The notes beneath the pieces are model-generated. The model had not been told where the DNA came from and made no database searches. It was given only the letters and a program-made list of their open reading frames with translations. Below are positions 1 through 64,000 of a DNA stretch of 64,000 bases, one piece after another. Both the position numbers and the translations under genes were made by a program. Numbering within the stretch: position 1 is the first letter of the stretch; each line of letters begins with the position of its first letter. This DNA is from Paraburkholderia sp. (GTDB lineage: Bacteria > Pseudomonadota > Gammaproteobacteria > Burkholderiales > Burkholderiaceae), in NCBI RefSeq assembly GCF_035948235.1, contig NZ_DASZJJ010000089.1, positions 3,467 to 67,466 of the forward strand, in the 5' to 3' direction.

Positions 1-1
1 G

Positions 2-1456
2 CTGGAAGTCCTCACGCCGGGCCTCGTTTTCGCCGACGATATCGACGCTTACGCCAGCGCACTCGACGCCGTGCTGCCGGCTGGCGTCGAACGCGTGAGC
101 GCGCTGCCCGCCCAACGCGGCGCCCATGCGCCAGCCGTCACGCGTTTTGCGGCCCTGCTCGACACCCCGCCGCATCAGGCCGACGCAGCACACGCCAGCG
201 TCAACGGCGACACGATCGCCAAGTTTCTTTTCACCTCGGGCTCGACGCGTCTGCCCAAGGCCGTGCCCACCACGCACCGCATGCTCTGCGCCAACCAGCA
301 GATGCTGCTGGAGACGTTTCCGCAATTCGGCATCGAACCGCCCGTGATGGTGGACTGGCTGCCGTGGAATCACACCTTTGGCGGCAGTCATAACGTGGGG
401 ATCGCGCTTTATAACGGCGGCACGCTGTATATCGACGACGGCAAGCCCGTTGCGGGCAAGTTCGAGGAAACGCTACGCAATCTACGCGAGATCGCGCCGA
501 CCATCTATCTGAACGTGCCCAAGGGCTGGGAAGAACTGACCGCGGCGCTGGAAACCGATGCCGCGCTGCGCGAGCGCTTTTTCTCGCGTGTGAAGCTGTA
601 TTTCTTTGCCGGAGCCGGCCTTTCGCAGGCGGCGTGGGAGCGACTGGAGCGCGTGACGCTCGCGCATTGCGGCGAGCGCATTCGCATCATGGCGGGGCTG
701 GGCATGACGGAAACCGCGCCTTCATGTCTCTTCACCACCGGGCCCGTGGCACGCGCTGGTTATATCGGCCTGCCCGCGCCGGGCTGCTTCGCCAAGGTCG
801 CGCCGGTGGACGGCAAGCTGGAAGTGCGTTTTCGCGGCCCGAATGTGATGGGCGGTTACTGGCGCGCGTCGGCAGAGCACGCGCGCGACGTGTTCGACGA
901 AGAAGGCTATTACCGCAGCGGCGACGCTGTGCGATTCGTCGATCCGGCACGGCCCGAACTGGGTCTTGCCTTCGACGGACGTATCGCGGAGGACTTCAAG
1001 CTCGCTTCGGGCACGTTCGTGAGCGTAGGGCCGATGCGCGCGCGTATCATCAGCGAAGGCGCGCCCTATGTGCAGGACGCGGTCATCACGGGCATGAACC
1101 GCGACGATGTGGGCGTGATGATCTTTCCGCGCCTGGACGCATGCCGTGCGCTGGCGAAACTTGGCGCAAACGCGAGCGCGGCTGATGTGCTCGCCGCGCC
1201 GGGTGTGCGCGGCTTTTTCGCCGATCTGGTGGCGCGCCTGAATGTCAGCGCTACGGGCAGCGCGACGACTATCGCCCGGCTACGCCTGCTGGCCGTGCCG
1301 CCGTCGCTCGATCTGGGCGAGGTCACCGACAAAGGCTCGATCAACCAGCGCGCGGTGCTTCAGCATCGCGAGGCGCTGGTCGAAACGATGCATGCGCCTG
1401 ATGTAGAAGATCCCGATGTGCTGCTTTCGCGCCCACGCAGTGTGGTGAAAAATTAA
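2..1456 (+). CDS. AMP-dependent acyl-CoA synthetase/ligase (feruloyl-CoA synthase-like), 5' end outside window
   Basis: The frame is open from the window edge (same frame as ORF 71..1456). It has the AMP-binding signature FLFTSGSTRLPKAV and a later GYYRSGD block, with protein-like composition. Confidence 0.85.
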   Translation: MEVLTPGLVFADDIDAYASALDAVLPAGVERVSALPAQRGAHAPAVTRFAALLDTPPHQADAAHASVNGDTIAKFLFTSGSTRLPKAVPTTHRMLCANQQMLLETFPQFGIEPPVMVDWLPWNHTFGGSHNVGIALYNGGTLYIDDGKPVAGKFEETLRNLREIAPTIYLNVPKGWEELTAALETDAALRERFFSRVKLYFFAGAGLSQAAWERLERVTLAHCGERIRIMAGLGMTETAPSCLFTTGPVARAGYIGLPAPGCFAKVAPVDGKLEVRFRGPNVMGGYWRASAEHARDVFDEEGYYRSGDAVRFVDPARPELGLAFDGRIAEDFKLASGTFVSVGPMRARIISEGAPYVQDAVITGMNRDDVGVMIFPRLDACRALAKLGANASAADVLAAPGVRGFFADLVARLNVSATGSATTIARLRLLAVPPSLDLGEVTDKGSINQRAVLQHREALVETMHAPDVEDPDVLLSRPRSVVKN

Positions 1457-1468
1457 AGAGGACTCCGC

Positions 1469-2050
1469 ATGACAAAGACATTCAGGCGCTTGTTTGCTTC
1501 GGCATTCATGACGCTCTGCGTGGGCCAGTCGATGGCCGCCGAAGCGGACAGCCCGCCCGCGGCCTTCGACCCGCCGAAGCCGCAACTCACGTATATGGGC
1601 CGCTTCAGCGTCGATCTCACCGCGCCGATCTGGGAACTCGGCGCGACCAGCGACGCGGGCAAACGCCGCATCATCCCGATCACGGGCGGCCGTGTCGACG
1701 GTCCGCTCGTAAAGGGCGAAATCCTCAACAACGGCGCCGACTGGCAAGTCGTGACGAAGGATGGCGTGGCGATGATCGACACGCGCTATCTGCTGAAGAT
1801 GGACGATGGCGAATACGTCTATCTGCAAACGCGCGGTATGCGTTATGGTCCCGCCGCTGTCATGGCCGAGGTCGCGCAGGGAAAGCCCGTGGATCCTTCG
1901 CAGTACTACTTTCGCCTGTATATGAACTTCGAAACCTCGTCGAAGAAATATGCGTGGCTCAATCGCGCAATGGCGGTGGGTTACGCGATGCGGCTGGGCA
2001 ACGCGGTCGTCTACGACGCGTATCTGCTGGACGCGGCGCAAAAATTCTAA
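1469..2050 (+). CDS. DUF3237 family protein with signal peptide
   Basis: 193-aa ORF starting 13 nt after the upstream stop, with AAAGAGGA before the ATG. It has an N-terminal signal peptide (..GQSMA/AEA) and an IIPITGGRVDGPLVKGEIL..GADWQ block recalled as typical of DUF3237. Confidence 0.75.
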   Translation: MTKTFRRLFASAFMTLCVGQSMAAEADSPPAAFDPPKPQLTYMGRFSVDLTAPIWELGATSDAGKRRIIPITGGRVDGPLVKGEILNNGADWQVVTKDGVAMIDTRYLLKMDDGEYVYLQTRGMRYGPAAVMAEVAQGKPVDPSQYYFRLYMNFETSSKKYAWLNRAMAVGYAMRLGNAVVYDAYLLDAAQKF

Positions 2051-2859
2051 GGCGAGTCGTCGTCGCCCAATGCTTCGATAAAGCGGGAAAACAGCTCCGG
2101 CTGGGTGGAAACCCCTAGCTTGGTGTAGAGATGGCGGCGGTGCACCTTCACCGTCTCCGGCGAAATCGCCAGCCGCTCGGCAATTGCCTTTGAGGAATTG
2201 CCGCGCAGCACCATGCGCGCGATGCCCATCTCCCGCTCCGTCAACAGGCCCGCGCCAAAGCGCGCGAGCGCCGCTTCCACGCGCGCGCCGAGATCGGCGG
2301 CGCCCGGTGCGATGCGCGCGGTGTCGCCTGCCAGCCGCCAGTGCTGGCGGATCGCCGCAATCACCCACGGCAGCGCGGCCGTAAGCTTGCCTAGCGGCTC
2401 GGCGTCGAAGCGCCTGGCGGCGCCCAGCGACAGCGAAAGCAGCACGTCCGGCTGCGGGCGCACCAGCACCTGGATTTCGTCCTCGCCTACCGCATCGCGG
2501 AAATAGCTCAGAAAATATTCGCTCTGCCGGAACAGGTCGGGCGCCACTTCCTCCAGCCGGTAGCACCCATCTGCCAGACCGTCGTGCGCGGCCTGCAGAA
2601 ACGGATCGAGCAGATAGAGGCCGTTCAGATAAAGCGGTACGGGCGACGGCGTATCGCTGCCGCCTGCGTCGTATTCGTCGAGCACGACGGGCACTGCAGA
2701 GACACCATCCGCGCCGATCGCCGTCGCAAGCGCATTGTCGAACGGCACCATTTCATTGAGCAGCAGCACCAGAAAGCGCCAGAAACGCGGCTGACCGAGA
2801 TGGTCCAGCACGCGCCCGAGCGCCTGATGCATCGCAATTTCCGTAAAGAGTCGGTCCAT
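2047..2859 (-). CDS. LuxR-family transcriptional regulator (C-terminal HTH, no receiver domain)
   Basis: The C-terminus LTEREMGIARMVLRGNSSKAIAERLAISPETVKVHRRHLYTKLGV is a LuxR/GerE HTH. The start is uncertain: ATG at 2859 (MDRLFTEI) is preferred over the TTG at 2955, whose N-terminal extension is low complexity. Confidence 0.75.
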   Translation of the reverse strand: MDRLFTEIAMHQALGRVLDHLGQPRFWRFLVLLLNEMVPFDNALATAIGADGVSAVPVVLDEYDAGGSDTPSPVPLYLNGLYLLDPFLQAAHDGLADGCYRLEEVAPDLFRQSEYFLSYFRDAVGEDEIQVLVRPQPDVLLSLSLGAARRFDAEPLGKLTAALPWVIAAIRQHWRLAGDTARIAPGAADLGARVEAALARFGAGLLTEREMGIARMVLRGNSSKAIAERLAISPETVKVHRRHLYTKLGVSTQPELFSRFIEALGDDDSP

Positions 2860-3034
2860 ATCCTGATGTTTAGCGCCATGAGCGCGATGAGTACCATGAG
2901 CGCCACGATGGCCAGGCACCGCAAGGGCGTAACCCAAAATGGGAATAGCGGTCAAAAAAATGGCTTCCTAGACTGCAACGCAATCTGTGGCCCCGAGTAT
3001 GGGCGTTCAAAAAAGCGCAGCATAGGAGAGCAGG

Positions 3035-4486
3035 ATGGCAATGATGTCGGAATCCACGGGCGCGATGCAATCGTCGTCCGAGCCGCTTGAAGTCGCTCAA
3101 GCCGCTCAAGTTGTTCAAGGCGTTGAGGCCGGCGAAACGAGACGCACGCTCACGCAAACCCTGAGCGTGCGCGACGCGGTGATGATCACGGTCTCGGGCG
3201 TCACGCCCGCCAGTTCGATCTTCGTGATCGCCCCATTCGCGATCCAGCAGGCGGGCAGCGGCGCAGTGATGTCGTTCCTGCTGGGCGGCGTGCTCGCCTT
3301 TGCCTTTGCGCTTTGTTACGCGGAGCTGAGCGCCGCACACCGAAGCGCGGGCGGCGAATATGTGATGGCCAAACGCGTGTTCGGCCCCTTGCCGGGCTAT
3401 CTGACCTTTATCACGGTGCTGGCGGTCAGCGTATTCATTCCTGCGGTGCTTGCGAGCGGCGCCGCGCCTTACCTCAACAATGCGCTTGGCACCCAGTTCG
3501 GCAACCAGTCCGTCGCGCTGACCATCGTGCTGCTCAGCTACGTGCTGGGCATGCTCAACATCAAGACCAACGCGTGGATCACCGGGGCGTTTCTGGTCGT
3601 CGAGGTGGGCGTGCTGATGCTGATCGCCGGACTGGGCTTTAGCGCCCCGCATCGCGGCGCAAGCGCGCTCATGCATCCGCTCGTCGCTAGCGGCGGCGCG
3701 CTGATTCCGGCCACCGCCGCCGCCATCGTGCCCGCCATCGGCACGGCGATCTTCTGCTACAACGGCTTTGGCTCGGCGGCGTATCTCGCCGAAGACCTGC
3801 GCGGGGGCAATCGCAACGTCGCGCGTGCCGTGATCTATTCGCTGCTGGTGATTCTGGTGGTCGAGCTTGTGCCGCTCATTGCGATCGTGCTGGGCGCGCC
3901 ATCGCTGGGCGAACTGTCGAAGAGCGCCGATCCAATCGGCTATGTCGTGCGCGAACTCGGCAATCCCACGCTCTCGCGGCTGGTGAGCGGCGGCATCTTT
4001 CTTTCCGTGTTCAACGCGATCATTGCGATTGTCATCACGATGGGACGCCTGCTTTATAGCAGCGGCCGCCACGCGCTGTGGCCGCGCGGCTGCAATCGCG
4101 CGTTTTCGACGATACATCCGCGCTTCGATTCGCCGTGGCTGGCGACGCTCGCGCTCGCGGTGCCTTCGGCGGGACTCGTGTTCGTATCGAGTCTGGATGA
4201 GCTGACGGCCTTCACGGTGGATCTGCTGCTGGTGGTGTATCTGGTCGTCGGGCTGGCGGCGCTGGCGAGCCGTTTCACCCGCCGCGACGTCGAGCATCAC
4301 TATCGCATGCCGTTGTGGCCCGTCACGCCGCTCATCGCCATCGCCGGGGCGGGCTATACGCTCTACACGACGCTCGCCACGGCCACCAAGGCGGCGGATC
4401 TCTACATCATCGGCGCGTTGCTGGTGTTCGCGCTGGTGATGTACGCGGCCTGCGCGCGCCGCAGCGAAACATTCCGCGCACTCTGA
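3035..4486 (+). CDS. APC-superfamily amino acid permease
   Basis: 483-aa strongly hydrophobic multi-pass protein with the composition and length of amino acid/polyamine/organocation permeases. GGAGAGCAGG lies before the ATG. Confidence 0.85.
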   Translation: MAMMSESTGAMQSSSEPLEVAQAAQVVQGVEAGETRRTLTQTLSVRDAVMITVSGVTPASSIFVIAPFAIQQAGSGAVMSFLLGGVLAFAFALCYAELSAAHRSAGGEYVMAKRVFGPLPGYLTFITVLAVSVFIPAVLASGAAPYLNNALGTQFGNQSVALTIVLLSYVLGMLNIKTNAWITGAFLVVEVGVLMLIAGLGFSAPHRGASALMHPLVASGGALIPATAAAIVPAIGTAIFCYNGFGSAAYLAEDLRGGNRNVARAVIYSLLVILVVELVPLIAIVLGAPSLGELSKSADPIGYVVRELGNPTLSRLVSGGIFLSVFNAIIAIVITMGRLLYSSGRHALWPRGCNRAFSTIHPRFDSPWLATLALAVPSAGLVFVSSLDELTAFTVDLLLVVYLVVGLAALASRFTRRDVEHHYRMPLWPVTPLIAIAGAGYTLYTTLATATKAADLYIIGALLVFALVMYAACARRSETFRAL

Positions 4487-4541
4487 ATCGCGCGAACTAC
4501 GATAAATAGCACTGAAACTGGAACAACGGAGGACAGGCATC

Positions 4542-5651
4542 ATGCGAACGAGGGAACTCGGCATCCGCATCGGGACCGGCAAGCCGGGGCGGTTTAACGC
4601 GATCACGGACGTGGCGGGCGTGCGGGTCGGGCATTGCACGCTCGAAGTCGAAAACGGCGATGCGTCGGTGCGCACCGGCGTGACGATCATCGAGCCGCGC
4701 GCAGGCGCGGCGCACGACGAGCCCTGTTTTGCGGGCGTGCATGTGCTCAACGGCAACGGCGACGCCACCGGCCTCGAATGGATCCGCGAGGCCGGACTGC
4801 TGACCACGCCCATCGCCTATACCAACACGCACAGCGTGGGCGCGGTGCGCGATGCGTTGATCGCCGCCGAGCGCGGCAGCGCACGCGATCGTGTTTATTG
4901 GTGCATGCCGGTGGTGATGGAAACTTATGACGGTCTGCTCAACGACATCTGGGGGCAACACGTCACGGCTGCACATGTGCGCGATGCGCTGGCGGCGGCG
5001 CGCAGCGGGCCGGTTGAGGAAGGGAGCGTGGGCGGCGGCACGGGCATGATCTGCCATGAATTCAAGGGCGGCATAGGCACGGCGTCGCGCGTGCTGGACG
5101 CCGAAGCGGGCGGCTGGAGCGTGGGCGCGCTCGTGCAATCGAACTACGGCATACGCGAGATGCTACGCGTGGCGGGTTATCCGGTAGGCGAGGTGCTGGG
5201 GCATGTGCATTCGCCGTTTCGCGCAGCGGATGCGAAGGGCGAGCCGGGCATGGGTTCCATCGTCGTCACGCTTGCGACCGACGCGCCCTTGCTGCCGCAT
5301 CAATGCACGCGGCTCGCGCAGCGTGCGAGCGTGGGTCTCGCGCGCGTGGGCGGCGGCACGGAGGATTCGAGCGGCGATATCTTCCTCGCGTTTGCGACCG
5401 GAAATCGCGGCTTGCCTGCGGCGAACTACGGTCGCAGGGGCGCGCCTACGACAGATTTGAAGATGGTCAACAACGACCATATTTCCGCCTTGTTCGCGGC
5501 GGCGGCGGAAGCTGTGGAGGAAGCCATTGTCAACGCACTGGTCGCCGGGCGCGATGTGGCGTCGCGCGGCGCGAAAGTGGAAGCGCTGGGCGCGGCGCGG
5601 CTTGTCGATGCGTTGAGGGAAGTGGGGTGGCGGCCACGAAGCAATCACTAA
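4542..5651 (+). CDS. DmpA/P1-family (peptidase S58) aminopeptidase
   Basis: The N-terminus RELGIRIGTGKPGRFNAITDVAGVRVGH is typical of DmpA-type L-aminopeptidases. A GGAGGA RBS precedes it, and it sits directly downstream of the permease. Confidence 0.8.
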   Translation: MRTRELGIRIGTGKPGRFNAITDVAGVRVGHCTLEVENGDASVRTGVTIIEPRAGAAHDEPCFAGVHVLNGNGDATGLEWIREAGLLTTPIAYTNTHSVGAVRDALIAAERGSARDRVYWCMPVVMETYDGLLNDIWGQHVTAAHVRDALAAARSGPVEEGSVGGGTGMICHEFKGGIGTASRVLDAEAGGWSVGALVQSNYGIREMLRVAGYPVGEVLGHVHSPFRAADAKGEPGMGSIVVTLATDAPLLPHQCTRLAQRASVGLARVGGGTEDSSGDIFLAFATGNRGLPAANYGRRGAPTTDLKMVNNDHISALFAAAAEAVEEAIVNALVAGRDVASRGAKVEALGAARLVDALREVGWRPRSNH

Positions 5652-5664
5652 TTGAACGCACGAC

Positions 5665-5710
5665 AAAGCGCCGCATATTGATACGGAATCCGTATGATAT
5701 GCGGCGCTTT
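5665..5710. terminator. Long hairpin, bidirectional terminator between convergent genes
   Basis: AAAGCGCCGCATAT..ATACGGA-A-TCCGTAT..ATATGCGGCGCTTT is a near-perfect 46-nt hairpin with an A-run before and a T-run after. It lies between the dmpA-like stop and the ohr stop. Confidence 0.7.
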
Positions 5711-5742
5711 ATTGCATCAACAATATGCATCAACAGCACGCG

Positions 5743-6165
5743 TCAAACTTCAGCAAGCGTAATTTCCACATCGATATTGCCGCGCGTGGCCTTCGAGTAC
5801 GGGCAGGTTTGATGCGCGAGTTCAATCAGGCGATGCGCCACTTCGCGCTCCACGCCCGGTAGCGTCACGCTCAGACGTGCACGCAGCGAATAGGCTTCGT
5901 CGCGCATCACCAGGTCGATTTCCGCATCCACGGCCGTATCGCGCGGCAGCGCAACCTTCAGGCGTCCTGCCGCCAGTCCCATCGCCCCAATGAAACAAGC
6001 CGACCAGCCCGCGCCGAACATCTGCTCGGGGTTGGTACCGGGAGCGCTCGATCCCGGCGGCGCGAGCTTGACTTCGAGACGCCCGTCGTCGCTGCGGGTC
6101 GCGCCTTCGCGGCCGCCGGTGGTGTGGGTCTTGCCGGTGTACAGGACTTTTTCTGCGTTGCTCAT
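5743..6165 (-). CDS. ohr: Organic hydroperoxide resistance protein Ohr (OsmC/Ohr family)
   Basis: 140 aa with the two conserved Cys contexts GAGWSACF and HQTCPYS. AAGGAAATCACC precedes the ATG. Confidence 0.9.
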   Translation of the reverse strand: MSNAEKVLYTGKTHTTGGREGATRSDDGRLEVKLAPPGSSAPGTNPEQMFGAGWSACFIGAMGLAAGRLKVALPRDTAVDAEIDLVMRDEAYSLRARLSVTLPGVEREVAHRLIELAHQTCPYSKATRGNIDVEITLAEV

Positions 6166-6246
6166 GGTGATTTCCTTGTAGATTGATGACGAGGCGAACG
6201 GTGTATCAGCGTGGCTATGCGCGCTGGTTTAATCGCAGGGTTTCGG

Positions 6247-6489
6247 TTAGCTGCCGCGATACAGGCTGCGCAGCGCGTCGAGCTGGCCGTTGTGTTCGGC
6301 GTCGACCAGTTCCTGGCGGACCTGGGCACGCGTGATCTTCGTGTTGGCGTTTTGCTGCGTGGGCGTCCACGTTTGGGTTGGCGTTTGCGCAGCGGTATCG
6401 GACGAAGCCGGCACAGCGGCGAATGAAGCGGAAGCAGCCACGAGTGCGGCGCCGGCGACGAGAGCCAAAGCGATCTTCGAAACTTGCAT
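6247..6489 (-). CDS. DUF4148 domain secreted protein
   Basis: 80-aa product starting MQVSKIALALVAGAALVAASASFA (signal peptide), with C-terminal TRAQVRQELVDAEHNGQL typical of DUF4148. GGAGAACATC precedes the ATG at 6489, and the longer 176-aa ORF is rejected. Confidence 0.75.
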   Translation of the reverse strand: MQVSKIALALVAGAALVAASASFAAVPASSDTAAQTPTQTWTPTQQNANTKITRAQVRQELVDAEHNGQLDALRSLYRGS

Positions 6490-6792
6490 GATGTTCTCCT
6501 TGAAGCGGTAGATGGAAAAGAACACAACCGGTTGTCTATCGAGCTCGTTGCCCAGCAGATTTCGGCGTTGATGCATTTGAACCGGCGCACGTATCTGGCG
6601 TGTTTCGCAAGCGGCCTTTATTGCAATTCCCTGTATCTGGTGCAAGCGCAGATACATGGCGACACAAATGAAGCGGCCCGCGCCACGTGACCCGCTGGAC
6701 ACAATCCAGATACATGCGGCTGCTTCAATCGCATCCACGGCGTTTCGCCCCCAGGCGAGCGACACAGCTTGAGTCATTCACACGGAGGAACC

Positions 6793-8193
6793 ATGTCTGA
6801 ACTTTGGCAATTGACGGCTGCAGAACTGGCAAAACACATCAAGTCGCGTGAGGTCAGCGCGCGGGAAGCGGCGCAATCGGCGCTTGCGCGTCTCGATGCG
6901 GTGAATCCGCTCATCAACGCCGTCGTGGCCGTCCATCCCGAAGAAGTCCTGCAACAGGCCGATGCCGTCGATCAGGCGATCGCGCGCGGCGAGAATCCCG
7001 GTCCCCTGGCGGGCGTGCCGGTCACCACCAAGATCAACGTCGATCAAGCGGGTTTTGCGACCACCAACGGCCTGCGTGCGCAGGAGAACCTGATCGCCCA
7101 GACCAACAGCCCCGCCGTGGACAACCTGGTGCGTGCGGGCGCGGTGCTGCTCGGACGCACCAATTCGCCGACCTTCGCGCTGCGCTGGTTCACCTCGAAT
7201 CAGGTACATGGCCGCACGCTCAATCCGCGCGATCCCTCGCTCACGCCGGGTGGTTCGAGTGGCGGCGGCGCGGCGGCGGTGGCGGCGGGCATCGGTCAAC
7301 TGGCGCTGGGCACGGATATCGGCGGGTCGGTGCGCTATCCGGCCTATGCGTGCGGTATTCATGGCCTGCGCCCGACCCTTGGCCGCGTCCCGGCCTTCAA
7401 TGCGTCGTCGCCGGAGCGGGCGATTGGCGCGCAACTGATGTCGGCGGCGGGGCCGATGGGCCGCACCATCGAGGATCTGCGGCTGGGCCTCGTGGCGCTG
7501 GCCGCGCCCGATCTGCGCGATCCGTGGTATGTGGCGCTGCCTGTGGACGGCCCCGCAGTGCCGCGCCGCGCGGCGTTGTGTGTGCGCCCTGGCGGGCTCG
7601 ACACCGTGAAGGAAGTTGAGGATGCGCTGCGCGATTCGGCGCAGCGCTTGCGCGACGCAGGCTGGGAAGTCGAGGAAATCGACGATGTGCCGTCGATGCG
7701 CGAAGCCGCGCTGCTGCAGGAGCGTCTGTGGCTTGGCGACGGTTTCGATGCGCTGGTGAGCGCCGTGGAGAAGGATGGCGACCCCGGCGCGGCTGCGGTG
7801 ATCGCGGCGGCGCGCGAGAAGGTGCGCGGCCTGCCCGCCGATGTCATCAGCCAGTCGCTCGTGCGGCGCACGACGCTCACGCGCCAGTGGCGCCTGTTCC
7901 TTGCCAAGTACGCGGTGGTGCTCATGCCGGTGTCGAGCGAACTGCCGTTTGCAAGCGACCTCGACATGCAGGGCAAGGAGGGCTTCGACCGCGTCTGGGA
8001 AGCGCAACTCACGCTGCGCGCGCTGCCCGCGATGGGGTTGCCGGGACTGGCTGTCACGACCGGTCTTGTGAACGGCGTGCCGGTGGGCGTGCAAATCGTC
8101 GCCGCGCATCATCGCGAGGATCTCTGCCTGCTGGCGGGCCGCGATATCGAGGCGCGCGGCGTGCCGGCCTCTCCAGTCGATCCACGTGTTTAA
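6793..8193 (+). CDS. Amidase (amidase-signature family)
   Basis: It carries the GGSSGGGAAAVAAG amidase signature. ATG at 6793 is preceded by ACGGAGGAACC. Confidence 0.9.
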   Translation: MSELWQLTAAELAKHIKSREVSAREAAQSALARLDAVNPLINAVVAVHPEEVLQQADAVDQAIARGENPGPLAGVPVTTKINVDQAGFATTNGLRAQENLIAQTNSPAVDNLVRAGAVLLGRTNSPTFALRWFTSNQVHGRTLNPRDPSLTPGGSSGGGAAAVAAGIGQLALGTDIGGSVRYPAYACGIHGLRPTLGRVPAFNASSPERAIGAQLMSAAGPMGRTIEDLRLGLVALAAPDLRDPWYVALPVDGPAVPRRAALCVRPGGLDTVKEVEDALRDSAQRLRDAGWEVEEIDDVPSMREAALLQERLWLGDGFDALVSAVEKDGDPGAAAVIAAAREKVRGLPADVISQSLVRRTTLTRQWRLFLAKYAVVLMPVSSELPFASDLDMQGKEGFDRVWEAQLTLRALPAMGLPGLAVTTGLVNGVPVGVQIVAAHHREDLCLLAGRDIEARGVPASPVDPRV

Positions 8194-8217
8194 AGTCGGT
8201 TTAAAGCGGGTTTAAAG
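8188..8217. repeat. Three phased copies of GTTTAAAG at 11-bp period
   Basis: GTTTAAAGtcgGTTTAAAGcggGTTTAAAGcg overlaps the amidase stop codon and lies about 140 bp upstream of the next gene. Confidence 0.8.
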
Positions 8218-8358
8218 CGCCATCAGGCAACGATTTTGATTCGTCGTGTGTATGTATGGCGGGCAGACACATTGGGATACATAGCGTCTGTTCGCCTGCG
8301 CTATAAAAATGCCGAAGCGTTCATTCACTGTGTTTTCGACCCTAAGGAGAAAGATGTC

Positions 8359-9402
8359 ATGTCAGATCCCGTCAATGTCCGGCGCCGTCGGATTCTCGGC
8401 ACTACGTTGGCGAGCCTGAGCCTCGCGGACCTGGGCCTGGGCAACCTGGCCCACGCGCAGTCCACGGAGGGTGCAGCGTCGAACTCGCGCACGGGCGGCA
8501 ACGTCTCGTTCGGACCGATCCAGCAGATCGACGCGGGCGTCCTGAACGTCGGCTATGCCGAAGCGGGACCGAAGAATGGTCAACCGGTGCTGCTGCTGCA
8601 CGGCTGGCCGTATGACATTCATAGCTTTGTCGAAGTCGCGCCGATGCTGGCGGCAGCGGGCTATCGCGTGATCGTGCCGTATCTGCGCGGCTATGGCACG
8701 ACGCGCTTTCTCTCCGCCGACACGCCGCGCAACGGCCAGCAGGCCGTGACGGCCGTCGACATCATCGCGTTCATGGATGCGATGAAGATCGATCAGGCCA
8801 TTCTGGGCGGTTACGACTGGGGCGGCCGCACGGCGGACTGTATCGCGGCGCTGTGGCCCGAGCGCGTCAAGGCGCTGGTATCGGTGAGCGGTTATCTGAT
8901 CGGTAGTCAGGCGGCGAATAAAAATCCGCTGCCGCCGAAGGCCGAATTTCAGTGGTGGTATCAGTTCTATTTTTCGACCGAGCGTGGCGCGCAGGGTTAT
9001 GCGGCGAACCGCGATGCATTCAACAAGCTGATCTGGCAACTGGCGTCGCCGAAGTGGAATTTCGATGACGCTACGTATGAGCGTACGGCCGCGTCGTTCC
9101 AGAATCCGGATCATGTGGCCGTCGTGATTCACAACTATCGCTGGCGTCTGGGCCTCGTGCAGGGCGAGTCGCGTCTCGATGCGATCGAGCAGCGCCTTGC
9201 GGCGGGCCCGGCGATTTCGGTGCCGACGATCACCATGGAAGGCGATGCGAATGGCGCGCCGCATCCGGAACCGGCAGCCTATGCGAAGAAGTTCACGGGC
9301 AAGTATCTGCATCGCAATCTGACTGGCGGAATTGGCCACAACCTGCCGCAAGAAGCGCCGAAGGCGTTTGCAGAGGCGATTTTGCAGGTGACGCATTTGT
9401 GA
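8359..9402 (+). CDS. Alpha/beta hydrolase, epoxide-hydrolase/haloacetate-dehalogenase-like, Tat-exported
   Basis: It has the HGWP oxyanion motif (LLLHGWPYD) and an Asp-nucleophile context (GGYDWGG). The N-terminus has a twin-arginine signal, VRRRRILGTTLASLSL...AHA, and an AAGGAGAA RBS precedes the ATG at 8359. Confidence 0.85.
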   Translation: MSDPVNVRRRRILGTTLASLSLADLGLGNLAHAQSTEGAASNSRTGGNVSFGPIQQIDAGVLNVGYAEAGPKNGQPVLLLHGWPYDIHSFVEVAPMLAAAGYRVIVPYLRGYGTTRFLSADTPRNGQQAVTAVDIIAFMDAMKIDQAILGGYDWGGRTADCIAALWPERVKALVSVSGYLIGSQAANKNPLPPKAEFQWWYQFYFSTERGAQGYAANRDAFNKLIWQLASPKWNFDDATYERTAASFQNPDHVAVVIHNYRWRLGLVQGESRLDAIEQRLAAGPAISVPTITMEGDANGAPHPEPAAYAKKFTGKYLHRNLTGGIGHNLPQEAPKAFAEAILQVTHL

Positions 9403-9447
9403 CGGTTGGGCGCGCTGTAGATAATCTGCAGGGTGATGGAATGGAAA

Positions 9448-9472
9448 AGCCCGGGGAGACCCGGGCTTTTTT
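9448..9472 (+). terminator. Rho-independent terminator
   Basis: AGCCCGGG-GAGA-CCCGGGCT followed by TTTTTT, 46 nt after the hydrolase stop. Confidence 0.85.
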
Positions 9473-9670
9473 ATGGTTGTTGGAATGATTCCCTATATGA
9501 AATTCCGCGAGGATGCACGGATATGGCAGGACGCACCAGCCGACGCCATCCTGACCGACATATTCAATGCGCACGCAGGCGCGCGGATTCTTCCGTTTCT
9601 CGATTCAATGGTGTCATGCCTGACGAATCCGGCTATTTCCTCACGCCGCATGACGACGCAGGCGCAAGCC

Positions 9671-10429
9671 TCACCACGGAATAGTCTCATTCTCCCAGTG
9701 CGTAAACGTACCCGTCGGACCCTGAGCGCCCAGCAGCGCGACGCGCACCGCCTCGCGTGCGCCTTGCTCGACGCTGTCCGTGCCCAGATAACCATTGAGG
9801 TTCGTCTTTGTAAAACCCGGCGAAACCGCGTTGACCTTGATCCCATCCGGCTCCAGTTCGATCGCCATGGCGACGGTCAGCGCATTGAGCGCGGTCTTCG
9901 ATGCCGGATACACCGGGCCGAAAATCGACCGATACGCGAAAGCCGGGTCCGAGTTGGTTGTCAACGACCCCACGCCGCTCGACACATTGACAATGCGGGA
10001 CCCCGGCGTTGCGCGCAGGATCGGCAGCATCGCCTGATAGACGGCGAGTACGCCGAACACGTTGGTCTCCCACACTGCGCGCATTTCATCGAGCGATACG
10101 CAGCCAGGGCGCGTCGTACTGGCGTAGTCCTCGAGTGACTGGCCCGGCAGCCTGCCGGTGTTCGAGATGGCCGCATTTTGAATCAGCACATCGAGGCGGC
10201 CGAATTCATCGCGCACGCGTTTCGCCGCGACCTTGATCGATGCATGATCCGTCACGTCGATTTGCAGGGCGTGAGCGTTCGGCCCGACTTCCGTGGCCGC
10301 CGCCTCGCCGCGCGCGAGATCGCGCGATCCCACCAACACGGTAAAACCGTGGCTCGCGAGTTCTTTCGCTATCTGAAGGCCGATGCCTTGATTGGCCCCG
10401 GTGACAAGCGCAACGGGTTTCTCCTGCAT
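9671..10429 (-). CDS. SDR-family oxidoreductase
   Basis: It has VTGANQGIG (TGxxxGIG) cofactor motif and a YxxxK site (YPASK). AGGAGATTGCC precedes the ATG. Confidence 0.9.
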   Translation of the reverse strand: MQEKPVALVTGANQGIGLQIAKELASHGFTVLVGSRDLARGEAAATEVGPNAHALQIDVTDHASIKVAAKRVRDEFGRLDVLIQNAAISNTGRLPGQSLEDYASTTRPGCVSLDEMRAVWETNVFGVLAVYQAMLPILRATPGSRIVNVSSGVGSLTTNSDPAFAYRSIFGPVYPASKTALNALTVAMAIELEPDGIKVNAVSPGFTKTNLNGYLGTDSVEQGAREAVRVALLGAQGPTGTFTHWENETIPW

Positions 10430-10475
10430 GGCAATCTCCTGGTTGGTTTCGGGGGCAACGATTCAGGGGCAACAA

Positions 10476-11225
10476 TTAGCGCGCTTCGGCGGCCCATGCG
10501 ATGGCGTCGGCGCCAGCGGGGATGTGCATCGGCGCCGATGGGTCGGTTGCGGCGCGCCACACGGCGACGGCGACGTCCTGTGCGTCAGTGACCGGCGACG
10601 ACGTATCCGCAAACCGCGCGAGCACGCTCTGCACGAGTTCTGCATAGGCCTCGTGATCGAAGCCATGCATACGCGAGCGCGCGTTGTCGCCAAAGCGCGT
10701 GGACGGCGCGCGGCCCGGCATGACGATGTGCGCGCGCACGCCGAACTGCGCGACCTCCAGCGCCATCGCCTCGGTGAACGCGTTCACTGCGGCCTTGCTC
10801 GCCCGGTAGGCGGCGATCAGCGGCAGCGGCTTGAGCGTCACGCTCGACGTCACATTCACGACGACGCCCGCCTGACGCTGCCGGAACTGCGGCAGTGTCG
10901 CCTGCGTCATGGCGATGGTGCCGATGGTGTTGGTTTCGAAAAGCTCACGCACCGTCTCAAGCGGCACGAGTTCGGCAGGAGACGCCGCGCCGAAGCCCGC
11001 GTTGTTGACGAGTACGTCGATCGGACCGGCGGCTGCGAGCGCCGCGCGGATGCTGTCCGGTTTCGTGACATCGAGCGCGAGCACGCGCAGGCGTTCCGAA
11101 GGCGGCAGCACGTCGGCATTGGGCGTGCGCATCGTGGCGACGACCTTCCAGTCGCGGGCAAGGAAGAAGCGGGCGATTTCAAGGCCAAATCCGGACGAGC
11201 AGCCGGTGATCAGGACGGTTTTCAT
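10476..11225 (-). CDS. SDR-family oxidoreductase
   Basis: It has ITGCSSGFG, NNAG and YRASK motifs and an ACGGAGCC RBS. Confidence 0.9.
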   Translation of the reverse strand: MKTVLITGCSSGFGLEIARFFLARDWKVVATMRTPNADVLPPSERLRVLALDVTKPDSIRAALAAAGPIDVLVNNAGFGAASPAELVPLETVRELFETNTIGTIAMTQATLPQFRQRQAGVVVNVTSSVTLKPLPLIAAYRASKAAVNAFTEAMALEVAQFGVRAHIVMPGRAPSTRFGDNARSRMHGFDHEAYAELVQSVLARFADTSSPVTDAQDVAVAVWRAATDPSAPMHIPAGADAIAWAAEAR

Positions 11226-11326
11226 TGTGGCTCCGTTGCGATGATGGAAACGTGCCCCTACGATAGATCGCTGAACCCGTACTTGCTACAATAAAAGATC
11301 CGAAAAACATTGGCAGGAGTCCGGCG

Positions 11327-12238
11327 ATGATCGACCCGCTGGCGGAAGTGGTGATGCTGCTGCAACCGGGCGCACGGTTCTCCAAGCTGGTCCACGGCGC
11401 GAGTCCGTGGCGCATCAGCCGCTCGGATGCGGGCCAGCCGTTCTATTGTGTGGTGCTGGAGGGCGGCTGCCGCATCGCCATCGACGGACATGCGCCCATC
11501 GAGCTGCTCTCGGGGGATTTCGTGCTGATTCCCGCGGCCTATGGCGTCGCGACGTCCAGCCTCGTGCAGCCGCCGCCGGGCGTCGAAACGCCAGCACCCG
11601 CGCCGCTGGGCAATGGCGAATATCGCATCGGCGCGCTGGACCGGCCGATCGATGCGCGCATGTTGGTCGGTCACTGCAGCTTCGGCTCGCCGGATGCGTC
11701 GCTGCTGGTCTCGCTGCTGCCGCAAATCGTGCATGTGCGTGGCGAGCAGCGCCTCGCCACGCTCGTCGAACTGGTGCGGGAAGAGTCGCGCGAGCAGCGG
11801 CCCGCGCGCGAGGTGGTGCTCTCGCGGCTGCTGGAAGTGCTGCTGATCGAGGCGTTGCGGTCGATGGCGGGCACGAACGCCTCGCCGGGGTTGGTGCGTG
11901 GACTTGCCGACCGGCGTCTTTCGGCCGCGATCCGCGCGATGCACGAGCAGCCGACGCACGCGTGGACCGTTGCGGATCTCGCGAAAGAAGCGGCGCTTTC
12001 GCGGTCGACTTTTTTCGAGCGCTTCAACCACGCGGTCGGCGTCGCGCCGATGGAATATCTGCTGACATGGCGCATGGCGCTCGCCAAAGACCTTCTGCGC
12101 CGCAACCAGGGCCGCATCGCCGAAATCGCGCAACGCGTTGGCTACAGTTCGGCCAGCACGTTCAGCGTCGCGTTCACCCGCCACGTCGGCCGCCCGCCCA
12201 CGCAGTACGCACGCGAGGAGCAAGTGGTGGGGCGCTGA
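11327..12238 (+). CDS. AraC-family transcriptional regulator (cupin N-domain)
   Basis: The C-terminus has a double HTH (WTVADLAKEAALSRSTFFERF ... IAEIAQRVGYSSASTFSVAFTRHVG). It is divergent from the SDR pair. Confidence 0.9.
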   Translation: MIDPLAEVVMLLQPGARFSKLVHGASPWRISRSDAGQPFYCVVLEGGCRIAIDGHAPIELLSGDFVLIPAAYGVATSSLVQPPPGVETPAPAPLGNGEYRIGALDRPIDARMLVGHCSFGSPDASLLVSLLPQIVHVRGEQRLATLVELVREESREQRPAREVVLSRLLEVLLIEALRSMAGTNASPGLVRGLADRRLSAAIRAMHEQPTHAWTVADLAKEAALSRSTFFERFNHAVGVAPMEYLLTWRMALAKDLLRRNQGRIAEIAQRVGYSSASTFSVAFTRHVGRPPTQYAREEQVVGR

Positions 12239-12267
12239 TTTGAAGGCGAACCCACATCTCGCGATCG

Positions 12268-13170
12268 TTACGATTTACCCTCTGCAAGCCGCTTAACCAG
12301 AAAATCGATCACAGTCCGCAGCATCGCAGTAGGGCGCAGATCGCGCGAATGCACCAGATGCATCGGCGTATGCACATGGCTCCATTCGGGCAGTACGCAA
12401 ACGAGGCGACCTTCGGCCAGATCGTTTTCCAGCAGCATTTCCGGTTGCAGGACGATACCCGTGCCACTCAGTGCAGCGGCACGCAACGCGCGACCATCAT
12501 TCGCGCTAAAGCGTCCCTCAACGGGAACATGGCATATTTGCCGATCCGGGCCAACCAGGGTCCAGAAGAATTCTTTCTTTCGCCAATAGGAAAGACCCAG
12601 GCAGGCATGCTCGCGCAGGCTTTCCGGCGAGTCGGGCAAACCGTGCTGCTCGATATAAGAGGGCGCAGCCGCGAGCACACGTCGGTAAGCATGCAACGCG
12701 TGGGCGACGAGATCCGCGCTATCGAGTTCGCCGATATGGATGGCGAGGTGATAACCCTCGCGCATCAGATCGACGGGCGCATTGTCCAGCGTGAGATCCA
12801 CGCTGACTTCAGGATGGAGTTCGAGATATTCGGCCAGCACCGGCGCGAGTTTTTCGCTGCCAAAGCTCACGGGCGCGACGATCTTGAGCGTGCCGCGCGG
12901 GCTGCTGCGCAATTCGGCGGCGCTGGCTTCGGCCTGTTCGAATTCGTGCAGTGCGCGTTTGCATCGCTCGTAATAGAGCGCGCCAATTTCCGTAAGCTGA
13001 TGTTGACGCGTGGTGCGGTGAAGCAGCTTTGCGCCGAGCCGCTCTTCGATATCGCGCACATACCTGGCGGCCATCGTGGCGGTGACATGGCTGAGCGCTG
13101 CCGCCGCCGCAAAGCTCCCGGCTTCGACAACGCGGACAAACATCTGCATGCCGGCCAATTTATCCGCCAT
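12268..13170 (-). CDS. LysR-family transcriptional regulator
   Basis: The N-terminal wHTH is MQMFVRVVEAGSFAAAAALSHVTATMAARYVRDIEERLGAKLLHRTTR. It is divergent from the tautomerase gene. Confidence 0.9.
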   Translation of the reverse strand: MADKLAGMQMFVRVVEAGSFAAAAALSHVTATMAARYVRDIEERLGAKLLHRTTRQHQLTEIGALYYERCKRALHEFEQAEASAAELRSSPRGTLKIVAPVSFGSEKLAPVLAEYLELHPEVSVDLTLDNAPVDLMREGYHLAIHIGELDSADLVAHALHAYRRVLAAAPSYIEQHGLPDSPESLREHACLGLSYWRKKEFFWTLVGPDRQICHVPVEGRFSANDGRALRAAALSGTGIVLQPEMLLENDLAEGRLVCVLPEWSHVHTPMHLVHSRDLRPTAMLRTVIDFLVKRLAEGKS

Positions 13171-13282
13171 TCGAAACCTCGCGGTTCAGGCTGTCACAAC
13201 CTAACGTCCGTTTATCCATGATTCGCGCTTCCCCATAATGACTGCGTCCGCGTCAATGGAACGCGGGAAAAACGGAGTCATT

Positions 13283-13468
13283 ATGCCTATCCTTCGAATC
13301 GAAATGCACCCCGGCAAGACGCTGGAACAGAAGCGCGAACTGGAACGCGGAATCACGGACGTGTTTGTGGAAACCCTGGCCTGCCCGCCCGAAGTGGTTG
13401 AGATCGTCTTTAGCGAAATTGGGAAAGATGCGTGGGCAACGGGCGGCAAGCTGAAGTCGGATACGTGA
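13283..13468 (+). CDS. 4-oxalocrotonate tautomerase family enzyme
   Basis: 61 aa beginning MPILRIEM, where Pro-1 after Met removal is the catalytic residue of this family. ACGGAG lies before the ATG, and the upstream in-frame ATG at 13238 is rejected. Confidence 0.85.
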   Translation: MPILRIEMHPGKTLEQKRELERGITDVFVETLACPPEVVEIVFSEIGKDAWATGGKLKSDT

Positions 13469-13494
13469 TGTAAGCCCGGCAAGCCTGGTTGATG

Positions 13495-13528
13495 AAATGG
13501 CTTTGCGTTAAATCGCAAAGCCATTTTT
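13495..13528 (+). terminator. Rho-independent terminator
   Basis: AAATGGCTTTGCG-TTAAAT-CGCAAAGCCATTT followed by TT, located between convergent genes. Confidence 0.75.
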
Positions 13529-13554
13529 CATGGCCGCGCAATCACTATCGCCAC

Positions 13555-14412
13555 TCAATCGGCAAAATCAGTCGATGCCGATAGTGCTTTCCAGTTTTGC
13601 GTTTCCTGCTCTACGTAAGCGTTCTTTGCCGCGATCGCAGCCAGCGTGTCCGTACCCAGCGGAAGGCGCAGCGGCGGATTCGACGCCTCGACCAGCGTGA
13701 CCATGGCAGCGGCGAGTTTGATCGGATCGCCGGGCTGGTTGTGATTCATCTGCACGGCCTTGCGGCGAACCGCACCCGAGGTTTCGTCGTAATCGTCGAT
13801 CACGTCTGGCGCCACGACCAGTGACGACGCATCCAGAAAGTCGGTGCGGAAATAACCCGGCTCGACTACGGTCGCGTGGATGCCCAGCGGTTTTAATTCG
13901 GCATGGAGGGCTTCTGTAATGCCCTCTACAGCGAATTTTGTCGATGAGTAGACCCCAAATCCTGCCGCCGCCCGATAGCCGCCAATCGACGAAATATTGA
14001 TGATGTGGCCCGCGCGTTGCGCGCGCATCGCCGGCAACACCGCGCGTGTGACGTTGAGCAGGCCGAACACATTCGTGTCGTACATGCGGCGCACGTCCTT
14101 GTCGGCGGATTCTTCGACCGCGCCCAGCAGGCCAAAGCCCGCGTTATTCACCAGCACGTCGATGCGGCCGAATTTGTCGAGCGCCGCCTGCACGGCGGCC
14201 CTGGCCTGTGCCTCGTCGGTCACGTCCAGTGCCACCGGCAGCAGCGCGGCGGATTCGCCGAGCCGTTCGACGATGGCCTGGGCATTGCGCCCGGCCGCCA
14301 CGACCGCATTGCCGTCGGCGAGCGCTGCCTGCGCGATCAGCGCGCCGATGCCGCGCGACGCGCCCGTGATGAACCATACGCGCTTGAAATTGCCTTGTTG
14401 TGCGTCAGCCAT
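13555..14412 (-). CDS. SDR-family oxidoreductase
   Basis: It has ITGASRGIG, NNAG and YSSTK motifs. AGGAGAAACATC precedes the ATG. Confidence 0.9.
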   Translation of the reverse strand: MADAQQGNFKRVWFITGASRGIGALIAQAALADGNAVVAAGRNAQAIVERLGESAALLPVALDVTDEAQARAAVQAALDKFGRIDVLVNNAGFGLLGAVEESADKDVRRMYDTNVFGLLNVTRAVLPAMRAQRAGHIINISSIGGYRAAAGFGVYSSTKFAVEGITEALHAELKPLGIHATVVEPGYFRTDFLDASSLVVAPDVIDDYDETSGAVRRKAVQMNHNQPGDPIKLAAAMVTLVEASNPPLRLPLGTDTLAAIAAKNAYVEQETQNWKALSASTDFAD

Positions 14413-14532
14413 GATGTTTCTCCTACGTGGGGGGATGAAGTGCTGCCATGGTAGGCCTCGCGATTGACACGAACTAGACGTCGTTCACTGGAGTGATAAT
14501 CAAGTTTTTCTTGCGAATCTGAGGCGCGAAAG

Positions 14533-15504
14533 ATGAACGGAATTCGTGCAATCAATACCTTCGTGCGAGCCGCGACGCTCGGCAGCCTGCGCAGCGCGGC
14601 GGTCGATCAGGGCATTTCCCCGCAGGCCGCGAGCCAGGCGGTGATGCAACTGGAGAAAGATCTGGGCGTGCGGCTCTTTCATCGCACCACGCGCAAACTG
14701 AGCCTGACGGAAGAGGGGCAACGGCTGCTCGACAGCGTAACGCCCGCGCTGACGATGCTCTCAGGCGCGCTGGACGAAGCCCGGCGCTCGAAGGATGAAG
14801 TGGGCGGCGTGCTGCGCGTGAGTGCGCCGCGCGCTTTCGGCCTGCCGGTTCTGTGGCCGTATTTCGAGGAATTCCAGAAGCGCTATCCGGATGTGCAACT
14901 CGAAGTGCAATTCGACGATCAGTTCACGGATCTCGTGACAGACCGGGCCGACGTGGGTTTTCGCGGCGGACCGCCACCGTCGGGTGGCTCGATTGCGCGC
15001 CGGCTGGTGCCGATCCAGTTGATTGTGTGCGCCTCGCCGGACTATATCGAGCGCAACGGTGCGCCGCGCACCATCGACGAGCTGGCGCAACATCGTTGCA
15101 CGGGGTATCGGCGCGCGAATACGGGCAAGCTCGCGCAGTGGCAATTTCTTGTCGGCGATGAAATCGTTTATCGCGATCTGCCCGCGGCCATCTGCGTGAA
15201 CGATACGGAACTGGAAACGCAGGCGGTGCTGGCGGGCCTTGGCATCGGGCAGTTGGGGAGCTTCAACGCCACGCGTCATATCCGCAGCGGCCGGCTTGTT
15301 GCGCTGCTGCCGCAGCATGTCACCGAATACGGGATGATCTACATCTACTATCGGCATCGGACCGAACAGCCGCTGCGCGTGCGTACGTTCATCGACTTCA
15401 TGGTCGAGCGCATGACCGGCAATCGCGATTTCTTCCTGGACGAGTCCGAACTTCGCGCGGCGCAGCAGGTGAAACGCAAACGCGGGGCGAAGCGGCGAGA
15501 GTAG
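14533..15504 (+). CDS. LysR-family transcriptional regulator
   Basis: The N-terminal HTH is INTFVRAATLGSLRSAAVDQGISPQAASQAVMQLEKDLGVRLFHRTTR. It is divergent from the SDR. Confidence 0.9.
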   Translation: MNGIRAINTFVRAATLGSLRSAAVDQGISPQAASQAVMQLEKDLGVRLFHRTTRKLSLTEEGQRLLDSVTPALTMLSGALDEARRSKDEVGGVLRVSAPRAFGLPVLWPYFEEFQKRYPDVQLEVQFDDQFTDLVTDRADVGFRGGPPPSGGSIARRLVPIQLIVCASPDYIERNGAPRTIDELAQHRCTGYRRANTGKLAQWQFLVGDEIVYRDLPAAICVNDTELETQAVLAGLGIGQLGSFNATRHIRSGRLVALLPQHVTEYGMIYIYYRHRTEQPLRVRTFIDFMVERMTGNRDFFLDESELRAAQQVKRKRGAKRRE

Positions 15505-15526
15505 CGTTTCGTGGATCGAATCGAAG

Positions 15527-15552
15527 AAAGCGCGCCATTGACGGCGCGCTTT
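15527..15552. terminator. Hairpin between convergent genes (weak bidirectional terminator)
   Basis: AAAGCGCGCC-ATTGAC-GGCGCGCTTT. Confidence 0.5.
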
Positions 15553-15573
15553 CCATTTCCTTTCGACTCCTGA

Positions 15574-16140
15574 TCAACCTTTCTTTCCATCGACGCCCAG
15601 CAAACCGCGAATCGTCTGCTCGGTCTGGTCGTAATCGCCCTCGCCGAAATGGCTGTAGACCAGCTTGCCGTTCTTGTCGATGAGATACTGCGCGGGCCAG
15701 TACTGGTTGTTGTACGCATTCCACGTCGCATATGAATTGTCCTGCGCGACGGGATATTCGATACCGAAACGCGCGACCGCTTTCTTCAGGTTGTCGGTAT
15801 TGCGCTCGAACGGGAGTTCGGGCGTATGTACGCCGACTACCACCAGCCCCTTGTCGCGATAGCGCGAATACCACTCCTTCACATAGGGCACGGTATGCGC
15901 GCAGTTGATGCAGTCGAAGGTCCAGAACTCGACCAGCACGACCTTGCCGCGCAACTGCTTCAGATCGAGCGGCGGACTGTTGATCCAGGTGTTGATGCCG
16001 GTGAAATCGGGCGCGGGTGCGCCGTTCTGCACGGCGGCCGGTTCGGTGGCGGCGGGGCTGGCAGTCGATGCAAAGACGGCGTACGCGGCGGTGGCGGCCA
16101 GGGCGGTGGCGACGGCGGCGATCTTGAGACGTTCGAACAT
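15574..16140 (-). CDS. Secreted thioredoxin-fold redoxin (TlpA/AhpC-TSA-like)
   Basis: The 188-aa product from ATG 16140 (GGAGAGCCCGAC RBS) has a signal peptide and a WTFDCINC (CxxC) motif. It is a paralogue of the thioredoxin domain of the adjacent DipZ. Confidence 0.85.
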   Translation of the reverse strand: MFERLKIAAVATALAATAAYAVFASTASPAATEPAAVQNGAPAPDFTGINTWINSPPLDLKQLRGKVVLVEFWTFDCINCAHTVPYVKEWYSRYRDKGLVVVGVHTPELPFERNTDNLKKAVARFGIEYPVAQDNSYATWNAYNNQYWPAQYLIDKNGKLVYSHFGEGDYDQTEQTIRGLLGVDGKKG

Positions 16141-16454
16141 GTCGGGCTCTCCAGGAAAGGTTGGGATACGGGTGCATTGGACCGTGCGCACGTATCCGCT
16201 ACATGTCCCCAACGGCTGCCGTGTGCAACGTAATGTGTCGCGGCCCGCGCCGGATACCTGGCGATACAAATCGGCCGCGCCGTGCGGTGCTTCATGTATC
16301 CGCGTGTATCCCGGCAGCGGCGCGATACATACGGAGGCGCCGCGCGCGGTTTCCCGACATTCACCCGATACATCCAGACCTTGAAATACCGCACATGGCC
16401 AGGGCGCCGCGTGCGTTCCTCGAATTTTGTGTGGATCTGTCTGGAGACCGACTC

Positions 16455-18305
16455 ATGTTGCTGCTCGTCGTCGCATTCATCGGCGGTGTGTTCACCGTCC
16501 TCAGTCCCTGCATCCTGCCGGTCGTGCCGTTCGTATTCGCGCGCTCGGACCAGCCCTTTGTCACCGGCCGTCTGCCCTTGCTGATCGGGCTGGGCGGCAC
16601 CTTCGCACTGCTCACGGGACTGGGCGCAGCGGGGCTCGAGGGCGCAGCCCGGTTGAGTGAGTATGGGCGCTATGTCGCGCTGGCGCTCTTTGCGGTATTC
16701 GGCGCGGCGCTGCTGTTTCCCGCGCTGGCCACGCGGCTGGCGCAGCCGCTGACCACGCTCGCTGATCGTTTCGTCGCGCGCTCCGGTGGTTCCGGTGGTT
16801 CCTATGGTTCCGATCGTTCCGATGGTTCCAGCACGCAGGGCACGGCGGCCCAGGTTGGGCCGGCGTTGTTGCTCGGCGCGGCGACGGGGCTGCTGTGGGC
16901 GCCTTGTGCCGGGCCGATCCTCGGTTTGATCCTGACGGGCGCGGTCCGCCATGGCGTGACGTGGCAGACATGGGCGGCGCTTGGTGCGTATGCGGCGGGC
17001 GCAGCGTGTTCGCTCGCGATAGTCGCGAGTCTCGGCAAGCGTGCGATGGATGCGCTCAAGCGCTCCCTGGGTGTGGGCGAGCATCTGCGCCGCGCATTGG
17101 GGGTGCTCGTGCTGGTGACGGTGGGTGCGATTGCATCTGGCGTCGATACGCGGGTGCTCGCGCATTTGCCGGGTTCGCCGACCGAAGCGCTGGAAAACCG
17201 GCTGACCGGCCAGTTGAATGCGAACGCCACCGCTGCGGCGGCGTCGGTTGTGACCGTCCGACAGGCGCGGCAGTCGCCGAAGGCGAGCAGCCTGCGCGTT
17301 TCCACATCCGCCGCCGCTGTGCCGCCCGCTGCCGCGCTGCCCGTGGAAGGCACCTTGCCGTCGCTCGATGGGGCATCGGCGTGGCTGAATTCCGCGCCGC
17401 TCGCGCCGCAGGATCTGCGCGGCAAGGTCGTGGTGGTCAACTTCTGGACCTATTCGTGCATCAACTGTTTGCGCACGCTACCGTATCTGAAGACCTGGGC
17501 GCAGCGCTATCAGAACGACGGGCTGGTGGTGATCGGCGTGCATACGCCCGAGTTTGGATTCGAGCACGACGCCGGTAACGTAAAGCGCGCGCTGGCGGAT
17601 CTGGGCATCCGCTATCCGGTTGCGATCGATAACGACTATCGCGTCTGGAACGCCTTCGGCAATGCGTACTGGCCGGCGTTCTATATCGTCGATGCGCAAG
17701 GCCGCGTGCGTTATCACCACTTCGGCGAGGGCGACTACGGGCAGGCCGAGCGGGCGATCCGGCAATTGCTCGCGGAAAACGGCCACTCGACCGATGCGCA
17801 TGCGGCTCACGTCGTGCAGGCGAGCGGCGCGCAGGCCCCGGCCGATCCCGCCGATACGGGTTCCGGTGAAACGTATCTGGGTTATCGCGAGGGGCGCGGC
17901 TTTGCTTCGCCGCAAGCGTTGCAGCCCGATAGCACGGCCAGTTACACGCTGCCCGCCAATCTGCCGCTCAATGCGTGGGCGCTCGACGGGCGCTGGAATA
18001 TCGGCGCGGAATCGGCTGTGCCTGCAGCGCCGCAAGCGGGCGTCGCCTACCGTTTCCACGCGCGCGATCTGCATCTGGTGCTGGCGCCTGCGCCGGACGG
18101 CAAGCCGGTGCGCTTTCGCATCACGATCGACGGTGCTGCGCCCGGGGACGCACACGGCGCCGATGTTGCCGCGGACGGTACGGGCGTCGTGACGGGCGCG
18201 CGGCTTTATCAACTGGTGCGCCAAAGCGGGGCGATTGGCGACCGCATCTTCGAAATCCGCTTTCTCGATGCCGGTGCGCGGGTCTATACGTTCACATTCG
18301 GTTGA
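16455..18305 (+). CDS. dipZ: Cytochrome c biogenesis/thiol-disulfide transfer protein DipZ (CcdA-like membrane domain + thioredoxin domain + C-terminal domain)
   Basis: It starts MLLLVVAFIGGVFTVLSPCILPVVPF (DsbD/CcdA-type TM Cys), with a second WAPCAGP motif. The periplasmic thioredoxin domain carries WTYSCINC, and ATG 16455 follows CTGGAGA. Confidence 0.85.
   Translation: MLLLVVAFIGGVFTVLSPCILPVVPFVFARSDQPFVTGRLPLLIGLGGTFALLTGLGAAGLEGAARLSEYGRYVALALFAVFGAALLFPALATRLAQPLTTLADRFVARSGGSGGSYGSDRSDGSSTQGTAAQVGPALLLGAATGLLWAPCAGPILGLILTGAVRHGVTWQTWAALGAYAAGAACSLAIVASLGKRAMDALKRSLGVGEHLRRALGVLVLVTVGAIASGVDTRVLAHLPGSPTEALENRLTGQLNANATAAAASVVTVRQARQSPKASSLRVSTSAAAVPPAAALPVEGTLPSLDGASAWLNSAPLAPQDLRGKVVVVNFWTYSCINCLRTLPYLKTWAQRYQNDGLVVIGVHTPEFGFEHDAGNVKRALADLGIRYPVAIDNDYRVWNAFGNAYWPAFYIVDAQGRVRYHHFGEGDYGQAERAIRQLLAENGHSTDAHAAHVVQASGAQAPADPADTGSGETYLGYREGRGFASPQALQPDSTASYTLPANLPLNAWALDGRWNIGAESAVPAAPQAGVAYRFHARDLHLVLAPAPDGKPVRFRITIDGAAPGDAHGADVAADGTGVVTGARLYQLVRQSGAIGDRIFEIRFLDAGARVYTFTFG
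16785..16829 (+). repeat. In-frame 9-bp tandem repeat x5 inside dipZ (encodes GGS GGS YGS DRS DGS)
   Basis: GGTGGTTCC GGTGGTTCC TATGGTTCC GATCGTTCC GATGGTTCC. Confidence 0.9.
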
Positions 18306-18330
18306 GTGCGACGCGCGGGGAGAGCAAGTA

Positions 18331-18579
18331 TCAATCGTCTCCCCAGCGCCAGTGCGGCGGCTCGCCCTTGAGCCAGCAGAGGCCGATGAGCACGAGGCTG
18401 AGCAGCGTGACCGCCAGAATGAACGCGCCCATGTGGCGATCCGGCGCGAAAACGCGAATGGTCGCGCCCAGCAACGCGAAATAGCCGAGGAGGACGAGCC
18501 AGCCCTGCCAGCGCGTCGGCAGTCCCCAGCCCCAGCCATAGCGTTTGGCGGGGAACCAGTAGTCCCGGTTGGATGACAT
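18331..18579 (-). CDS. Small membrane protein, unknown function
   Basis: 82 aa with two hydrophobic helices and Trp-rich ends (YGWGWGLPTRWQGW ... PPHWRWGDD). CAGGAGCGAAAC precedes the ATG. Confidence 0.65.
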   Translation of the reverse strand: MSSNRDYWFPAKRYGWGWGLPTRWQGWLVLLGYFALLGATIRVFAPDRHMGAFILAVTLLSLVLIGLCWLKGEPPHWRWGDD

Positions 18580-18648
18580 CGTTTCGCTCCTGGTCGTGGC
18601 GTTGATCCTTCGGTATTGTCGCTTCTTCTGTGTGCAGGAGGCCAGATA

Positions 18649-18677
18649 TTGCAGTAATTTATAAAAAATTACTGCAA
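18649..18677. promoter_or_regulatory. Perfect 12-5-12 palindrome, putative operator 1
   Basis: TTGCAGTAATTT-ATAAA-AAATTACTGCAA sits in an AT-rich island between divergent genes. Confidence 0.7.
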
Positions 18678-18691
18678 TGCTGTAACGATCT

Positions 18692-18720
18692 TTGCAGTAA
18701 AATCTAAAAAATTACTGCAA
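18692..18720. promoter_or_regulatory. Imperfect 12-5-12 palindrome, putative operator 2
   Basis: TTGCAGTAAAAT-CTAAA-AAATTACTGCAA has two mismatches. Its centre is 43 bp from operator 1, and it ends 12 nt before the ATG at 18733. Confidence 0.7.
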
Positions 18721-18732
18721 TTTCTACGCACC

Positions 18733-19782
18733 ATGCCAGGCTTTCCTCTCTACCAGCGGCACGATCAGGCCTTCTGCTCCCAGTATGCAAACGTCGAACA
18801 GGGCGCGGCCGCGCAGCCGCGCGTGCTGGTGGGGGCGCCCGGCACGATCGTCGAACACGATCGCGGCAACGCCGTCTACTACTACCGCCAGTTCATGGAC
18901 GCAGAGGGCAAGCGTCAGCAGCTCAGTCTGGGCGGCCCAAAGGGCGATGCCGAGGCCGACGAACGCGTCGCGGCAGTGACCGGGCAGATCGAACAGGCCA
19001 AGGATCTGATCAGCCGCATCCGGGAGCTGGCCAAACTTGGTTTTCAGATCGCCGATAACAAAACCTACGCGACCATGGCGGTCCTCTACAACCACGGTCT
19101 GTTCCAGGCGGGCGCGGTGCTGGTCGGCTCGCACGCCTATGCCGTGCTGCTCAACAGTCTGGGCATCAAGGCGATCGCCTACGAGACCGAGGATATCGAC
19201 ATCGCCCGCGCGCGCCAGCTCGCCTTGCAGAATCTGCCTTCGGGCGGCCTGCTCGACATCCTGCGGGAAACCGGCATCGATTTCGTGCCGGTGCCGCCGT
19301 TCAACCGGGGCGATCCGCCCACGTCGTTCAAGCAGGCGGGCAAGACGCGTTTTCACGTCGATCTGCTGGTGCCGTCGAAGGACGATACGTTTCCAACTGT
19401 TGCAGTGCCCGAACTCGGCGCGCATGCGAGCGGGATGCCGTACCTCGCGTACCTGCTGGGCCAGTCGCATATGGGCACGCTGATCTCGCGGCATGGCGCC
19501 GTGCCCGTGCGCGTGCCCGATCCGGCGCGCTTCGCGATCCACAAGATCCTCGTGTCGCGCCTGCGCACCAATATGCTGATCAAGTCGCAAAAGGACGTCC
19601 AGCAGGCCTGCGTGCTGCTGGCGATGCTCGGCGAGCATCGCAGCGGCGATATCGAGCAGGCCTGCGCGGATCTGCCGAAATCCGCGCGTGCGCTGGTGCG
19701 CCGCGCGCTACCCGACGTGCAACGCACGCTCGAGGCCCATGAGGGCGCGCTGGCCGAGTTCGAGGAAGGACTGGGCGCCTGA
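18733..19782 (+). CDS. Pol-beta-fold nucleotidyltransferase, GSU2403-family-like (AbiEii-related)
   Basis: The 349-aa ORF has minimal NTase motifs: VGSHAY ... TEDIDIA ... FHVDLLVP. The overall similarity to GSU2403-type NTase fold proteins is recalled from memory, and there is no obvious SD. Confidence 0.65.
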   Translation: MPGFPLYQRHDQAFCSQYANVEQGAAAQPRVLVGAPGTIVEHDRGNAVYYYRQFMDAEGKRQQLSLGGPKGDAEADERVAAVTGQIEQAKDLISRIRELAKLGFQIADNKTYATMAVLYNHGLFQAGAVLVGSHAYAVLLNSLGIKAIAYETEDIDIARARQLALQNLPSGGLLDILRETGIDFVPVPPFNRGDPPTSFKQAGKTRFHVDLLVPSKDDTFPTVAVPELGAHASGMPYLAYLLGQSHMGTLISRHGAVPVRVPDPARFAIHKILVSRLRTNMLIKSQKDVQQACVLLAMLGEHRSGDIEQACADLPKSARALVRRALPDVQRTLEAHEGALAEFEEGLGA

Positions 19783-19926
19783 AATGTGGGGCAGGTTCGG
19801 CCCAGGTCACGTGAGACGATCGGGCATGTTGTTGACGCGGACCGGCATTCGCGCGGCGCGCGCCCGGGCATAAAGTTCACTCCATCGACGGCGGCCTTCG
19901 CTGCCTCAGGTTTCAGGAGTGAAGTC

Positions 19927-20919
19927 ATGAACGCATGGATGACAAAACATGAGCCGATGCCCGCGGGCTTCTTCGGCATCGCGGTGGGCACGCTCGCGCT
20001 GGCGGGTGCATGGCGGGTCGCCGCAAAGCTTTGGGAAGTGCCGGCCTTCGCGGGCACGGCGCTGACGGTCCTGGCACTCGTGGTGTGGGCGGCCGTGATG
20101 GCGATGTATGGGCTCAAGTGGGTTGCGCACCGCGAAGCCGCACGCAAGGAATGGCAGCACGAAGTGCAGTCGTCGTTCGTGGCGCTCGGGCCGGTGTCGA
20201 CGATGCTGGCGGCGCAAGCGGTCAAGCTCTGGTCGCACGACGTGGGTCTGGCGCTGTTCGTGGCCGGAGCGGTGGCGCAAATCGGCGTGGGTGTGATGCT
20301 GCACGGCCGGCTCTGGCAAGGCGGCCGCAACGCCGAACTCGTGACGCCCGCGATCTATCTGCCGACTGTCGCGGCGGGTTTCGTGGCGGCCACGACGGCG
20401 GCAGCATTCGGCCTGCCGGAGCTGGCGGTGATGTTCTTCGGCAGCGGGGCGCTTTCGTGGCTCGCAATCGAATCGAAGCTGCTCAACCGCGCCGCGCTTG
20501 CCGCACCGACCGCGCCGGCCCTGCGTCCGACCTTTGGCGTGCAGCTCGCGCCGCCGGTGGTGGGCGGAGTCGCATGGATGGCGATCATGAGCAGCATGCA
20601 TGTGTCACTGACGGGCGCAGCAGGGATCGTGGCTTACGCGCTGCTCGGTTATGGCCTGTATCAAGCGCTGTTGCTGCTGCGTTTGCTGCCGTGGATTCGC
20701 GCCCAGGCTTTCGCGCCCTCGTACTGGGCCTTCAGCTTCGGCGTCGCGGCCCTGCCGACCCTCGCGATGCTCATCGCCCAGCACGGCGGTCCGCTGTGGG
20801 TGCATGAACTGGCTTTCGTCCTCTTCGTCGCTTCGACTGGCGTGATCGGCCTGCTGATGGTCAAGACCGTCGCGCTGCTGTGGGAAGGCAAGCTGCTGCC
20901 GGTCCGCGCGCTGCAATAA
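19927..20919 (+). CDS. tehA: TehA/TDT (SLAC1-like) family anion/tellurite-resistance transporter
   Basis: The 330-aa product has about 10 TM segments and the N-terminus MPAGFFGIAVGTLALAGAW typical of TehA. CAGGAGTGAAGTC precedes ATG 19927. Confidence 0.75.
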   Translation: MNAWMTKHEPMPAGFFGIAVGTLALAGAWRVAAKLWEVPAFAGTALTVLALVVWAAVMAMYGLKWVAHREAARKEWQHEVQSSFVALGPVSTMLAAQAVKLWSHDVGLALFVAGAVAQIGVGVMLHGRLWQGGRNAELVTPAIYLPTVAAGFVAATTAAAFGLPELAVMFFGSGALSWLAIESKLLNRAALAAPTAPALRPTFGVQLAPPVVGGVAWMAIMSSMHVSLTGAAGIVAYALLGYGLYQALLLLRLLPWIRAQAFAPSYWAFSFGVAALPTLAMLIAQHGGPLWVHELAFVLFVASTGVIGLLMVKTVALLWEGKLLPVRALQ

Positions 20920-20942
20920 CGCGATCAAAGCGCTGTCGATCA

Positions 20943-20973
20943 AGGCCTCACCTGTACGGTGAGGCCTTTTTTT
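20943..20973 (+). terminator. Rho-independent terminator
   Basis: AGGCCTCAC-CTGTACG-GTGAGGCCT followed by TTTTTT. Confidence 0.85.
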
Positions 20974-20989
20974 ACGTCGCTGTTTTACA

Positions 20990-21394
20990 TCACTGCTGCT
21001 GTTGCTTCTGCAGATACTGGCGAACGTCGGTGATCGATACGCGGCCCGAATGCGCCGCGTCGATCTGGTCGAAATGCTGCGCGATGTAGCCCAGGCCATT
21101 GGACTGCGCCTGCGCCTTCGTCACCGTCGCGCCTTGACTGAGCACCGTGTTCGCACCGAGACGCGCTTCGATGCGCTTTTGTGCTTCCTGCTGCAACTGC
21201 GTGCCCGTCGAAGGCGTCACGGGCTGCGGACGGTTGGCTGGAAAGAACGGGCCGTCAACGCCGTGTCCGCCTTTGGGCAACTGGACGGGCGCCACGGACT
21301 GGGTTGCCGCCTGCGCCGTGCCGATTACAGCAACGGCCACGAGGAGCGGCGCGATACGCCACAGCTTGCTGGATGGATACATGATCGCTCTCAT
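20990..21394 (-). CDS. Secreted protein with C-terminal EF-hand-like loop
   Basis: It has a signal peptide (..IGTAQA/AT) and a C-terminal FDQIDAAHSGRVSITDVRQYL resembling a Ca-binding loop. The exact start is uncertain. Confidence 0.6.
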   Translation of the reverse strand: MRAIMYPSSKLWRIAPLLVAVAVIGTAQAATQSVAPVQLPKGGHGVDGPFFPANRPQPVTPSTGTQLQQEAQKRIEARLGANTVLSQGATVTKAQAQSNGLGYIAQHFDQIDAAHSGRVSITDVRQYLQKQQQQ

Positions 21395-21444
21395 TCAAAT
21401 AGATAGATTGGAGTCCTGCATAAGCGTTCGAATCACGGAGCGAA

Positions 21445-23265
21445 TCACGGCTCGATCGCGGCCTGGGCGGTTGCGGTCGGCGAACCTGCGGGGCTTTCGT
21501 CGGGCCACGGCGCGGGCAGCGTCCACACAGAAAGCGCGAGCGGGATCGGCTGGCCGGCGTAATACTTGACGAGATCGCTCTTCATCTTCGGGCGCGCGGT
21601 GTCATCCAGATAGATCATGTGGCCGCCCGGGAAGAAGTTGACCTGCAGATTCGCATTCAGACCGGACACCGTCTGCAGTCGCGCAAGTTGTTTCTCCGTG
21701 TTGAAGAACGGTGTCGCCAGGTCGTGGTAGCCGTTCTCCGAAAGCACCTTCAACTGTGGATTGAGCGTGATCGCGCCCAGCAGGTCGGGCAGGGTGTCGG
21801 GCAGCGGCTGGCCGTCGTGCGAGAAGTCCCAGACATTGATGATGTTGTCGTTCAGCGGCATGAACGTCGCATTGGGCGCCGTATAGCCGAGGTAATCCGG
21901 CAACTGCGTGGCCAGTGCCGTCGTGAACGGCTGCGAGATCAGGATGTCCGAGGGATCGCCGTCCGATTGCAGGCGCGGGTCGGAGTTCGGCAGCGAAACG
22001 CGCCCGTCATAACGTCCGATCGTGGTGCCCGGAATCAAAGCGTTATTGAAGGGATTCACGTTGAAGTAGCCCTGCAACGCCTGCAAGGTCAGACTCGAAG
22101 GCCAGCGCCACGAATCCAGCGTGCGCGCGGGCGGGAACACCGGCGTGCCGAGCGCGTCGGGAATGCCTAGCTGACTCAGCGTCCACGTCTGCGCGTACTT
22201 CTTGAAGTGGTTGTACTGGCCCGTCGCAAAGATTTCCGATTGCAGCGCAAACAATCCCTGATCGATCAGCGGCGGCGAGGTCAGGTTGAAGTACGCGGCG
22301 ACTTCCGCATAGCCCGGGTAGTAGCCCGCGAGCGTATCGGTGTCCAGTTGCAGGCCGGCCGTCGAATCCGTGATGGCGGTGGCCTCGATCGCATCGGCGT
22401 AGTAGTTGAGGATCGACGACTGCAGCACGATGCCGGTGAGCGGTACGCCCGCTGTTTCGAGCGAAAGCGCGAGCATGTCCGTACGCGGCGTGCCATACGA
22501 TTCGCCGTAGAGATAGATCGGCGAGCTGCCGCGATTGTTGACGGCCAGATAGCGTTCGATGAAATCGCGCATCACGCTGACATCAGGATCGCAGCCCCAG
22601 AACTTCTGGTTGGTATTGGGCAGAATCGCTTCCGAAAGACCCGTGCCCGGTGGATCGATAAAGACCATGTCGGTGGTGTCGATCAGGCTGTCCGCGTTAT
22701 CGACGACCGGGAAATTCGGCCAGTTCGTGAGCAGCGGGTCGGGCGTGGCCACACGTGTCGGCGCGAACGAACCCAGGCGCAGCCAGATCGACGACGAACC
22801 TGGACCGCCGTTGTAGATGAAAGTGACCGGACGCGGCGAGCCGTTGGCCGAGGGCGCGGTGTAGGCGACATAGGACATGCTGGCCTCGGGATTGCCATTG
22901 GCGTCCGATGCGGTTAAATGCCCGGTGGTCGTCGTGTAATTGATGGTGGTTTTCCCGGATTTCCATTGGTAATGCATGACGGCGGCTTTTTCCGCCACCT
23001 GCGAAGCCGTCAGACCGTCATTGGCATTGGGCGAATAGGCAATTGGATCGATATAGGGTTGATTGGTACTGGAATTGGCATTCGATTGCGAGGCATTCTG
23101 CTGCGTGGCCGCGACCTGTTTCATCGCGGTGGCGGAAGCGCCGGAGCCGCTGTCGCCGCCCCCGCAACCTGCCAGCATCAGGATTGACGCGACCAACGCT
23201 CCCGGTCCGGCCAGCCGGCCCAAAGAGCGGGCGCGGCGCTTGCTATAACGGCTGTCCGCATTCAT
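21445..23265 (-). CDS. Peptidase S10 (serine carboxypeptidase-like) lipoprotein
   Basis: It has the GESYG serine motif (IYLYGESYGTPRT) and the lipobox LAGC after a basic N-terminus. ATG at 23265 follows AGGGACAGAT. Confidence 0.75.
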   Translation of the reverse strand: MNADSRYSKRRARSLGRLAGPGALVASILMLAGCGGGDSGSGASATAMKQVAATQQNASQSNANSSTNQPYIDPIAYSPNANDGLTASQVAEKAAVMHYQWKSGKTTINYTTTTGHLTASDANGNPEASMSYVAYTAPSANGSPRPVTFIYNGGPGSSSIWLRLGSFAPTRVATPDPLLTNWPNFPVVDNADSLIDTTDMVFIDPPGTGLSEAILPNTNQKFWGCDPDVSVMRDFIERYLAVNNRGSSPIYLYGESYGTPRTDMLALSLETAGVPLTGIVLQSSILNYYADAIEATAITDSTAGLQLDTDTLAGYYPGYAEVAAYFNLTSPPLIDQGLFALQSEIFATGQYNHFKKYAQTWTLSQLGIPDALGTPVFPPARTLDSWRWPSSLTLQALQGYFNVNPFNNALIPGTTIGRYDGRVSLPNSDPRLQSDGDPSDILISQPFTTALATQLPDYLGYTAPNATFMPLNDNIINVWDFSHDGQPLPDTLPDLLGAITLNPQLKVLSENGYHDLATPFFNTEKQLARLQTVSGLNANLQVNFFPGGHMIYLDDTARPKMKSDLVKYYAGQPIPLALSVWTLPAPWPDESPAGSPTATAQAAIEP

Positions 23266-23677
23266 ATCTGTCCCTGTGAATGGTGAATACCGCATGCGTC
23301 AATGCCGCGCTCGCCGGAACGCCGGATCGCAACGATTTAAAAAGACAAAGCGAATCCACGTCGGCGCGAATGTGGCTGACAATTAACTTTCTATAACCGA
23401 CATTTCTAATACAATTTGTTGCGGTGAAAATTAATCAGGATGCCTATTAAAAAGACAAAGGGAAGCCCCTGAAGCCAGAACGGCCTCTGGAGATTCCCCG
23501 TGGAAAGATTTGGTAATGAAAAGATGCAGAGGAAAAATAGAGTGTGTTGCAGTGCTTTGTCAAACACTGTTACACGCTATGCAGCATGGATGAATAGATG
23601 CCTTTAAAGGCGATTTAAAGCGAATCAACAAATTTCGGAAAATAAATCGGGGGAAACGTAAGCCGTATTCGGTCACG

Positions 23678-23697
23678 GTAATTGCATATGCAATTAC
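23678..23697. promoter_or_regulatory. Perfect 20-bp palindrome GTAATTGCATATGCAATTAC
   Basis: It is exactly self-complementary and lies in the AT-rich 0.5-kb spacer. The binding protein is unknown. Confidence 0.5.
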
Positions 23698-23732
23698 ATC
23701 GGGAAAATGAGAATCGCAAAGCAGAAATGCAT

Positions 23733-23762
23733 TTGCCCGCTATCGCGCACGACAGCGGGCAA
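23733..23762 (-). terminator. Putative terminator hairpin downstream of adhC
   Basis: TTGCCCGCT-12 nt-AGCGGGCAA is followed on the minus strand by a weak U-rich tract. Confidence 0.4.
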
Positions 23763-23809
23763 AAGGTGGCGGCACGATGACGTGCCGCGCGCGGGCCTCC
23801 GTGCAGGCC

Positions 23810-24964
<1,155 letters not shown>

Positions 24965-25010
24965 CTACCGGCGCGAGTCAATCAAGCTTCGAACGACTAA
25001 CCGCGAAGCC

Positions 25011-25286
25011 TCAGCGAAGATAGGAACGCACGAGCGAAACGACTTCGTCAATGGATTTTTTCGAGGTGTCGTCGGCGGGCGCGAGGCTTGAAAACTCCTC
25101 GCGCAGATGGCTTTCCAGCACGCCGGCCATCAAGCCGTTGATGGCGCCGCGCATGGCGGCAATCTGCTGGAGAATCGGCCCGCATTCCGCGCCTTCCTCA
25201 AGCGCGCGCTCAAGCGCGTCAAGCTGGCCGCGTACGCGGCGAACGCGGGCCAGAACGCGCTTTTTTTCTTCGACGGTGTGGGGCAT
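25011..25286 (-). CDS. frmR: FrmR/RcnR-family (CsoR-like, DUF156) formaldehyde-responsive repressor
   Basis: The 91-aa helical protein begins [29 protein letters not shown] and has a Cys in ECGPILQQ. It sits directly upstream of adhC. Confidence 0.85.
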
Positions 25287-25302
25287 GATGGCTCCCGGTC
25301 AG

Positions 25303-25342
25303 ATACTGGACGGGAGTATGCCACAGTACTGCGGGGGAGTAT
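25303..25342. promoter_or_regulatory. Two tandem TACT-N7-AGTA sites with G-tracts, putative FrmR operator
   Basis: ATACTGGACGGGAGTAT and GTACTGCGGGGGAGTAT lie 17-56 nt upstream of the frmR start. The architecture matches the RcnR/FrmR-type TACT-G6-N-AGTA site. Confidence 0.65.
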
Positions 25343-25385
25343 AGGCTGGCGGGCAAATCCAGCGACAGGGAAGGCGTCCTCAGTC

Positions 25386-26222
25386 TTACGAATGGGCCCA
25401 CTGAAGCAGTTCCCACTTGGTGCGGACCTTGAGCTTGGCGAACGCGCGCTTGACATAGGATTCGGCGGTCGAGAGCTTCAATTCCAGCATCTGCGCGCTT
25501 TCAGGAATGGTTTTACCGCTTAGCATGCAGCGGCAAATTTCGCCTTCGCGGCGGGAAAGACGGATTTCCTCGCGCGCGATGCGCTCCTCGAATCGCGATA
25601 CGGGCGTGCCTTCGCGCCGTGGCGTGCTGATGCGGCGCGCTGACGCCGTTCTCGCATGCATCTCGCACAACGGGAACAGGAATTCGCTCATTTGCCGCAG
25701 CACCGCCAGTTCGCGCAGGGTGAAGGCGGCGCGGCCCTCGCAGCGGGCGAGGCCCAGCGAATAACGCTCGTTGCGCGTGCCATGCGAAATCACGCACTCC
25801 TGGGCAATGCGCGCGGGCGTGAATATCTCTCTCACGAAGCCATCGTCAGTGAGCGCGCCGACGTCGCGCTGAATCAGCAGCGTGCCGGTCGCGCCGCGAA
25901 TCGACATGAACAGCGGATCGCGGTCGCAATAAGCCGAGTAATAACGATCCATGATTTCGCAGATCAAGCCGTATTGGTCGCCGCTGCTGCCGATCCATTC
26001 CGTCGTGTAGCCCGAGGGATTACGCGTATCGGGGCGCACGCGTTCGAGGTGGATGGCGTCGGCCTGAACGTCGCCGGTAACGAAAGCCCCCAGTGAACGC
26101 ACGAAATCCGGTGTGCCCACATGGCCCACCAGATCGCCCAGCGCTCGCGGAGAAATAGATAGCGAGGTGAAATCGTCGCGCGCATGCGCGGATGCCGAAG
26201 CGTTGAGTGCCATCAGTGTCAC
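25386..26222 (-). CDS. LuxR-family transcriptional regulator (C-terminal HTH, no receiver domain)
   Basis: The C-terminus LSRREGEICRCMLSGKTIPESAQMLELKLSTAESYVKRAFAKLKV is a LuxR-type HTH. It is divergent from the amidohydrolase/MFS pair, and the start is either GTG 26222 or ATG 26213. Confidence 0.8.
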   Translation of the reverse strand: MTLMALNASASAHARDDFTSLSISPRALGDLVGHVGTPDFVRSLGAFVTGDVQADAIHLERVRPDTRNPSGYTTEWIGSSGDQYGLICEIMDRYYSAYCDRDPLFMSIRGATGTLLIQRDVGALTDDGFVREIFTPARIAQECVISHGTRNERYSLGLARCEGRAAFTLRELAVLRQMSEFLFPLCEMHARTASARRISTPRREGTPVSRFEERIAREEIRLSRREGEICRCMLSGKTIPESAQMLELKLSTAESYVKRAFAKLKVRTKWELLQWAHS

Positions 26223-26377
26223 GGTTGCTCGTCGGGGATAGACGCGATGCTAGCCGACCAATATTGCGCTGTCTGCCAGGGCAACGCCTGTCCCCCCAAA
26301 GCAGGGCAGACCAGCCTTTTGCGGCTGGATACATTCGCGCCACATCGATTGGGAACCACGATTCAAAGGAGCGACAG

Positions 26378-28135
26378 ATGGCGACACAGACTCACAACCT
26401 CACCTCGGGCAGCGAAGCCGCCGCGCACGCGGACACCGTATTTCGCAACGCGAAGGTCTATACGGTGGACCCGCACAAGCCGTGGGCCGACGCCGTCGCC
26501 GTGCGTGGCGACCGCATCGTCTATGTTGGCGATGAGGGGGGAATCACGCGATATATCGGCGAGAACACAAAAGTCGTGGATGCGGGCGGCCGCTTGATGC
26601 TGCCGGGCTTTGTCGAATCGCACTGGCATTTTTCGACCACGGCCTTCGCGTTCCAGGCGTTTGTGAATTACGAAGATCCGCAAAAGGTGCTGGCCGCGCT
26701 GGCCGAGTACGTTGCGGCGCATCCAGACGAAAAAAGTATCACAGGCATGGGGTGGATTCAGGCCACGATTCCGCCGGAACTGCTGCGCAAGGAAACGCTC
26801 GACGCGATTTGCGCGGATAAACCGGTCTGCCTGCTGTCGACCGATTTCCATACCATGTGGGTGAACTCGAAGGCGCTGGAGATCGGCGGCATCGACGCTG
26901 CGACGCCGCCTGTCGAAGAGGGTTCGAGCTGGTTCGAGAAAGATCCGGTCACGGGCGAGCCGACGGGCCTCGTCGTCGATGGCGCGGCCTATTCGCTGCT
27001 GATGCGCAGGATCAGCGATGCGGGTTATCTGCCCACGGGGATCGATCTGTATCTGCAGTCGATCGGCGTGTGGCAGGAAAAGCTGGTGGCGGCGGGCATC
27101 ACCACGGTTTTCGACGCGGGCTTTCTGGACCCGAGCGGCGACCAGACGCTGCTCTATGAAACGCTGCAGACCATGGAGCGCGCGAACAATCTCAAGCTGC
27201 GCGTGGTGGGCAGCTACGCGGCGCTGGGTCCCGTGGAAGATCCTGTAGGCACGCTGGTCGAATATCGCGCGAAGTATCAGTCGCCGCTCGTCAAGGCGCA
27301 GGCGCTGAAGCTCTTTCTGGACGGCACGGAGGCCAATCACACGGCTTATCTGCTCGCGCCTTATGCGGACCGCCCGCACACCTGCGGCGAGCCGACCATG
27401 CCCATCGACCAGTTCAAGCAATATCTGCTGCAGGCGGATAAAGAGCAGATCGACGTCATGGTGCATTGTGTCGGCGACGCCGCGGTGCGTACGGCGCTGG
27501 ACGGCTTCGAACTGGTCAACGCCACCAACCCGCCGCGCGAGCGCCGCCACGTCATCACGCATGCGTTCCTCACGCATCCCGACGATATCCCGCGTTTTCG
27601 CCGTCTTGGCGTGATGGCGAATACGCAATTGCAATGGGGCGTGGTGGACGTCTATACCGAGCTGATTCGCGAGCACTACGGCACGGAGCGCTGGAGCAAT
27701 ATGTACAAGTTCCGCACCTTCATTGAAGAAGGCGTGACGGTGTCGATCGGCATGGATGGACTGGCGTGCCAGTGCCGCTGCCAGCATCGGCCCGTCGAGC
27801 ACATCGAGTCGGGACACACGCGCCAGCTTGCCGGCGAACCCGACGCGCCCGTGTTTCCCGATATCAACGAGCGCTTGAGCGTGCCGCAACTGATCGCCGC
27901 ATACACGATCAACGGCGCCTATCAACTGCGCATGGAGCACGAAATCGGTTCGCTGACGGTCGGCAAGCGCGCGGATCTGATCGTGCTTGAAGACAATCTC
28001 TTCGAAGTGAAGAAGCACGATATCGGCCGCGTCAATATTGGCGTAACGATGATGAATGGCGCTGTGACGTACGCACAGGGCGCGCTGCTCGAACAACTGC
28101 ATAACGAAAACGCCAGCGCCACGGCCTGCGCTTAA
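26378..28135 (+). CDS. Amidohydrolase-family (amidohydrolase 3-like) metal-dependent hydrolase
   Basis: It has FRNAKVYTVD...AVAVRGDRIVYVGD...GGRLMLPGFVESHWH, the N-terminal metal-binding HxH context. AAAGGAGCGACAG precedes ATG 26378. Confidence 0.85.
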   Translation: MATQTHNLTSGSEAAAHADTVFRNAKVYTVDPHKPWADAVAVRGDRIVYVGDEGGITRYIGENTKVVDAGGRLMLPGFVESHWHFSTTAFAFQAFVNYEDPQKVLAALAEYVAAHPDEKSITGMGWIQATIPPELLRKETLDAICADKPVCLLSTDFHTMWVNSKALEIGGIDAATPPVEEGSSWFEKDPVTGEPTGLVVDGAAYSLLMRRISDAGYLPTGIDLYLQSIGVWQEKLVAAGITTVFDAGFLDPSGDQTLLYETLQTMERANNLKLRVVGSYAALGPVEDPVGTLVEYRAKYQSPLVKAQALKLFLDGTEANHTAYLLAPYADRPHTCGEPTMPIDQFKQYLLQADKEQIDVMVHCVGDAAVRTALDGFELVNATNPPRERRHVITHAFLTHPDDIPRFRRLGVMANTQLQWGVVDVYTELIREHYGTERWSNMYKFRTFIEEGVTVSIGMDGLACQCRCQHRPVEHIESGHTRQLAGEPDAPVFPDINERLSVPQLIAAYTINGAYQLRMEHEIGSLTVGKRADLIVLEDNLFEVKKHDIGRVNIGVTMMNGAVTYAQGALLEQLHNENASATACA

Positions 28136-28171
28136 CCCCCAACATCGCCATCCTGATTCGGAGACCGAACT

Positions 28172-29359
28172 GTGAATCAACCTTCGTCTGAGGCCGCCAC
28201 GCACGACGGCCCGCTCTTCCTGATGGCGATGCTGGCGCTTGGCACCGTCGCGCCGACAGTGTTCTGGGGACTGCCGGTGATCGTCGGCCAGATCGCGCAG
28301 CAATGGGGTTTTGGTGCGGCGGATCTGGGGATCGCCGTGCTGGGCGAGGTGTTCGGCATGGCGGCGGGCACGCTGCTGATGGCGACCGTGCTCGCGCGCC
28401 GACCTTTGCGCGTGACGCTCGCGGGCACGATTGCGCTCACGGCGCTTGCGAATTTCATCACGCCTTACGCGCATACGTTGCCGCTTTTTATCGTGGCGCG
28501 CGCCGTGGCCGGTATTGGCGCGGGCGCGCTGAGCGGCATCGCCATGAGTTGCCTGTCCTATACGAAGGCGGCGGAGCGCAATATCGGCCTGCTGGTGCTG
28601 CTGCAGGTGTTGTGGAGCATGGCGTTGCTGGGCTATGTGCTGCCGGTCGTGGGCGCAATCGCGCAGGCGTCGGGCACCTATGTGTGTATCGGCGTGCTGG
28701 CGCTGGCGTTCCTTCCCGCCATCACGCTGTTCAGGCGTGGGGAGGCATTCGTTAGCGCCCAGGCGGGCGAGGGCGCGCAGGTCGATCTTCGTGGTGTCGT
28801 GCTGCTGCTGGGGTGTATCTTCGCGCTGTATTTTGGCGTGGGCGTGCTGTGGACGTTCCTCGAACAGATGGGCATGCGCGCGGGCTTGAGCGATGCGCGC
28901 GTCGCCACGACGCTGGTGTACGCCAATCTCGTGAGCCTGGCCGCGTGCGTGGTGATGCCACGCCTCGGACGCGGCAACGGCCTGCGGCGCTGGGCGATCG
29001 TCAATATTGGCGCCTGCGTGGTTTCGGCCGCGGCGCTCACCATGCCGCAAACGCCCGATCGTTTCTCCATCGCCGCCATCGTCTTTATCGTGGCGTGGAC
29101 GGGCGCCGCAACGCTGATCTTCGCAACCATGCCGCGCGTCGATCCCATCGGGCGCTACGCGACGCTGTCGCCGGGCGTGCTGTCGCTGGGCTTTGGCATC
29201 GGTTCGGCGGCGGGGGGCGAGTTGATCGAACTGCTCGACGCGCGCGCCGCCGTCGGTCTGGCGTGTGTGTTCTGCTGCATGTCCCTGCTGCTGTATGTGA
29301 GCCTCGGGCGGGCACGCGAGGCGGCGCAGGAACCGCTATCGCGCGCGAGCCAGAGTTAG
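28172..29359 (+). CDS. MFS transporter
   Basis: The 395-aa product has about 12 hydrophobic segments. The start is GTG after CGGAGACC. Confidence 0.8.
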   Translation: MNQPSSEAATHDGPLFLMAMLALGTVAPTVFWGLPVIVGQIAQQWGFGAADLGIAVLGEVFGMAAGTLLMATVLARRPLRVTLAGTIALTALANFITPYAHTLPLFIVARAVAGIGAGALSGIAMSCLSYTKAAERNIGLLVLLQVLWSMALLGYVLPVVGAIAQASGTYVCIGVLALAFLPAITLFRRGEAFVSAQAGEGAQVDLRGVVLLLGCIFALYFGVGVLWTFLEQMGMRAGLSDARVATTLVYANLVSLAACVVMPRLGRGNGLRRWAIVNIGACVVSAAALTMPQTPDRFSIAAIVFIVAWTGAATLIFATMPRVDPIGRYATLSPGVLSLGFGIGSAAGGELIELLDARAAVGLACVFCCMSLLLYVSLGRAREAAQEPLSRASQS

Positions 29360-29865
29360 GTCGAACGGCTCGCGCGGTCGCCCAGCAGCCAGTCGATCGA
29401 GATGCGGCCCGGCCCCCACGCGGCGATGCCCAGTGCCATTGCAGCCCACGTGATGTGAATCGGCCAGCCGTCCGGCACCGTTAATTCGATGATGCAGGTC
29501 ATCAGGAACAGACCTGCAGCGGCGAAACGCGTGCCGAAGCCGAGCACCAGCAGGACGGGAAATCCCACCTCGCCGCAAGCGGAAAGAAACGCAAAAACGG
29601 CGGGGGCGGGGAAGGGATAAGGACCGCCTGGCAGATGGAGCTGGAATTCGTCGGTAAATAGCGTGATTGCCGTGTCGTTGAGTTGCAGGAAGCCATGCCA
29701 TTTGAGGATGCCCGAGCGCCAGAATGGCACGGCAAGCGCCAGACGCAGCACGAGTTGCACGAGCCACGGCTGCGCCAGTGTTTCGATCGCGCGGCGCGCC
29801 CGCACGATGGCGTTAGTCAGCAAGACCGGGGCGGACGGTTTGAGGTTTTCCTGGGTCGACATCAT
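29356..29865 (-). CDS. DoxX-family membrane protein, last gene of bufferin-type operon
   Basis: 169 aa with 4 TM segments and the DoxX-like block RLALAVPFWRSGILKW. It overlaps the upstream gene by 4 nt (ATGA). Confidence 0.8.
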   Translation of the reverse strand: MMSTQENLKPSAPVLLTNAIVRARRAIETLAQPWLVQLVLRLALAVPFWRSGILKWHGFLQLNDTAITLFTDEFQLHLPGGPYPFPAPAVFAFLSACGEVGFPVLLVLGFGTRFAAAGLFLMTCIIELTVPDGWPIHITWAAMALGIAAWGPGRISIDWLLGDRASRST

Positions 29866-30641
29866 GATGGTGCTCCAGAACGGATGGCAGTGAACACGCC
29901 GGCGGCAATCATCGCCTGCAAATTGATTTGGATATCGAATGATTCGTCATCGCACATCGCCGCTTCAACGGCAGCGCCCAAGGTCGAGCCTTCCATGAGC
30001 GCAAGCAGGAACGCCGCGCCACCAGCGGGCAGTTGCGAGACGATTACGTCCTGGTCGGGACGCGTGACGAGCGCGTCCTGCGCGTCGCTTGCGTGCAGCG
30101 CTTCAACCGGGCCAGCCTTGCGGTTCATGGCGAAAATCGAAACAGCCGGATAGCGCGAGCGCACGATCCGTGTGGCCGGATGAGCGACGAAGCGCAGTTG
30201 CGCGAGCGATCCGGTTTCGACTGCAGCGAACGCCTGCGCGGCCAACGGTGCGGCATCTGCCGCGTGATACGCATCGAGCCAGGCGCGTTCGATTCTGGCT
30301 GTATCGGCGAGCCATGGCATCTCGCGCGCGTATTCGTACGATTCGATAAAGGCTGGAAAACCGGTGCCGTACTCAAAAAGCAGCGGCGAACGCGGCGGCG
30401 TCGCACGCACATGAAAACGCGCCATCGCGCGAAAGAATTCGATGCCCGTGATCCGCTGCACCGCCGGATAGATTGCGGCGAGCGCATCGATCAAGCTGAC
30501 CGTCACGTTGTTGCGATAAACGTTGTAGCGATTGACGACGCCCTTGCCACGCGGTGCGATCACGTCGGCGGGGGCGATATAGGCAGGATCGGTTAATCCT
30601 TGCGCGAAGCCCGTCGCGTAGGCCTGCTGTTCAGGCTTCAT
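29862..30641 (-). CDS. bufC: DUF2063 protein (BufC-like partner of the MNIO enzyme)
   Basis: It has NRYNVYRNNVTVSLIDALAAIYPAVQRITGIEFFRAMARFH, typical of the DUF2063 N-terminal domain. It overlaps the DUF692 gene by 11 nt. Confidence 0.8.
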   Translation of the reverse strand: MKPEQQAYATGFAQGLTDPAYIAPADVIAPRGKGVVNRYNVYRNNVTVSLIDALAAIYPAVQRITGIEFFRAMARFHVRATPPRSPLLFEYGTGFPAFIESYEYAREMPWLADTARIERAWLDAYHAADAAPLAAQAFAAVETGSLAQLRFVAHPATRIVRSRYPAVSIFAMNRKAGPVEALHASDAQDALVTRPDQDVIVSQLPAGGAAFLLALMEGSTLGAAVEAAMCDDESFDIQINLQAMIAAGVFTAIRSGAPS

Positions 30642-31548
30642 GGCAGAGGCCTTCGTTATACGTCGGGATACGCTGCGTCATGATCTGCCGGGCCGCTTCG
30701 GCCTGTGCTCGCAGCACGGGCCATGCGGGCAGATCGCTGTCCCATTCGATCAAGGTCGGCACGGCGCCGATGCGGGAGATGACCTGAGCGTAGAGATCCC
30801 ACACCACGTCGGCCACGGGGCTATCGTGACTGTCGATCAGTAGCGGTTGATGCTCGTCGTCGAGTTGTTCGCTGTGACCGGCCAGATGAATTTCGCCGAC
30901 GTATTCGAGCGGAAATGCGCTCAGGTATTCGTGCGCCGAATAGCCATGATTAATCGCCGAAACAAAGACGTTGTTCACATCGAGCAACAAGCCGCATCCC
31001 GTCTTTTGCGCGACCGCGCGCAGAAAATCGGTTTCGCTCAGGGTCGATGAGGCAAACATCACATACGTCGAAGGATTTTCCAGCAGGATCGGACGGCCGA
31101 TCGCGCTTTGCATCTGGTCGATGTGCGCGCACACGCGATCAAGCGTTTCGCGGTGATAGGGCAGAGGCAACAGGTCGTTGAAGAACGTGCCGCCGTGCGA
31201 GGACCACGCGAGATGTTCCGAAACAAAGGCGGGTTCGTAGCGCGCCACCAGATCACGAAAGCGCGCGAGATGCGTTAAATCCAGTGCGTCCGGCCCGCCA
31301 ATCGACATGCACACGCCATGCAGCGAAACCGGATGGCGCTCGCGAATCGCGGCAAGCGCGCGGTGGGGCGGCCCGCCTGCACCCATATAGTTTTCGGCGT
31401 GGACTTCGAAAAAGCCGTCTGGCAAGCCCTCTTCGATAATCGCGCCCAGATGTTCGTGCTTGAAACTCGTGCCCACCAGCGCGGCGCGAGCGGGACGGCC
31501 AGGCGTTGGCCTCGCCATTGATCGGATGAAATCGTTCATGGCCGTCAC
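30631..31548 (-). CDS. bufB: DUF692 / MNIO (MbnB-like multinuclear non-heme iron oxidase) RiPP-modifying enzyme
   Basis: It has the blocks FFEVHAENYMGAGG, VSLHGVCMSIGG, SEHLAWSSHGG, NDLLPLPY and ILLENPSTY, characteristic of the UPF0276/DUF692 TIM-barrel family. Confidence 0.85.
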   Translation of the reverse strand: MTAMNDFIRSMARPTPGRPARAALVGTSFKHEHLGAIIEEGLPDGFFEVHAENYMGAGGPPHRALAAIRERHPVSLHGVCMSIGGPDALDLTHLARFRDLVARYEPAFVSEHLAWSSHGGTFFNDLLPLPYHRETLDRVCAHIDQMQSAIGRPILLENPSTYVMFASSTLSETDFLRAVAQKTGCGLLLDVNNVFVSAINHGYSAHEYLSAFPLEYVGEIHLAGHSEQLDDEHQPLLIDSHDSPVADVVWDLYAQVISRIGAVPTLIEWDSDLPAWPVLRAQAEAARQIMTQRIPTYNEGLCHEA

Positions 31549-31581
31549 GCTCCTCGCTGGGTGATGGAAGAACGCGAGCGA

Positions 31582-31893
31582 TCAGGACTTCATCGGCGTG
31601 AGCGAGCCGTGGCCGCCGCCCGGCACCTGGATGCTCGTGCAGGTGCCACCCTGAACGAACTTCCACGAATTGCCCTGGAAGTCCATCGCCGAGGTGCCCT
31701 GGCAGGTCGTGCCAGGACCGGCTGCGCAGTCGTTTTGCCCCTTGAGCGCGACGCCGTAGCACTTTTCCTTATGCGCGGCCATGGCGGCGCTGGCTTCGGC
31801 CTGGGTGAGCGGCGCGGCGTGAACGGTCGAAGCGAGCAGGCTTGCGACGGCGCCAGCGAGCAGCGCGGCATTGACGTTGAGCTTTGCGGACAT
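31582..31893 (-). CDS. bufA: DUF2282 exported Cys-containing peptide, bufferin (BufA1-like) RiPP precursor
   Basis: 103 aa from ATG 31893 (CCGGAGAACACTC RBS), with a Sec signal peptide ending TVHA/AP. It has the [19 protein letters not shown] hallmark and four Cys in total, and sits 33 nt upstream of the DUF692 gene. Confidence 0.8.
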
Positions 31894-31980
31894 GAGTGTT
31901 CTCCGGTGGTAGAAGTAGAGGGTATCCGTCGTGGATACAACAGCTAATTCGCGCAGGCTGCGCCACCGGTTACAGCGAAG

Positions 31981-32016
31981 AAAAAACTTTTTTGGGGGGC
32001 CTCCTGGCGCACCCCC
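31981..32016 (-). terminator. Putative terminator of porin gene
   Basis: A GGGGG..GCC-AGGA-GGC-CCCCC hairpin is followed on the minus strand by A6GT6. Confidence 0.45.
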
Positions 32017-32030
32017 ACAAGACAATGCGC

Positions 32031-33182
32031 TCAGAACTTGTGCCGCAGACCGATCCGGCCGACGAACTGTTGCTGCGTGGACGAGCTGTCGTCGGCGCCG
32101 CCCGCATAGGCCAGGTCCAGCGCGGTGCCGCTGTTCGCGCTGATCGCGCGTTGATAGCTCGCCATTGCGTAAACGTCGGTGCGTTTGGTGAGGTTGTAAT
32201 CGAGCATCAAGCCAAACGTGTGATATTTGGGCCGATACGAGCCCGCCGATGTATCGAGCTTTGCCTGCGTATAGTCGTACATCGCGCCGAACATCAGCGC
32301 GGTGGTGATCGCCCAGTTCGCGTTGAGTTCGAAATTATCGAACGTCAGCGACGAGGCATGCTGACCGCCCGGCACAATCGCGCCGCTGATATACGAATAG
32401 GCGGTGGGATCGCTGAGATTCGTATGCGTGTACACGAAGCCAAGCGTGACCGCGTCCACCTGATAGTTGACGCCCGCGCCATAAACCCGATGGCGTGAGG
32501 CCACGAAACCCGCATCGTCGCTGGTCACCGCGCCCAGTGCGTTGGCGCCGGGATTCGTCACGTTGAGCCACGCAGCGCCGAACGTCAGCCCGTTGACCGC
32601 GTAACTGACGCCAAAGCTCTGCGCATTGTTGGTCGAAATCTGGCCGGGCAGATTGGAGAACGCATACGTGGCGCCCACGCGCAATCCGCCGAAATTCACG
32701 CTATTGAACTGCACGGCGTTGTCGAGGCGGAATGAGTTGTCGGTGTTGTCGTTGTCGTAGGGATGCTCGAACAGGAAGCCGCCCCAGTTGCCGTTGGCCG
32801 TGAGCGGCGCGAGATATTCGACCAGCGAATCGTACTGGCGTCCGAACGTGAGCGTGCCCACATCGTCGTGCGCGATCCCCACCCACGCCTGGCGGCCGAA
32901 CATGCGGCTACCTTCCATAAGCCGTCCGGAACTGGCGTCGATGCCGCTTTCAAGCTGGAACACCGCGGACAGTTTGCCGCCCAGCGCTTGCGTGCCTCTA
33001 AGTCCCCAGCGGCTGCCCTGAGCGGCGCCGCTCAGCATCTCCGTGACGGCGTGGCCGCGCACGTTGCTGGTGTAGTCGATCCCCTCATCGACCAGCCCGA
33101 ACAGGGTGACCGAACTCTGGGCCCACGCGGGCGCGAGCGCCATTCCCGTGAGCACGCCCACGAACAGTTGTGTCTTTTTCAA
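32031..33182 (-). CDS. OmpC-family general porin
   Basis: It has the signal peptide [21 protein letters not shown] and the N-terminus [13 protein letters not shown]. The beta-strand pattern alternates and the protein ends in F (..RIGLRHKF). Confidence 0.9.
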
Positions 33183-33244
33183 TGGATGTCTCGAATATTG
33201 TTATCGATCGTCGTTGCGCACGGCATGGGCCGTGCGCTGCGGTA

Positions 33245-34039
33245 TTACTTCGCGGCTGGCACGTCGCCCAGATAGTGCTTTTCCAGCCGGTCGATTGTGC
33301 CGTCCTGCTTGAGGCGCGTAAGCGCGGCATTGAGCGCTTCAAGCGTGTGGCCATCGCTCTTGCGCACGCCGATCACGCTGCTCGCGCCCAGAATCGAGGG
33401 ATCGTCGATACGCGGCCCCGCAAGCTCGAAGCTTGCGCCTTGCGGCTTCGAGAGAAAGCCCAGCCGCGCTGCCGAACCGAGCACCACGGTCGCATCGAGC
33501 CGCCCATTGACGAGGTCTGTGTAGATGCTGTCCTGATCCTGGTACTCCTGAATGGTTACGCCATGCGACGCCCAGTTGGACTTCGCGAAAGCCGCCTGCG
33601 TGGAGCCTTGCAATACACCCACGCGCTTGCCTGCCAGCACCTTCGTGTCGGGCGTGAGATGGCTGCCACGCGCGGCCACCAGGCGAATATCGGCGGGATA
33701 GACGGGCTGCGTGAAATCCATCACGGCGCGTCGTGCGACGGTCGGCGCAAGCGACGCATTGATTGCGTCGAACTTGCGCGCCTGCAGACCCGCGATCAGC
33801 CCGTCGAAACTGCTTTCAACCCATACGCAGGTCACCTTGGCGGCTGCGCAGATCGCATTGCCGATGTCGATATCGAGGCCCGCGAGTTTGCCGTCGGGCA
33901 GCTTGTATTCGTAGGGCGGATAGCTCGGATCGGTGCCAAAGCGCAGCGTGGCAGCGGTTGCGTTGGCGCAGACCGCGGCCGTCGCCGCACAGAGCAGGGC
34001 CGTGGCGATGCGGCGCGAAACCGGTTTGAAGTGTTTCAT
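33245..34039 (-). CDS. Periplasmic basic amino acid ABC substrate-binding protein (HisJ/ArgT-like)
   Basis: It has a signal peptide followed by LRFGTDPSYPPYEYKLPDGKLAGLDIDIGNAIC, typical of the family 3 SBP fold. Confidence 0.85.
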   Translation of the reverse strand: MKHFKPVSRRIATALLCAATAAVCANATAATLRFGTDPSYPPYEYKLPDGKLAGLDIDIGNAICAAAKVTCVWVESSFDGLIAGLQARKFDAINASLAPTVARRAVMDFTQPVYPADIRLVAARGSHLTPDTKVLAGKRVGVLQGSTQAAFAKSNWASHGVTIQEYQDQDSIYTDLVNGRLDATVVLGSAARLGFLSKPQGASFELAGPRIDDPSILGASSVIGVRKSDGHTLEALNAALTRLKQDGTIDRLEKHYLGDVPAAK

Positions 34040-34068
34040 CGAAGAAGTCCTTTAGCGTGTTCGAATGG

Positions 34069-35241
34069 TCAGAGCGCGAGCCGTGCGTGGGCGAGCGAGA
34101 CGAAAAAGCGCACGCCCAGTGGCAGCACGTCATCGTTGAAATCGAACTCGGGGTGGTGGCAGTAGACGCCGCCTTGCCCAAGCAGCGCGTAGGCGCCGGG
34201 GCGGCGCAGCAGGAATTCGGAGAAATCTTCGGAGCCGTTGAGCGGCGGGAAATCGCGTAGCACGTTATCCGCGCCGAAAATATCCGTGGCCACGCGCGCC
34301 GCCGCTTCGGCCTGCTCGCGATGGTTGATCGTCGCGGGCGAGCTGTTGCGAAACTCGACGTTGATCGAGCAGGTGCTGAGCGTCGCAATACCCTTGCAGA
34401 TTTCGACGATGCGAGACCTGGCAAGCGCGCGCACGTTCTCGTCGAAGGCGCGCAGCGTGCCGGTCAATTCGGCGTGCGAAGGGATCACGTTCGGCGCGCT
34501 GCCCGCGTGCACGCTGCCCATGCTTAGCACGGCGGTCGCGCTCGGCTCGATCGAGCGGCTGACCACGGTCTGCAGGGCGCAGATCAACTGAGCGGCGGCC
34601 ATCACGGGGTCGCGTGTCTTTTCCGGTGCGGAACCGTGACCGCCGACGCCGTCAATGCGGATCACCACTTCATCGCACGAGGCCAGCATAGCGCCGTCGA
34701 GCACGCCGAACGAACCGGGCGGGAAATGCGGGGCGTTGTGCAGCGCGAAGATTTCCTCATACCCAAAGCGCGTTTCCAGGCCGTCGGCCAGCATGGCGTT
34801 GGCGCCGCCGCCGGTTTCCTCGGCGGGCTGGAACACCAGCACCACGGTGCCCGCGAAATCGCGGTGGCGGCTGAAATGACGCGCCGCGCCCAGCAGCATC
34901 GCCGTATGGCCGTCGTGGCCGCAGCCATGAAACACGCCCAGGCGCTGCGAACGGTGCAGCGGGCGGCCTTCTTCTTCCATCGGCAGGGCGTCCATGTCGG
35001 CGCGCAGGGCGATCACGCGGCCGTTACCGCGCTGCCCATGCACGACGCCCACCACGCCGGTGCCGCCGATGCCGGTATGAGTTTCGATGTCCCACGCGCG
35101 CAGCTTCGCGGCGACGAGTTCGCTCGTGCGATGCTCGTCGAACGCCACCTCCGGGTTGGCGTGAATATCGCGCCGCAACGCGACCAGTTCGTCGATGTCG
35201 ATATCGAGCGTGTCCGGGGCCAAGCTTGCTTCTGGTGCCAC
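34069..35241 (-). CDS. M20-family amidohydrolase (hippurate hydrolase/aminoacylase-like)
   Basis: It has LRRDIHANPEVAFDEHRTS and HGCGHDGHTAMLLGAA motifs. GTG at 35241 sits behind AAGGAGGCGACA and is preferred to the longer ORF. Confidence 0.85.
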   Translation of the reverse strand: MAPEASLAPDTLDIDIDELVALRRDIHANPEVAFDEHRTSELVAAKLRAWDIETHTGIGGTGVVGVVHGQRGNGRVIALRADMDALPMEEEGRPLHRSQRLGVFHGCGHDGHTAMLLGAARHFSRHRDFAGTVVLVFQPAEETGGGANAMLADGLETRFGYEEIFALHNAPHFPPGSFGVLDGAMLASCDEVVIRIDGVGGHGSAPEKTRDPVMAAAQLICALQTVVSRSIEPSATAVLSMGSVHAGSAPNVIPSHAELTGTLRAFDENVRALARSRIVEICKGIATLSTCSINVEFRNSSPATINHREQAEAAARVATDIFGADNVLRDFPPLNGSEDFSEFLLRRPGAYALLGQGGVYCHHPEFDFNDDVLPLGVRFFVSLAHARLAL

Positions 35242-35342
35242 TGTCGCCTCCTTGTATACTTCCGGCCTTCGGTTGTGCCGGAGAACGCATACTAGGGGCG
35301 GCGCGTCTGGCGCCAATTTCCAATTTCTCATGCATATAGCGA

Positions 35343-36251
35343 ATGCTTATGGAACGCGGCACGCTCAAGACGACGCAGTTGCAGATGCTGGTGGCCATCG
35401 CCGAGCACGGCACGCTCATGGCGGCGGCCCACGCGCTGAACGTGTCCCAGCCCGCGGTCACGAAGAGCATCAAGGAACTGGAGGCGCGGCTGGGCGTGCA
35501 ACTGCTGGAGCGCAGCGGCGCGGGCGTGCGCCTCACGCGCTACGGCGAAACGCTGCTGCGGCGCGCCCGCGCCGTCGTGGCGGAAATCGCCAGCGCGGAA
35601 CGCGAGCTGGAGGAAATGCGCTCGGGCGCGCAACGTACCTTGTCGATCGGCGTGTCGCTACTGGCGTCGTCGTTTGCGATGCCCGAGGCGCTGCGGGCGT
35701 TTCGGGCCCGCTTGCCCGATGTGCGGCTCAACGTTTATGAATGCCTGCCGACGCAGATCATCGACGGTTTGCGCGACGGTTCGTTCGACGTCTGCGTGGC
35801 ATTTGTGGCCAGCAGCGATGTGACGGCGGAATATCGCGTGCTCGCGCTCAGCGAGACCGCGCAGGTGCTGGCCGTGCGAGCGGGCGATCCGCTCGCGAAG
35901 GAGACGCGGCTGGAAAAGCTGAGCCGCGTGCGCTGGCTATACAACCACACGCGCGAAAGCCTGCCGGCATACTGGCGAGAACTGGGCGGCGAGCGGGTGC
36001 TGCCGATGCCTGCGCACGTCAATGTCTGCACGTCGCAACGGCTCTATGCGCAGCTTGCGCAGGAAGCGGACACCGTGAGCGTGTGGCCGGCATTCCTGCT
36101 GGATGAACAGATCAGGCTTGGCGTATTGCAGAAGCTGGAGACCGATGCCTGCGAACCGCGATTGACGCTGGGCCTGATGCATCGGCGCGATCTGGTTCTG
36201 ACTGCGGCGCTGGAATATTTTGTCGAGTGTGTGCAGCGTACGCAGACGTGA
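35343..36251 (+). CDS. LysR-family transcriptional regulator
   Basis: The HTH is LQMLVAIAEHGTLMAAAHALNVSQPAVTKSIKELEARLGVQLLERS. It is divergent from the M20/SBP/porin genes. Confidence 0.9.
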   Translation: MLMERGTLKTTQLQMLVAIAEHGTLMAAAHALNVSQPAVTKSIKELEARLGVQLLERSGAGVRLTRYGETLLRRARAVVAEIASAERELEEMRSGAQRTLSIGVSLLASSFAMPEALRAFRARLPDVRLNVYECLPTQIIDGLRDGSFDVCVAFVASSDVTAEYRVLALSETAQVLAVRAGDPLAKETRLEKLSRVRWLYNHTRESLPAYWRELGGERVLPMPAHVNVCTSQRLYAQLAQEADTVSVWPAFLLDEQIRLGVLQKLETDACEPRLTLGLMHRRDLVLTAALEYFVECVQRTQT

Positions 36252-36393
36252 GATTGGCAAATGTTCAATAGGACTTGTGTCGTTGAAACGGCTGCATTAT
36301 TCTGTTGAGCATGCACCGATCCCTTATCAACTCGATTATTCACGCCGCACACAGGCCGGCGGGATAGCTATTGAGTTGACAATATGCAATCAC

Positions 36394-36420
36394 AACCCGC
36401 CCAGAAGGCGGGTTTTTTGC
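36394..36420 (+). terminator. Rho-independent terminator 143 nt downstream of the LysR stop
   Basis: AACCCGCC-CAGAA-GGCGGGTT followed by TTTTGC (T6 including the stem end). Confidence 0.8.
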
Positions 36421-36449
36421 TTTCTGGGCACGCTCCGGAGCGCCTGAAA

Positions 36450-36992
36450 ATGATGAGTGAAACGCAAGAAGTAGCAGAGTGGGGTGACGGTACCGTTTTG
36501 CATATGGTTTGCGGCAAGATTGCATCGGGCAAGTCCATGCTGACCACACGACTGGCCGATAATCGCCGCTCAGTTCTGATCTGCGAAGACCTATGGATTT
36601 CACGTCTTTATCCCGGCGAAATTCAAACGTTGGCGGATTACGTGCGCTGCGCGGCACGCATGAAGTCGGTTCTCACGGAACACATTCAGTCGCTTCTTGC
36701 AGCAGGGCTATCCGTGGTGCTGGATTTCCCATTCAATACAACTGGCACGCGCGCATGGGGACATTCATTGTCCAGCAGCGTCGGCTGCGAGCACCGGCTT
36801 CACTATCTGGACGTGAGCGACGAGATCTGCAAGTCGCGCCTGCGCGCAAGAAATGCATCGGGTGAGCACCCGTTCCAGACATCCGAAGCTCAGTTCGATC
36901 AGATCACCGGCTATTTCGTGCCGCCTGCAACTGGCGAAGGATTGAAGATCGTCGTGTACGACGAGGCGGGAAATATCCGCAGCGATCGGTAA
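36450..36992 (+). CDS. P-loop NTPase/kinase (AAA_33 / zeta-toxin-like fold), unknown substrate
   Basis: It has the Walker A motif VCGKIASGKSM and a Walker B-like VVLDFPF. The 180-aa gene sits in a visibly lower-GC stretch bracketed by terminators. Confidence 0.7.
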   Translation: MMSETQEVAEWGDGTVLHMVCGKIASGKSMLTTRLADNRRSVLICEDLWISRLYPGEIQTLADYVRCAARMKSVLTEHIQSLLAAGLSVVLDFPFNTTGTRAWGHSLSSSVGCEHRLHYLDVSDEICKSRLRARNASGEHPFQTSEAQFDQITGYFVPPATGEGLKIVVYDEAGNIRSDR

Positions 36993-37024
36993 ATAAAAAA
37001 AGCCGCGCATCGCCGATGCGCGGC
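36993..37024 (-). terminator. Rho-independent terminator of porin gene (hairpin shared with the + strand gene)
   Basis: On the minus strand it reads GCCGCGCAT-CGGCG-ATGCGCGGC followed by TTTTTTTA. Confidence 0.85.
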
Positions 37025-37051
37025 CCTTCAACCCGGATTGCAGCTTAGCGA

Positions 37052-38224
37052 TCAGAACTTGTGGCGAATGCCCACGGTCGCAATCGCCTGTACCGTATCG
37101 TTCGACGAATAACCGTACGAGCCGATCGAGGCTTCGGCAGGCGCGGTGCCGCCCTTGCCGTTGCCCTGCGTGCCGCTCGCGTGCTGCCACGCGCCCATCA
37201 GATACACATCCGTGCGCCTGGACAGCGAATAATCCGCGCCTGCGGACACCTGGTGATAGGTCGCGGACGTATTGCCATCGGCTTTCGTGTAGATATAGCC
37301 AAGACCGAGCAGCAGCGCCGGCGTCGCCTGATAGCCGACATACGCACCGCCTACGTTATAGCGTTCCGTGCTGCCGAATGCCGATTGCGCGTCCGGACGA
37401 TACTGCGCGTTGCTATAACGCAGGTTCATCTTCACCGGTCCCATCACATACTGCACCGCCACCGACGCAATGCCGATCGACTTCGCCGTGATATAGCCGT
37501 TATTCAGCGGCGTGTTGGGATCGAAATTGCCATCGAAGGTGCCGTCCGAGGTGCCGCTCCAGCCGGTGCGCTTGACGCTCGACGCGGCATTGGCAGCGTA
37601 GAAGTAGCCCGCCGCCGCGCTGAACTGGCCGATCGAATACGTGGCCGCGCCCGACCACGTCTGGCCCGAGCCGGTCTGCCCCGCAACGCCGCCCAGTGCG
37701 TAGAGACCTTCGAACTGGAAGCCGGAAATAACCGGCGACACATACTTCACGGCGTTATTGGTGCGCGAGCTGTTGTCGTTGTTATCGACGTCGCCTGGCG
37801 TGGAGAACATGCTGCTGAAGTCGTTATCGGCGGTGAGCGGCTGGATCATGTCGACGAGCGGGTCGTACTGACGACCGAGCGTCACGGTGCCCCACTGATC
37901 GCCAGACAGGCCGACAAACGCCTGGCGGCCAAACATGCGGCCGCCTTGATGGAAGCCGCCGCTATTCGGATTGAAGCCGTTTTCAAGCTGGAAAATCGCC
38001 TTGAGGCCGCCGCCCAGATCTTCGGCGCCCTTGAGGCCCCAGCGGCTGCCCGACAGGTTGCTGTCGGCCATGCCCCAGCGATGATCGCCTTGCGAGTTGG
38101 CGTGGCTCACGTACTGGATCGACGTGTCGATCACGCCGTAGAGCGTGACGCTGTCCGCGGCGAAGGCGGCGGAACTCGCGCCCAGCAAGGCGAGGGAAAG
38201 CACGGAAAGTCGAAGCGTGTTCAT
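37052..38224 (-). CDS. OmpC-family general porin (paralogue of 32031..33182)
   Basis: It has a signal peptide, DSVTLYGVIDTSIQY near the N-terminus, and the C-terminus TVGIRHKF. Confidence 0.9.
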   Translation of the reverse strand: MNTLRLSVLSLALLGASSAAFAADSVTLYGVIDTSIQYVSHANSQGDHRWGMADSNLSGSRWGLKGAEDLGGGLKAIFQLENGFNPNSGGFHQGGRMFGRQAFVGLSGDQWGTVTLGRQYDPLVDMIQPLTADNDFSSMFSTPGDVDNNDNSSRTNNAVKYVSPVISGFQFEGLYALGGVAGQTGSGQTWSGAATYSIGQFSAAAGYFYAANAASSVKRTGWSGTSDGTFDGNFDPNTPLNNGYITAKSIGIASVAVQYVMGPVKMNLRYSNAQYRPDAQSAFGSTERYNVGGAYVGYQATPALLLGLGYIYTKADGNTSATYHQVSAGADYSLSRRTDVYLMGAWQHASGTQGNGKGGTAPAEASIGSYGYSSNDTVQAIATVGIRHKF

Positions 38225-38291
38225 CTGTTGTGTGGTCGTGTGACGGTGGTTGAATGAAGAAAGTGGTCTTTTTTGTGAGGTGTTGCGCTGT

Positions 38292-40430
38292 TCAGCTCGC
38301 CGCGCCCATGGCTGGATCGCTGACGCTGTCCTTGCCCGTTTCCACGCGGCCCGCGAAGCGGCGCGTCACGCCGTTTTCTGCGGCTAGCGTGAAGTCGTAC
38401 CAGCCGTTCGAGGCGGTGAGCGACCAGTACGGTTCGACCTGCATACCGGCTGGGACGCTATAGGTCCAGGGGCCGTCGGCGCGATAGGCATTGCTCGTGA
38501 CCGTGACGCTCGTGGTCGAGGTGCCGGTATTCATGATGGTTAGATAGACGGCGTTGTTGGTCTCGTCGTAGCACACGCGCACTTCCGGTTTCGGACCAGT
38601 TGCGGATGCAACGATATTGCCGGTGAACGCGCGATGGAAACCGTTGGGGCCGAGCACCCAGAGGCTGTACGCGCCGCTGTCCGTCGAGGCGGGTGTCCAG
38701 ATATCTGAGAGTTCCTTGCCCGCTTCCACGGTGTAGCGGCGCGGCGCGCGGTCCAGATGCAACTGGTCGTAGACGTGGAACACCGCACCCGCGCTGCCGG
38801 TATTGCTGAACACGAGCCACACGGCGCCGTTTTGCGTATCGACGTTCGCACTCGTGTGCAGGTGATAGGGCAGCGCACGCGAGGGGCGCAGCGCCAGCGC
38901 CTGTTGCGGCATCGTCTGGGTGGCGACCGACGGCACGGGCACCGCGCCCAGCGCGCTTTGCTGGGCGCTTTGCGCATCGGCGGCGGCCTTGGTGGGCGCG
39001 GCGATTGCGGCAGGCGTGGCGTCGTTCGGCGTCGCGAAGTTGAAGCACGAAGTCAGGTCGCCGAACACGGTCCGCCGCCACGGGCTGATGTTCGGCTCGT
39101 ACACGCCGAAGCGCGCTTCGAGAAAGCGCAGCACCGAGGTATGGTCGAATACCTGCGAGTTCACAAAGCCGCCCGTGCTCCACGGCGACACCACGAACAT
39201 CGGCACACGCGGGCCCGGGCCATAGGGCAGCCCGTCGGGTTTGAGCGGCGAGGAATCGCCGGGCGGGTTTGGCACAGTGAAATACTCGTACTGCGTGGTG
39301 ACCGTGGATTTGCCCGCATAGGTGCCGTCGCCGTTGGGCGAGGGCACGTCGGGCGGCGGCATGTGATCGAAGAAGCAGTCGTTCTCGTCGTAGTTGACGA
39401 TGAGCACTGTCTTGCTCCAGACGTCCGGGTTTGCAGTCAGTGCGTCGAGCAGCAATTGCAGGTAATACGCGCCCTGGCCTGGCGTCGATACACCGGGGTG
39501 TTCGCAATACGCCTGCGGCGAGACGATCCAGCTCACCTGCGGCAGTTGGCCGGCGGCGATATCGTCGCGCAATGCCTGCAGAAAGCCGCCGTCGGGCATG
39601 GTGTTGCCGATGCCCTTGTAAAGCGGCGAGAGCGCCTCCATTGCGGCCGTATAGGGCGCGTTCGGCGAGCCGGGCACGGTCTCGTTGACCTTGCGAAAGC
39701 TCGCGAAGCCGGCGAGCGGGTTGTCGGTGTAGTTGTCGGGCTGGTTCTCGTAGACCTTCCAGCTCACGCCCGCGCCTTGCAGACGCTCGGCGTAGGTGGT
39801 CCACGTAAGGCCAGTTGCCGATGCGCTCAGGCCGTCCCAGCCGTTGTTGTTCACCACCGCGTAATTCGAGCCGGTCGGGCCATTCGTGCCGGTCCACATG
39901 AAGATGCGGTTGGAGTTGGTGCCGCCGTGCAGCGAGCAGTGGTACGCGTCGCAGATCGTGAAGGCGTTGGCCATCGCGAAGTGAAACGGCAGGTCGGCAG
40001 ATTGCAGATAGCCCATCGATACGTCGCCCTTCGACTTCGGCCATTGCGTCATGCGGCCGTTGTCCCAGGCGCTGTGCGCGTCGGTCCACGAATGCGCGCC
40101 GCCCGCGAGCAGTGCGTTGCCCTTGGTGCTGTCCAGATGGAAGGGCAGCACGGTGCGGCTGCCGTCGCTCTGCTGCCAGACGTTCGTGCCGCCTGGCTGC
40201 GGGATCGTGAAGCGGTCGGCGAAGCCGCGCACGCCTGGCAGCGTGCCGAAGTAATGGTCGAACGAGCGGTTCTCCTGCATGAAGATCACGACGTGCTGGA
40301 CGTCGTTGATCGTGCCGGTCGTGTTGTTCGCGGGAATCGCGAGCGCACGCCGGATCGCAGGCGGAAACAGACTGAGCGACGCGCCGGCCGCGGCGGCGCG
40401 CAGGAAGTGACGGCGATTCATTGAAGTCAT
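38292..40430 (-). CDS. plcN: Phosphocholine-specific (non-haemolytic) phospholipase C, Tat-exported
   Basis: It has the Tat signal MNRRHFLRAAAAGASLSLF and the block HVVIFMQENRSFDHYFGTLPGVRGF typical of the acid phosphatase/PLC family. The length is 712 aa. Confidence 0.9.
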   Translation of the reverse strand: MTSMNRRHFLRAAAAGASLSLFPPAIRRALAIPANNTTGTINDVQHVVIFMQENRSFDHYFGTLPGVRGFADRFTIPQPGGTNVWQQSDGSRTVLPFHLDSTKGNALLAGGAHSWTDAHSAWDNGRMTQWPKSKGDVSMGYLQSADLPFHFAMANAFTICDAYHCSLHGGTNSNRIFMWTGTNGPTGSNYAVVNNNGWDGLSASATGLTWTTYAERLQGAGVSWKVYENQPDNYTDNPLAGFASFRKVNETVPGSPNAPYTAAMEALSPLYKGIGNTMPDGGFLQALRDDIAAGQLPQVSWIVSPQAYCEHPGVSTPGQGAYYLQLLLDALTANPDVWSKTVLIVNYDENDCFFDHMPPPDVPSPNGDGTYAGKSTVTTQYEYFTVPNPPGDSSPLKPDGLPYGPGPRVPMFVVSPWSTGGFVNSQVFDHTSVLRFLEARFGVYEPNISPWRRTVFGDLTSCFNFATPNDATPAAIAAPTKAAADAQSAQQSALGAVPVPSVATQTMPQQALALRPSRALPYHLHTSANVDTQNGAVWLVFSNTGSAGAVFHVYDQLHLDRAPRRYTVEAGKELSDIWTPASTDSGAYSLWVLGPNGFHRAFTGNIVASATGPKPEVRVCYDETNNAVYLTIMNTGTSTTSVTVTSNAYRADGPWTYSVPAGMQVEPYWSLTASNGWYDFTLAAENGVTRRFAGRVETGKDSVSDPAMGAAS

Positions 40431-40562
40431 GTTGGGCAGTGTTTTTGTGTATGCACGCGTGTTTAGGCAGGCGCAACCGGCGAACCGGCACGCGCGCGTA
40501 ACGATGTATTCAGGTAGGCCTTATAGAAGCGAGCCGCGCGCTATTTGCGCGGCCCGCTTCAA

Positions 40563-40838
40563 TCAGGGCGCGCAGTCCAGTTGGGTGTTGAGCAAGGGCT
40601 GGGCGGCGCTGGCGCCCGATGCCGCACAACCGCCCGAAGCGGGCGCGGCCACGATGGCCACAGGTGCGCTTGCGCCGCCCGCTCCGGCGGCGGCCGTGTT
40701 GCCCGTGGCTGCCGCGCCGCCCGAGGCGCCGTTGTTGTTCGCGCCGTCGCCGCAAGCCGCGAGAGAGGCGCCAAGCACCACAGCAACAAAAGCTCCTGCG
40801 CCAAAGCGATATTTCGGATTCCGAAAGACAATATTCAT
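40563..40838 (-). CDS. Small Gly/Ala/Ser-rich lipoprotein, unknown function
   Basis: It has the lipobox SLAAC, low-complexity composition and two further Cys near the C-terminus. A hairpin follows the stop. The low complexity makes the coding call tentative. Confidence 0.5.
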   Translation of the reverse strand: MNIVFRNPKYRFGAGAFVAVVLGASLAACGDGANNNGASGGAAATGNTAAAGAGGASAPVAIVAAPASGGCAASGASAAQPLLNTQLDCAP

Positions 40839-40861
40839 CGTCGAACTCTCTTCAGGATGGA

Positions 40862-42970
40862 TCAGGGAAGAAGCGTGGAAAGCGGTTTGCCCGAGCCGTA
40901 GACGGTCTGCAATTCGGCCTCCGTGACGGTGCGCTTCCAGAACGCGAGGTCGCCGAACGACTGCACATCAGGTGGCGTCGCCGCGCACTTGCCGGCCGTA
41001 TAGGGCGGCGTGTCCTTGCAGGCGTTCATGTAGTACTGGCCCGTACCGTCCTCGTTCAAGCCGAACACCCCAAGACCCGGCAGTTTCGCCACGTTCGCCG
41101 TGACCGACGTGCTGTACTTCTGTTCGCCGAGCACCGGATCGAACACATAGCCCGTCATCGTCTTGCCCGTCGTGTCGATGGTGAGCGCGATATAGGACCA
41201 CTTGTTGGCCGTGACCGTCGCCGAATTCATATCGTTGCGCGTACTACCATCGCCAATATTGAAGCGCACGTTGCAGCTCGTGCTCGATCCCGGGAAGAGA
41301 CCAATGGCGATCCCCGCATTGCCGCCGGAGTAGTAGTTTTTGTTCGACAGGATCGGCGTGCCGTTGCCCGTGAGGTTCTGGCACGAGGTCATGAACCAGA
41401 AGCCCAGCGTGAACTGCGCCTGCGTCGTGACGTCGTTGGTTTGCTGCAGACGATAGCCGTCGAAGCCGTTGCTATCGACAATGCTCGTGTCGATTTTCAG
41501 GCCCTTGCCGCCGAACGGATCGGCCGTGAGCGAGCCGCCGTCCGCATCCGTGGCCCAGGCCGCGAGCGTGCTGGCGCTCATTTTGTCGATGGCCGGCAGC
41601 GCGCCGAACGGGTAGTAGGTGGACAGGCCGTTCGTGAGCGTGGTTGCGAGTGCGGGCGGCGGAGGCGGGGGCGGCGGGGGGGCGACATAAGCCACGCGGA
41701 TCAGCGAGGACACCGGCGCGGTTCCCGCAGCCACCGTGTAGTTGAACGTGTAGGCGCCGGTGGTGCTCACGCCCAGATTGCTGTCCGTGTAAGTGGCCGT
41801 GCCGGCGGGCAGCGTGGCGATCTGCTGGCCGTTGCGCAGCACCGTGATCGCGCCCGACGCTGGCGCGGTCCATGTGAGCACCGTGCTGGCGTTGTCGCTG
41901 CCCGTCAAGCCGTTGAGTTGCGAAACCGGCTGCTGGCCGGTCAACTCGCCGCCGTCGAGCGCATACGTTGTAGCGCCTGGCAGCGCACCTCGCCAGGCAA
42001 GCAGCGTGGGCGCGATATCGGCAATGCTTGCGCGCGTATAGAGGTCCGCGAGCGAGGTGGGCGCAGCGCTGCTGCCCGCGCGCCCGTTGCTCTGCACATT
42101 CATGCCGATAAAGCTGGTCGACTCCGGCGCAAGCGGCAGACCGTCGGTGCCGCCCGCCGCGTTCAGACCGTGGCTCGCGCTCACCATCACGAGCCAGTTT
42201 TCGCCGCTGCGCTGTGCGGTTTCGGCGATCAGCGTGCCCACGGCGCTGTCGAGCTGTGTGAGCGTGCTGGCGTAATTCGACGAATTGAGGCCCCAGTTGA
42301 GCGCGCCGTCCTGCGCCGAATGATATTGCGCGACAACCAGCGAGTAGCCGTTGTCGATCATGCTCAGGCCTTGCTTCGTCACGCAACTGTCCACAGACGC
42401 GCAATTGACGACGCTATCCAGATAGCCTGCGTTCTGATCGGGCGCGAGGATCGCGGCGAAGCCCGGCGAATCGACGGCTGCGCCCAGCGTGCCCGCGCCC
42501 GCTGATTTGAGCATCGAGAACACCGTGGGCGCGTGCAGCGCCTGGCCCGATGCATCGGAATTGATCTGGTGACGATCGGCCCATGCGCCGGTGACAAGGG
42601 TGGCCCAGCCCGGTGTATCGAGGTTCGGCTGCTGGCTGAGCGTGCTGTTGACGCCGCCGCTATAGGCAGGCGCAAATTTGAGCTTCGCAAGGTTCGGCAG
42701 CTTGCCGGCGGCGATCGCCGTGGTGAGCGCGCTATAGGTCACGCCGTCCAGTTCGATTACCAGCATCTTGTTGACCGGCGTGGTGTTGCTTGCCGAATTG
42801 CCCGTGCTGGTGTTACCCGCTGCGTTGCTCGCTGTACCGGAATTCACCGCCGCGCCCGACGATTGCGTCGCCTCGCCGCCGCATCCCGCGAGTGCGCCAG
42901 CGAGCGCGAGCCCGCAAAGCGCCTGCACGGCGGCCGCGGTGGCGGCCTTCCTCGCTGCCTGCCTTGTCAT
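40862..42970 (-). CDS. Lipoprotein: alkaline-phosphatase-superfamily phosphodiesterase/nucleotide pyrophosphatase domain + poly-Pro linker + LamG (concanavalin-like) domain
   Basis: It has the lipobox LAGC, VIELDGVTYS and VSASHGL motifs (metal/nucleophile contexts of type I phosphodiesterases) and a P9 linker. The C-terminal block FTLGFWF...KWSYIALTID is typical of LamG. Confidence 0.75.
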   Translation of the reverse strand: MTRQAARKAATAAAVQALCGLALAGALAGCGGEATQSSGAAVNSGTASNAAGNTSTGNSASNTTPVNKMLVIELDGVTYSALTTAIAAGKLPNLAKLKFAPAYSGGVNSTLSQQPNLDTPGWATLVTGAWADRHQINSDASGQALHAPTVFSMLKSAGAGTLGAAVDSPGFAAILAPDQNAGYLDSVVNCASVDSCVTKQGLSMIDNGYSLVVAQYHSAQDGALNWGLNSSNYASTLTQLDSAVGTLIAETAQRSGENWLVMVSASHGLNAAGGTDGLPLAPESTSFIGMNVQSNGRAGSSAAPTSLADLYTRASIADIAPTLLAWRGALPGATTYALDGGELTGQQPVSQLNGLTGSDNASTVLTWTAPASGAITVLRNGQQIATLPAGTATYTDSNLGVSTTGAYTFNYTVAAGTAPVSSLIRVAYVAPPPPPPPPPALATTLTNGLSTYYPFGALPAIDKMSASTLAAWATDADGGSLTADPFGGKGLKIDTSIVDSNGFDGYRLQQTNDVTTQAQFTLGFWFMTSCQNLTGNGTPILSNKNYYSGGNAGIAIGLFPGSSTSCNVRFNIGDGSTRNDMNSATVTANKWSYIALTIDTTGKTMTGYVFDPVLGEQKYSTSVTANVAKLPGLGVFGLNEDGTGQYYMNACKDTPPYTAGKCAATPPDVQSFGDLAFWKRTVTEAELQTVYGSGKPLSTLLP

Positions 42971-43070
42971 CGTTTGTGTCCCTGCCGTTCGTATCGCCGG
43001 ACAGTCCGGCGAGTGCAGGGAATCTTACGAAGCCGGTAAGACGTGCTTATTTCGTTTTACCCAAGATTAC

Positions 43071-43988
43071 CTATAGGCGTATCGGCGTTTTTTGGGTGAG
43101 GGCAAGCGTTTCATTGAGCGTCGCCATGAAAGCGAGGATCGGGCGAGTGTTCGCGCGGCTGCGCAAATGGTAGAGATATTCGTGCACCACCGGACCTTCG
43201 GGCGCGATTGGCACCGCGACCAGCGACGCGCCGCGCGGCACTTCACCCGATGGCATCAGCGCACAACCCAGGCCGTGACGGATGGCTTCGCAGATCGCTT
43301 CGCGCCCGCCAATCTCGATCAGCGACGCGGGTTCGATCGCATGACGCGCGAGCGCCGCTTCGGTTGCATCGCGCGTGCGCGAGCCGGGTTCGCGCAGCAG
43401 CAGGGTTTCCGTTTTGAGAACGTCGAGTTGCACCGGCCCCTTGCCCGCAAGCGGATGCTCGGGCGCGACGACGAGCACGAGCTTGTCGTCGGCGATGCGA
43501 TGGCAGACGAGGTTCGGGTCATCCACGGCGTTCGACGACACCGCCACATCGACGCGAAATTCCATCAGTGAATCGAGCACGCCTTGCGAGTTGTCGATCT
43601 CGATGCCTAGCTGCACATGCGGATAGCGGCGGCGAAACGCGGCGACGGTGGGCAGAATGTAGTACGGCCCCGTCGCGCCGAGCCGGAAACTGCCCGCAAA
43701 AAGCTCGCGCTCGTTGCGCAGCGCGAAGTCGATATCGTGCTCGGTCTGCATCATCCGGTCGATCAGCGGCATGATCGTCGCGCCCGTCTGCGTGAGATCG
43801 AGCCGGCTGCCGCGGCGGAAAAACAGCTCGACGCCGTATTGCTTTTCGAGTTGCTGGATGCGCGAGGTGACGGTGGGCTGGCTTACGTCGAGACGCCGCG
43901 CGGCAGCGGTGATGCTGCCCTGGCGGACGGTCTCGTAAAATGCGGCCAGTAACGATGCGAGCATGTCGGTGCGTAAAATGGCCGACAC
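43071..43988 (-). CDS. LysR-family transcriptional regulator
   Basis: The HTH is LLAAFYETVRQGSITAAARRLDVSQPTVTSRIQQLEKQYGVELFFR. The start is either GTG at 43988 or the ATG at 43964. Confidence 0.85.
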   Translation of the reverse strand: MSAILRTDMLASLLAAFYETVRQGSITAAARRLDVSQPTVTSRIQQLEKQYGVELFFRRGSRLDLTQTGATIMPLIDRMMQTEHDIDFALRNERELFAGSFRLGATGPYYILPTVAAFRRRYPHVQLGIEIDNSQGVLDSLMEFRVDVAVSSNAVDDPNLVCHRIADDKLVLVVAPEHPLAGKGPVQLDVLKTETLLLREPGSRTRDATEAALARHAIEPASLIEIGGREAICEAIRHGLGCALMPSGEVPRGASLVAVPIAPEGPVVHEYLYHLRSRANTRPILAFMATLNETLALTQKTPIRL

Positions 43989-44090
43989 TTTACTGTGTTA
44001 TTGCGACGATTTTGTTACGGTCTTACGGCGGCGGTAAGGTTTGACTCACGTTCGAGCCGATAAATGGAGCGTCATGATGATAAAAAATAG

Positions 44091-45017
44091 TTAGGCATTC
44101 GAATTAATCATCGTCGCGCTCGACAGCAACAGCGTCTTGCGGAAATGCTCGACGAGCGGGCGCAGATTGACGCGGTGCCATGCGGCCCAGAGCGCCGTGC
44201 GGTAGCTGAACCATCCCAGCTCGCGCAGCACGACGCCCGCAGGCGCCTGATGCTGCAGGCTTTGCTGCACCATGGTCAGCCCAAGCCCCGCCGCAACCAG
44301 TCCCAGCGCGGCCAGCGGCCCGGTCGCCTCCAGCGCGATATCGGGCGTGAAGCCGGCCTTTGCGCAGGCTGCAATGAAGTGATCGTGCCGCAGCGCGCCT
44401 TCCGTGAACATCACGCCGATCCACTTTTGCGCCGCGAGATCGTCGGGCGTCAGATGCGCCGTGCCCGCGAGCGAATGATCCTCGGGAATCGCGAGCAGCA
44501 TGGGATCGTCGAGCACCCGGGCGGCTTGCAGATCAGGATCGTCGGCGGGCGGGGGCTCGGCTACGAGGGCGATATCGAGGCTGCGCTGGCGTAATCCGGT
44601 GAGCTGGTCGGCGGATTGATAGTTGTAGAGCGCTACGTGCGTGTCGGGCCGTTGCGCGCGCAATTGCCGCAACGCGTTGGGCAACACGCCAGAGTGCATG
44701 GCGTTCTCCAGATAGCCGATGCAAAGGCCGCCTTCGTCGCCGCGCCCCAACCGCCGCGCAAGCGATTCGAGCCGCGTCGCATGGGTGAGAAAGGCCTGCG
44801 TTTCAGCGAGAAATGTGCGTCCGTCTCTTGTCAGACGAATACGTTGTTGCGAGCGCTCGAACAGCGTCAGACCGAGATTCTCTTCGAGCTGGGCGATCTG
44901 GCGGCTCAGCGGCGATTGCGAAATATGCAGGCGCTCGGCGGCGCGGCCGACGTGCTCCTCTTCGGCCACGGCGACGAAATAGTGCAACTGGCGGATGTCC
45001 AGCATCTCAGACCTCAT
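44091..45017 (-). CDS. LysR-family transcriptional regulator
   Basis: The HTH is IRQLHYFVAVAEEEHVGRAAERLHISQSPLSRQIAQLEENLGLTLFERS. It is divergent from the aldo-keto reductase operon. Confidence 0.9.
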   Translation of the reverse strand: MRSEMLDIRQLHYFVAVAEEEHVGRAAERLHISQSPLSRQIAQLEENLGLTLFERSQQRIRLTRDGRTFLAETQAFLTHATRLESLARRLGRGDEGGLCIGYLENAMHSGVLPNALRQLRAQRPDTHVALYNYQSADQLTGLRQRSLDIALVAEPPPADDPDLQAARVLDDPMLLAIPEDHSLAGTAHLTPDDLAAQKWIGVMFTEGALRHDHFIAACAKAGFTPDIALEATGPLAALGLVAAGLGLTMVQQSLQHQAPAGVVLRELGWFSYRTALWAAWHRVNLRPLVEHFRKTLLLSSATMINSNA

Positions 45018-45028
45018 GGGACTTAAGT

Positions 45029-45065
45029 TTGTCGAATTATGTCTTAGACAGACTTAATTCGACAA
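45029..45065. promoter_or_regulatory. 11-bp perfect inverted repeat with 15-bp spacer, putative LysR binding site
   Basis: TTGTCGAATTA-N15-TAATTCGACAA lies in the 89-bp divergent intergenic region, flanked by GACTTAA direct repeats. Confidence 0.6.
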
Positions 45066-45106
45066 CCTAGACTGCTTCATACCGACTCAAACACAGGAGC
45101 AAGTCG

Positions 45107-46129
45107 ATGAGCATCAAGGATAAATTGCCGGCCGGCACGCAGCTTGGCTTTGGCGCTGCGCCGCTGGGCAACATGTTCCGCAACATTCCCGAAGACGAAG
45201 CGATCGCCACCGTGAAGGCCGCGTGGGACCAGGGTGTGCGTTTTTTCGATACGGCCCCGCTGTATGGCGCGGGCTTGTCCGAAATCCGTCTGGGCGAGGC
45301 GCTGGCCGCCTATAAGCGCGACGATTACGTGCTGAGCAGCAAAGTGGGCCGCGTGATTCTCGATGAAATCGAGGACGTGAGCGCACGCGACCTTGGCGAA
45401 AAGGGTGGCGTTTTTGAATTTGGTCGTCCTAATAAAATCGTCAACGACTATTCGGCCGATGCCACATTGCGCTCGATCGAAGACAGCCTGAAGCGCCTCA
45501 AAACGGACCGGCTGGATATCGTCTGGGTGCACGACGTCGCACAGGACTTTTTCGGTGACGTATGGCTCGCGATGTTCGAGCAGGCGCGCACGGGCGCATT
45601 CCGCGTGCTGTCGCGTTTGCGTGACGAAGGCGTCATCAAGGCGTGGGGGCTGGGCGTCAATCGCGTCGAACCGTGTGAGTTGCTGCTTGATCTGTCGGAA
45701 ACGAAGCCCGATGGCTTCCTGCTGGCAGGCCGCTATACGCTGCTCGATCATGAGCGCGCCTTGCAGCGTTTGATGCCGGCCGCGGCCGCGCAGAACGTCG
45801 AAATCGTCGTGGGCGGTCCTTATAGCTCGGGCGTGCTGGCAGGCGGGACGCATTTCGAGTATCAGAAAGCGTCGCCCGAGATTCTCGCCAGGGTGGAGCG
45901 CATCAAGGCCATCGCCGCGCGTCATAACGTCAGCGTCAAGGCGATTGCATTGCAGTTCGTGCTGGCCAATCCGGTGGTCGCTGCCGCGATTCCGGGCGCG
46001 AGCCGCCCCGAACGTATTGCCGAAGATCACGCTGCGCTCACAGAAGCGCTGCCCGCCGACCTCTGGCGCGAACTGCGCGAGCAAGGTCTCGTGTCGGCTC
46101 ACGCGCCGCTGCCCATCGATCGAGTTTGA
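45107..46129 (+). CDS. Aldo/keto reductase (aldose/fucose dehydrogenase-like)
   Basis: It has LGFGAAPLGNMF...VRFFDTAPLYGAGLSE...DIVWVHD, the AKR family pattern. Confidence 0.85.
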   Translation: MSIKDKLPAGTQLGFGAAPLGNMFRNIPEDEAIATVKAAWDQGVRFFDTAPLYGAGLSEIRLGEALAAYKRDDYVLSSKVGRVILDEIEDVSARDLGEKGGVFEFGRPNKIVNDYSADATLRSIEDSLKRLKTDRLDIVWVHDVAQDFFGDVWLAMFEQARTGAFRVLSRLRDEGVIKAWGLGVNRVEPCELLLDLSETKPDGFLLAGRYTLLDHERALQRLMPAAAAQNVEIVVGGPYSSGVLAGGTHFEYQKASPEILARVERIKAIAARHNVSVKAIALQFVLANPVVAAAIPGASRPERIAEDHAALTEALPADLWRELREQGLVSAHAPLPIDRV

Positions 46130-46139
46130 GGAGAACCCC

Positions 46140-46556
46140 ATGGCCCATGCCAGCGCATCCATCCGGATCGCTGCCACACCCGATGCGGTGTGGCAGTTGA
46201 TCGGCGGCTTCAATTCCTTGCCCGACTGGCTGCCCTATATTCCGACGAGCGAATTGAGCGAAGGCGGCCGCGTGCGGCGCCTCGCGACGCCTGGCGGCGA
46301 CGTGATCGTCGAGCGGCTCGAAGCATTCGATCATCGGCAGCGAAGCTATAGCTATTCGATTCTTCAGGCGCCGTTTCCTGTCACGGGATATCGCTCGACC
46401 TTGAGCGTGACGGCGATCGAGGACGGTCAAGCGGCGCAGGTGGACTGGAGCGGTGAATTCACGCCGGACGGCGTGAGCGATGAAGAGGCCACGCACCTGT
46501 TCGAAGGCATTTATCGTGACGGTCTAAAAGCTCTGGCGCATTCGTTTGCGAATTGA
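46140..46556 (+). CDS. SRPBCC-family (polyketide cyclase/START-like) protein
   Basis: 138 aa with SIRIAATPDAVWQLIGGFNSLPDWLP, typical of SRPBCC. GAGGAGAACCCC precedes the ATG, and it starts 10 nt after the AKR stop. Confidence 0.8.
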   Translation: MAHASASIRIAATPDAVWQLIGGFNSLPDWLPYIPTSELSEGGRVRRLATPGGDVIVERLEAFDHRQRSYSYSILQAPFPVTGYRSTLSVTAIEDGQAAQVDWSGEFTPDGVSDEEATHLFEGIYRDGLKALAHSFAN

Positions 46557-46580
46557 TCGCGAAGCGATCCACGTAAGTTA

Positions 46581-46621
46581 AGCCCGGCCGGCGCCTGATG
46601 GCGGCCAGCCGGGCTTTTTTC
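46581..46621 (+). terminator. Rho-independent terminator
   Basis: AGCCCGGC...GCCGGGCT hairpin followed by TTTTTT. Confidence 0.8.
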
Positions 46622-46641
46622 CCGGCGCGGCGCGTACCGGA

Positions 46642-47448
46642 TCAGTCCCACTGCGGCGCGAGGCCCTCGGGGCTGACTTCGCGGCCGTTGCGTTCGAGCG
46701 TGGCGATCTGGGCCATATCGTCGTCGGTCAGCTTGAGAGTCTGCGCGAGCAGGTTGCTCGCAAGGTTCTCGCGCTTCGTCGACGAAGGAATGACCGAGTA
46801 GCCAAGGCGCAGCGCCCAGGCAAGCGCGACCTGTGCAGGGGTAGCGTGATGACGTTGCGCGATGGCGTGGATCACCGGATCGCCCAGCACCTTGCCATAG
46901 GCAAGCGTCATATACGACGTGACATGAATGCCTTGCTGCTGGAGGAAGCTCACGAGCTTGCGATTCTGCAGATACGGGCTCAATTCGATCTGATTGGTTG
47001 CTACGTTATCCTTACCAATCGTATCGATAGCCATTTGGGTCAATTCGATGTTGAAGTTCGACACGCCAATCTGTTTGGTCAGCCCTTGCGCTTTTGCCTC
47101 GGCGAGCGCGTTCAGGGTTTCCTCCAGCGGCACGCCGCTATTGGGCGCGGGCCAGTGGATCAGCGTGAGATCGACGGCGTCGGTGCGCAGCTTGCGCAGG
47201 CTGTCTCGCAGGCTCGGAATGAGTTTGTCGCGCGAATAATGATCGACCCAGATCTTGGTGGTGAGAAAGAGTTCGTCGCGCGCGACGCCGGAGGTGGCGA
47301 TTGCTTCGCCCACTTCGGCTTCGTTACCGTAGATCTGCGCGGTGTCGATGGCGCGGTAGCCCAGTTCAAGGCCGTTGCGCACGGAATCGATGACGACCTG
47401 GCCTTGCAGGCGGAACGTGCCCAGACCGAAGGCGGGAATATGGCTCAT
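46642..47448 (-). CDS. dkgB: 2,5-didehydrogluconate reductase DkgB (aldo-keto reductase)
   Basis: It resembles E. coli DkgB, as I recall it, along the full length: [71 protein letters not shown]. Confidence 0.9.
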
Positions 47449-47500
47449 GTTTTACTCCGTAAAAGCGGTTGAGAAACGTGAAATAAGGTTTGAGTCGAAA

Positions 47501-48757
47501 TCAGGATTGAGTCGGCGAAATTTTGCGCGGCTTGCCTGTGCTCGATGACGCCGCCTGACGTTTCAGCGCGATCTGCGCCAGCACGAGCAACAGTCCTGAA
47601 ACCGCGATCAGCGCGCCCACAATCGGTACGGCCACATAGCCCAGGCCCGCTGAGATCGCCGCGCCGCCGGCGGCCGCGCCAACCGCATTGCCAAGATTGA
47701 ACGCGCCGACATTCACCGACGAAGCCAGCCCCGGCGCCTGCGCGGCGGCGCGCATGACGCCCATCTGCAGGGGCGGGACGACCGCGAAGGTGGCGAGTCC
47801 CCACACGACGACCGCAAGCGCGGTTCCCACCGGCGTTTTCACGAGCAACGGGAACGCGAGCATCACCGCGACCAGCAGGATCAGGAACACGATCAGGCTG
47901 CCGTTTAGCGAACGGTCGGCGAGGCGTCCGCCAGCCACATTGCCAATCGAAAAGCCCACGCCAACCAGTACCAGCATGATTGTCACGAAGCCTGGCGTCG
48001 CGCCCGCGAGATGTTCGAGGACCGGCGCGATATAGGTGTAGAACGTAAACATCGCGCCTGCGCCCAGCACAGTGGTGGCCAGCGCCGTCAGGACAGCGGG
48101 GCGCGCGAGCACCTGCAACTCGCCGCGCAGGTTGGGCGCCTTGCCAGCCTCGCCGGCCGGCAGCGCCAGTCGCAGGATCAGCATCGTGAGCACGCCAAGG
48201 GCCGCCGTGGCCGCGAACGACATGCGCCAGCCGATGGTCTGGCCGAGCCACGTCGCAGCGGGCACGCCGCCAATATTGGCGATTGTCAGGCCCATGAACA
48301 TGGTGGCGACGGCGCTAGCCTGTTTGTGACGCGGCACGACGCTCGCCGCCACCAGCGAACCCAGCCCGAAGAACGCGCCGTGATTGAGGCTCGTGACGAG
48401 CCGCGCGATCAGCAGCGTGGTGTAGTTCGTCGACAGCGCCGACAACAGATTGCCGATGGTGAAAATCGCCATCAGTGCGATGAGCGCCGAGCGTCGCGAC
48501 CAGCGCGACATGGCGAGCGTCATCAACGGCGCGCCGATCATCACGCCGATCGCGTAAGCCGTGATGAGCATGCCCGCAGTCGGGATGGAGACGTGTACGC
48601 CAGACGCGATGACGGGCAGGAGCCCCATTGGCGAAAACTCGGTGGTGCCGATGCTGAACGCGCCCATCGCGAGCGCGAACAGGGTGAGCCACGCGGTGCC
48701 GTGCGCGTCCTGCGTGGCGGTGGGTGAGCCGGGTTGAACGGGAGACATGGTGGGCAA
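47501..48757 (-). CDS. MFS efflux transporter (sugar/purine-nucleoside efflux-like)
   Basis: 418 aa with 12 hydrophobic segments. It is divergent from a LysR gene. Confidence 0.8.
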   Translation of the reverse strand: MPTMSPVQPGSPTATQDAHGTAWLTLFALAMGAFSIGTTEFSPMGLLPVIASGVHVSIPTAGMLITAYAIGVMIGAPLMTLAMSRWSRRSALIALMAIFTIGNLLSALSTNYTTLLIARLVTSLNHGAFFGLGSLVAASVVPRHKQASAVATMFMGLTIANIGGVPAATWLGQTIGWRMSFAATAALGVLTMLILRLALPAGEAGKAPNLRGELQVLARPAVLTALATTVLGAGAMFTFYTYIAPVLEHLAGATPGFVTIMLVLVGVGFSIGNVAGGRLADRSLNGSLIVFLILLVAVMLAFPLLVKTPVGTALAVVVWGLATFAVVPPLQMGVMRAAAQAPGLASSVNVGAFNLGNAVGAAAGGAAISAGLGYVAVPIVGALIAVSGLLLVLAQIALKRQAASSSTGKPRKISPTQS

Positions 48758-48852
48758 TCCTGGGTTTGCATGAAAACGAACCGCAGTGTGCCCGCTTTAC
48801 TTTTGCCCAAAAAGACGTCTATAAACCAATGTGTTTTGATTTCAAATCAAAA

Positions 48853-49755
48853 ATGAAAATCACTCTGGACGAACTTCAGGCTTTTGTTACCGTGGTGGAT
48901 AGCGGTTCCATCACGGCGGCGGCGCATCAGCTCGATCTGACCATCTCGGCCACGAGCCGCACGCTGGGACGGCTCGAAGACAAACTCAAGACCACGCTGT
49001 TGCGCCGCACGACGCGGCGGCTCGAACTGAGCGAGGAAGGGCGGGCGTTTCTGGCCGACGCGCGGGCGATCATCGCTTCGGTGGAAGGCGCGGAAGAGCA
49101 GATGGCCGCGCGCCGCGAGCGGCCTTCAGGACGCCTGCGTGTGGACGCGGCCACGCCGTTCATGTTGCATGTGATCGTGCCGCTCGTGCAGGGCTATCGC
49201 GAACGCTACCCGCAGGTCGAACTGGAGCTCAACAGCAACGAAGGGATCATCGATCTGCTGGAACGGCGCACTGACGTAGCGATCCGCATCGGGCAGTTGA
49301 AGGACTCGACGCTGCACAGCAAGCCGGTGGGCCTCAGCCGTGTGCGTATTCTCGCTACGCCTGCCTATCTCAAGGCGCATGGCCGTCCGCGCCGCGTGCA
49401 GGAACTGGGCAAACATACGCTGCTGGCTTTTACCGAGCCCGATTCGCTCAATGTCTGGCCCATCGCGGGCACGGATAACGAACCGTACCGGATCACACCC
49501 GCGATCCGCTCATCGAGCGGCGAGACCTTGCGGCAGCTTGCGCTGGCCGGGACCGGGATCGTGTGCCTGTCCGACTTCATGACCGCGCGCGATCGCCGCG
49601 ACGGCACGCTCGTGCAGCTTTTTGCGGGGCAAACGCAGGATGTCCGGCAACCGATCAATGCGGTCTATTACCGCAATACGGCGATTTCCGCACGCATTGC
49701 TTCTTTTGTCGATTTTTTGATCGAGGCCGTGCGCGGCACCGAATTCGAACGTTAG
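48853..49755 (+). CDS. LysR-family transcriptional regulator
   Basis: ATG 48853 gives MKITLDELQAFVTVVDSGSITAAAHQLDLTISATSRTLGRLEDKLKTTLLRRTTR. Confidence 0.9.
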   Translation: MKITLDELQAFVTVVDSGSITAAAHQLDLTISATSRTLGRLEDKLKTTLLRRTTRRLELSEEGRAFLADARAIIASVEGAEEQMAARRERPSGRLRVDAATPFMLHVIVPLVQGYRERYPQVELELNSNEGIIDLLERRTDVAIRIGQLKDSTLHSKPVGLSRVRILATPAYLKAHGRPRRVQELGKHTLLAFTEPDSLNVWPIAGTDNEPYRITPAIRSSSGETLRQLALAGTGIVCLSDFMTARDRRDGTLVQLFAGQTQDVRQPINAVYYRNTAISARIASFVDFLIEAVRGTEFER

Positions 49756-49944
49756 CAAGCGGTCAATCGTATTCGTCGCAACAACGTTCGGCGCGTGAAT
49801 ACCGATTGATTCCATCGCGACGAAATGAATCATTTTCCTCAAGCCGGTGCTAGCATGCGATGACACGCGGTTGGCCCGCTTGCGCATGACAGAATGATCG
49901 TATGAATCTGGCCTGACAATTCAACATTGAAGGGAAGACAGACG

Positions 49945-50358
49945 ATGCACCAAGTCAGTATCGACCATGCCTGGCAATATACGCTCACGCTGCTGGGTGG
50001 CGGCTCCGTTCTTCGTGGTGGCGTGCATGACAGGATGTGCCACGCCGCGAACGGCCTTTCCACAACGACTCACGCCGATAGCATGGACGCCGCACCCGCG
50101 CGGCGCGCTCATCTGGCTTTCGTCGAGGTTTGCAAGGACAAGCTCATTTCGGTGTCGTGGAGCGATCCCACGAGCGGACATTACACGGAGCAGCTATGGC
50201 GACTGTGCATCGCGCGAAAACGCGGCCAGTGCGCCCTCACCGGCGGGGATATCCAGCGCGGCGACAAGATCTATCGCCCCTTCGTGCGCGGCACGACGCC
50301 CATCAACGCTGACTGGGCCGTGCTCGCATCGGCACTGGAAATAGAATCTGACGAATAG
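49945..50358 (+). CDS. DUF3331 domain protein
   Basis: The C-terminal half ISVSWSDPTSGHYTEQLWRLCIARKRGQCALTGGDIQRGDKIYRP matches my recollection of the Burkholderia-restricted DUF3331. The start is either ATG 49945 or TTG 49927. Confidence 0.6.
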   Translation: MHQVSIDHAWQYTLTLLGGGSVLRGGVHDRMCHAANGLSTTTHADSMDAAPARRAHLAFVEVCKDKLISVSWSDPTSGHYTEQLWRLCIARKRGQCALTGGDIQRGDKIYRPFVRGTTPINADWAVLASALEIESDE

Positions 50359-50371
50359 AAAACCCGGCCTC

Positions 50372-51379
50372 TCAGTGATAACCGTGATCGCCTTCGCGAA
50401 CTTTGCCGCGAAACACGCGATATTGCATGGCGTTGTAGATCAGAATAATCGGCAAGACGATCACGGTGCCGACGAGCGCGAAGAGCTGGCTCGAATGACT
50501 TGATGACGCTTCCCAGATCGTGAGCGACGGCGGAATGATATACGGCCAGATGCTGATGACGAGACCCGTATAACCCAGAAAGCAGATTGCGAGCGAGAGC
50601 AGGAAGGGCATCGCTTCATGGTTCAGGTTGAGCGATCGATAGATACCCCACACGCACAGCACCACGAGAATCGGCACCGGCAGGAAGTAGCCGAGGTCGC
50701 CGCTGAGAAACCAGCGCTGCCGCACGGCGGGCAGACCCAGCACGGTCCACAGACTCACGATCGCGATCGCCAGCAGCAGAATGGCGACGAGCGGACGCAT
50801 CACGAAACGCATCTTGCGCTGCAGTTCGCCGTCGGTTTTGAGGATCAGCCAGCCGCAGCCGAGCGTCGCATAAGTGAGCAGCACGCCAAAGCCGCAAAAC
50901 ACGCTGAACGGAGAGAACCAGTCGAACGGATCGCCCGCGAATTTATCGTCGACGATCTTGATGCCTTGCAGAAGCGAGCCGAGCGTAATGCCCTGGCACA
51001 TTGCCGCCAGCGCCGAGCCGCCGATAAAAGCGAGATCCCACGCATGCTGCGTGCGTGTGGCCTTGGCGCGCAATTCGAACGCGGCGCCGCGAAAGATCAG
51101 GCCTATCACCATGAGTATCAGCGGCATGTAATTGGCGGGCAGCAGCGTGGAATACACCACGGGAAACGCGCCGTACAGGCCCGCGCCGCCCAGCACGAGG
51201 AATGTCTCGTTGCCGTCCCACACCGGCGCGACTGTATTGAGCATGACTTCGCGCTCGCCTTTGCCCTCGAAGAAGGGAAACAGCAGACCAATGCCCAGAT
51301 CGAAGCCGTCGAGCATCACGTAAATAAACACGCCCAGACCGATGATGGCGGCCCAGATAACCGGAAGGTCGATTTGCAT
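50372..51379 (-). CDS. cydB: Cytochrome bd-type ubiquinol oxidase subunit II
   Basis: 335 aa starting MQIDLPVIWAAIIGLGVFIYVMLDGFDLGIG, typical of CydB/CioB. It starts 5 nt after the subunit I stop. Confidence 0.9.
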   Translation of the reverse strand: MQIDLPVIWAAIIGLGVFIYVMLDGFDLGIGLLFPFFEGKGEREVMLNTVAPVWDGNETFLVLGGAGLYGAFPVVYSTLLPANYMPLILMVIGLIFRGAAFELRAKATRTQHAWDLAFIGGSALAAMCQGITLGSLLQGIKIVDDKFAGDPFDWFSPFSVFCGFGVLLTYATLGCGWLILKTDGELQRKMRFVMRPLVAILLLAIAIVSLWTVLGLPAVRQRWFLSGDLGYFLPVPILVVLCVWGIYRSLNLNHEAMPFLLSLAICFLGYTGLVISIWPYIIPPSLTIWEASSSHSSQLFALVGTVIVLPIILIYNAMQYRVFRGKVREGDHGYH

Positions 51380-51383
51380 GGCC

Positions 51384-52772
51384 TTATTCCCCCACCACGG
51401 CGTCGAGCGCGCGATTGTGCAGTCCAGGATGCTTGAGCGACTCGATGCTTTCCACGCCAGTCGCCGGCCCTTTCTTCATCATTTTGAGCATGTAATAGAC
51501 GCCGGTTCCGAATACGAGGAAATAGACGATCACGAAGATCAGCAACGACACGCCCGCCTGCTGCGCGCCGATGGGCGACACCGAATCGATCGTGCGCATC
51601 ACGCCATAGACGGTCCACGGTTGGCGGCCTACTTCAGTGGTGATCCAGCCCGCCAGCAGCGCAACGATGCCGGACGGCCCCATGCAGAACACGAGCCGCT
51701 GGAACCAGCGAGTTTCATAGAGCCGCCCGCCACGCCGCAGGATCAGGCCCAGCACGGCCGTGAGCAGCATCAGCATGCCGAGTCCCGCCATGAGCCGGAA
51801 GGTCCAGAACACGATGGGCGAGAACGGCCGGTCCTGCGGCGCGAATTCCTTGAGGCCGCGAATTTCGCCGTCCCAGCTATGCGTGAGGATCAGGCTGCCC
51901 AGATGCGGGATCTGGATCGCGTAGCGCGTGACTTCGGCGTTCATGTCGGGCAGGCCGACGAGGTTGAGCGCCGTGCCGCCGTGTTCGGTTTCCCAGAGTC
52001 CTTCGATCGCCGCAATCTTCGCGGGCTGATATTCGCGCGTATTCAGGCCATGCGCGTCGCCCACCAGAATCTGGATGGGCGCGAGCACGAGCAGCATCCA
52101 CAGCGCCATCGAAAAGCTGCGCTTGACCGGCACGTCGCGCCGTCCCTTGAGCAGATGGTAAGCACCGCAGGCCGCCACGATAAACGCCGCGACGATAAAG
52201 GCCGCGATGGTCATATGCACGAGGCGGTACGGGAACGACGGATTGAAAATGATCTTCCACCAGTCCACCGGCACGATGCGGCCGTTCTGTATCGCATAGC
52301 CTTGCGGCGTCTGCATGAAACTGTTGGACGAAAGAATCCAGAAGGTGGAGATCAGCGTGCCGATCGCGACCATCAGCGTTGCGAAGAAGTGCGACTTCGG
52401 ACTCACGCGGTTCCAGCCGAACAGCATGACGCCGAGAAAACCGGCCTCCAGGAAGAATGCGGTCAGCACCTCGTAGGTAAGCAGCGGCCCGGTAATATTG
52501 CCCGCCACGGTGGAAAAGCCGCTCCAGTTGGTGCCGAATTCGTAAGCCATCACGACGCCGGACACCACGCCCATGCCAAACCCGACCGCGAATATCTTTG
52601 ACCAGAAGCGGTACATATCCTTGTAGGCCGGGTCGCCGGTGAGAAGCAAGCGCCATTCCAGCACGGCGAGAAAACTCGCCATGCCGATGCTGATGGCGGG
52701 AAACGTGATATGAAAGGAGACGGTAAACGCAAACTGCAGCCGGGCCAGATGAAATGCGTCGAAGATATTCAT
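51384..52772 (-). CDS. cydA: Cytochrome bd-type ubiquinol oxidase subunit I (short form, CIO-like)
   Basis: ATG 52772 (CAAGGAGTTCAC RBS) gives MNIFDAFHLARLQFAFTVSFHITFPAISIG, the conserved CydA N-terminus. The product is 462 aa. Confidence 0.9.
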   Translation of the reverse strand: MNIFDAFHLARLQFAFTVSFHITFPAISIGMASFLAVLEWRLLLTGDPAYKDMYRFWSKIFAVGFGMGVVSGVVMAYEFGTNWSGFSTVAGNITGPLLTYEVLTAFFLEAGFLGVMLFGWNRVSPKSHFFATLMVAIGTLISTFWILSSNSFMQTPQGYAIQNGRIVPVDWWKIIFNPSFPYRLVHMTIAAFIVAAFIVAACGAYHLLKGRRDVPVKRSFSMALWMLLVLAPIQILVGDAHGLNTREYQPAKIAAIEGLWETEHGGTALNLVGLPDMNAEVTRYAIQIPHLGSLILTHSWDGEIRGLKEFAPQDRPFSPIVFWTFRLMAGLGMLMLLTAVLGLILRRGGRLYETRWFQRLVFCMGPSGIVALLAGWITTEVGRQPWTVYGVMRTIDSVSPIGAQQAGVSLLIFVIVYFLVFGTGVYYMLKMMKKGPATGVESIESLKHPGLHNRALDAVVGE

Positions 52773-52860
52773 GATTCTTGTGAACTCCTTGTGACGACTT
52801 TCTGCGTTTTCGCCCGCATTCACACTGCCAGCGGCAATCCGGCAATCCGGCGAAAGCGCA

Positions 52861-55143
52861 CTACGGCTGCTGGTTTGACGCGCGCACGACGTGTACGGGA
52901 ACAGACTTGTACGACGGCGTGCCGCTTTCCTTGTCGATATAGTCGAGCGGCACCAGCACGTTGGCTTCCGGGTAATAAGCCGCGACGGAGCCTCTAGCAA
53001 TGCTATACACAATTGCGGTGATGTTCTTCATTTTGAGCACACGGCCGGCCATGACCGTTTCGATATCGACAAGATCGCCGTGTTCGATGCCATGTGCGGC
53101 CATATCGTCGGCGTTCATGAAGAGCACGTCGCGCCGCCCGAACACGCCGCGGTAGCGGTCGTCCATCGCATAGATCGTGGTGTTGTACTGGTCGTGGCTG
53201 CGGATCGTGATGAGGCGCAGCACGTTTTCGGCGCCCAGCACGTCGGCGTCTTCCTTCACGCCGTCATAGACCGAGAATTCGGCTTTGCCCGATGGCGTAT
53301 GCCACTGGCGTTCGGTCGGCGGCAGGGGCAGGCGGAAGCCGCCCGGCACGCGGATACGCCGGTTGAAGTCCTCGAAGCCCGGCACCGTGCGCTCGATCAA
53401 TTCGCGGATCTTGTCGTAGTCGGACACCAGATCCATCCAGTCCACTTTGGAGTGCGGCATGGCAGCACGCGCCATGCCAGCGACAATCGCCGGCTCCGAG
53501 CGCAACTGCTCTGACGCGGGCTTGAGCTTGCCCGCGGACGCATGCACCATCGACATCGAATCCTCCACTGTGACCGATTGCCGTCCGCTGCTCTGCATAT
53601 CGAGCTCGGTGCGGCCAAGACACGGAAAGAGATACGTTTCCCGGGCCACTAGCAGATGCGTGCGATTGAGTTTTGTGCCGATATGCACGGCGAGGTCGAG
53701 CGTCGCCATCGCCGCAAACGCCTGCTGCGGGTCGGGCAACGCCACCGCGAAATTGCCGCCCAGACACAGCAGCGCCTTCGAGCTGCCGTCAATCATCGCC
53801 TGCATGGCCTGCACCGCGTCGTGGCCGTGACCGGACGGCGGCGTGAATCCGCAGGCGTCCTCGATCAGCTTGAGGAAGGCCGCCGAAGGTTTTTCGGTGA
53901 TGCCGACGGTGCGGTTGCCCTGCACGTTGGAGTGGCCGCGCAACGGGCAGATGCCCGCGCCCGGCTTGCCGATATTGCCGCGCATCAAGAGCAGGTCGGC
54001 GATCAGGCGCACGTTGGCCGTGCCCTTGTTGTGCTGCGTGACGCCCATGCCGTAGGTGACGATGGTCGCGCTGGATTTGGCGTAGGCGAGCGCCACATGT
54101 TCGAGGTCGGCGCGCTCCAGCCCGCTGGCCTTTTCGATGTCTTCCCACGATGTGGCTTCCAGATCGGCGGCGCACGCGTCGAAACCACGCGTATGCGCGG
54201 CGATGAACGCCTTGTCGAGCACGCCGCCTTGTTCCGCTTCCATCTGCAGGAGCGCTTTCATGACGCCTTTGAGCGCGGCGGCGTCGCCGCCGGCATCGAC
54301 CTGAAAATAGGTCGAGGCAATCCGCGTCGATGCGAAGGTCGCCATTTCCATCATGCTTTGAGGGTCGGCAAAACGTTCGAGCGCGCGTTCGCGCAGCGGG
54401 TTGAAGACGATGATTGGCACGTTACGGCGCGCTGCCTCGTGCAGCGTGCCCATCATGCGCGGGTGATTGGTGCCCGGGTTGTGGCCGATGGAAATGATGA
54501 GTTCCGTCGTGTCGAAGTCTTCGAGCGATACCGTGCCTTTGCCGATGCCGATCGATTGCGGCAGGCCGACGCTGGTTGGCTCGTGGCACATGTTCGAGCA
54601 ATCGGGAAAATTGTTGGTGCCAAACTCTCGCGCGAACAGTTGATAGAGGAACGCAGCTTCATTCGACGCGCGCCCGGAGGTGTAGAACTCGACCTGATCG
54701 GGCGTGAGCGTGCGCAGGATCTCGCCGATGCGCGCGAACGCGTCTTCCCAGGCGACGGGGCGCAGGGTGTCGGTGGCGCGGTCGTAGACCATCGGGTGCG
54801 TGAGCCGGCCCATGTCTTCGAGTTCGTAGTCGGTCTTTTGCAGCAATGAGGTGACGGTGTTGGCCGCGAAGAACTCCGGCGTGACGCGTTTCGTGGTGGC
54901 TTCCCACGTGACGGCTTTCGCGCCGTTTTCACAGAACTGGAAGGTGGAGCGATGCTCCTTGTCCGGCCACGCGCAGCCGGGACAGTCGAAGCCGTCGGGC
55001 TGATTGGTCCGCATCAGGGTGATGGGCGCCTCGATGCTTTCCATCTGATCGTGAATCGCCTGGGCGATGGCTTTGAGCGCGCCCCATCCGCCTGCGGGAC
55101 CGGTATAAGGATGAACGCCTGGCACATCACGTAGTTTCGTCAT
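52861..55143 (-). CDS. FdhF/YdeP-family molybdopterin oxidoreductase
   Basis: 760 aa with PYTGPAGGWGALKA and FDCPGCAWPD (Fe-S Cys cluster context), typical of YdeP-like proteins. CAGGAGTTTCTC precedes ATG 55143. Confidence 0.85.
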   Translation of the reverse strand: MTKLRDVPGVHPYTGPAGGWGALKAIAQAIHDQMESIEAPITLMRTNQPDGFDCPGCAWPDKEHRSTFQFCENGAKAVTWEATTKRVTPEFFAANTVTSLLQKTDYELEDMGRLTHPMVYDRATDTLRPVAWEDAFARIGEILRTLTPDQVEFYTSGRASNEAAFLYQLFAREFGTNNFPDCSNMCHEPTSVGLPQSIGIGKGTVSLEDFDTTELIISIGHNPGTNHPRMMGTLHEAARRNVPIIVFNPLRERALERFADPQSMMEMATFASTRIASTYFQVDAGGDAAALKGVMKALLQMEAEQGGVLDKAFIAAHTRGFDACAADLEATSWEDIEKASGLERADLEHVALAYAKSSATIVTYGMGVTQHNKGTANVRLIADLLLMRGNIGKPGAGICPLRGHSNVQGNRTVGITEKPSAAFLKLIEDACGFTPPSGHGHDAVQAMQAMIDGSSKALLCLGGNFAVALPDPQQAFAAMATLDLAVHIGTKLNRTHLLVARETYLFPCLGRTELDMQSSGRQSVTVEDSMSMVHASAGKLKPASEQLRSEPAIVAGMARAAMPHSKVDWMDLVSDYDKIRELIERTVPGFEDFNRRIRVPGGFRLPLPPTERQWHTPSGKAEFSVYDGVKEDADVLGAENVLRLITIRSHDQYNTTIYAMDDRYRGVFGRRDVLFMNADDMAAHGIEHGDLVDIETVMAGRVLKMKNITAIVYSIARGSVAAYYPEANVLVPLDYIDKESGTPSYKSVPVHVVRASNQQP

Positions 55144-55388
55144 GAGAAACTCCTGAGGGTTTTCCGCGCGCGCGGCGGGGTGTCGGCTAAGGGTGTCTGA
55201 TTGTCGTCGAGTCGCGATTAATCGCCGCACCGAAAGTGGGCAAGTGAATGAAGCGGCGCCCGGTTGATGCCTGGGTTTTAGTTTAGGGAGCTAAACCGGG
55301 GAAACAAGAAATAACTGAAATATCTCTAATGGCGGGTATTCTTGTGCGCATATCGATATGTTTTTAAAAATACATCGTTAATGCGAAA

Positions 55389-55420
55389 CAATTCATTTTC
55401 TATTTTTCAAAAATGAATTG
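55389..55420. promoter_or_regulatory. 11-bp inverted repeat in AT-rich region between the divergent ydeP-like and hns genes
   Basis: CAATTCATTTT-N10-AAAATGAATTG. Confidence 0.45.
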
Positions 55421-55759
55421 CTTGTCAATCATCAGCGGAATAGCGGTGTTCATGAAGCGCGGCCTTTCATAACGGCTGCCAGCCTGCGTCCCGATCGATG
55501 CCTTCAGGCACGAGTTCTCTGAAGCCAGTCTTTAAATGTTTTCTGACGGATTGCGGGAAGGCAGGCAAGACAGAAAAGGAAAGGGCTGCGATTCATGGTG
55601 GAACAGGGGGAGCACGGTTGTTTTACTGGCATTTTCTGCCGCAACATCATATATTCCCCCGAACCGTGAGATCAGGATGCCGCGGGGAAGGTAATCACAG
55701 CCTGAGCGATAACGAGTAGTGCGACACACCGTAGCACCACATTCAATTGAGGATAAAGG

Positions 55760-56071
55760 ATGGTCACTAAATCTGCTAACAACCTCGCACAGATGCGCGA
55801 ACAGCTTGCCGCACTTCAACAGCAGATTGAAGCTGCCGAAAGCGAAGGGCGCGCGAAGGCAATCGAACAGATTCACGCGATCATGGAAGAATACGGCCTC
55901 ACGCCTGACGATCTCGTTCGAAAGCGCACGCGCGGTCCTAACAAGAAGTCGGCGCATCCGGTTGAGCCGAAATACCAGGACCCCAAGACCGGCGCGACCT
56001 GGAGTGGCCGCGGCCGCGAGCCGGTCTGGATCAAGGGCAAGAATCGTGAGCGATTCCTGATCGCGAAGTAA
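55760..56071 (+). CDS. hns: H-NS-family nucleoid-associated protein
   Basis: 103 aa with an N-terminal coiled coil and the C-terminal KYQDPKTGATWSGRGREPVWI DNA-binding motif. GAGGATAAAGG precedes the ATG. Confidence 0.9.
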   Translation: MVTKSANNLAQMREQLAALQQQIEAAESEGRAKAIEQIHAIMEEYGLTPDDLVRKRTRGPNKKSAHPVEPKYQDPKTGATWSGRGREPVWIKGKNRERFLIAK

Positions 56072-56072
56072 C

Positions 56073-56105
56073 AAAAAATGCCGCCTTTGAAGGCGGCATT
56101 TTTTC
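56073..56105. terminator. Bidirectional rho-independent terminator
   Basis: AAAAAATGCCGCC-TTTGAA-GGCGGCATTTTTT lies between convergent hns and the acyltransferase gene. Confidence 0.9.
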
Positions 56106-56134
56106 ATCAAGCGATGGCCATCGGGCAGGCGCAA

Positions 56135-57010
56135 TTAATACACCGCTGCCATACCCTCCGGACGATGTTTAAAGCGGCGATGCACCCAATAATACTGGGC
56201 GGGAATTTTCAGTATCTGGGTCTCAAGAAAGGCATTCATGCAACGCGCGTCATCCATGTCGCTGTCCGTTGGAAAATTGCTGAGCGGCGCAAACACGTTC
56301 AACTTGTATCCCTGAAAATCCGGAAGAACTTCCGTGACGAACGGCACGACGCGCGCGCCGCCTACTTTCGCGAGTCGCGAAACCGAGGTCAGCGTGCATG
56401 CAGGCACGCCGAAGAACGGGACAAAAACTGAGTTGTCGATGCCGTGATCCATGTCTGCAGCCAGCATGACGGACTTGCCCTCGTGGAGAAGCCGCACGAT
56501 TTTTCTGGCGCTGGTCGAACGTTCAATCATCTCTGCGCCGAAACGGCCGCGCTGGCGTTTGGCCAGCTCGCAAAGCCGCTTGTTCGACATGTGCGTGTAC
56601 AAGGAAGCGGCCGGCATCTTCAGTGAGTAAAGCATGCATCCGACTTCGACACCCACGAAGTGAAAGCCCATAAAAATCGTAGGTGGAGCGTTTTTGTCCT
56701 CAAGATCGATCGCGCTTTCGATCTGGACCAGATCGCGGATCTTCTGCGCGCTGCCAAACCACTGAACGCCGCGTTCAAGGTAGCTGCGCACGACATGCCG
56801 GAAGTGCTCCTTCGCGAGTGAATCGCATTCACGTTCCGTTTTTTCGGGAAAACAAAGATGCAGATTGACAAGAACGATATGTTTGCGGCGACCGGGAATC
56901 GCGTAAAGGGCCGCACCGAGCGCGCTGCCAAACCTCGCGACGATTGAATACGGAAGGAGCGCGAGCGTGCGAAGTAACGCAACGACGAGCAGATGACCAA
57001 GTTGTCCCAA
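56135..57010 (-). CDS. Lipid A late acyltransferase (LpxL/LpxM/HtrB family)
   Basis: It has the HLCFPEK...HFRHV...GFHF H(x)4-type acyltransferase context and a typical C-terminus QYYWVHRRFK. The start is TTG 6 nt after AGGAG. Confidence 0.8.
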   Translation of the reverse strand: MGQLGHLLVVALLRTLALLPYSIVARFGSALGAALYAIPGRRKHIVLVNLHLCFPEKTERECDSLAKEHFRHVVRSYLERGVQWFGSAQKIRDLVQIESAIDLEDKNAPPTIFMGFHFVGVEVGCMLYSLKMPAASLYTHMSNKRLCELAKRQRGRFGAEMIERSTSARKIVRLLHEGKSVMLAADMDHGIDNSVFVPFFGVPACTLTSVSRLAKVGGARVVPFVTEVLPDFQGYKLNVFAPLSNFPTDSDMDDARCMNAFLETQILKIPAQYYWVHRRFKHRPEGMAAVY

Positions 57011-57173
57011 GAGCGGCTCCTGTGTGGAAGGCAGTCATCCTACCTGACGCATCCCCTCAGTGACCGAAAACATTTAGTCAGGAAAACTACCAAGCCTGAC
57101 AGGGCGACGAAATTAATGCATGGATGTCCCGACTATCCAACATAGTTCATGACTACAAGCAAGGAATAAAGTG

Positions 57174-57207
57174 AAAAAAGCGCTTCCCGGATGACTTCGG
57201 GAAGCGC
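57174..57207 (-). terminator. Rho-independent terminator downstream of the ADC-like gene
   Basis: On the minus strand it reads GCGCTTCCCG-AAGTCAT-CCGGGAAGCGC followed by TTTTTT. Confidence 0.85.
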
Positions 57208-57239
57208 AGCGGCCCTCGTTGTTATGCGATTGTTCGATG

Positions 57240-58046
57240 TTATTTTTTGTAATCGATTAGCGTCTTCAGGTCCGTCACGCTATAGGCCATCGACCCGCGA
57301 TAACCCGCACCCACGCGTAGCGGCTGAAGATCGGCGATCTCTTCGCCATGCGCAGGCGGAAATGTCAGTTGGCCCGCGCCACTCCACACGTCGGCAATTT
57401 GCGGGTTATCCATTACTGAGAGCACCAGTTCGTTGACTGCGGGCTTATCGTGCTCGCCCGCCGCGAGGCGCGGGAAATAACGCAGATTGACAACTGGACG
57501 GCCCGCGATGCCAAGCTTCGATACATCTTCAACGGCCTTCTCCAGCTTGACTTCGGCGCGCGCGAGACGCTGTCCCGCCGACGATGCCGTTGCGGCGAAG
57601 CGCGTGCCCGCCGCGATGGGCGCGGCCGCCGGGCTTTGCGCCGCGAACGTGCGCGTCTGATGGACCTGGCCATAGCGCTTAGGGAAGCCCTGAATCAGCC
57701 CGCGCATCATGGCCGAATCGTTGTCCACGAAGATATACGGGCAGAAGGAGACCGGCTTGCCGTCGTGCAGCGCGTCCACGAGAATAAAAAACTCGCGGTA
57801 TTGATAGCGCGCCGGATCGAGCATTTCATCGTTGTTCGACGTGAATTGCCAGTCGATAAAAAGAGCGCTTGCATGGCCGGGCGAGGCGGGATCGAGTGTC
57901 AGGCCCTTGGGGAGCACGGCTTCCACGGCGGCAGGATCGGCCCAGAATTCGACGAGGACGAAGTCGCCCGAGTAGTGCCACGGCGGCGGCGGTGCGATGC
58001 TCGACAGGCCACGGGGAGAAAGCGGAACGGTATAGGGCGTATTCAT
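57240..58046 (-). CDS. Acetoacetate decarboxylase (ADC) family protein
   Basis: 268 aa with PPPWHYSGDFVLVEFWADP...LPKGL, typical of the N-terminal region of ADC-fold enzymes. Confidence 0.75.
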   Translation of the reverse strand: MNTPYTVPLSPRGLSSIAPPPPWHYSGDFVLVEFWADPAAVEAVLPKGLTLDPASPGHASALFIDWQFTSNNDEMLDPARYQYREFFILVDALHDGKPVSFCPYIFVDNDSAMMRGLIQGFPKRYGQVHQTRTFAAQSPAAAPIAAGTRFAATASSAGQRLARAEVKLEKAVEDVSKLGIAGRPVVNLRYFPRLAAGEHDKPAVNELVLSVMDNPQIADVWSGAGQLTFPPAHGEEIADLQPLRVGAGYRGSMAYSVTDLKTLIDYKK

Positions 58047-58101
58047 AAGGATTCCATATTTATATCAAAGGAACGGCGCGATGGCGCCGCGAGGTGACAG
58101 G

Positions 58102-59646
58102 TCAGATGACGGCTTCGATCAGCATTGGGCCGCGCCGCTGCATTGCGCTGGCAAACGCGGCGTCGAAGGCCGCCGCCGATTCAACGCGCACCGCCTCGAC
58201 GCCCATGCCTTGTGCAAGCGCGACCCAGTCGAGCGTCGGATTACCCAGATCGAACATGGAGCCGGCGCGCGCGCCGTCGGTGCGGGCGTGCACGCGCTTG
58301 AGTTCGTTGGCGAGAATGCGGTAGCCGCGGTTCGCGTAGATCACCGTCACGACGTCGATGTTTTCGCGCGCCTGGGTCCAGAGCGACTGGACCGTGTACA
58401 TGGCGCTGCCATCGCCCTGAAGATTGACGACCTTGCGATCGGGGCAGGCGATGCCCGCGCCGATCGATACCGGCATCAGACAGCCGATTGCGCCGCCCGT
58501 GAGCGTCAGCATGTCGTGCGGCGCGGCGGTTTCGGTCATGGCCGAATAGCCCATCGCCAGCGAGGCTTCTTCGGTGATGATGGCGTGTTCGGGCAGATGG
58601 CGCGCGACGCTGCGCATGATCGATTCGCCGTTGAGGGCGCCGTCCGGCGCTGCGCCGAATGATGTGCGCGCGTTGGTCGCCGCAACGACCTGGCCGGCGC
58701 CCAGCGCGTCCACGAGCGAAGCGAGCGCCGTCGCTCCGTCCTCATGCGGATGCGCCAGCACGGCGATGCGGCAGCCTTGCGGCGTGAGCCAACTGGGCTT
58801 GTCCGGGTAGCCGAAGAAGCTGACCGGCGGCTGCGCGCCGACCAGCACGAGCAGTTCCGTGCCCGCGAGGAACTCGACCACCTGTTCGGCGAAATACGGC
58901 AGGCGCTCGACGCGCACCCGGCCCGCGCCACGCTCGATGCGCGGCGCGAAGGTATCGCACAGCAGTCGCGCGCCGGTTTTCGCGGCGATGCGGCCGGCGG
59001 CTTGCAGGCCCTCGCCCTGTAACGCGTTGCCGCGCAGCAGGAAAGCCGTGCGTACGCCGCTTTGCGTGAGCCTGGCGATGCGCTCGATGGCGGCCGCGTC
59101 CACCTGCGCTTGCGTCGGCACGGGCAGCGGCGCGGCGGCGCCGTCCGCGCTCGACCAGGCCGTGTCGGCCGGCAGGATCAGCGTGGCGATCTGGCCCGCG
59201 CCACTGCGGGCGGCCTGCACCGCGCGTGCGGCGTCGGCGCCCACTGTCAGCGCACTTTTCGAGGCATGAATCCAGTGCGACACGGGACGGGCGAAGCCGG
59301 GAATATCGGAGGTGAGCGGCGCGTCATACAGCGAGTGACCCGACGCATGATCGCCGACGATGTTGACGACCGGGCTCGATGCGCGGCGCGCATTGTGCAG
59401 ATTCGCCAGACCATTGGCGAGACCGGGGCCCAGATGCAGCAAGGTGCAGGCGGGCTTGCCCGCCATCCGGCCATAGCCGTCGGCTGCGCCCGTCACGACG
59501 CCCTCGAACAGGCCTAGCACCGGCCGCATGCCCGGCACCTCGTCCAGCGCCGCCACGAAATGCATCTCGGACGTGCCAGGATTGCCGAAGCAGACTTCCA
59601 CACCACTTGCCACCAGCGAACGCAACAGACTTTCAGCGCCGTTCAT
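58102..59646 (-). CDS. Thiamine-pyrophosphate enzyme (acetolactate synthase large subunit-like)
   Basis: It has N-terminal GVEVCFGNPGTSEMH and the TPP motif GDGSAMYTVQSLWT...YANRGY. Confidence 0.85.
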   Translation of the reverse strand: MNGAESLLRSLVASGVEVCFGNPGTSEMHFVAALDEVPGMRPVLGLFEGVVTGAADGYGRMAGKPACTLLHLGPGLANGLANLHNARRASSPVVNIVGDHASGHSLYDAPLTSDIPGFARPVSHWIHASKSALTVGADAARAVQAARSGAGQIATLILPADTAWSSADGAAAPLPVPTQAQVDAAAIERIARLTQSGVRTAFLLRGNALQGEGLQAAGRIAAKTGARLLCDTFAPRIERGAGRVRVERLPYFAEQVVEFLAGTELLVLVGAQPPVSFFGYPDKPSWLTPQGCRIAVLAHPHEDGATALASLVDALGAGQVVAATNARTSFGAAPDGALNGESIMRSVARHLPEHAIITEEASLAMGYSAMTETAAPHDMLTLTGGAIGCLMPVSIGAGIACPDRKVVNLQGDGSAMYTVQSLWTQARENIDVVTVIYANRGYRILANELKRVHARTDGARAGSMFDLGNPTLDWVALAQGMGVEAVRVESAAAFDAAFASAMQRRGPMLIEAVI

Positions 59647-59750
59647 TTCGGATCACTCCTTGTCAGGACGTCGACAATCGACGTATGAGGCGATCCTAAC
59701 TATGTCGGTACTATGCAAAAATACAGCCTGATCTGAAAAATTGTTACGTC

Positions 59751-60758
59751 ATGCGCAAGAATCTCGAATACGGCTTGCTGCACGCCATGAACGCATTTGT
59801 GCGCGTGGTGGACGCGGGCAGCTTTACCGGCGCCGCAGAGCACATGGCGCTGACGACGGCACAGGTCTCGCGGCTTGTGTCCGAACTGGAAAACCGCCTG
59901 CAAACCAAGCTGTTGCAGCGCACGACGCGCCGCCTCGCGCTCACGAGCGCGGGCGAGCGCTATGCCAACCAGTGCCGCACGATTCTCGAACTGGTCTCGG
60001 AAGCGGAAAGCGAGGCGAGCGGCGCGCGCATCCAGCCCTCCGGGCGCTTGCGCGTGCTGTGCATGTCGAGTTTCGGGGATCGCTACGTGGTGCCGCTCGT
60101 CACCCGGTACTGCGCGCTGTATCCGACGGTGATGGTCGAATACGGCGCGTCGCAATACGTCCCGGACCTGCTTGCCGAAGGCGTGGACGTTAGCGTGTAT
60201 CTGACGCGGCGTCTGCCCGATTCGAGCCTCGTCGCGCAACGTCTGGGCGCGGTATATGGGGTGCTGTGCGCCGCCCCCGCGTATCTCGCGCGGCATGGCG
60301 CGCCGAAGAGCGTGGCGGCATTGGCCGATCACGCGTGCCTGCGTCTCATCAATCCATCGACCACGGCGCATTGGGAATTGACCGATGGGCGCACGACACA
60401 TGCGTTCGAGCCAGCGGGGCCGCTGATCGGCGACCATCCCGAGGCCGTTTTGCAGGCGGCGCGCAGCGGTCTGGGGATTGCGATGCTGCCGGGTTTTGCC
60501 GCGCTGGACGCGCTTGAGCGCGGCGAACTGGTGCATGTGCTGCCGCGCTGGCGCTCGCCGGATGTGGACGTCTATGTGCTGATGCCGTCGAGAAAATTTC
60601 TCGAAGCCAAGACACGCGCGTGGGTTGAGTTGTTGAAGGCGGAATTGCCGCCCGTACTCGAACGCGACGCCGCGCGAATTGAAGCCAATGCCAGACAGAT
60701 TGAGGACGTCAAGGCCGTCAAGCCCGCGAAACCCAGGCGGCGCGCGGCGCGCTCGTAA
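59751..60758 (+). CDS. LysR-family transcriptional regulator
   Basis: The HTH is MNAFVRVVDAGSFTGAAEHMALTTAQVSRLVSELENRLQTKLLQRTTR. It is divergent from the TPP/ADC operon and has a Lys/Arg-rich C-terminal tail. Confidence 0.9.
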   Translation: MRKNLEYGLLHAMNAFVRVVDAGSFTGAAEHMALTTAQVSRLVSELENRLQTKLLQRTTRRLALTSAGERYANQCRTILELVSEAESEASGARIQPSGRLRVLCMSSFGDRYVVPLVTRYCALYPTVMVEYGASQYVPDLLAEGVDVSVYLTRRLPDSSLVAQRLGAVYGVLCAAPAYLARHGAPKSVAALADHACLRLINPSTTAHWELTDGRTTHAFEPAGPLIGDHPEAVLQAARSGLGIAMLPGFAALDALERGELVHVLPRWRSPDVDVYVLMPSRKFLEAKTRAWVELLKAELPPVLERDAARIEANARQIEDVKAVKPAKPRRRAARS

Positions 60759-60915
60759 ACTGTAATTGTCCAGTTAAGGCAGTGCGATACGATATGCATC
60801 CCGAAACGGGGTGCGAAGCGCGGCGGTAAGTATTTTCAAAACGCTTTCAATCGACACGCGCTGTCCATCCCATCACTGACCTGTTTCCTTCTCGCTGCCA
60901 AGACCGGGCCTGTTC

Positions 60916-62109
60916 ATGCCTAGTGCCGTCGCTCTATTGGGAACCCTGATCGTTTCCTGTCTGATCAGTGTGGCCGTGCTGGGCTCGCTCGCCCGCACCG
61001 GCTTGCCGGGCGTGATCCGTTGGTGCCTGGGCTATGCGCTGCTGGCTGCCGCCTCGTGCTGGATACTGATTGCTGGCGCGCAGGGCCGCGCCATCACCAT
61101 CGTGGGCGTCTCGTTCGCGACGCTAAGCGCCGTGTTGCTGCTCGTGCAGGGCACGCGCGGCTTCTTCGGCATGCAACCCGTGCGGCGCGACGAATGCGTC
61201 GCGCTGCTCGTGGTCTGCGCCGCGCTGGCGTACTTCACCTGTGTCTCGCCCAATATCGGCGCGCGCGGCGTGCTTATCTCGCTGGGACTGATTTACGGCA
61301 GGATCGTGGTGGGCGCGCTGGCGCTGCGTCACGCATCGGGCGAGCGCACGCGCTACGCCTGCCGGCTGATCGCCGTGTCGGCGTGGCTCGGTGCACTGGT
61401 GTACTTCGCGCGGATCGCCGCAATCGCCTCCGGCAAGATGCCGACGCTTTCGTTCATTCAGCCGTCGCCGTGGAATGTCGTGCTCATGGGACTGGCGATT
61501 GTCACCTTGCCCTGCATGTCGACGGGCATGGTCATGCTGGCGCACGAGCGCATCCTGCAGCGCATGGAAAAGCTCGCCACCGTCGATGAACTGACCGGCG
61601 CGCTGACACGGCGCGCATTCATGGAACGCGCCAACGCATTGCTCGATGCGGTGCGTGCGCGGGGCGGCTCTTTTTCGATCGCGATTCTCGATATCGACAA
61701 ATTCAAGGCCGTCAACGACAGCTTTGGCCACGCGGTCGGCGACCGGCTGCTGGCCCAGGTGTCGTCGGCGGTGAGCGCGCAGTTGCGGGCGGGTGATCTG
61801 TTCGGGCGGCTGGGTGGCGAGGAGTTTGCCGTGCTGTTCGCACAGGCGGACAAGCACGATGCGCTAAGGATGACGAACGAATTGCGTGCGGCGGTGGAGC
61901 GCTCGTCGGCTCACGGCGTGAGCTGCACGCTGAGCGCTGGCGTCGATGCAATCGGCGCGCACGATACGCTGGAGAGCGCCATCGTGCGCGCCGACGCCGC
62001 GCTTTATGTCGCGAAGGCGTCGGGGCGCAACTGCGTCACCCTCGCGCCTCAAACCGACGTGGCCGACGCCGCATGCGCCGCCGAACCCCGTCGTGCCGAG
62101 CCTGCCTGA
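60916..62109 (+). CDS. Membrane-anchored diguanylate cyclase (GGDEF domain)
   Basis: About six N-terminal TM segments are followed by DELTGALTRRAF, DIDKFKAVNDSFGH and the GGEEF active site. Confidence 0.9.
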   Translation: MPSAVALLGTLIVSCLISVAVLGSLARTGLPGVIRWCLGYALLAAASCWILIAGAQGRAITIVGVSFATLSAVLLLVQGTRGFFGMQPVRRDECVALLVVCAALAYFTCVSPNIGARGVLISLGLIYGRIVVGALALRHASGERTRYACRLIAVSAWLGALVYFARIAAIASGKMPTLSFIQPSPWNVVLMGLAIVTLPCMSTGMVMLAHERILQRMEKLATVDELTGALTRRAFMERANALLDAVRARGGSFSIAILDIDKFKAVNDSFGHAVGDRLLAQVSSAVSAQLRAGDLFGRLGGEEFAVLFAQADKHDALRMTNELRAAVERSSAHGVSCTLSAGVDAIGAHDTLESAIVRADAALYVAKASGRNCVTLAPQTDVADAACAAEPRRAEPA

Positions 62110-62127
62110 GGCCCGGGCGCGCAGAAC

Positions 62128-63249
62128 TCAGACCAGTTCGCGCAGCGCGGCGGGTTCGAAACCGCGCAGGCTGTTCGCATCGCCCTGGCGCACCTTCGCG
62201 GCCCAGTGCGGATCGGAGATCAGCGCGCGGCCCACGGCGATCAGATCGAACTCGTTACGCTCCATGCGTTCGAGCAGGCGGTCGAGGCCGACGCTGGTCG
62301 AACTCTCGCCGCCGAACGCCGCCATGAAGTCGCCCGACAGACCGACCGAGCCCACGCTGATGGTCGCCGCGCCGGTGAGCTTCTTCGCCCAGCCGGCGAA
62401 GTTCAGACCCGACTCGCCGTCGATTTCCGGGAATTCCGGTTCCCAGAAGCGGCGCTGCGAACAGTGCAGCACGTTGGCGCCAGCCTCGACGAGCGGCTCC
62501 AGCCATTGCGCCATTTCCTGCGGCGTATGCGCGAGACGCGCCTTGTAGTCCTGTTGCTTCCACTGGCTCACGCGGATCACGATCGGGAAATCCGGGCCGA
62601 CCGCCGCGCGCACGGCGGCGACGATTTCCGCCGCAAAACGCGCGCGCTCGCCGATGCTCGGGCCGCCGTAGCGATCGTCGCGCTGGTTGCTGCCGGACCA
62701 GAAGAACTGGTCGATCAGATAACCGTGCGCGCCGTGCAGCTCGATCGTGTCGAAGCCGAGCCGCTTGGCGTCGGCGGCGGCCTGGGCGAAGGCCGCGATC
62801 GTATCAGCGATATCGGCATCGGCCATCGCGACGCCGCGCTCCACGCCCGGGGCGTCGAGACCCGACGGGCTTTCAACCGGCGCATCCGGCGTCCAGTCGC
62901 TCATGAAACTCTTGACCGCGCCCGTGTGCCAGAGCTGCGGGCCCATCTTGCCGCCCGCCGCATGGACCTCGTCGATCACGTGTTGCCAGCCCGACAGCGC
63001 CTGGTCGCCGTGGAAGAACGGAATGCCGGGATCGTTGCGCGAGGCGGGGCGGTTCACCACCGTGCCTTCGGAGAGGATCAGGCCCACGCCGCCTTCCGCG
63101 CGACGGCGGTAGTAGGCGGCGTTGTGCGCGCCGGGGATGCCCTCGGGCGCGAACGAGCGCGTCATCGGCGCCATGACGATGCGGTTCGGCAGGGTCAGCG
63201 AGCCGACGGTGAAGGGCTGAAACAGGATATCGGACGAAAACGACGGCAT
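62128..63249 (-). CDS. Old Yellow Enzyme family NADH:flavin oxidoreductase
   Basis: It has LPNRIVMAPMTR, ELHGAHGYLIDQF and a TIM-barrel OYE pattern. Confidence 0.9.
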   Translation of the reverse strand: MPSFSSDILFQPFTVGSLTLPNRIVMAPMTRSFAPEGIPGAHNAAYYRRRAEGGVGLILSEGTVVNRPASRNDPGIPFFHGDQALSGWQHVIDEVHAAGGKMGPQLWHTGAVKSFMSDWTPDAPVESPSGLDAPGVERGVAMADADIADTIAAFAQAAADAKRLGFDTIELHGAHGYLIDQFFWSGSNQRDDRYGGPSIGERARFAAEIVAAVRAAVGPDFPIVIRVSQWKQQDYKARLAHTPQEMAQWLEPLVEAGANVLHCSQRRFWEPEFPEIDGESGLNFAGWAKKLTGAATISVGSVGLSGDFMAAFGGESSTSVGLDRLLERMERNEFDLIAVGRALISDPHWAAKVRQGDANSLRGFEPAALRELV

Positions 63250-63398
63250 GGAACAGAGACTCCGTGTCGAATGAAGCAGGTTTTATCGGTTGAGATCGCT
63301 GGAAATCCCATGGAATTCAGCGGCACCCCGAATGGTATATTCTGGATACCAGACGTCAATAACGCACTTTGTTTCGCCCAGGTATCTTTGAGGAAACC

Positions 63399-63773
63399 AT
63401 GCCCGACTGCCGAGAGCATTTTTCTGTGAATTGTCCGAGTCGCCTGCTGTTCGACCAGATCGCCGACAAATGGTCGATGATGATCCTGACCGTGCTCGAT
63501 GGCGGCCCGCTGCGCTTTAACGCGATCAAACGCCATCTGGAAGGCGTCACGCAAAAAGCGCTCACGCAATGTCTGCGGCGGCTGGAGCGCAACGGTCTGG
63601 TTTCGCGGCGTGTCATTCCGGTTTCACCGGTGGCGGTCGAGTATGAAATCACGCCGCTTGGCCGCTCCTTGCAGGCGCCATTCAAGGCGCTGTACGGCTG
63701 GACGCTGCGCAACATGGATGCCGTGGAAGCCGCGCGCGCGGCGTTCGACGCGCGCATGGAAAGCGTCGCTTAA
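63399..63773 (+). CDS. HxlR-family transcriptional regulator
   Basis: It has CPSRLLFDQIADKWSMMILTVLDGGPLRFNAIKRHLEGVTQKALTQCLRRLERNGLV. It is divergent from the OYE reductase, a classic pairing. Confidence 0.9.
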   Translation: MPDCREHFSVNCPSRLLFDQIADKWSMMILTVLDGGPLRFNAIKRHLEGVTQKALTQCLRRLERNGLVSRRVIPVSPVAVEYEITPLGRSLQAPFKALYGWTLRNMDAVEAARAAFDARMESVA

Positions 63774-63871
63774 AAACCGGGTCATGCCGCGCGCGGTAAA
63801 ACAGGATTGACAAGTGTCGCCCTTATAATTAACGTTCGTTTACTGAACGATCGTTCTATAAAGGAGACAGC

Positions 63872-64000
63872 ATGGCGACAGACAACTCGCGGCCGAAGGT
63901 CGCGCTCGTGATTGGCGCAGGCGATGCCACAGGGGGCGCGATTGCCGCCCGGTTCGCGCGCGAAGGCTATATCGCCTGTGTGGTCCGGCGCTCGGCCGAG
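63872..64000 (+). CDS. SDR-family oxidoreductase, 3' end outside window
   Basis: AAGGAGACAGC precedes the ATG. The N-terminus is MATDNSRPKVALVIGAGDATGGAIAARFAREGY (a Rossmann-like Gly motif). Confidence 0.75.
   Translation, partial: MATDNSRPKVALVIGAGDATGGAIAARFAREGYIACVVRRSAE

Follow-up and report, generated by a model that had tools for sequence, protein, structure and literature searches.

A portable one-gene nucleotidyltransferase module of the GSU2403 family, probably self-regulated through a double palindromic operator

Here we describe a nucleotidyltransferase (NTase) gene in a stretch of Paraburkholderia sp. DNA (64,000 nucleotides; hereafter the window) that, as judged by sequence comparison, is a self-contained, horizontally portable module of one gene, with a double operator and a promoter directly upstream (Table 1). 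The limits of this cassette, the conservation of its operators and their variation between clades, the overlap of operators and promoter, the absence of a partner gene as well as the intact catalytic motifs are directly observed. We consider it fairly probable that the module is under negative autoregulation by its own product. The data are better explained by a self-contained and probably self-regulated module than by a regulator whose gene lies elsewhere.

The 153-bp gap upstream of the gene (18580–18732) contains two palindromes, P1 and P2, which were found exactly as first described. P1 is a perfect 12-5-12 palindrome at 18649–18677, and its arms lengthen to 13 bp when one further pair is included. 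P2 (18692–18720) has two inner mismatches (AAAT versus ATTT) and ends 12 nt before the ATG, and the two centres are 43 bp apart. The 9-mer TTGCAGTAA lies on the forward strand at 18649–18657 and 18692–18700, and its reverse complement, TTACTGCAA, at 18669–18677 and 18712–18720; all four exact copies in the window are located inside the gap. The palindromes are far beyond chance. A check of orthologous loci found them kept 5' of the gene in at least 13 Paraburkholderia, Burkholderia and Caballeronia loci in differing contexts. The suggestion that both sites lie on the same face of the DNA did not hold, as the phasing is not conserved: centre spacing is 43–48 bp in close relatives, apart from outliers at 38 and 54 bp, and 35–36 bp in the main clade. 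Same-face phasing was rejected on this range.

Table 1 Features of the NTase cassette (positions within the window).
Feature	Positions	Strand	Basis or remarks
Portable one-gene cassette (operator-promoter plus NTase gene)	18648–19782	+	blastn homology limits; differing contexts
Distal palindrome P1: ATTGCAGTAA, 11-nt spacer, TTACTGCAAT	18648–18678	.	Perfect; centre 18663; conserved in orthologous loci
ATG-proximal palindrome P2: TTTGCAGTAA, 11-nt spacer, TTACTGCAAT	18691–18721	.	Centre 18706
Predicted -10 hexamer TAAAAT in left arm of P2	18698–18703	+	Inferred from family pattern
GSU2403-family (PF12281) NTase gene, 349 aa	18733–19782	+	Pfam; homologue names; alignment
Family-specific N-terminal domain, residues 1–105 (candidate operator-binding/dimerisation module)	18733–19047	+	AF2 models
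Pol-beta NTase core, residues 106–262	19048–19518	+	Pfam; invariant residues; Foldseek matches to NTase toxins
C-terminal helical domain, equivalents of DUF1814 motifs III and IV	19519–19779	+	Invariant residues compared with AbiEii motifs

The operators overlap a promoter. Of 69 family loci, 42 have a TAnnnT hexamer that begins in the left arm of the ATG-proximal palindrome and runs into its spacer. In the GTATCCGTCA clade, TAnnnT pairs with TTGACG at a spacing of 17 nt. This is the arrangement of the largest (main) clade, where the -35 element is in the right arm of the distal palindrome and the -10 element in the left arm of the proximal one. The symmetry of P2 is broken by the conserved TAAAAT in close Paraburkholderia and Burkholderia orthologues, and by TACAAT in Caballeronia. 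Of the 13 Paraburkholderia/Burkholderia orthologues aligned, all but one keep the asymmetric left arm ending in GTAAAAT (the exception, L027, has ACAGTAAAAT); distant Burkholderiaceae carry the variants GTACAAT (L146), GTAGAAT (L065) and GTAATTT (L147). The Paraburkholderia version has no recognisable -35 element, and a simple consensus scan of the locus for promoters and terminators found nothing. Judging from the position of the hexamer, transcription would start near 18710 and leave a leader of about 22 nt. There is no Shine–Dalgarno sequence before the ATG, in agreement with the original prediction. Paired inverted repeats overlapping the core promoter are a feature of AbiEi-type control and are found here, in a geometry that differs from that of AbiE. 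As a separate observation, several called start codons fall within the operator, a habit of annotation that the operator layout corrects.

The operator layout extends across the family. We surveyed about 100 homologous loci, ranging from 97% to ~30% identity and including rhizobial megaplasmids. The family is widespread, occurring in Burkholderiaceae of soil, in sulfur-oxidising and marine Gammaproteobacteria and on the symbiosis plasmids of rhizobia. Of 77 non-identical upstream regions, 78% have a palindrome with 10-nt arms and an 11-nt spacer in which at least 9 of 10 positions match, compared with 0.65% in shuffled controls for the same geometry. Homologues of ~30% identity on Rhizobium, Sinorhizobium and Methylobacterium plasmids have the same layout. 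The half-site tracks the clade of the protein (TTGCAGTAA, TTTCAGTAA, TGTCAGTAG, GTATCAGTAG, GTATCCGTCA, GTATCCCACA, TATCCCTTG, TATGCGCTA and GTTATAAGG), and the four half-sites within one locus change jointly between clades.

This co-variation bears on the possibility that a regulator with its gene elsewhere in the genome uses the palindromes as operators, the NTase being one target of a repressor from the host or from a mobile element. The N-terminal domain of the NTase has no known DNA-binding fold (see below), and P1 without the gene in two genomes indicates that the site can persist alone, both of which would suit such a regulator. We nevertheless regard it as improbable. Throughout Beta-, Gamma- and Alphaproteobacteria, and in unrelated contexts, half-sites vary together with the clade of the NTase, which is not predicted by a host factor common to such different bacteria, and no regulator gene recurs in the flanks of 101 loci. 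An exact-pattern scan of one genome per species (185,579 species) found the site in Burkholderiaceae only beside the cassette or its remnants, and never 5' of any other gene, such as that of a regulator. The remaining matches are AT-rich chance matches and an unrelated repeat of Pseudonocardiaceae. With no further target genes in Burkholderiaceae, a regulon of a trans-acting factor was rejected.

The NTase gene and its operators travel together. When the window was compared by blastn with loci in unrelated contexts (L003, L007, L021, L027, L047 and L034), alignment was limited to the segment from about 85 nt 5' of the ATG through the stop codon. The Paraburkholderia cassette is about 1.14 kb long, with homology that starts at the outer edge of P1 and ends at the stop codon; in one subgroup, homology reaches 30–70 bp past P1. 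Operator and gene move as a unit among at least seven distinct genomic contexts in Burkholderiaceae. Some genomes have two copies, and the two genomes with a solo P1 carry it in two different contexts. In the window, the neighbours of the gene are a DsbD-like protein, an 82-aa ORF and TehA; no empty site was found for this context, and the contexts reached via TehA homologues are non-syntenic. The GC content of 18645–18724 is 0.26 versus 0.63 for the window, the second-lowest of any 80-mer within it. The gap had been described as lying in an AT-rich island: its low GC is borne out, but the promoter-operator end of a portable cassette, the coding part of which has a normal GC of 0.66 (GC3 0.83), is the more fitting description. 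There is no tRNA near the cassette, no Rfam RNA at the locus (sub-threshold hairpin noise only) and no match in IMG/VR, INPHARED or PHROGs indicating phage origin.

Such mobility raises the alternative that the palindromes act in cis chiefly in mobility or in DNA/RNA processing, either as ends for a trans recombinase or as hairpins acted on by the NTase, with the promoter overlap being secondary. It would account for the left homology limit at the outer edge of P1, the many contexts, the duplicate copies and the solo P1 footprints, yet it appears quite improbable. In the locus comparison, homology on the right ends with the stop codon and there is no matching site or repeat there, and the homology of one subgroup runs past P1 at the left. 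There is no target-site duplication at the compared loci, no recombinase gene within 6 kb in L001, L003 and L004, and neither the terminal repeats at both ends nor the attC/dif-like site by which insertion sequences, MITEs, integron cassettes or Xer modules are defined. The asymmetry of P2 makes the -10 hexamer, and the sites of the main clade sandwich a canonical -35/-10 pair; this is expected of an operator and not of a recombination site. With a start after the -10 element, the left arm of P2 would moreover be absent from the RNA.

As originally reported, no partner ORF is present at the window locus. The accompanying expectation, that NTases of the GSU2403 family normally come with an adjacent winged helix–turn–helix (wHTH) antitoxin, is contradicted by clustering of the ORFs flanking 101 loci, which found local synteny only and no recurrent neighbouring ORF; a partner gene was rejected on this basis. 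Because no neighbour recurs in about 100 loci, the orphan state is neither unusual nor due to a local deletion, and the solo layout is the normal one for the family. In P. bannensis, the gene is syntenic and likewise without a partner. It is intact and under purifying selection, with a mean column identity of 62% along its entire length. There may be a short ORF that overlaps the NTase frame; at this GC content, every alternative frame over the gene contains stretches of 52 or more codons without a stop. The same data weigh on the idea of a degenerate two-gene toxin–antitoxin (TA) locus of the AbiE or MenAT type that lost its antitoxin gene by local deletion. The fold and motifs do resemble those of DUF1814 toxins, and AbiE promoters also have paired inverted repeats (PMC7319586), but a conserved adjacent gene is found in no relative at any distance, so that the survey already contradicts this idea, and the intact, selected gene and its partnerless synteny in P. 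bannensis count further against it. We regard it as very improbable.

The assignment of the protein as a pol-beta-fold NTase with minimal motifs is upheld. Pfam places PF12281 (NTP_transf_8) at residues 114–312 (E = 2.7e-36, 126 bits against a cut-off of 26.3), and close homologues are named 'GSU2403 family nucleotidyltransferase fold protein' by NCBI; a search of the NCBIfam library with the window protein matched no model. The full-length AF2 model (pLDDT 93.4) comprises an N-domain, an NTase core and a helical C-domain. The catalytic set, hG[GS], DxD and a third carboxylate, is intact, with G132-S133 at 19126–19131, D154-x-D156 at 19192–19200 and D210 at 19360–19362. In the C-domain, K271-x6-R278 is encoded at 19543–19566 and K287-D288-x-x-Q291 at 19591–19605. 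G132, S133, D154, D156, R159, K271, R278, K287 and D288 are invariant in an alignment of 51 homologues, and D210 is at least 90% conserved. No functional study of the PF12281/GSU2403 family came up in full-text searches of PMC and bioRxiv. The window protein clearly belongs to the family and its orthologues carry the name, but the family is so far a database label, with neither the operator architecture nor the solo status in its definition.

The proposed resemblance to AbiEii toxins stands as a remote likeness, seen in Foldseek matches and in the motif III and IV equivalents, and fails as HMM membership: there is no match to the DUF1814 profile (PF08843), with only PF12281 found at E up to 1. 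PADLOC has no model that matches the NTase, and a search of PDB chains with the family sequence profile gave no match. AbiEii proteins have been described by hG[GS]x15DhD, a motif III K...R and a motif IV +DxxD (PMC3985639), and the AbiE promoter is negatively controlled via paired inverted repeats overlapping the -35 element, the -10 element and the start site (PMC7319586). The window cassette shares with AbiE a pol-beta NTase with hG[GS]...DxD and with apparent equivalents of motifs III and IV, K-x6-R and +Dxx(D/Q), and a promoter with paired repeats (PMC3985639, PMC7319586). The K173/R180 spacing of AbiEii equals that of K271 and R278; motifs I and II, however, are 15 residues apart in AbiEii and 20 in the window NTase, and motif IV is +DxxD in DUF1814 and KDxxQ here. 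AbiE is also bicistronic, with a separate AbiEi antitoxin, monomers of which bind two 23-bp repeats via a wHTH, whereas the cassette has a single gene and two palindromes, each of 10-nt arms around an 11-nt spacer, and no wHTH. No adjacent gene recurs in the 101 loci in the way of the cognate antitoxin gene that marks DUF1814-type bicistronic loci.

The first-ranked Foldseek match is 5uvd, an NTase-like protein of unknown function, and the closest characterised solved folds are 6j7r, 6j7s, 6j7o and 7c46, at 10–14% identity. Matches to TglT/MenT3 have a probability of 0.95–1.0 and E values of 1e-3 to 4e-3, with TM scores of 0.26–0.41 and r.m.s.d. of 8–14 Å; at probability 1.0 and E about 1e-3, TM is 0.36–0.41. 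MenAT and TglT–TakA (M. tuberculosis MenT1–4) are the nearest characterised folds; these DUF1814 toxins act on tRNA acceptor stems, which makes them a plausible analogy as to substrate (PMC7450476, PMC10435456). They differ in having cognate antitoxin genes and in lacking the extra 105-aa N-domain. Fused MNT–HEPN systems (PMC13000451) are similar in layout, in that one gene seems to encode an enzymatic effector and an extra regulatory domain and is patchy in distribution, mobile and without a partner. Fused TA proteins are, however, not defined by operator binding, the extra function that we propose for the window NTase.

The N-domain was modelled as a helix (residues 12–26), three strands (38–44, 47–55 and 61–67) and a long helix (73–101) according to DSSP. 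The original prediction had offered a wHTH in the N-terminal ~120 residues; this was rejected by the DSSP topology (model pLDDT 93), by Foldseek and Pfam and by the PDB sequence profile. Foldseek with the isolated-domain model found no significant fold in the PDB (best E 0.045), a sequence profile of the N-domain matched no PDB chain, and Pfam searches of 27 members gave nothing above threshold and a sub-threshold Arm-DNA-bind_3 (PF13356) in two. When run against 1.84 billion representatives, the profile found the GSU2403 family only. A resemblance of the N-domain to the arm-type DNA-binding domains of integrases is a lead only, with two sub-threshold PF13356 matches and no fold match behind it. 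Within the predicted structure, the N-domain is the likeliest DNA-binding part of the NTase; its fold is not that of a winged helix and has no counterpart among solved structures.

We infer that the NTase is the operator-binding protein, that it dimerises and that its N-domain binds DNA. In the proposed mechanism, one of tight negative autoregulation, a sigma-70-type promoter would be interleaved with two operators, and each NTase dimer would set two family-specific DNA-reading surfaces, most plausibly the N-terminal beta-sheet/helix domains, on half-sites 21 bp apart. Occupancy of P2 would cover the -10 element and the transcription start, P1 would serve as a second, probably cooperative, site, and with a short leader that lacks a Shine–Dalgarno sequence very little protein would be made. 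By analogy with its remote DUF1814 relatives (AbiEii and MenT/TglT), the NTase may be toxic and probably nucleotidylates cellular RNA or protein. The module would then act as a single-polypeptide toxin/regulator or as a defence/addiction gene, and not as a two-gene TA pair.

A broader reading, which we put forward only tentatively and hold to be less probable than self-repression itself, is that GSU2403 proteins might constitute an unrecognised class of one-gene, self-repressing, toxin-like modules, in which a DUF1814-related effector is joined to a new, non-HTH beta-sheet DNA-binding domain. Protein and operator would co-diversify into insulated classes, and the ~1.1-kb cassette would spread between chromosomes and plasmids as an addiction or defence gene. 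If the NTase represses itself, it would be a compact natural case of a toxin-type enzyme that does without an antitoxin gene, and would extend the AbiE/MenT world by a layout in which a single polypeptide limits its own transcription. It would also bring a probably new DNA-binding fold, together with some ten classes of half-site and the proteins that go with them, a readable specificity series useful for studies of protein–DNA co-evolution and for orthogonal repressor–operator pairs. It would thereby provide a first functional handle on a widespread, unstudied Pfam family.

The 153-bp gap upstream of the window NTase (18580-18732) carries the 9-mer TTGCAGTAA in four copies of alternating orientation, and an exact search of the 64-kb window found exactly these four. 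They form two palindromes, distal P1 and ATG-proximal P2, whose centres are 43 bp apart and which we regard as putative operators. Twelve nucleotides separate P2 from the ATG at 18733, which in the window is preceded by no Shine-Dalgarno sequence, and the GC content of 18645-18724 is 26% versus 63% for the whole window. All of these elements were located where the original prediction had placed them. Two other intergenic stretches of the window are strongly AT-rich (55350-55430, GC 0.23; 23379-23460, GC 0.29); no TTGCAGTAA copies were seen in either, and both probably contain promoters of unrelated genes.

Coordinates of the NTase cassette, its flanks, the modelled protein domains and the Pseudonocardiaceae repeat
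Feature	Position	Strand	Description
DsbD-like thioredoxin protein	16161-18305	+	upstream flank
82-aa ORF	18331-18579	-	upstream flank
Cassette	18648-19782		~1.14 kb; extent of blastn homology between unrelated contexts
P1	18649-18677		perfect palindrome, extendable to 18648-18678 (window sequence)
P2	18692-18720		palindrome with two inner mismatches (window sequence)
NTase ORF	18733-19782	+	GC3 0.83, coding-type
TehA/SLAC1 transporter	19927-20919	+	downstream flank, with own Shine-Dalgarno sequence
N-domain	residues 12-26, 38-67, 73-101		helix, three strands, long helix (AF2 model)
NTase core	residues ~106-262		AF2 model
C-domain			helical (AF2 model)
Pseudonocardiaceae repeat copies	L011:2914, L014:4979, L019:7046, L032:6704, L045:6947

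The NTase ORF matches PF12281 (NTP_transf_8; E = 2.7e-36), and its best database hits are Paraburkholderia proteins that carry the name 'GSU2403 family nucleotidyltransferase fold protein', which confirms the predicted family assignment; the P. bannensis homologue is 93% identical. A scan of the NTase against NCBIfam release 20 returned no model, even at E up to 1, and the NCBI name of the homologues evidently derives from a different rule or set of models. On both sides the window NTase is flanked by ordinary genes of the chromosome. No antitoxin-like ORF, recombinase, tRNA or Rfam RNA was found around the NTase, in agreement with the predicted lack of a partner ORF. Two homologous proteins, P0056 (363 aa) and P0119 (356 aa), have called starts inside the ATG-proximal palindrome (L056:5001-5033 and L054:5001-5012, respectively); alignment points to the following in-frame ATG as the true start of each, and public N-termini of GSU2403-family homologues therefore appear sometimes over-extended.

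The AF2 model of the NTase, built from a 51-sequence alignment (pLDDT 93.4, pTM 0.92), comprises an N-domain, an NTase core and a C-domain. Its best Foldseek matches in the PDB were 5uvd (NTase-like protein) and the M. tuberculosis toxin TglT/MenT3 (probability 0.95-1.0, TM-scores 0.26-0.47); no sequence-profile match to PDB, PADLOC or PF08843 was obtained. G132-S133, D154-x-D156 and R159 are invariant in the family alignment, and D210 is almost invariant. K271-x6-R278 and K287-D288-x-x-Q291 align with motifs III and IV of the DUF1814 (PF08843) toxins as defined for AbiEii. However, motifs I and II lie 20 residues apart, as opposed to 15 in DUF1814, and the last residue of motif IV is Q instead of D. 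Given this likeness with two differences, we treat the NTase as a remote relative of the DUF1814 toxins, not a member. The suggestion that the N-terminal ~120 aa form a wHTH did not hold: the three-strand/helix topology in the model led us to reject a winged helix, and the N-domain modelled alone gave no significant match. Its profile retrieved only 182 clusters among 1.84 billion representatives, mostly of ~350 aa or contig-truncated fragments, which fit the NTase family by length alone.

The P. bannensis locus has a genomic context identical to that of the window; in P. flagellata and P. phenoliruptrix the gene lies between wholly different neighbours, and in all three a double palindrome stands directly 5' of the ATG. 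All-against-all blastn limited homology between unrelated contexts to the segment from the P1 outer edge (85 nt 5' of the ATG) to the stop codon. At least seven contexts were counted for this cassette, among them plasmids of both Caballeronia insecticola and P. caribensis, and no right-end terminal repeat, target duplication or recombinase was found at it. Two genomes each hold two divergent copies, P. nodosa DSM 21604 (L047 and L017) and P. sp. CNPSo 3274 (L027 and L036; ~80% nucleotide identity), all of the TTGCAGTAA operator class, which would mean cross-regulation between paralogues. An extra insertion of ~430-480 bp, absent from syntenic relatives (compared with L033 and L006), lies just 5' of the cassette in L027 (~1414-1893 of the oriented segment).

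Scanning one genome per species for TTGCAGTAA-N11-TTACTGCAA yielded 17 loci in Paraburkholderia and Burkholderia. At 12 of these the NTase adjoins the site or is lost at the edge of the available sequence; one is a truncated pseudogene (L026:700-815, which retains P1, one half of P2 and part of the gene), and two are solo P1 copies (L006:4508-4536 and L044:4548-4576) that lack P2 and the gene and keep ~22-30 bp of conserved upstream flank. The solo P1 of L006 (P. sp. CNPSo 3272) occupies a chromosomal site holding the full cassette in three other species; that of L044 (P. mimosarum) has another context. Decay of the cassette or its excision could have left these three loci. An intergenic palindromic repeat of ~65 bp, with the core TTGCAGTAA...TTACTGCAA and flanks GCAATCTGGGGACAGA / TCTGTCCCCAGATTGC, is present in at least five copies in two Pseudonocardiaceae MAGs (66-70% GC). 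None of these copies has an NTase homologue nearby. The repeat appears to be a REP- or MITE-like element whose match to the 9-mer is coincidental.

Solo status in unrelated contexts extends to homologues at 45-53% identity (from Sulfuricaulis and from marine and other MAGs). The ~30%-identity homologues on Rhizobium, Sinorhizobium and Methylobacterium plasmids are solo genes as well and keep the double palindrome as 2x GTTATAAGG-N11-ACTTATAAC or 2x GTTATGGTCA-N10-TGACCATAAC. At two rhizobial plasmid loci (L143:2800-3003, L145:2800-3003) it lies ~95-175 nt 5' of the annotated start, reflecting either a long leader or a mis-called start. On pRL11, a histidine-utilisation cluster contains the NTase-family gene, flanked on either side by a hutC repressor gene. 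Apart from local synteny, clustering of flank ORFs from 101 loci revealed no neighbour that recurs. Loss of an antitoxin gene at the window locus, which a partner conserved in relatives would have implied, is contradicted by this survey, as the homologues are likewise solo.

Nearly all of 88 loci with usable upstream sequence, mostly from 80 additional metagenome loci, have one palindrome or two, in which an 11-nt spacer separates arms of 10 nt. The arms match at nine or more of ten positions in 78% of 77 non-identical upstream regions, versus 0.65% of shuffled sequences. Half-sites are clade-specific (GTATCCGTCA, GTATCCACTA, GTATCCCACA, ATATCCCTTG, GTATCCTATA, ATATGCGCTA, GTATCAGTAG, TTGTCAGTAA, TTTTCAGTAA, ATTGCAGTAA), and the four within a locus vary in concert; the variants form a graded series, indicating divergence from a common ancestral operator. 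A regulator encoded in trans that binds the palindromes is disfavoured, because the half-sites co-vary with the NTase protein and the one-genome-per-species scan found no other target sites in Burkholderiaceae.

In the largest clade, the last P1 spacer base and the P1 right arm spell TTGACG, and exactly 17 nt further on the P2 left-arm end and spacer provide TAGAAT, TAGGAT, TAAAAT or TATATT, so that a core promoter appears sandwiched between the two putative operators. The P2 'mismatches' are kept in close Paraburkholderia and Burkholderia orthologues and yield TAAAAT (18698-18703 in the window); less closely related Burkholderiaceae show variants, among them TACAAT and TAGAAT. In the close orthologues no convincing -35 was seen and a simple promoter scanner was silent. 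The palindromes may serve recombination or processing, but the embedded -35/-10 and the conserved P2 asymmetry are not as such a role predicts. Transcription is predicted to start within the right half of P2, which would give a leader of ~12-22 nt without a Shine-Dalgarno sequence and prevent the P2 hairpin from forming in the mRNA, favouring a DNA operator over an RNA structure. The centres lie 35-36 bp apart in the main clade versus 43-48 bp in most Burkholderiaceae members; conservation thus does not extend to the same-face placement argued from the 43-bp spacing.

On the most parsimonious reading, the NTase, the single product of the cassette, binds its own operator, because the palindromes always accompany the gene, overlap its promoter and keep a constant geometry while their sequence diversifies in step with the protein in three classes of proteobacteria, and because the loci share no further conserved gene. 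A large protein binding as a dimer would fit half-sites spaced by 21 bp, with the family-specific N-domain as the prime candidate for its DNA reading head. Tight self-repression combined with weak translation signals would be as expected of a potentially harmful enzyme on a mobile, patchy cassette; toxicity and substrate are suggested only by analogy with AbiEii and MenT (PMC3985639, PMC7450476, PMC10435456).

The window NTase is a typical representative of a family that is annotated yet unstudied; no functional work on GSU2403 or PF12281 came up in full-text literature searches. The novelty lies at the level of the family: one-gene modules without an antitoxin, in which a co-evolving double putative operator and the promoter are interleaved. 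The nearest known kind is the autoregulated NTase toxin-type module.

Follow-up and report, generated by a model that had tools for sequence, protein, structure and literature searches.

The closest characterised counterpart of the locus described here is bufferin 1 of Caulobacter vibrioides, encoded by buf1 (CCNA_03363-03366; BufA1, BufB1, BufC1 and BufD1). PMC11626156 established the family's chemistry and function, since confirmed (bioRxiv 10.64898/2025.12.15.693703; bioRxiv 10.1101/2025.11.18.689057), bufferins have been catalogued in thousands (PMC12452194), and a survey of related clusters charted 21,424 precursor peptides (bioRxiv 10.1101/2025.11.18.689057). A second counterpart, SMb20530-SMb20527 on pSymB of Sinorhizobium meliloti, belongs to the RpoE7/ECF16 regulon, and transcription of SMb20530 is experimentally RpoE7-dependent. 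The founding gig operon of Cupriavidus metallidurans CH34 (Rmet_4682-4685 / RMET_RS24090-24075) is induced by metals and adds a little to copper resistance; its induction and knock-out have been studied, its peptide chemistry has not (PMC11626156). C. metallidurans is itself one of the Burkholderiaceae according to NCBI taxonomy, so the statement in the first-pass annotation of our locus that no member from this family of bacteria had been studied is incorrect. The EGKCG-type captophorins (oxazolin, from HvfABC with the DoxX-family HvfX, fontiphorin and gonophorin) have the same MNIO subfamily and a DUF2063 partner, frequently accompanied by a DoxX protein, and their 5-thiooxazole product binds Cu, as in bufferins. 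Methanobactin MbnABC is more remote: its distantly related MNIO has the same iron-ligand framework and yields a Cys-derived copper-binding heterocycle, but the product is an oxazolone-thioamide instead of a 5-thiooxazole, the precursor has no Sec signal, the partner is MbnC rather than DUF2063, and methanobactin is a secreted copper scavenger whereas bufferin is a periplasmic buffer.

The window analysed here, a 64-kb stretch of Paraburkholderia DNA, contains four intact genes of these types on the minus strand (Table 1), comprising the same four families in the same order as buf1. The order is also that of the S. meliloti genes, with identities of 66% for BufA, 65% for BufB, 54% for BufC and 66% for BufD; the C. 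metallidurans gig operon was compared at the level of gene types, which are the same four. All four proteins match their expected profiles (DUF2282, DUF692, DUF2063 and DoxX) far above the gathering scores and, of 80 related genomic loci, 70 keep the order A-B-C-D; the arrangement is therefore not due to chance. As the neighbouring genes in the related loci compared are conserved in the closest relatives only, the unit consists of the four genes and their promoter. Direct reading of the sequence locates the four ORFs and both overlaps where they had been annotated, the bufB-bufC overlap being 11 nt (ATGAAGCCTGA) and the bufC-bufD overlap 4 nt (ATGA). What did not stand from that layout is the 305-residue enzyme preceded by a 33-nt gap, which corresponds to the mechanical ORF 31548..30631, read from GTG 31548. 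A GGAG lies 10 nt upstream of ATG 31539 and just 1 nt from the GTG, and gene callers applied to identical metagenomic contigs give a product of 302 residues. ATG 31539 is therefore the most likely start, with GTG 31548 the alternative, and the bufA-bufB gap is likelier to be 42 nt.

Table 1. Positions of the bufABCD genes and associated elements in the 64-kb window.
Feature	Position	Strand	Basis
bufABCD operon, four genes	31893..29356	-	ORFs read from sequence
predicted -35, GTAACC, of an ECF16 (SigF/RpoE7-type) promoter	31968..31973	-	exact motif match
predicted -10, CGAA (extended consensus CGAAtTAg)	31948..31951	-	54 nt upstream of bufA ATG
leader hairpin/palindrome, GTATCC-ACGAC-GGATAC	31922..31938	-	starts 9 nt after -10; conserved
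RBS of bufA, GGAG	31901..31904	-	7 nt before ATG, sequence reading
bufA, 103-aa BufA1/DUF2282 precursor	31582..31893	-	PF10048, conserved Cys, Buf1-like spacing
predicted Sec signal peptide of BufA, residues 1-26	31893..31816	-	assigned by eye; cut after VHA (Ala26)
bufB, MNIO (DUF692) maturase, 302 aa from ATG 31539	30631..31539	-	PF05114, NF050167
bufC, 259-aa DUF2063/HvfC_N partner	29862..30641	-	PF09836; start overlaps bufB stop by 11 nt
bufD, 169-aa DoxX-family membrane protein	29356..29865	-	PF07681; ATG overlaps bufC stop (ATGA)

The bufA product scores 77.6 bits against PF10048 (cut-off 22.4, E = 7e-22), a family labelled BufA1 in current Pfam, and its close homologues in NCBI are named 'BufA1 family periplasmic bufferin-type metallophore', while those of BufC are named 'HvfC/BufC family peptide modification chaperone'; it is thus not the case, as had been claimed, that standard pipelines label all four genes as DUF or hypothetical. 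Cleavage of the predicted signal peptide would leave a core of 77 residues whose Cys occupy positions 19, 30, 38 and 59 of the core, all four invariant across 79 unique homologues. The Buf1 precursor likewise begins with a Sec signal peptide, and its four Cys, by their published positions (Cys12/23/31/52), have the same 11/8/21 spacing. A Tyr follows CysI in both peptides, whereas the residues after CysII and CysIII are Lys and Ala in Buf1 but Ala and Gln here, and the core is heavier (7699 Da, compared to 6978 Da for Buf1). The EGKCG repeats of captophorin precursors are absent from this DUF2282 precursor.

Upstream of bufA, the motif GTAACC-N16-CGAA, whose definition comes from experiments on C. 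crescentus sigmaF (PMC3511200), has its one exact match on either strand of the 64-kb window, where 0.09 would be expected by chance. The Caulobacter buf1 promoter is of this same SigF type, and that of SMb20530 reads GTAACA-N16-CGAA, with A in place of C at the end of the -35, 55 nt from the ATG compared to 54 nt here. All 68 aligned leaders of relatives carry the -35 GTAACC unchanged, and 73 of 88 bufA copies have the exact motif at a distance of 49-58 nt from the ATG, with one mismatch in 10 more, while the sequence of the N16 spacer varies freely; the GGAG of the bufA RBS is conserved to at least 90% in the aligned leaders. The leader hairpin is the only consensus helix predicted by RNAalifold in the 68 leaders (94.7% of cells paired), its one variable pair being UA in 45, UG in 12 and CG in 11, with no C.A. 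In these loci no such helix follows the other ECF16-type promoters that were tested, and the conserved hairpin is specific to the bufA leader. Folding of the single sequence is no better than that of shuffles (z = -0.6). S. meliloti has a hairpin of different sequence at the same position.

The genes for sigF-nrsF adjoin the operon in Caulobacter, and in S. meliloti rpoE7-ecfR7 are the immediate, divergently oriented upstream neighbours, but neither an ECF16 sigma nor an NrsF anti-sigma gene was found in the 64-kb window, so the regulator of bufABCD is assumed rather than observed. An ECF16 sigma or NrsF homologue lies within 6 kb in about 52 of the 80 related loci, and in related loci these genes are preceded by the same GTAACC-N16-CGAA motif. 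Within the same distance, none was found in the loci of the closest relatives (L001-L012).

In this organism the same cluster, with the same thiooxazole chemistry, could have its main role not in copper buffering but in a general ECF16 response to envelope stress from oxidants (chlorite, hypochlorite) or other metals (Cd, Cr, Au), the DoxX protein and peptide acting in redox or sulfur protection. Indeed, the C. crescentus SigF regulon is switched on by chromate, dichromate and cadmium (PMC3511200), DUF692/DUF2063 mutants of three gammaproteobacteria are sensitive to chlorite, DUF692 is cofit with yedYZ in S. amazonensis, and thioredoxin-like, DUF1223-like and CxxCxxCC proteins are encoded behind the same promoter motif in related loci; nor were copper-resistance genes found near the operon in the 64-kb window. 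Since the C. metallidurans gig knock-out has only a minor copper phenotype, this and the chlorite sensitivity suggest the physiological stress here may not be copper. Against this, the thiooxazoles of purified Buf1 bind both Cu(I) and Cu(II), and C. vibrioides buf mutants grow more slowly in CuSO4 (PMC11626156), related thiooxazole peptides bind Cu (bioRxiv 10.1101/2025.11.18.689057), and the Cys pattern of BufA is identical to that of Buf1. We therefore consider a main role other than copper unlikely, while giving it some weight.

The lack of a linked regulator could also mean that the clade has lost its sigF-nrsF, leaving an ECF16 promoter without a cognate sigma and the operon a silent remnant, particularly as most other loci have these genes nearby. 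However, ECF regulons commonly have unlinked regulators, the ORFs are intact, and BufA is 95-99% identical within the clade, compared to 80-86% for BufB and BufC. The -35, -10, hairpin and RBS have moreover been kept exactly while the spacer drifts, which together with the BufA identity is a signature of ongoing selection and makes a silent operon very improbable.

As for the enzyme, BufB scores 350.8 bits against PF05114 (E = 5e-105) and 376.5 bits against NCBIfam NF050167 (MNIO_BufB), over the equivalog cut-off of 310, but falls under the NCBIfam cut-offs of the HvfB (231.5, cut-off 360), MbnB, ApyH and ChrH models; PDB entry 3BWW matches it with E = 2e-40. Nine residues invariant among its homologues (H74, H109, E154, D187, N190, H218, D236, H238 and E265) align with the MbnB iron-ligand motifs. 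These common ligands in a distant homologue of MbnB, and the first report of oxazolin, as an oxazolone-thioamide (PMC11252979), would allow BufB to install oxazolone-thioamide pairs instead of 5-thiooxazoles. This is even less probable than a silent operon: the oxazolin structure has since been revised to 5-thiooxazole, selective 13C/15N labelling has confirmed 5-thiooxazole in Buf1 (bioRxiv 10.64898/2025.12.15.693703), and BufB reaches 64.7 bits on the MbnB model (cut-off 325) yet passes the BufB model.

BufC matches PF09836 over residues 11-99 (79.6 bits, E = 2e-22) and BufD matches PF07681 (61.9 bits, E = 9e-17); almost every related locus has a DoxX gene following bufC. Unlike the captophorin proteins, BufC and BufD are, like BufB, below the corresponding Hvf cut-offs (HvfC, 33.7, cut-off 142; the related HvfX, 54.6 bits, cut-off 80). 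The AF2 model of BufC is confident in the C-terminal domain and of low confidence in the N-terminal half, and in a fold search of the PDB it comes closest to TglI (8hci_A, E = 7e-4), which partners the MNIO enzyme TglH, and weakly matches proteins containing RiPP recognition elements; PDB 3DEE was not recovered in this search. The older annotation, in which DUF2282 is an integral membrane protein, DUF2063 a DNA-binding transcription regulator and no peptide is modified, survives in the Pfam descriptions ('Predicted integral membrane protein', 'Putative DNA-binding domain') and in the DNA binding proposed in the 3DEE structure paper (PMC2954202), but is the least credible reading of all, as BufA has a single hydrophobic stretch, at its N-terminus, which runs up to a VHA|AP cleavage-type site with the remainder polar, BufC resembles TglI and, weakly, peptide-recognition proteins, and published reconstitution of Buf1 contradicts it, BufC and BufB both being needed for modification in vivo and in vitro (PMC11626156).

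The initial assignment to a bufferin/gig-type RiPP operon is thus supported by the four profile matches, the BufB equivalog, the four Cys and the iron ligands, and nothing in the sequence is at odds with the bufferin model. With gene content and families, the conserved Cys of BufA and iron ligands of BufB, the promoter motif with its conservation, and operon geometry established here, we regard the locus as very probably a self-contained Buf1-type bufferin operon of a Paraburkholderia near P. eburnea and P. bannensis, working as follows. Under envelope metal or oxidant stress, an unlinked ECF16-family sigma (SigF/RpoE7 type), normally held by an NrsF-type anti-sigma, would start transcription at GTAACC-N16-CGAA to give one mRNA for the four genes, with bufB-bufC and bufC-bufD coupled where the stop of one gene overlaps the start of the next. 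BufB, the iron enzyme, would act with BufC in the cytoplasm to oxidise the central core residues Cys30 and Cys38 of BufA to 5-thiooxazoles, and the modified precursor would be exported by Sec and cut by signal peptidase after Ala26. A Cys19-Cys59 disulfide would then form in the periplasm, where the 77-residue product may chelate excess copper; BufD would be an accessory membrane protein, dispensable for modification. In this scheme, thiooxazole formation, export, the disulfide, the binding of copper and the identity of the inducing signal are carried over by analogy from Caulobacter Buf1 and related work. New in the present analysis are the ECF16/SigF-type promoter, the absence of its sigma and anti-sigma from the window, and the bufA-leader hairpin; the locus itself is a complete, intact and routine copy of an already catalogued bufferin cluster, of which thousands of copies are known.

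The locus is, with high confidence, a genuine and intact Buf1-type bufferin operon. All four products match the Pfam families named for them in the first-pass annotation (DUF2282, DUF692, DUF2063 and DoxX) well above gathering scores, and the proposed run of four consecutive minus-strand ORFs is borne out by the ORF list and the sequence, which give an 11-nt overlap between bufB and bufC (ATGAAGCCTGA) and a 4-nt overlap between bufC and bufD (ATGA). Bufferins were defined in 2024 as products of a pathway in which an MNIO enzyme and its DUF2063 partner turn Cys residues of a Sec-exported DUF2282 or Buf2 precursor into 5-thiooxazoles (PMC11626156); the bufferin binds copper in the periplasm, and DoxX is dispensable for modification (PMC11626156). 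The 5-thiooxazole chemistry has been confirmed by selective isotope labelling (bioRxiv 10.64898/2025.12.15.693703) and extended to EGKCG-repeat peptides, with a revision of the oxazolin structure (bioRxiv 10.1101/2025.11.18.689057), and surveys have found thousands of Buf1 clusters, with sigma and NrsF genes as frequent neighbours (PMC12452194). The earlier suggestion that no member from Burkholderiaceae had been studied does not hold, as the founding gig operon comes from Cupriavidus metallidurans, a member of that family, and has already been studied genetically (PMC11626156). Nor are such genes generally left as DUF or hypothetical, since NCBI names the close Paraburkholderia, Burkholderia and Bordetella homologues BufA1 and BufC family.

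The bufB start is more probably the ATG at 31539 than the upstream GTG, because a GGAG lies 10 nt 5' of the ATG, whereas the GTG is just 1 nt away from it, and because identical metagenomic contigs carry gene calls of the shorter length. The enzyme would then have 302 residues and the bufA-bufB gap would be 42 nt, in place of the 305 residues and 33 nt of the first-pass annotation. GC3 is 0.84 in bufA, 0.70 in bufB and 0.69 in bufC, the last two slightly below the neighbouring genes, a difference too weak to claim horizontal acquisition. A consensus scan found no sigma-70 promoter. Terminator-like sites are no more frequent than in shuffled sequence, and neither the hairpin and T-run 3' of the porin gene nor the region 3' of bufD folds better than shuffles; we claim no terminators. 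Scanning all 64 kb for Rfam families and tRNAs returned no matches.

Features of the bufferin locus and its surroundings, in window positions
Feature	Coordinates	Strand	Remarks
bufA	31893..31582	minus	103 aa; from ORF list and sequence
bufB	31548..30631	minus	305 aa from GTG; 302 aa from the preferred ATG at 31539
bufC	30641..29862	minus	259 aa
bufD	29865..29356	minus	169 aa
ECF16-type promoter motif, GTAACC-N16-CGAA	31973..31948	minus	54 nt from the bufA ATG, in a 137-nt upstream region
Leader hairpin or palindrome, GTATCC-ACGAC-GGATAC	31938..31922	minus	17 nt; 9 nt after the -10 element
Porin_4 family outer-membrane porins	32031..33182 and 37052..38224	minus	about 5 kb apart; one directly 5' of bufA
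Class III zinc alcohol dehydrogenase and 91-aa CsoR/RcnR/FrmR-family repressor (PF02583)	23810..25286	minus	repressor at 25011..25286
Long ORF, DipZ- or DsbD-like thiol-disulfide protein	16161..18305	plus	C-terminal Redoxin/AhpC-TSA and Thioredoxin_10 domains
Phospholipase C gene (Phosphoesterase and PLipase_C_C), then 702-aa protein	38292..42970	minus	702-aa protein has weak phosphodiesterase and LamG-like domain matches

The assignment to the bufferin subfamily is carried by the enzyme. BufB matches PF05114 (MbnB_TglH_ChrH, the MNIO family) with E = 5e-105 and scores 376.5 bits against the NF050167 MNIO_BufB equivalog ('MNIO family bufferin maturase', cut-off 310), while it falls below the cut-offs of every other MNIO equivalog (HvfB, ApyH, MbnB and ChrH), which places it in the bufferin subfamily and not with the methanobactin or oxazolin enzymes. 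Among solved structures BufB is closest to that of the DUF692 protein 3BWW (E = 2e-40), and next come TglH and several MbnB entries. In MbnB the iron is bound by His54, His90, Glu133, Asp163, Asn166, His192, Asp208, His210 and Glu239 (PMC9060507). Motif alignment with the MbnB, TglH and 3BWW structures places their BufB counterparts at H74, H109, E154, D187, N190, H218, D236, H238 and E265, and all nine are invariant among 79 homologues, from which the multinuclear iron site is predicted to be intact.

BufA matches PF10048 (DUF2282/BufA1) with 77.6 bits (gathering score 22.4, E = 7e-22), and homologues at 83-91% identity carry the NCBI name BufA1 family; a sequence search of the PDB gave no match to it. 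On inspection its N-terminus contains Lys4, a hydrophobic stretch at residues 5-24 and a V-H-A/A-P site, and A26, A27 and P28 are conserved at 90% or more; a Sec signal peptide cut after Ala26 is therefore predicted. The 77-residue core is polar, with Cys at core positions 19, 30, 38 and 59 (Cys45, 56, 64 and 85 of the precursor, invariant among 79 unique homologues), and the resulting 11/8/21 spacing is exactly that of Cys12/23/31/52 in Buf1, the characterised bufferin 1 of Caulobacter vibrioides. In Buf1 the central two Cys are converted to 5-thiooxazoles and a disulfide joins the outer two (PMC11626156; bioRxiv 10.64898/2025.12.15.693703). By analogy, CysII and CysIII of BufA would be converted to 5-thiooxazoles and CysI and CysIV joined in a disulfide, and the mature peptide should then have a monoisotopic mass of 7688.48 Da, compared with 7698.56 Da if unmodified.

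The two remaining proteins fit the same picture. BufC matches PF09836 (DUF2063/HvfC_N) over residues 11-99 (79.6 bits, E = 2e-22), and BufD matches PF07681 (DoxX) with 61.9 bits (E = 9e-17); a PDB sequence search gave no match to BufC. The AlphaFold (AF2) model of BufC has a mean pLDDT of 66 and is confident only in its C-terminal half, the N-terminal DUF2063 domain being unreliable at pLDDT below 50. In the PDB it matches the fold of TglI best (E = 7e-4, probability 1.0), a protein that partners the MNIO enzyme TglH; the RRE-bearing proteins TbiB1 and McbB match weakly, and 3DEE (NGO1945) was not recovered in this search. With moderate confidence, TglI and these weaker matches suggest that BufC has a C-terminal RRE-like domain, and the match to TglI is consistent with the role published for BufC, that of a partner which presents the peptide (PMC11626156).

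Two other MNIO systems do not fit the locus. Compared with methanobactin MbnABC, the enzyme reaches 64.7 bits against a TIGR04159 cut-off of 325, the precursor is a DUF2282 protein and the partner a DUF2063 protein. In comparison with the EGKCG captophorins and the oxazolin systems, BufB scores 231.5 where the HvfB cut-off is 360; BufC and BufD match only Hvf models in NCBIfam, both below cut-off (HvfC, 33.7 against 142; HvfX, 54.6 against 80), and the EGKCG repeat is absent from the BufA sequence.

The operon is conserved well beyond its genomic surroundings. BufA is identical on soil-type metagenomic contigs, and on one 42-kb metagenomic contig BufA-D and the flanking genes are all 100% identical to the window; among species representatives, Paraburkholderia eburnea and P. 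bannensis come nearest, and identity to P. eburnea is 98% for BufA and 85-86% for BufB and BufC (BufB 85%). The A-B-C-D order is kept in 70 of 80 related loci from Burkholderiaceae, Alcaligenaceae, Comamonadaceae and some Alphaproteobacteria, with median identities to the window proteins of 86% (BufA), 72% (BufB), 71% (BufC) and 80% (BufD). Between species, BufA is far more conserved than its maturation enzymes. The neighbouring porin, solute-binding protein, M20 peptidase, MFS transporter and amidohydrolase genes are common only to the closest relatives, so the conserved unit is the operon itself; for the same reason we reject a functional link between porin and buf genes, and the adjacency of porin and bufA is probably coincidental. 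A megablast search of plasmids gave no annotated colinear record.

Several of the related loci depart from the simple arrangement. In seven, from some Paraburkholderia and Burkholderia (L025, L036, L041, L047, L061, L062 and L076), a second bufA or a second buf cluster lies within 12 kb, and every copy has an ECF16-type promoter of its own; L025, L041 and L061 have a bufC-like gene 5' of bufA, itself preceded by a separate copy of the motif. A complete bufABCD is also present on p309074-2 (NZ_CP030298.1, 4595-7099; L088), a conjugative IncFIA/IncFII plasmid of K. pneumoniae from a human Klebsiella sample, with a BufB 54% identical to that of the window. There the operon comes after a TetR/AcrR gene, the ECF16 motif is missing, and an AT-rich palindrome lies upstream. 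Plasmid records with a BufB homologue number 73 for Escherichia and 18 for Klebsiella.

GTAACC-N16-CGAA, which 5'RACE and reporter assays established as the sequence bound by sigmaF in C. crescentus (PMC3511200), has one exact match in the window, counting both strands, against 0.09 expected by chance, and it is the one before bufA; the only second match with one mismatch (53893..53918) is at chance level. The exact motif lies 49-58 nt 5' of bufA in 73 of 88 related bufA copies, and with one mismatch in 10 more, and its 16-nt spacer varies freely among them. The S. meliloti orthologue is 65-66% identical to the window in BufA and BufB, and experiments show that it depends on RpoE7, an ECF16 sigma factor; its motif, GTAACA-N16-CGAA, stands 55 nt from the ATG, compared with GTAACC at 54 nt in the window. 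In related loci (L015, L019, L033, L044, L047, L062, L064, L072 and others) the exact motif also precedes genes for an ECF sigma factor, NrsF-like, periplasmic thioredoxin-like and DUF1223-like proteins, a CxxCxxCC (YkgJ-like) protein and a second DoxX, which outlines a small SigF-type regulon in Burkholderiaceae.

A sigma or anti-sigma gene lies within 6 kb in about 52 of the 80 loci, and in none of the window's own clade; tblastn with related-locus proteins (E <= 1e-3) found no match to an ECF16 sigma factor or NrsF (DUF1109) in the 64-kb window, which lowers confidence in the regulation claim but not in the bufferin assignment. We infer that an unlinked ECF16 sigma factor may control the bufA promoter in trans. 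The CsoR/RcnR-family repressor of the window was considered as a copper sensor and rejected: it adjoins the class III alcohol dehydrogenase, and the pair's plasmid homologues bear the annotations FrmR and S-(hydroxymethyl)glutathione dehydrogenase, so that the two genes probably form a formaldehyde module.

The hairpin downstream of the promoter probably lies inside the first nucleotides of the bufA transcript. Across 68 aligned leaders (loci L007-L080) its consensus is GTAYCC-N5-GGRTAC, and RNAalifold returns it as the sole consensus helix, with 94.7% of cells paired. One pair varies (U-A in 45, U-G in 12 and C-G in 11, with C.A mismatches in 0), and because every asymmetric intermediate is a wobble pair, an RNA helix is favoured over a DNA palindrome. 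On the other side, the invariance of four pairs would suit a sequence-specific protein site as well, and the single-sequence fold is unremarkable against shuffles (z = -0.6). None of the other ECF16-type promoters tested in these loci is followed by the element; in alphaproteobacterial leaders its position is taken by hairpins that differ in sequence. The simplest idea is that it could be a 5'-terminal stabilising stem-loop; more broadly, it could be a stem-loop that governs how stable or how well translated the mRNA is, or a site bound by a second regulator. Only tentatively do we propose the combined reading, which we hold to be rather doubtful, that this is an undescribed control element specific to bufferin mRNA, in a clade whose operon is unlinked from the ECF16 sigma/anti-sigma pair.

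The chemistry, export, metal specificity and regulation of the window's operon we infer from its relatives and its sequence. Copper binding with a copper-stress phenotype is known only from Buf1 and Buf2 of C. vibrioides and, in weak form, from the gig operon of C. metallidurans (PMC11626156), and the window's bufferin would bind copper by analogy. The main live alternative concerns physiology and not the identity of the operon: the inducing stress and the benefit may be those of oxidants or other metals and not of copper, as Cr and Cd induce the SigF regulon (PMC3511200), related mutants are chlorite-sensitive and the Cupriavidus copper phenotype is minor (PMC11626156). That the operon is a silent remnant is unlikely, since clear constraint acts on its coding and regulatory elements alike. 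Both published work and the model scores contradict a methanobactin-type chemistry, as they do the older annotations of a membrane protein and a DNA-binding protein.

As a discovery the bufferin operon has little value, its clusters being counted in thousands, named by NCBI and represented by a model characterised in Caulobacter; the promoter footprint and leader hairpin are modest additions, and the locus is not exceptional. It is a clean, compact Paraburkholderia example for tests of copper or metal tolerance in soil and rhizosphere Burkholderiaceae, with precise predictions of cleavage site and mature mass for its peptide. The ECF16 motif travels with the operon even where the sigma and anti-sigma genes do not, and the leader hairpin offers a small, testable regulatory lead. 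If true, the leader element and the unlinking would mean a second layer of control on bufferin output beyond SigF-NrsF.
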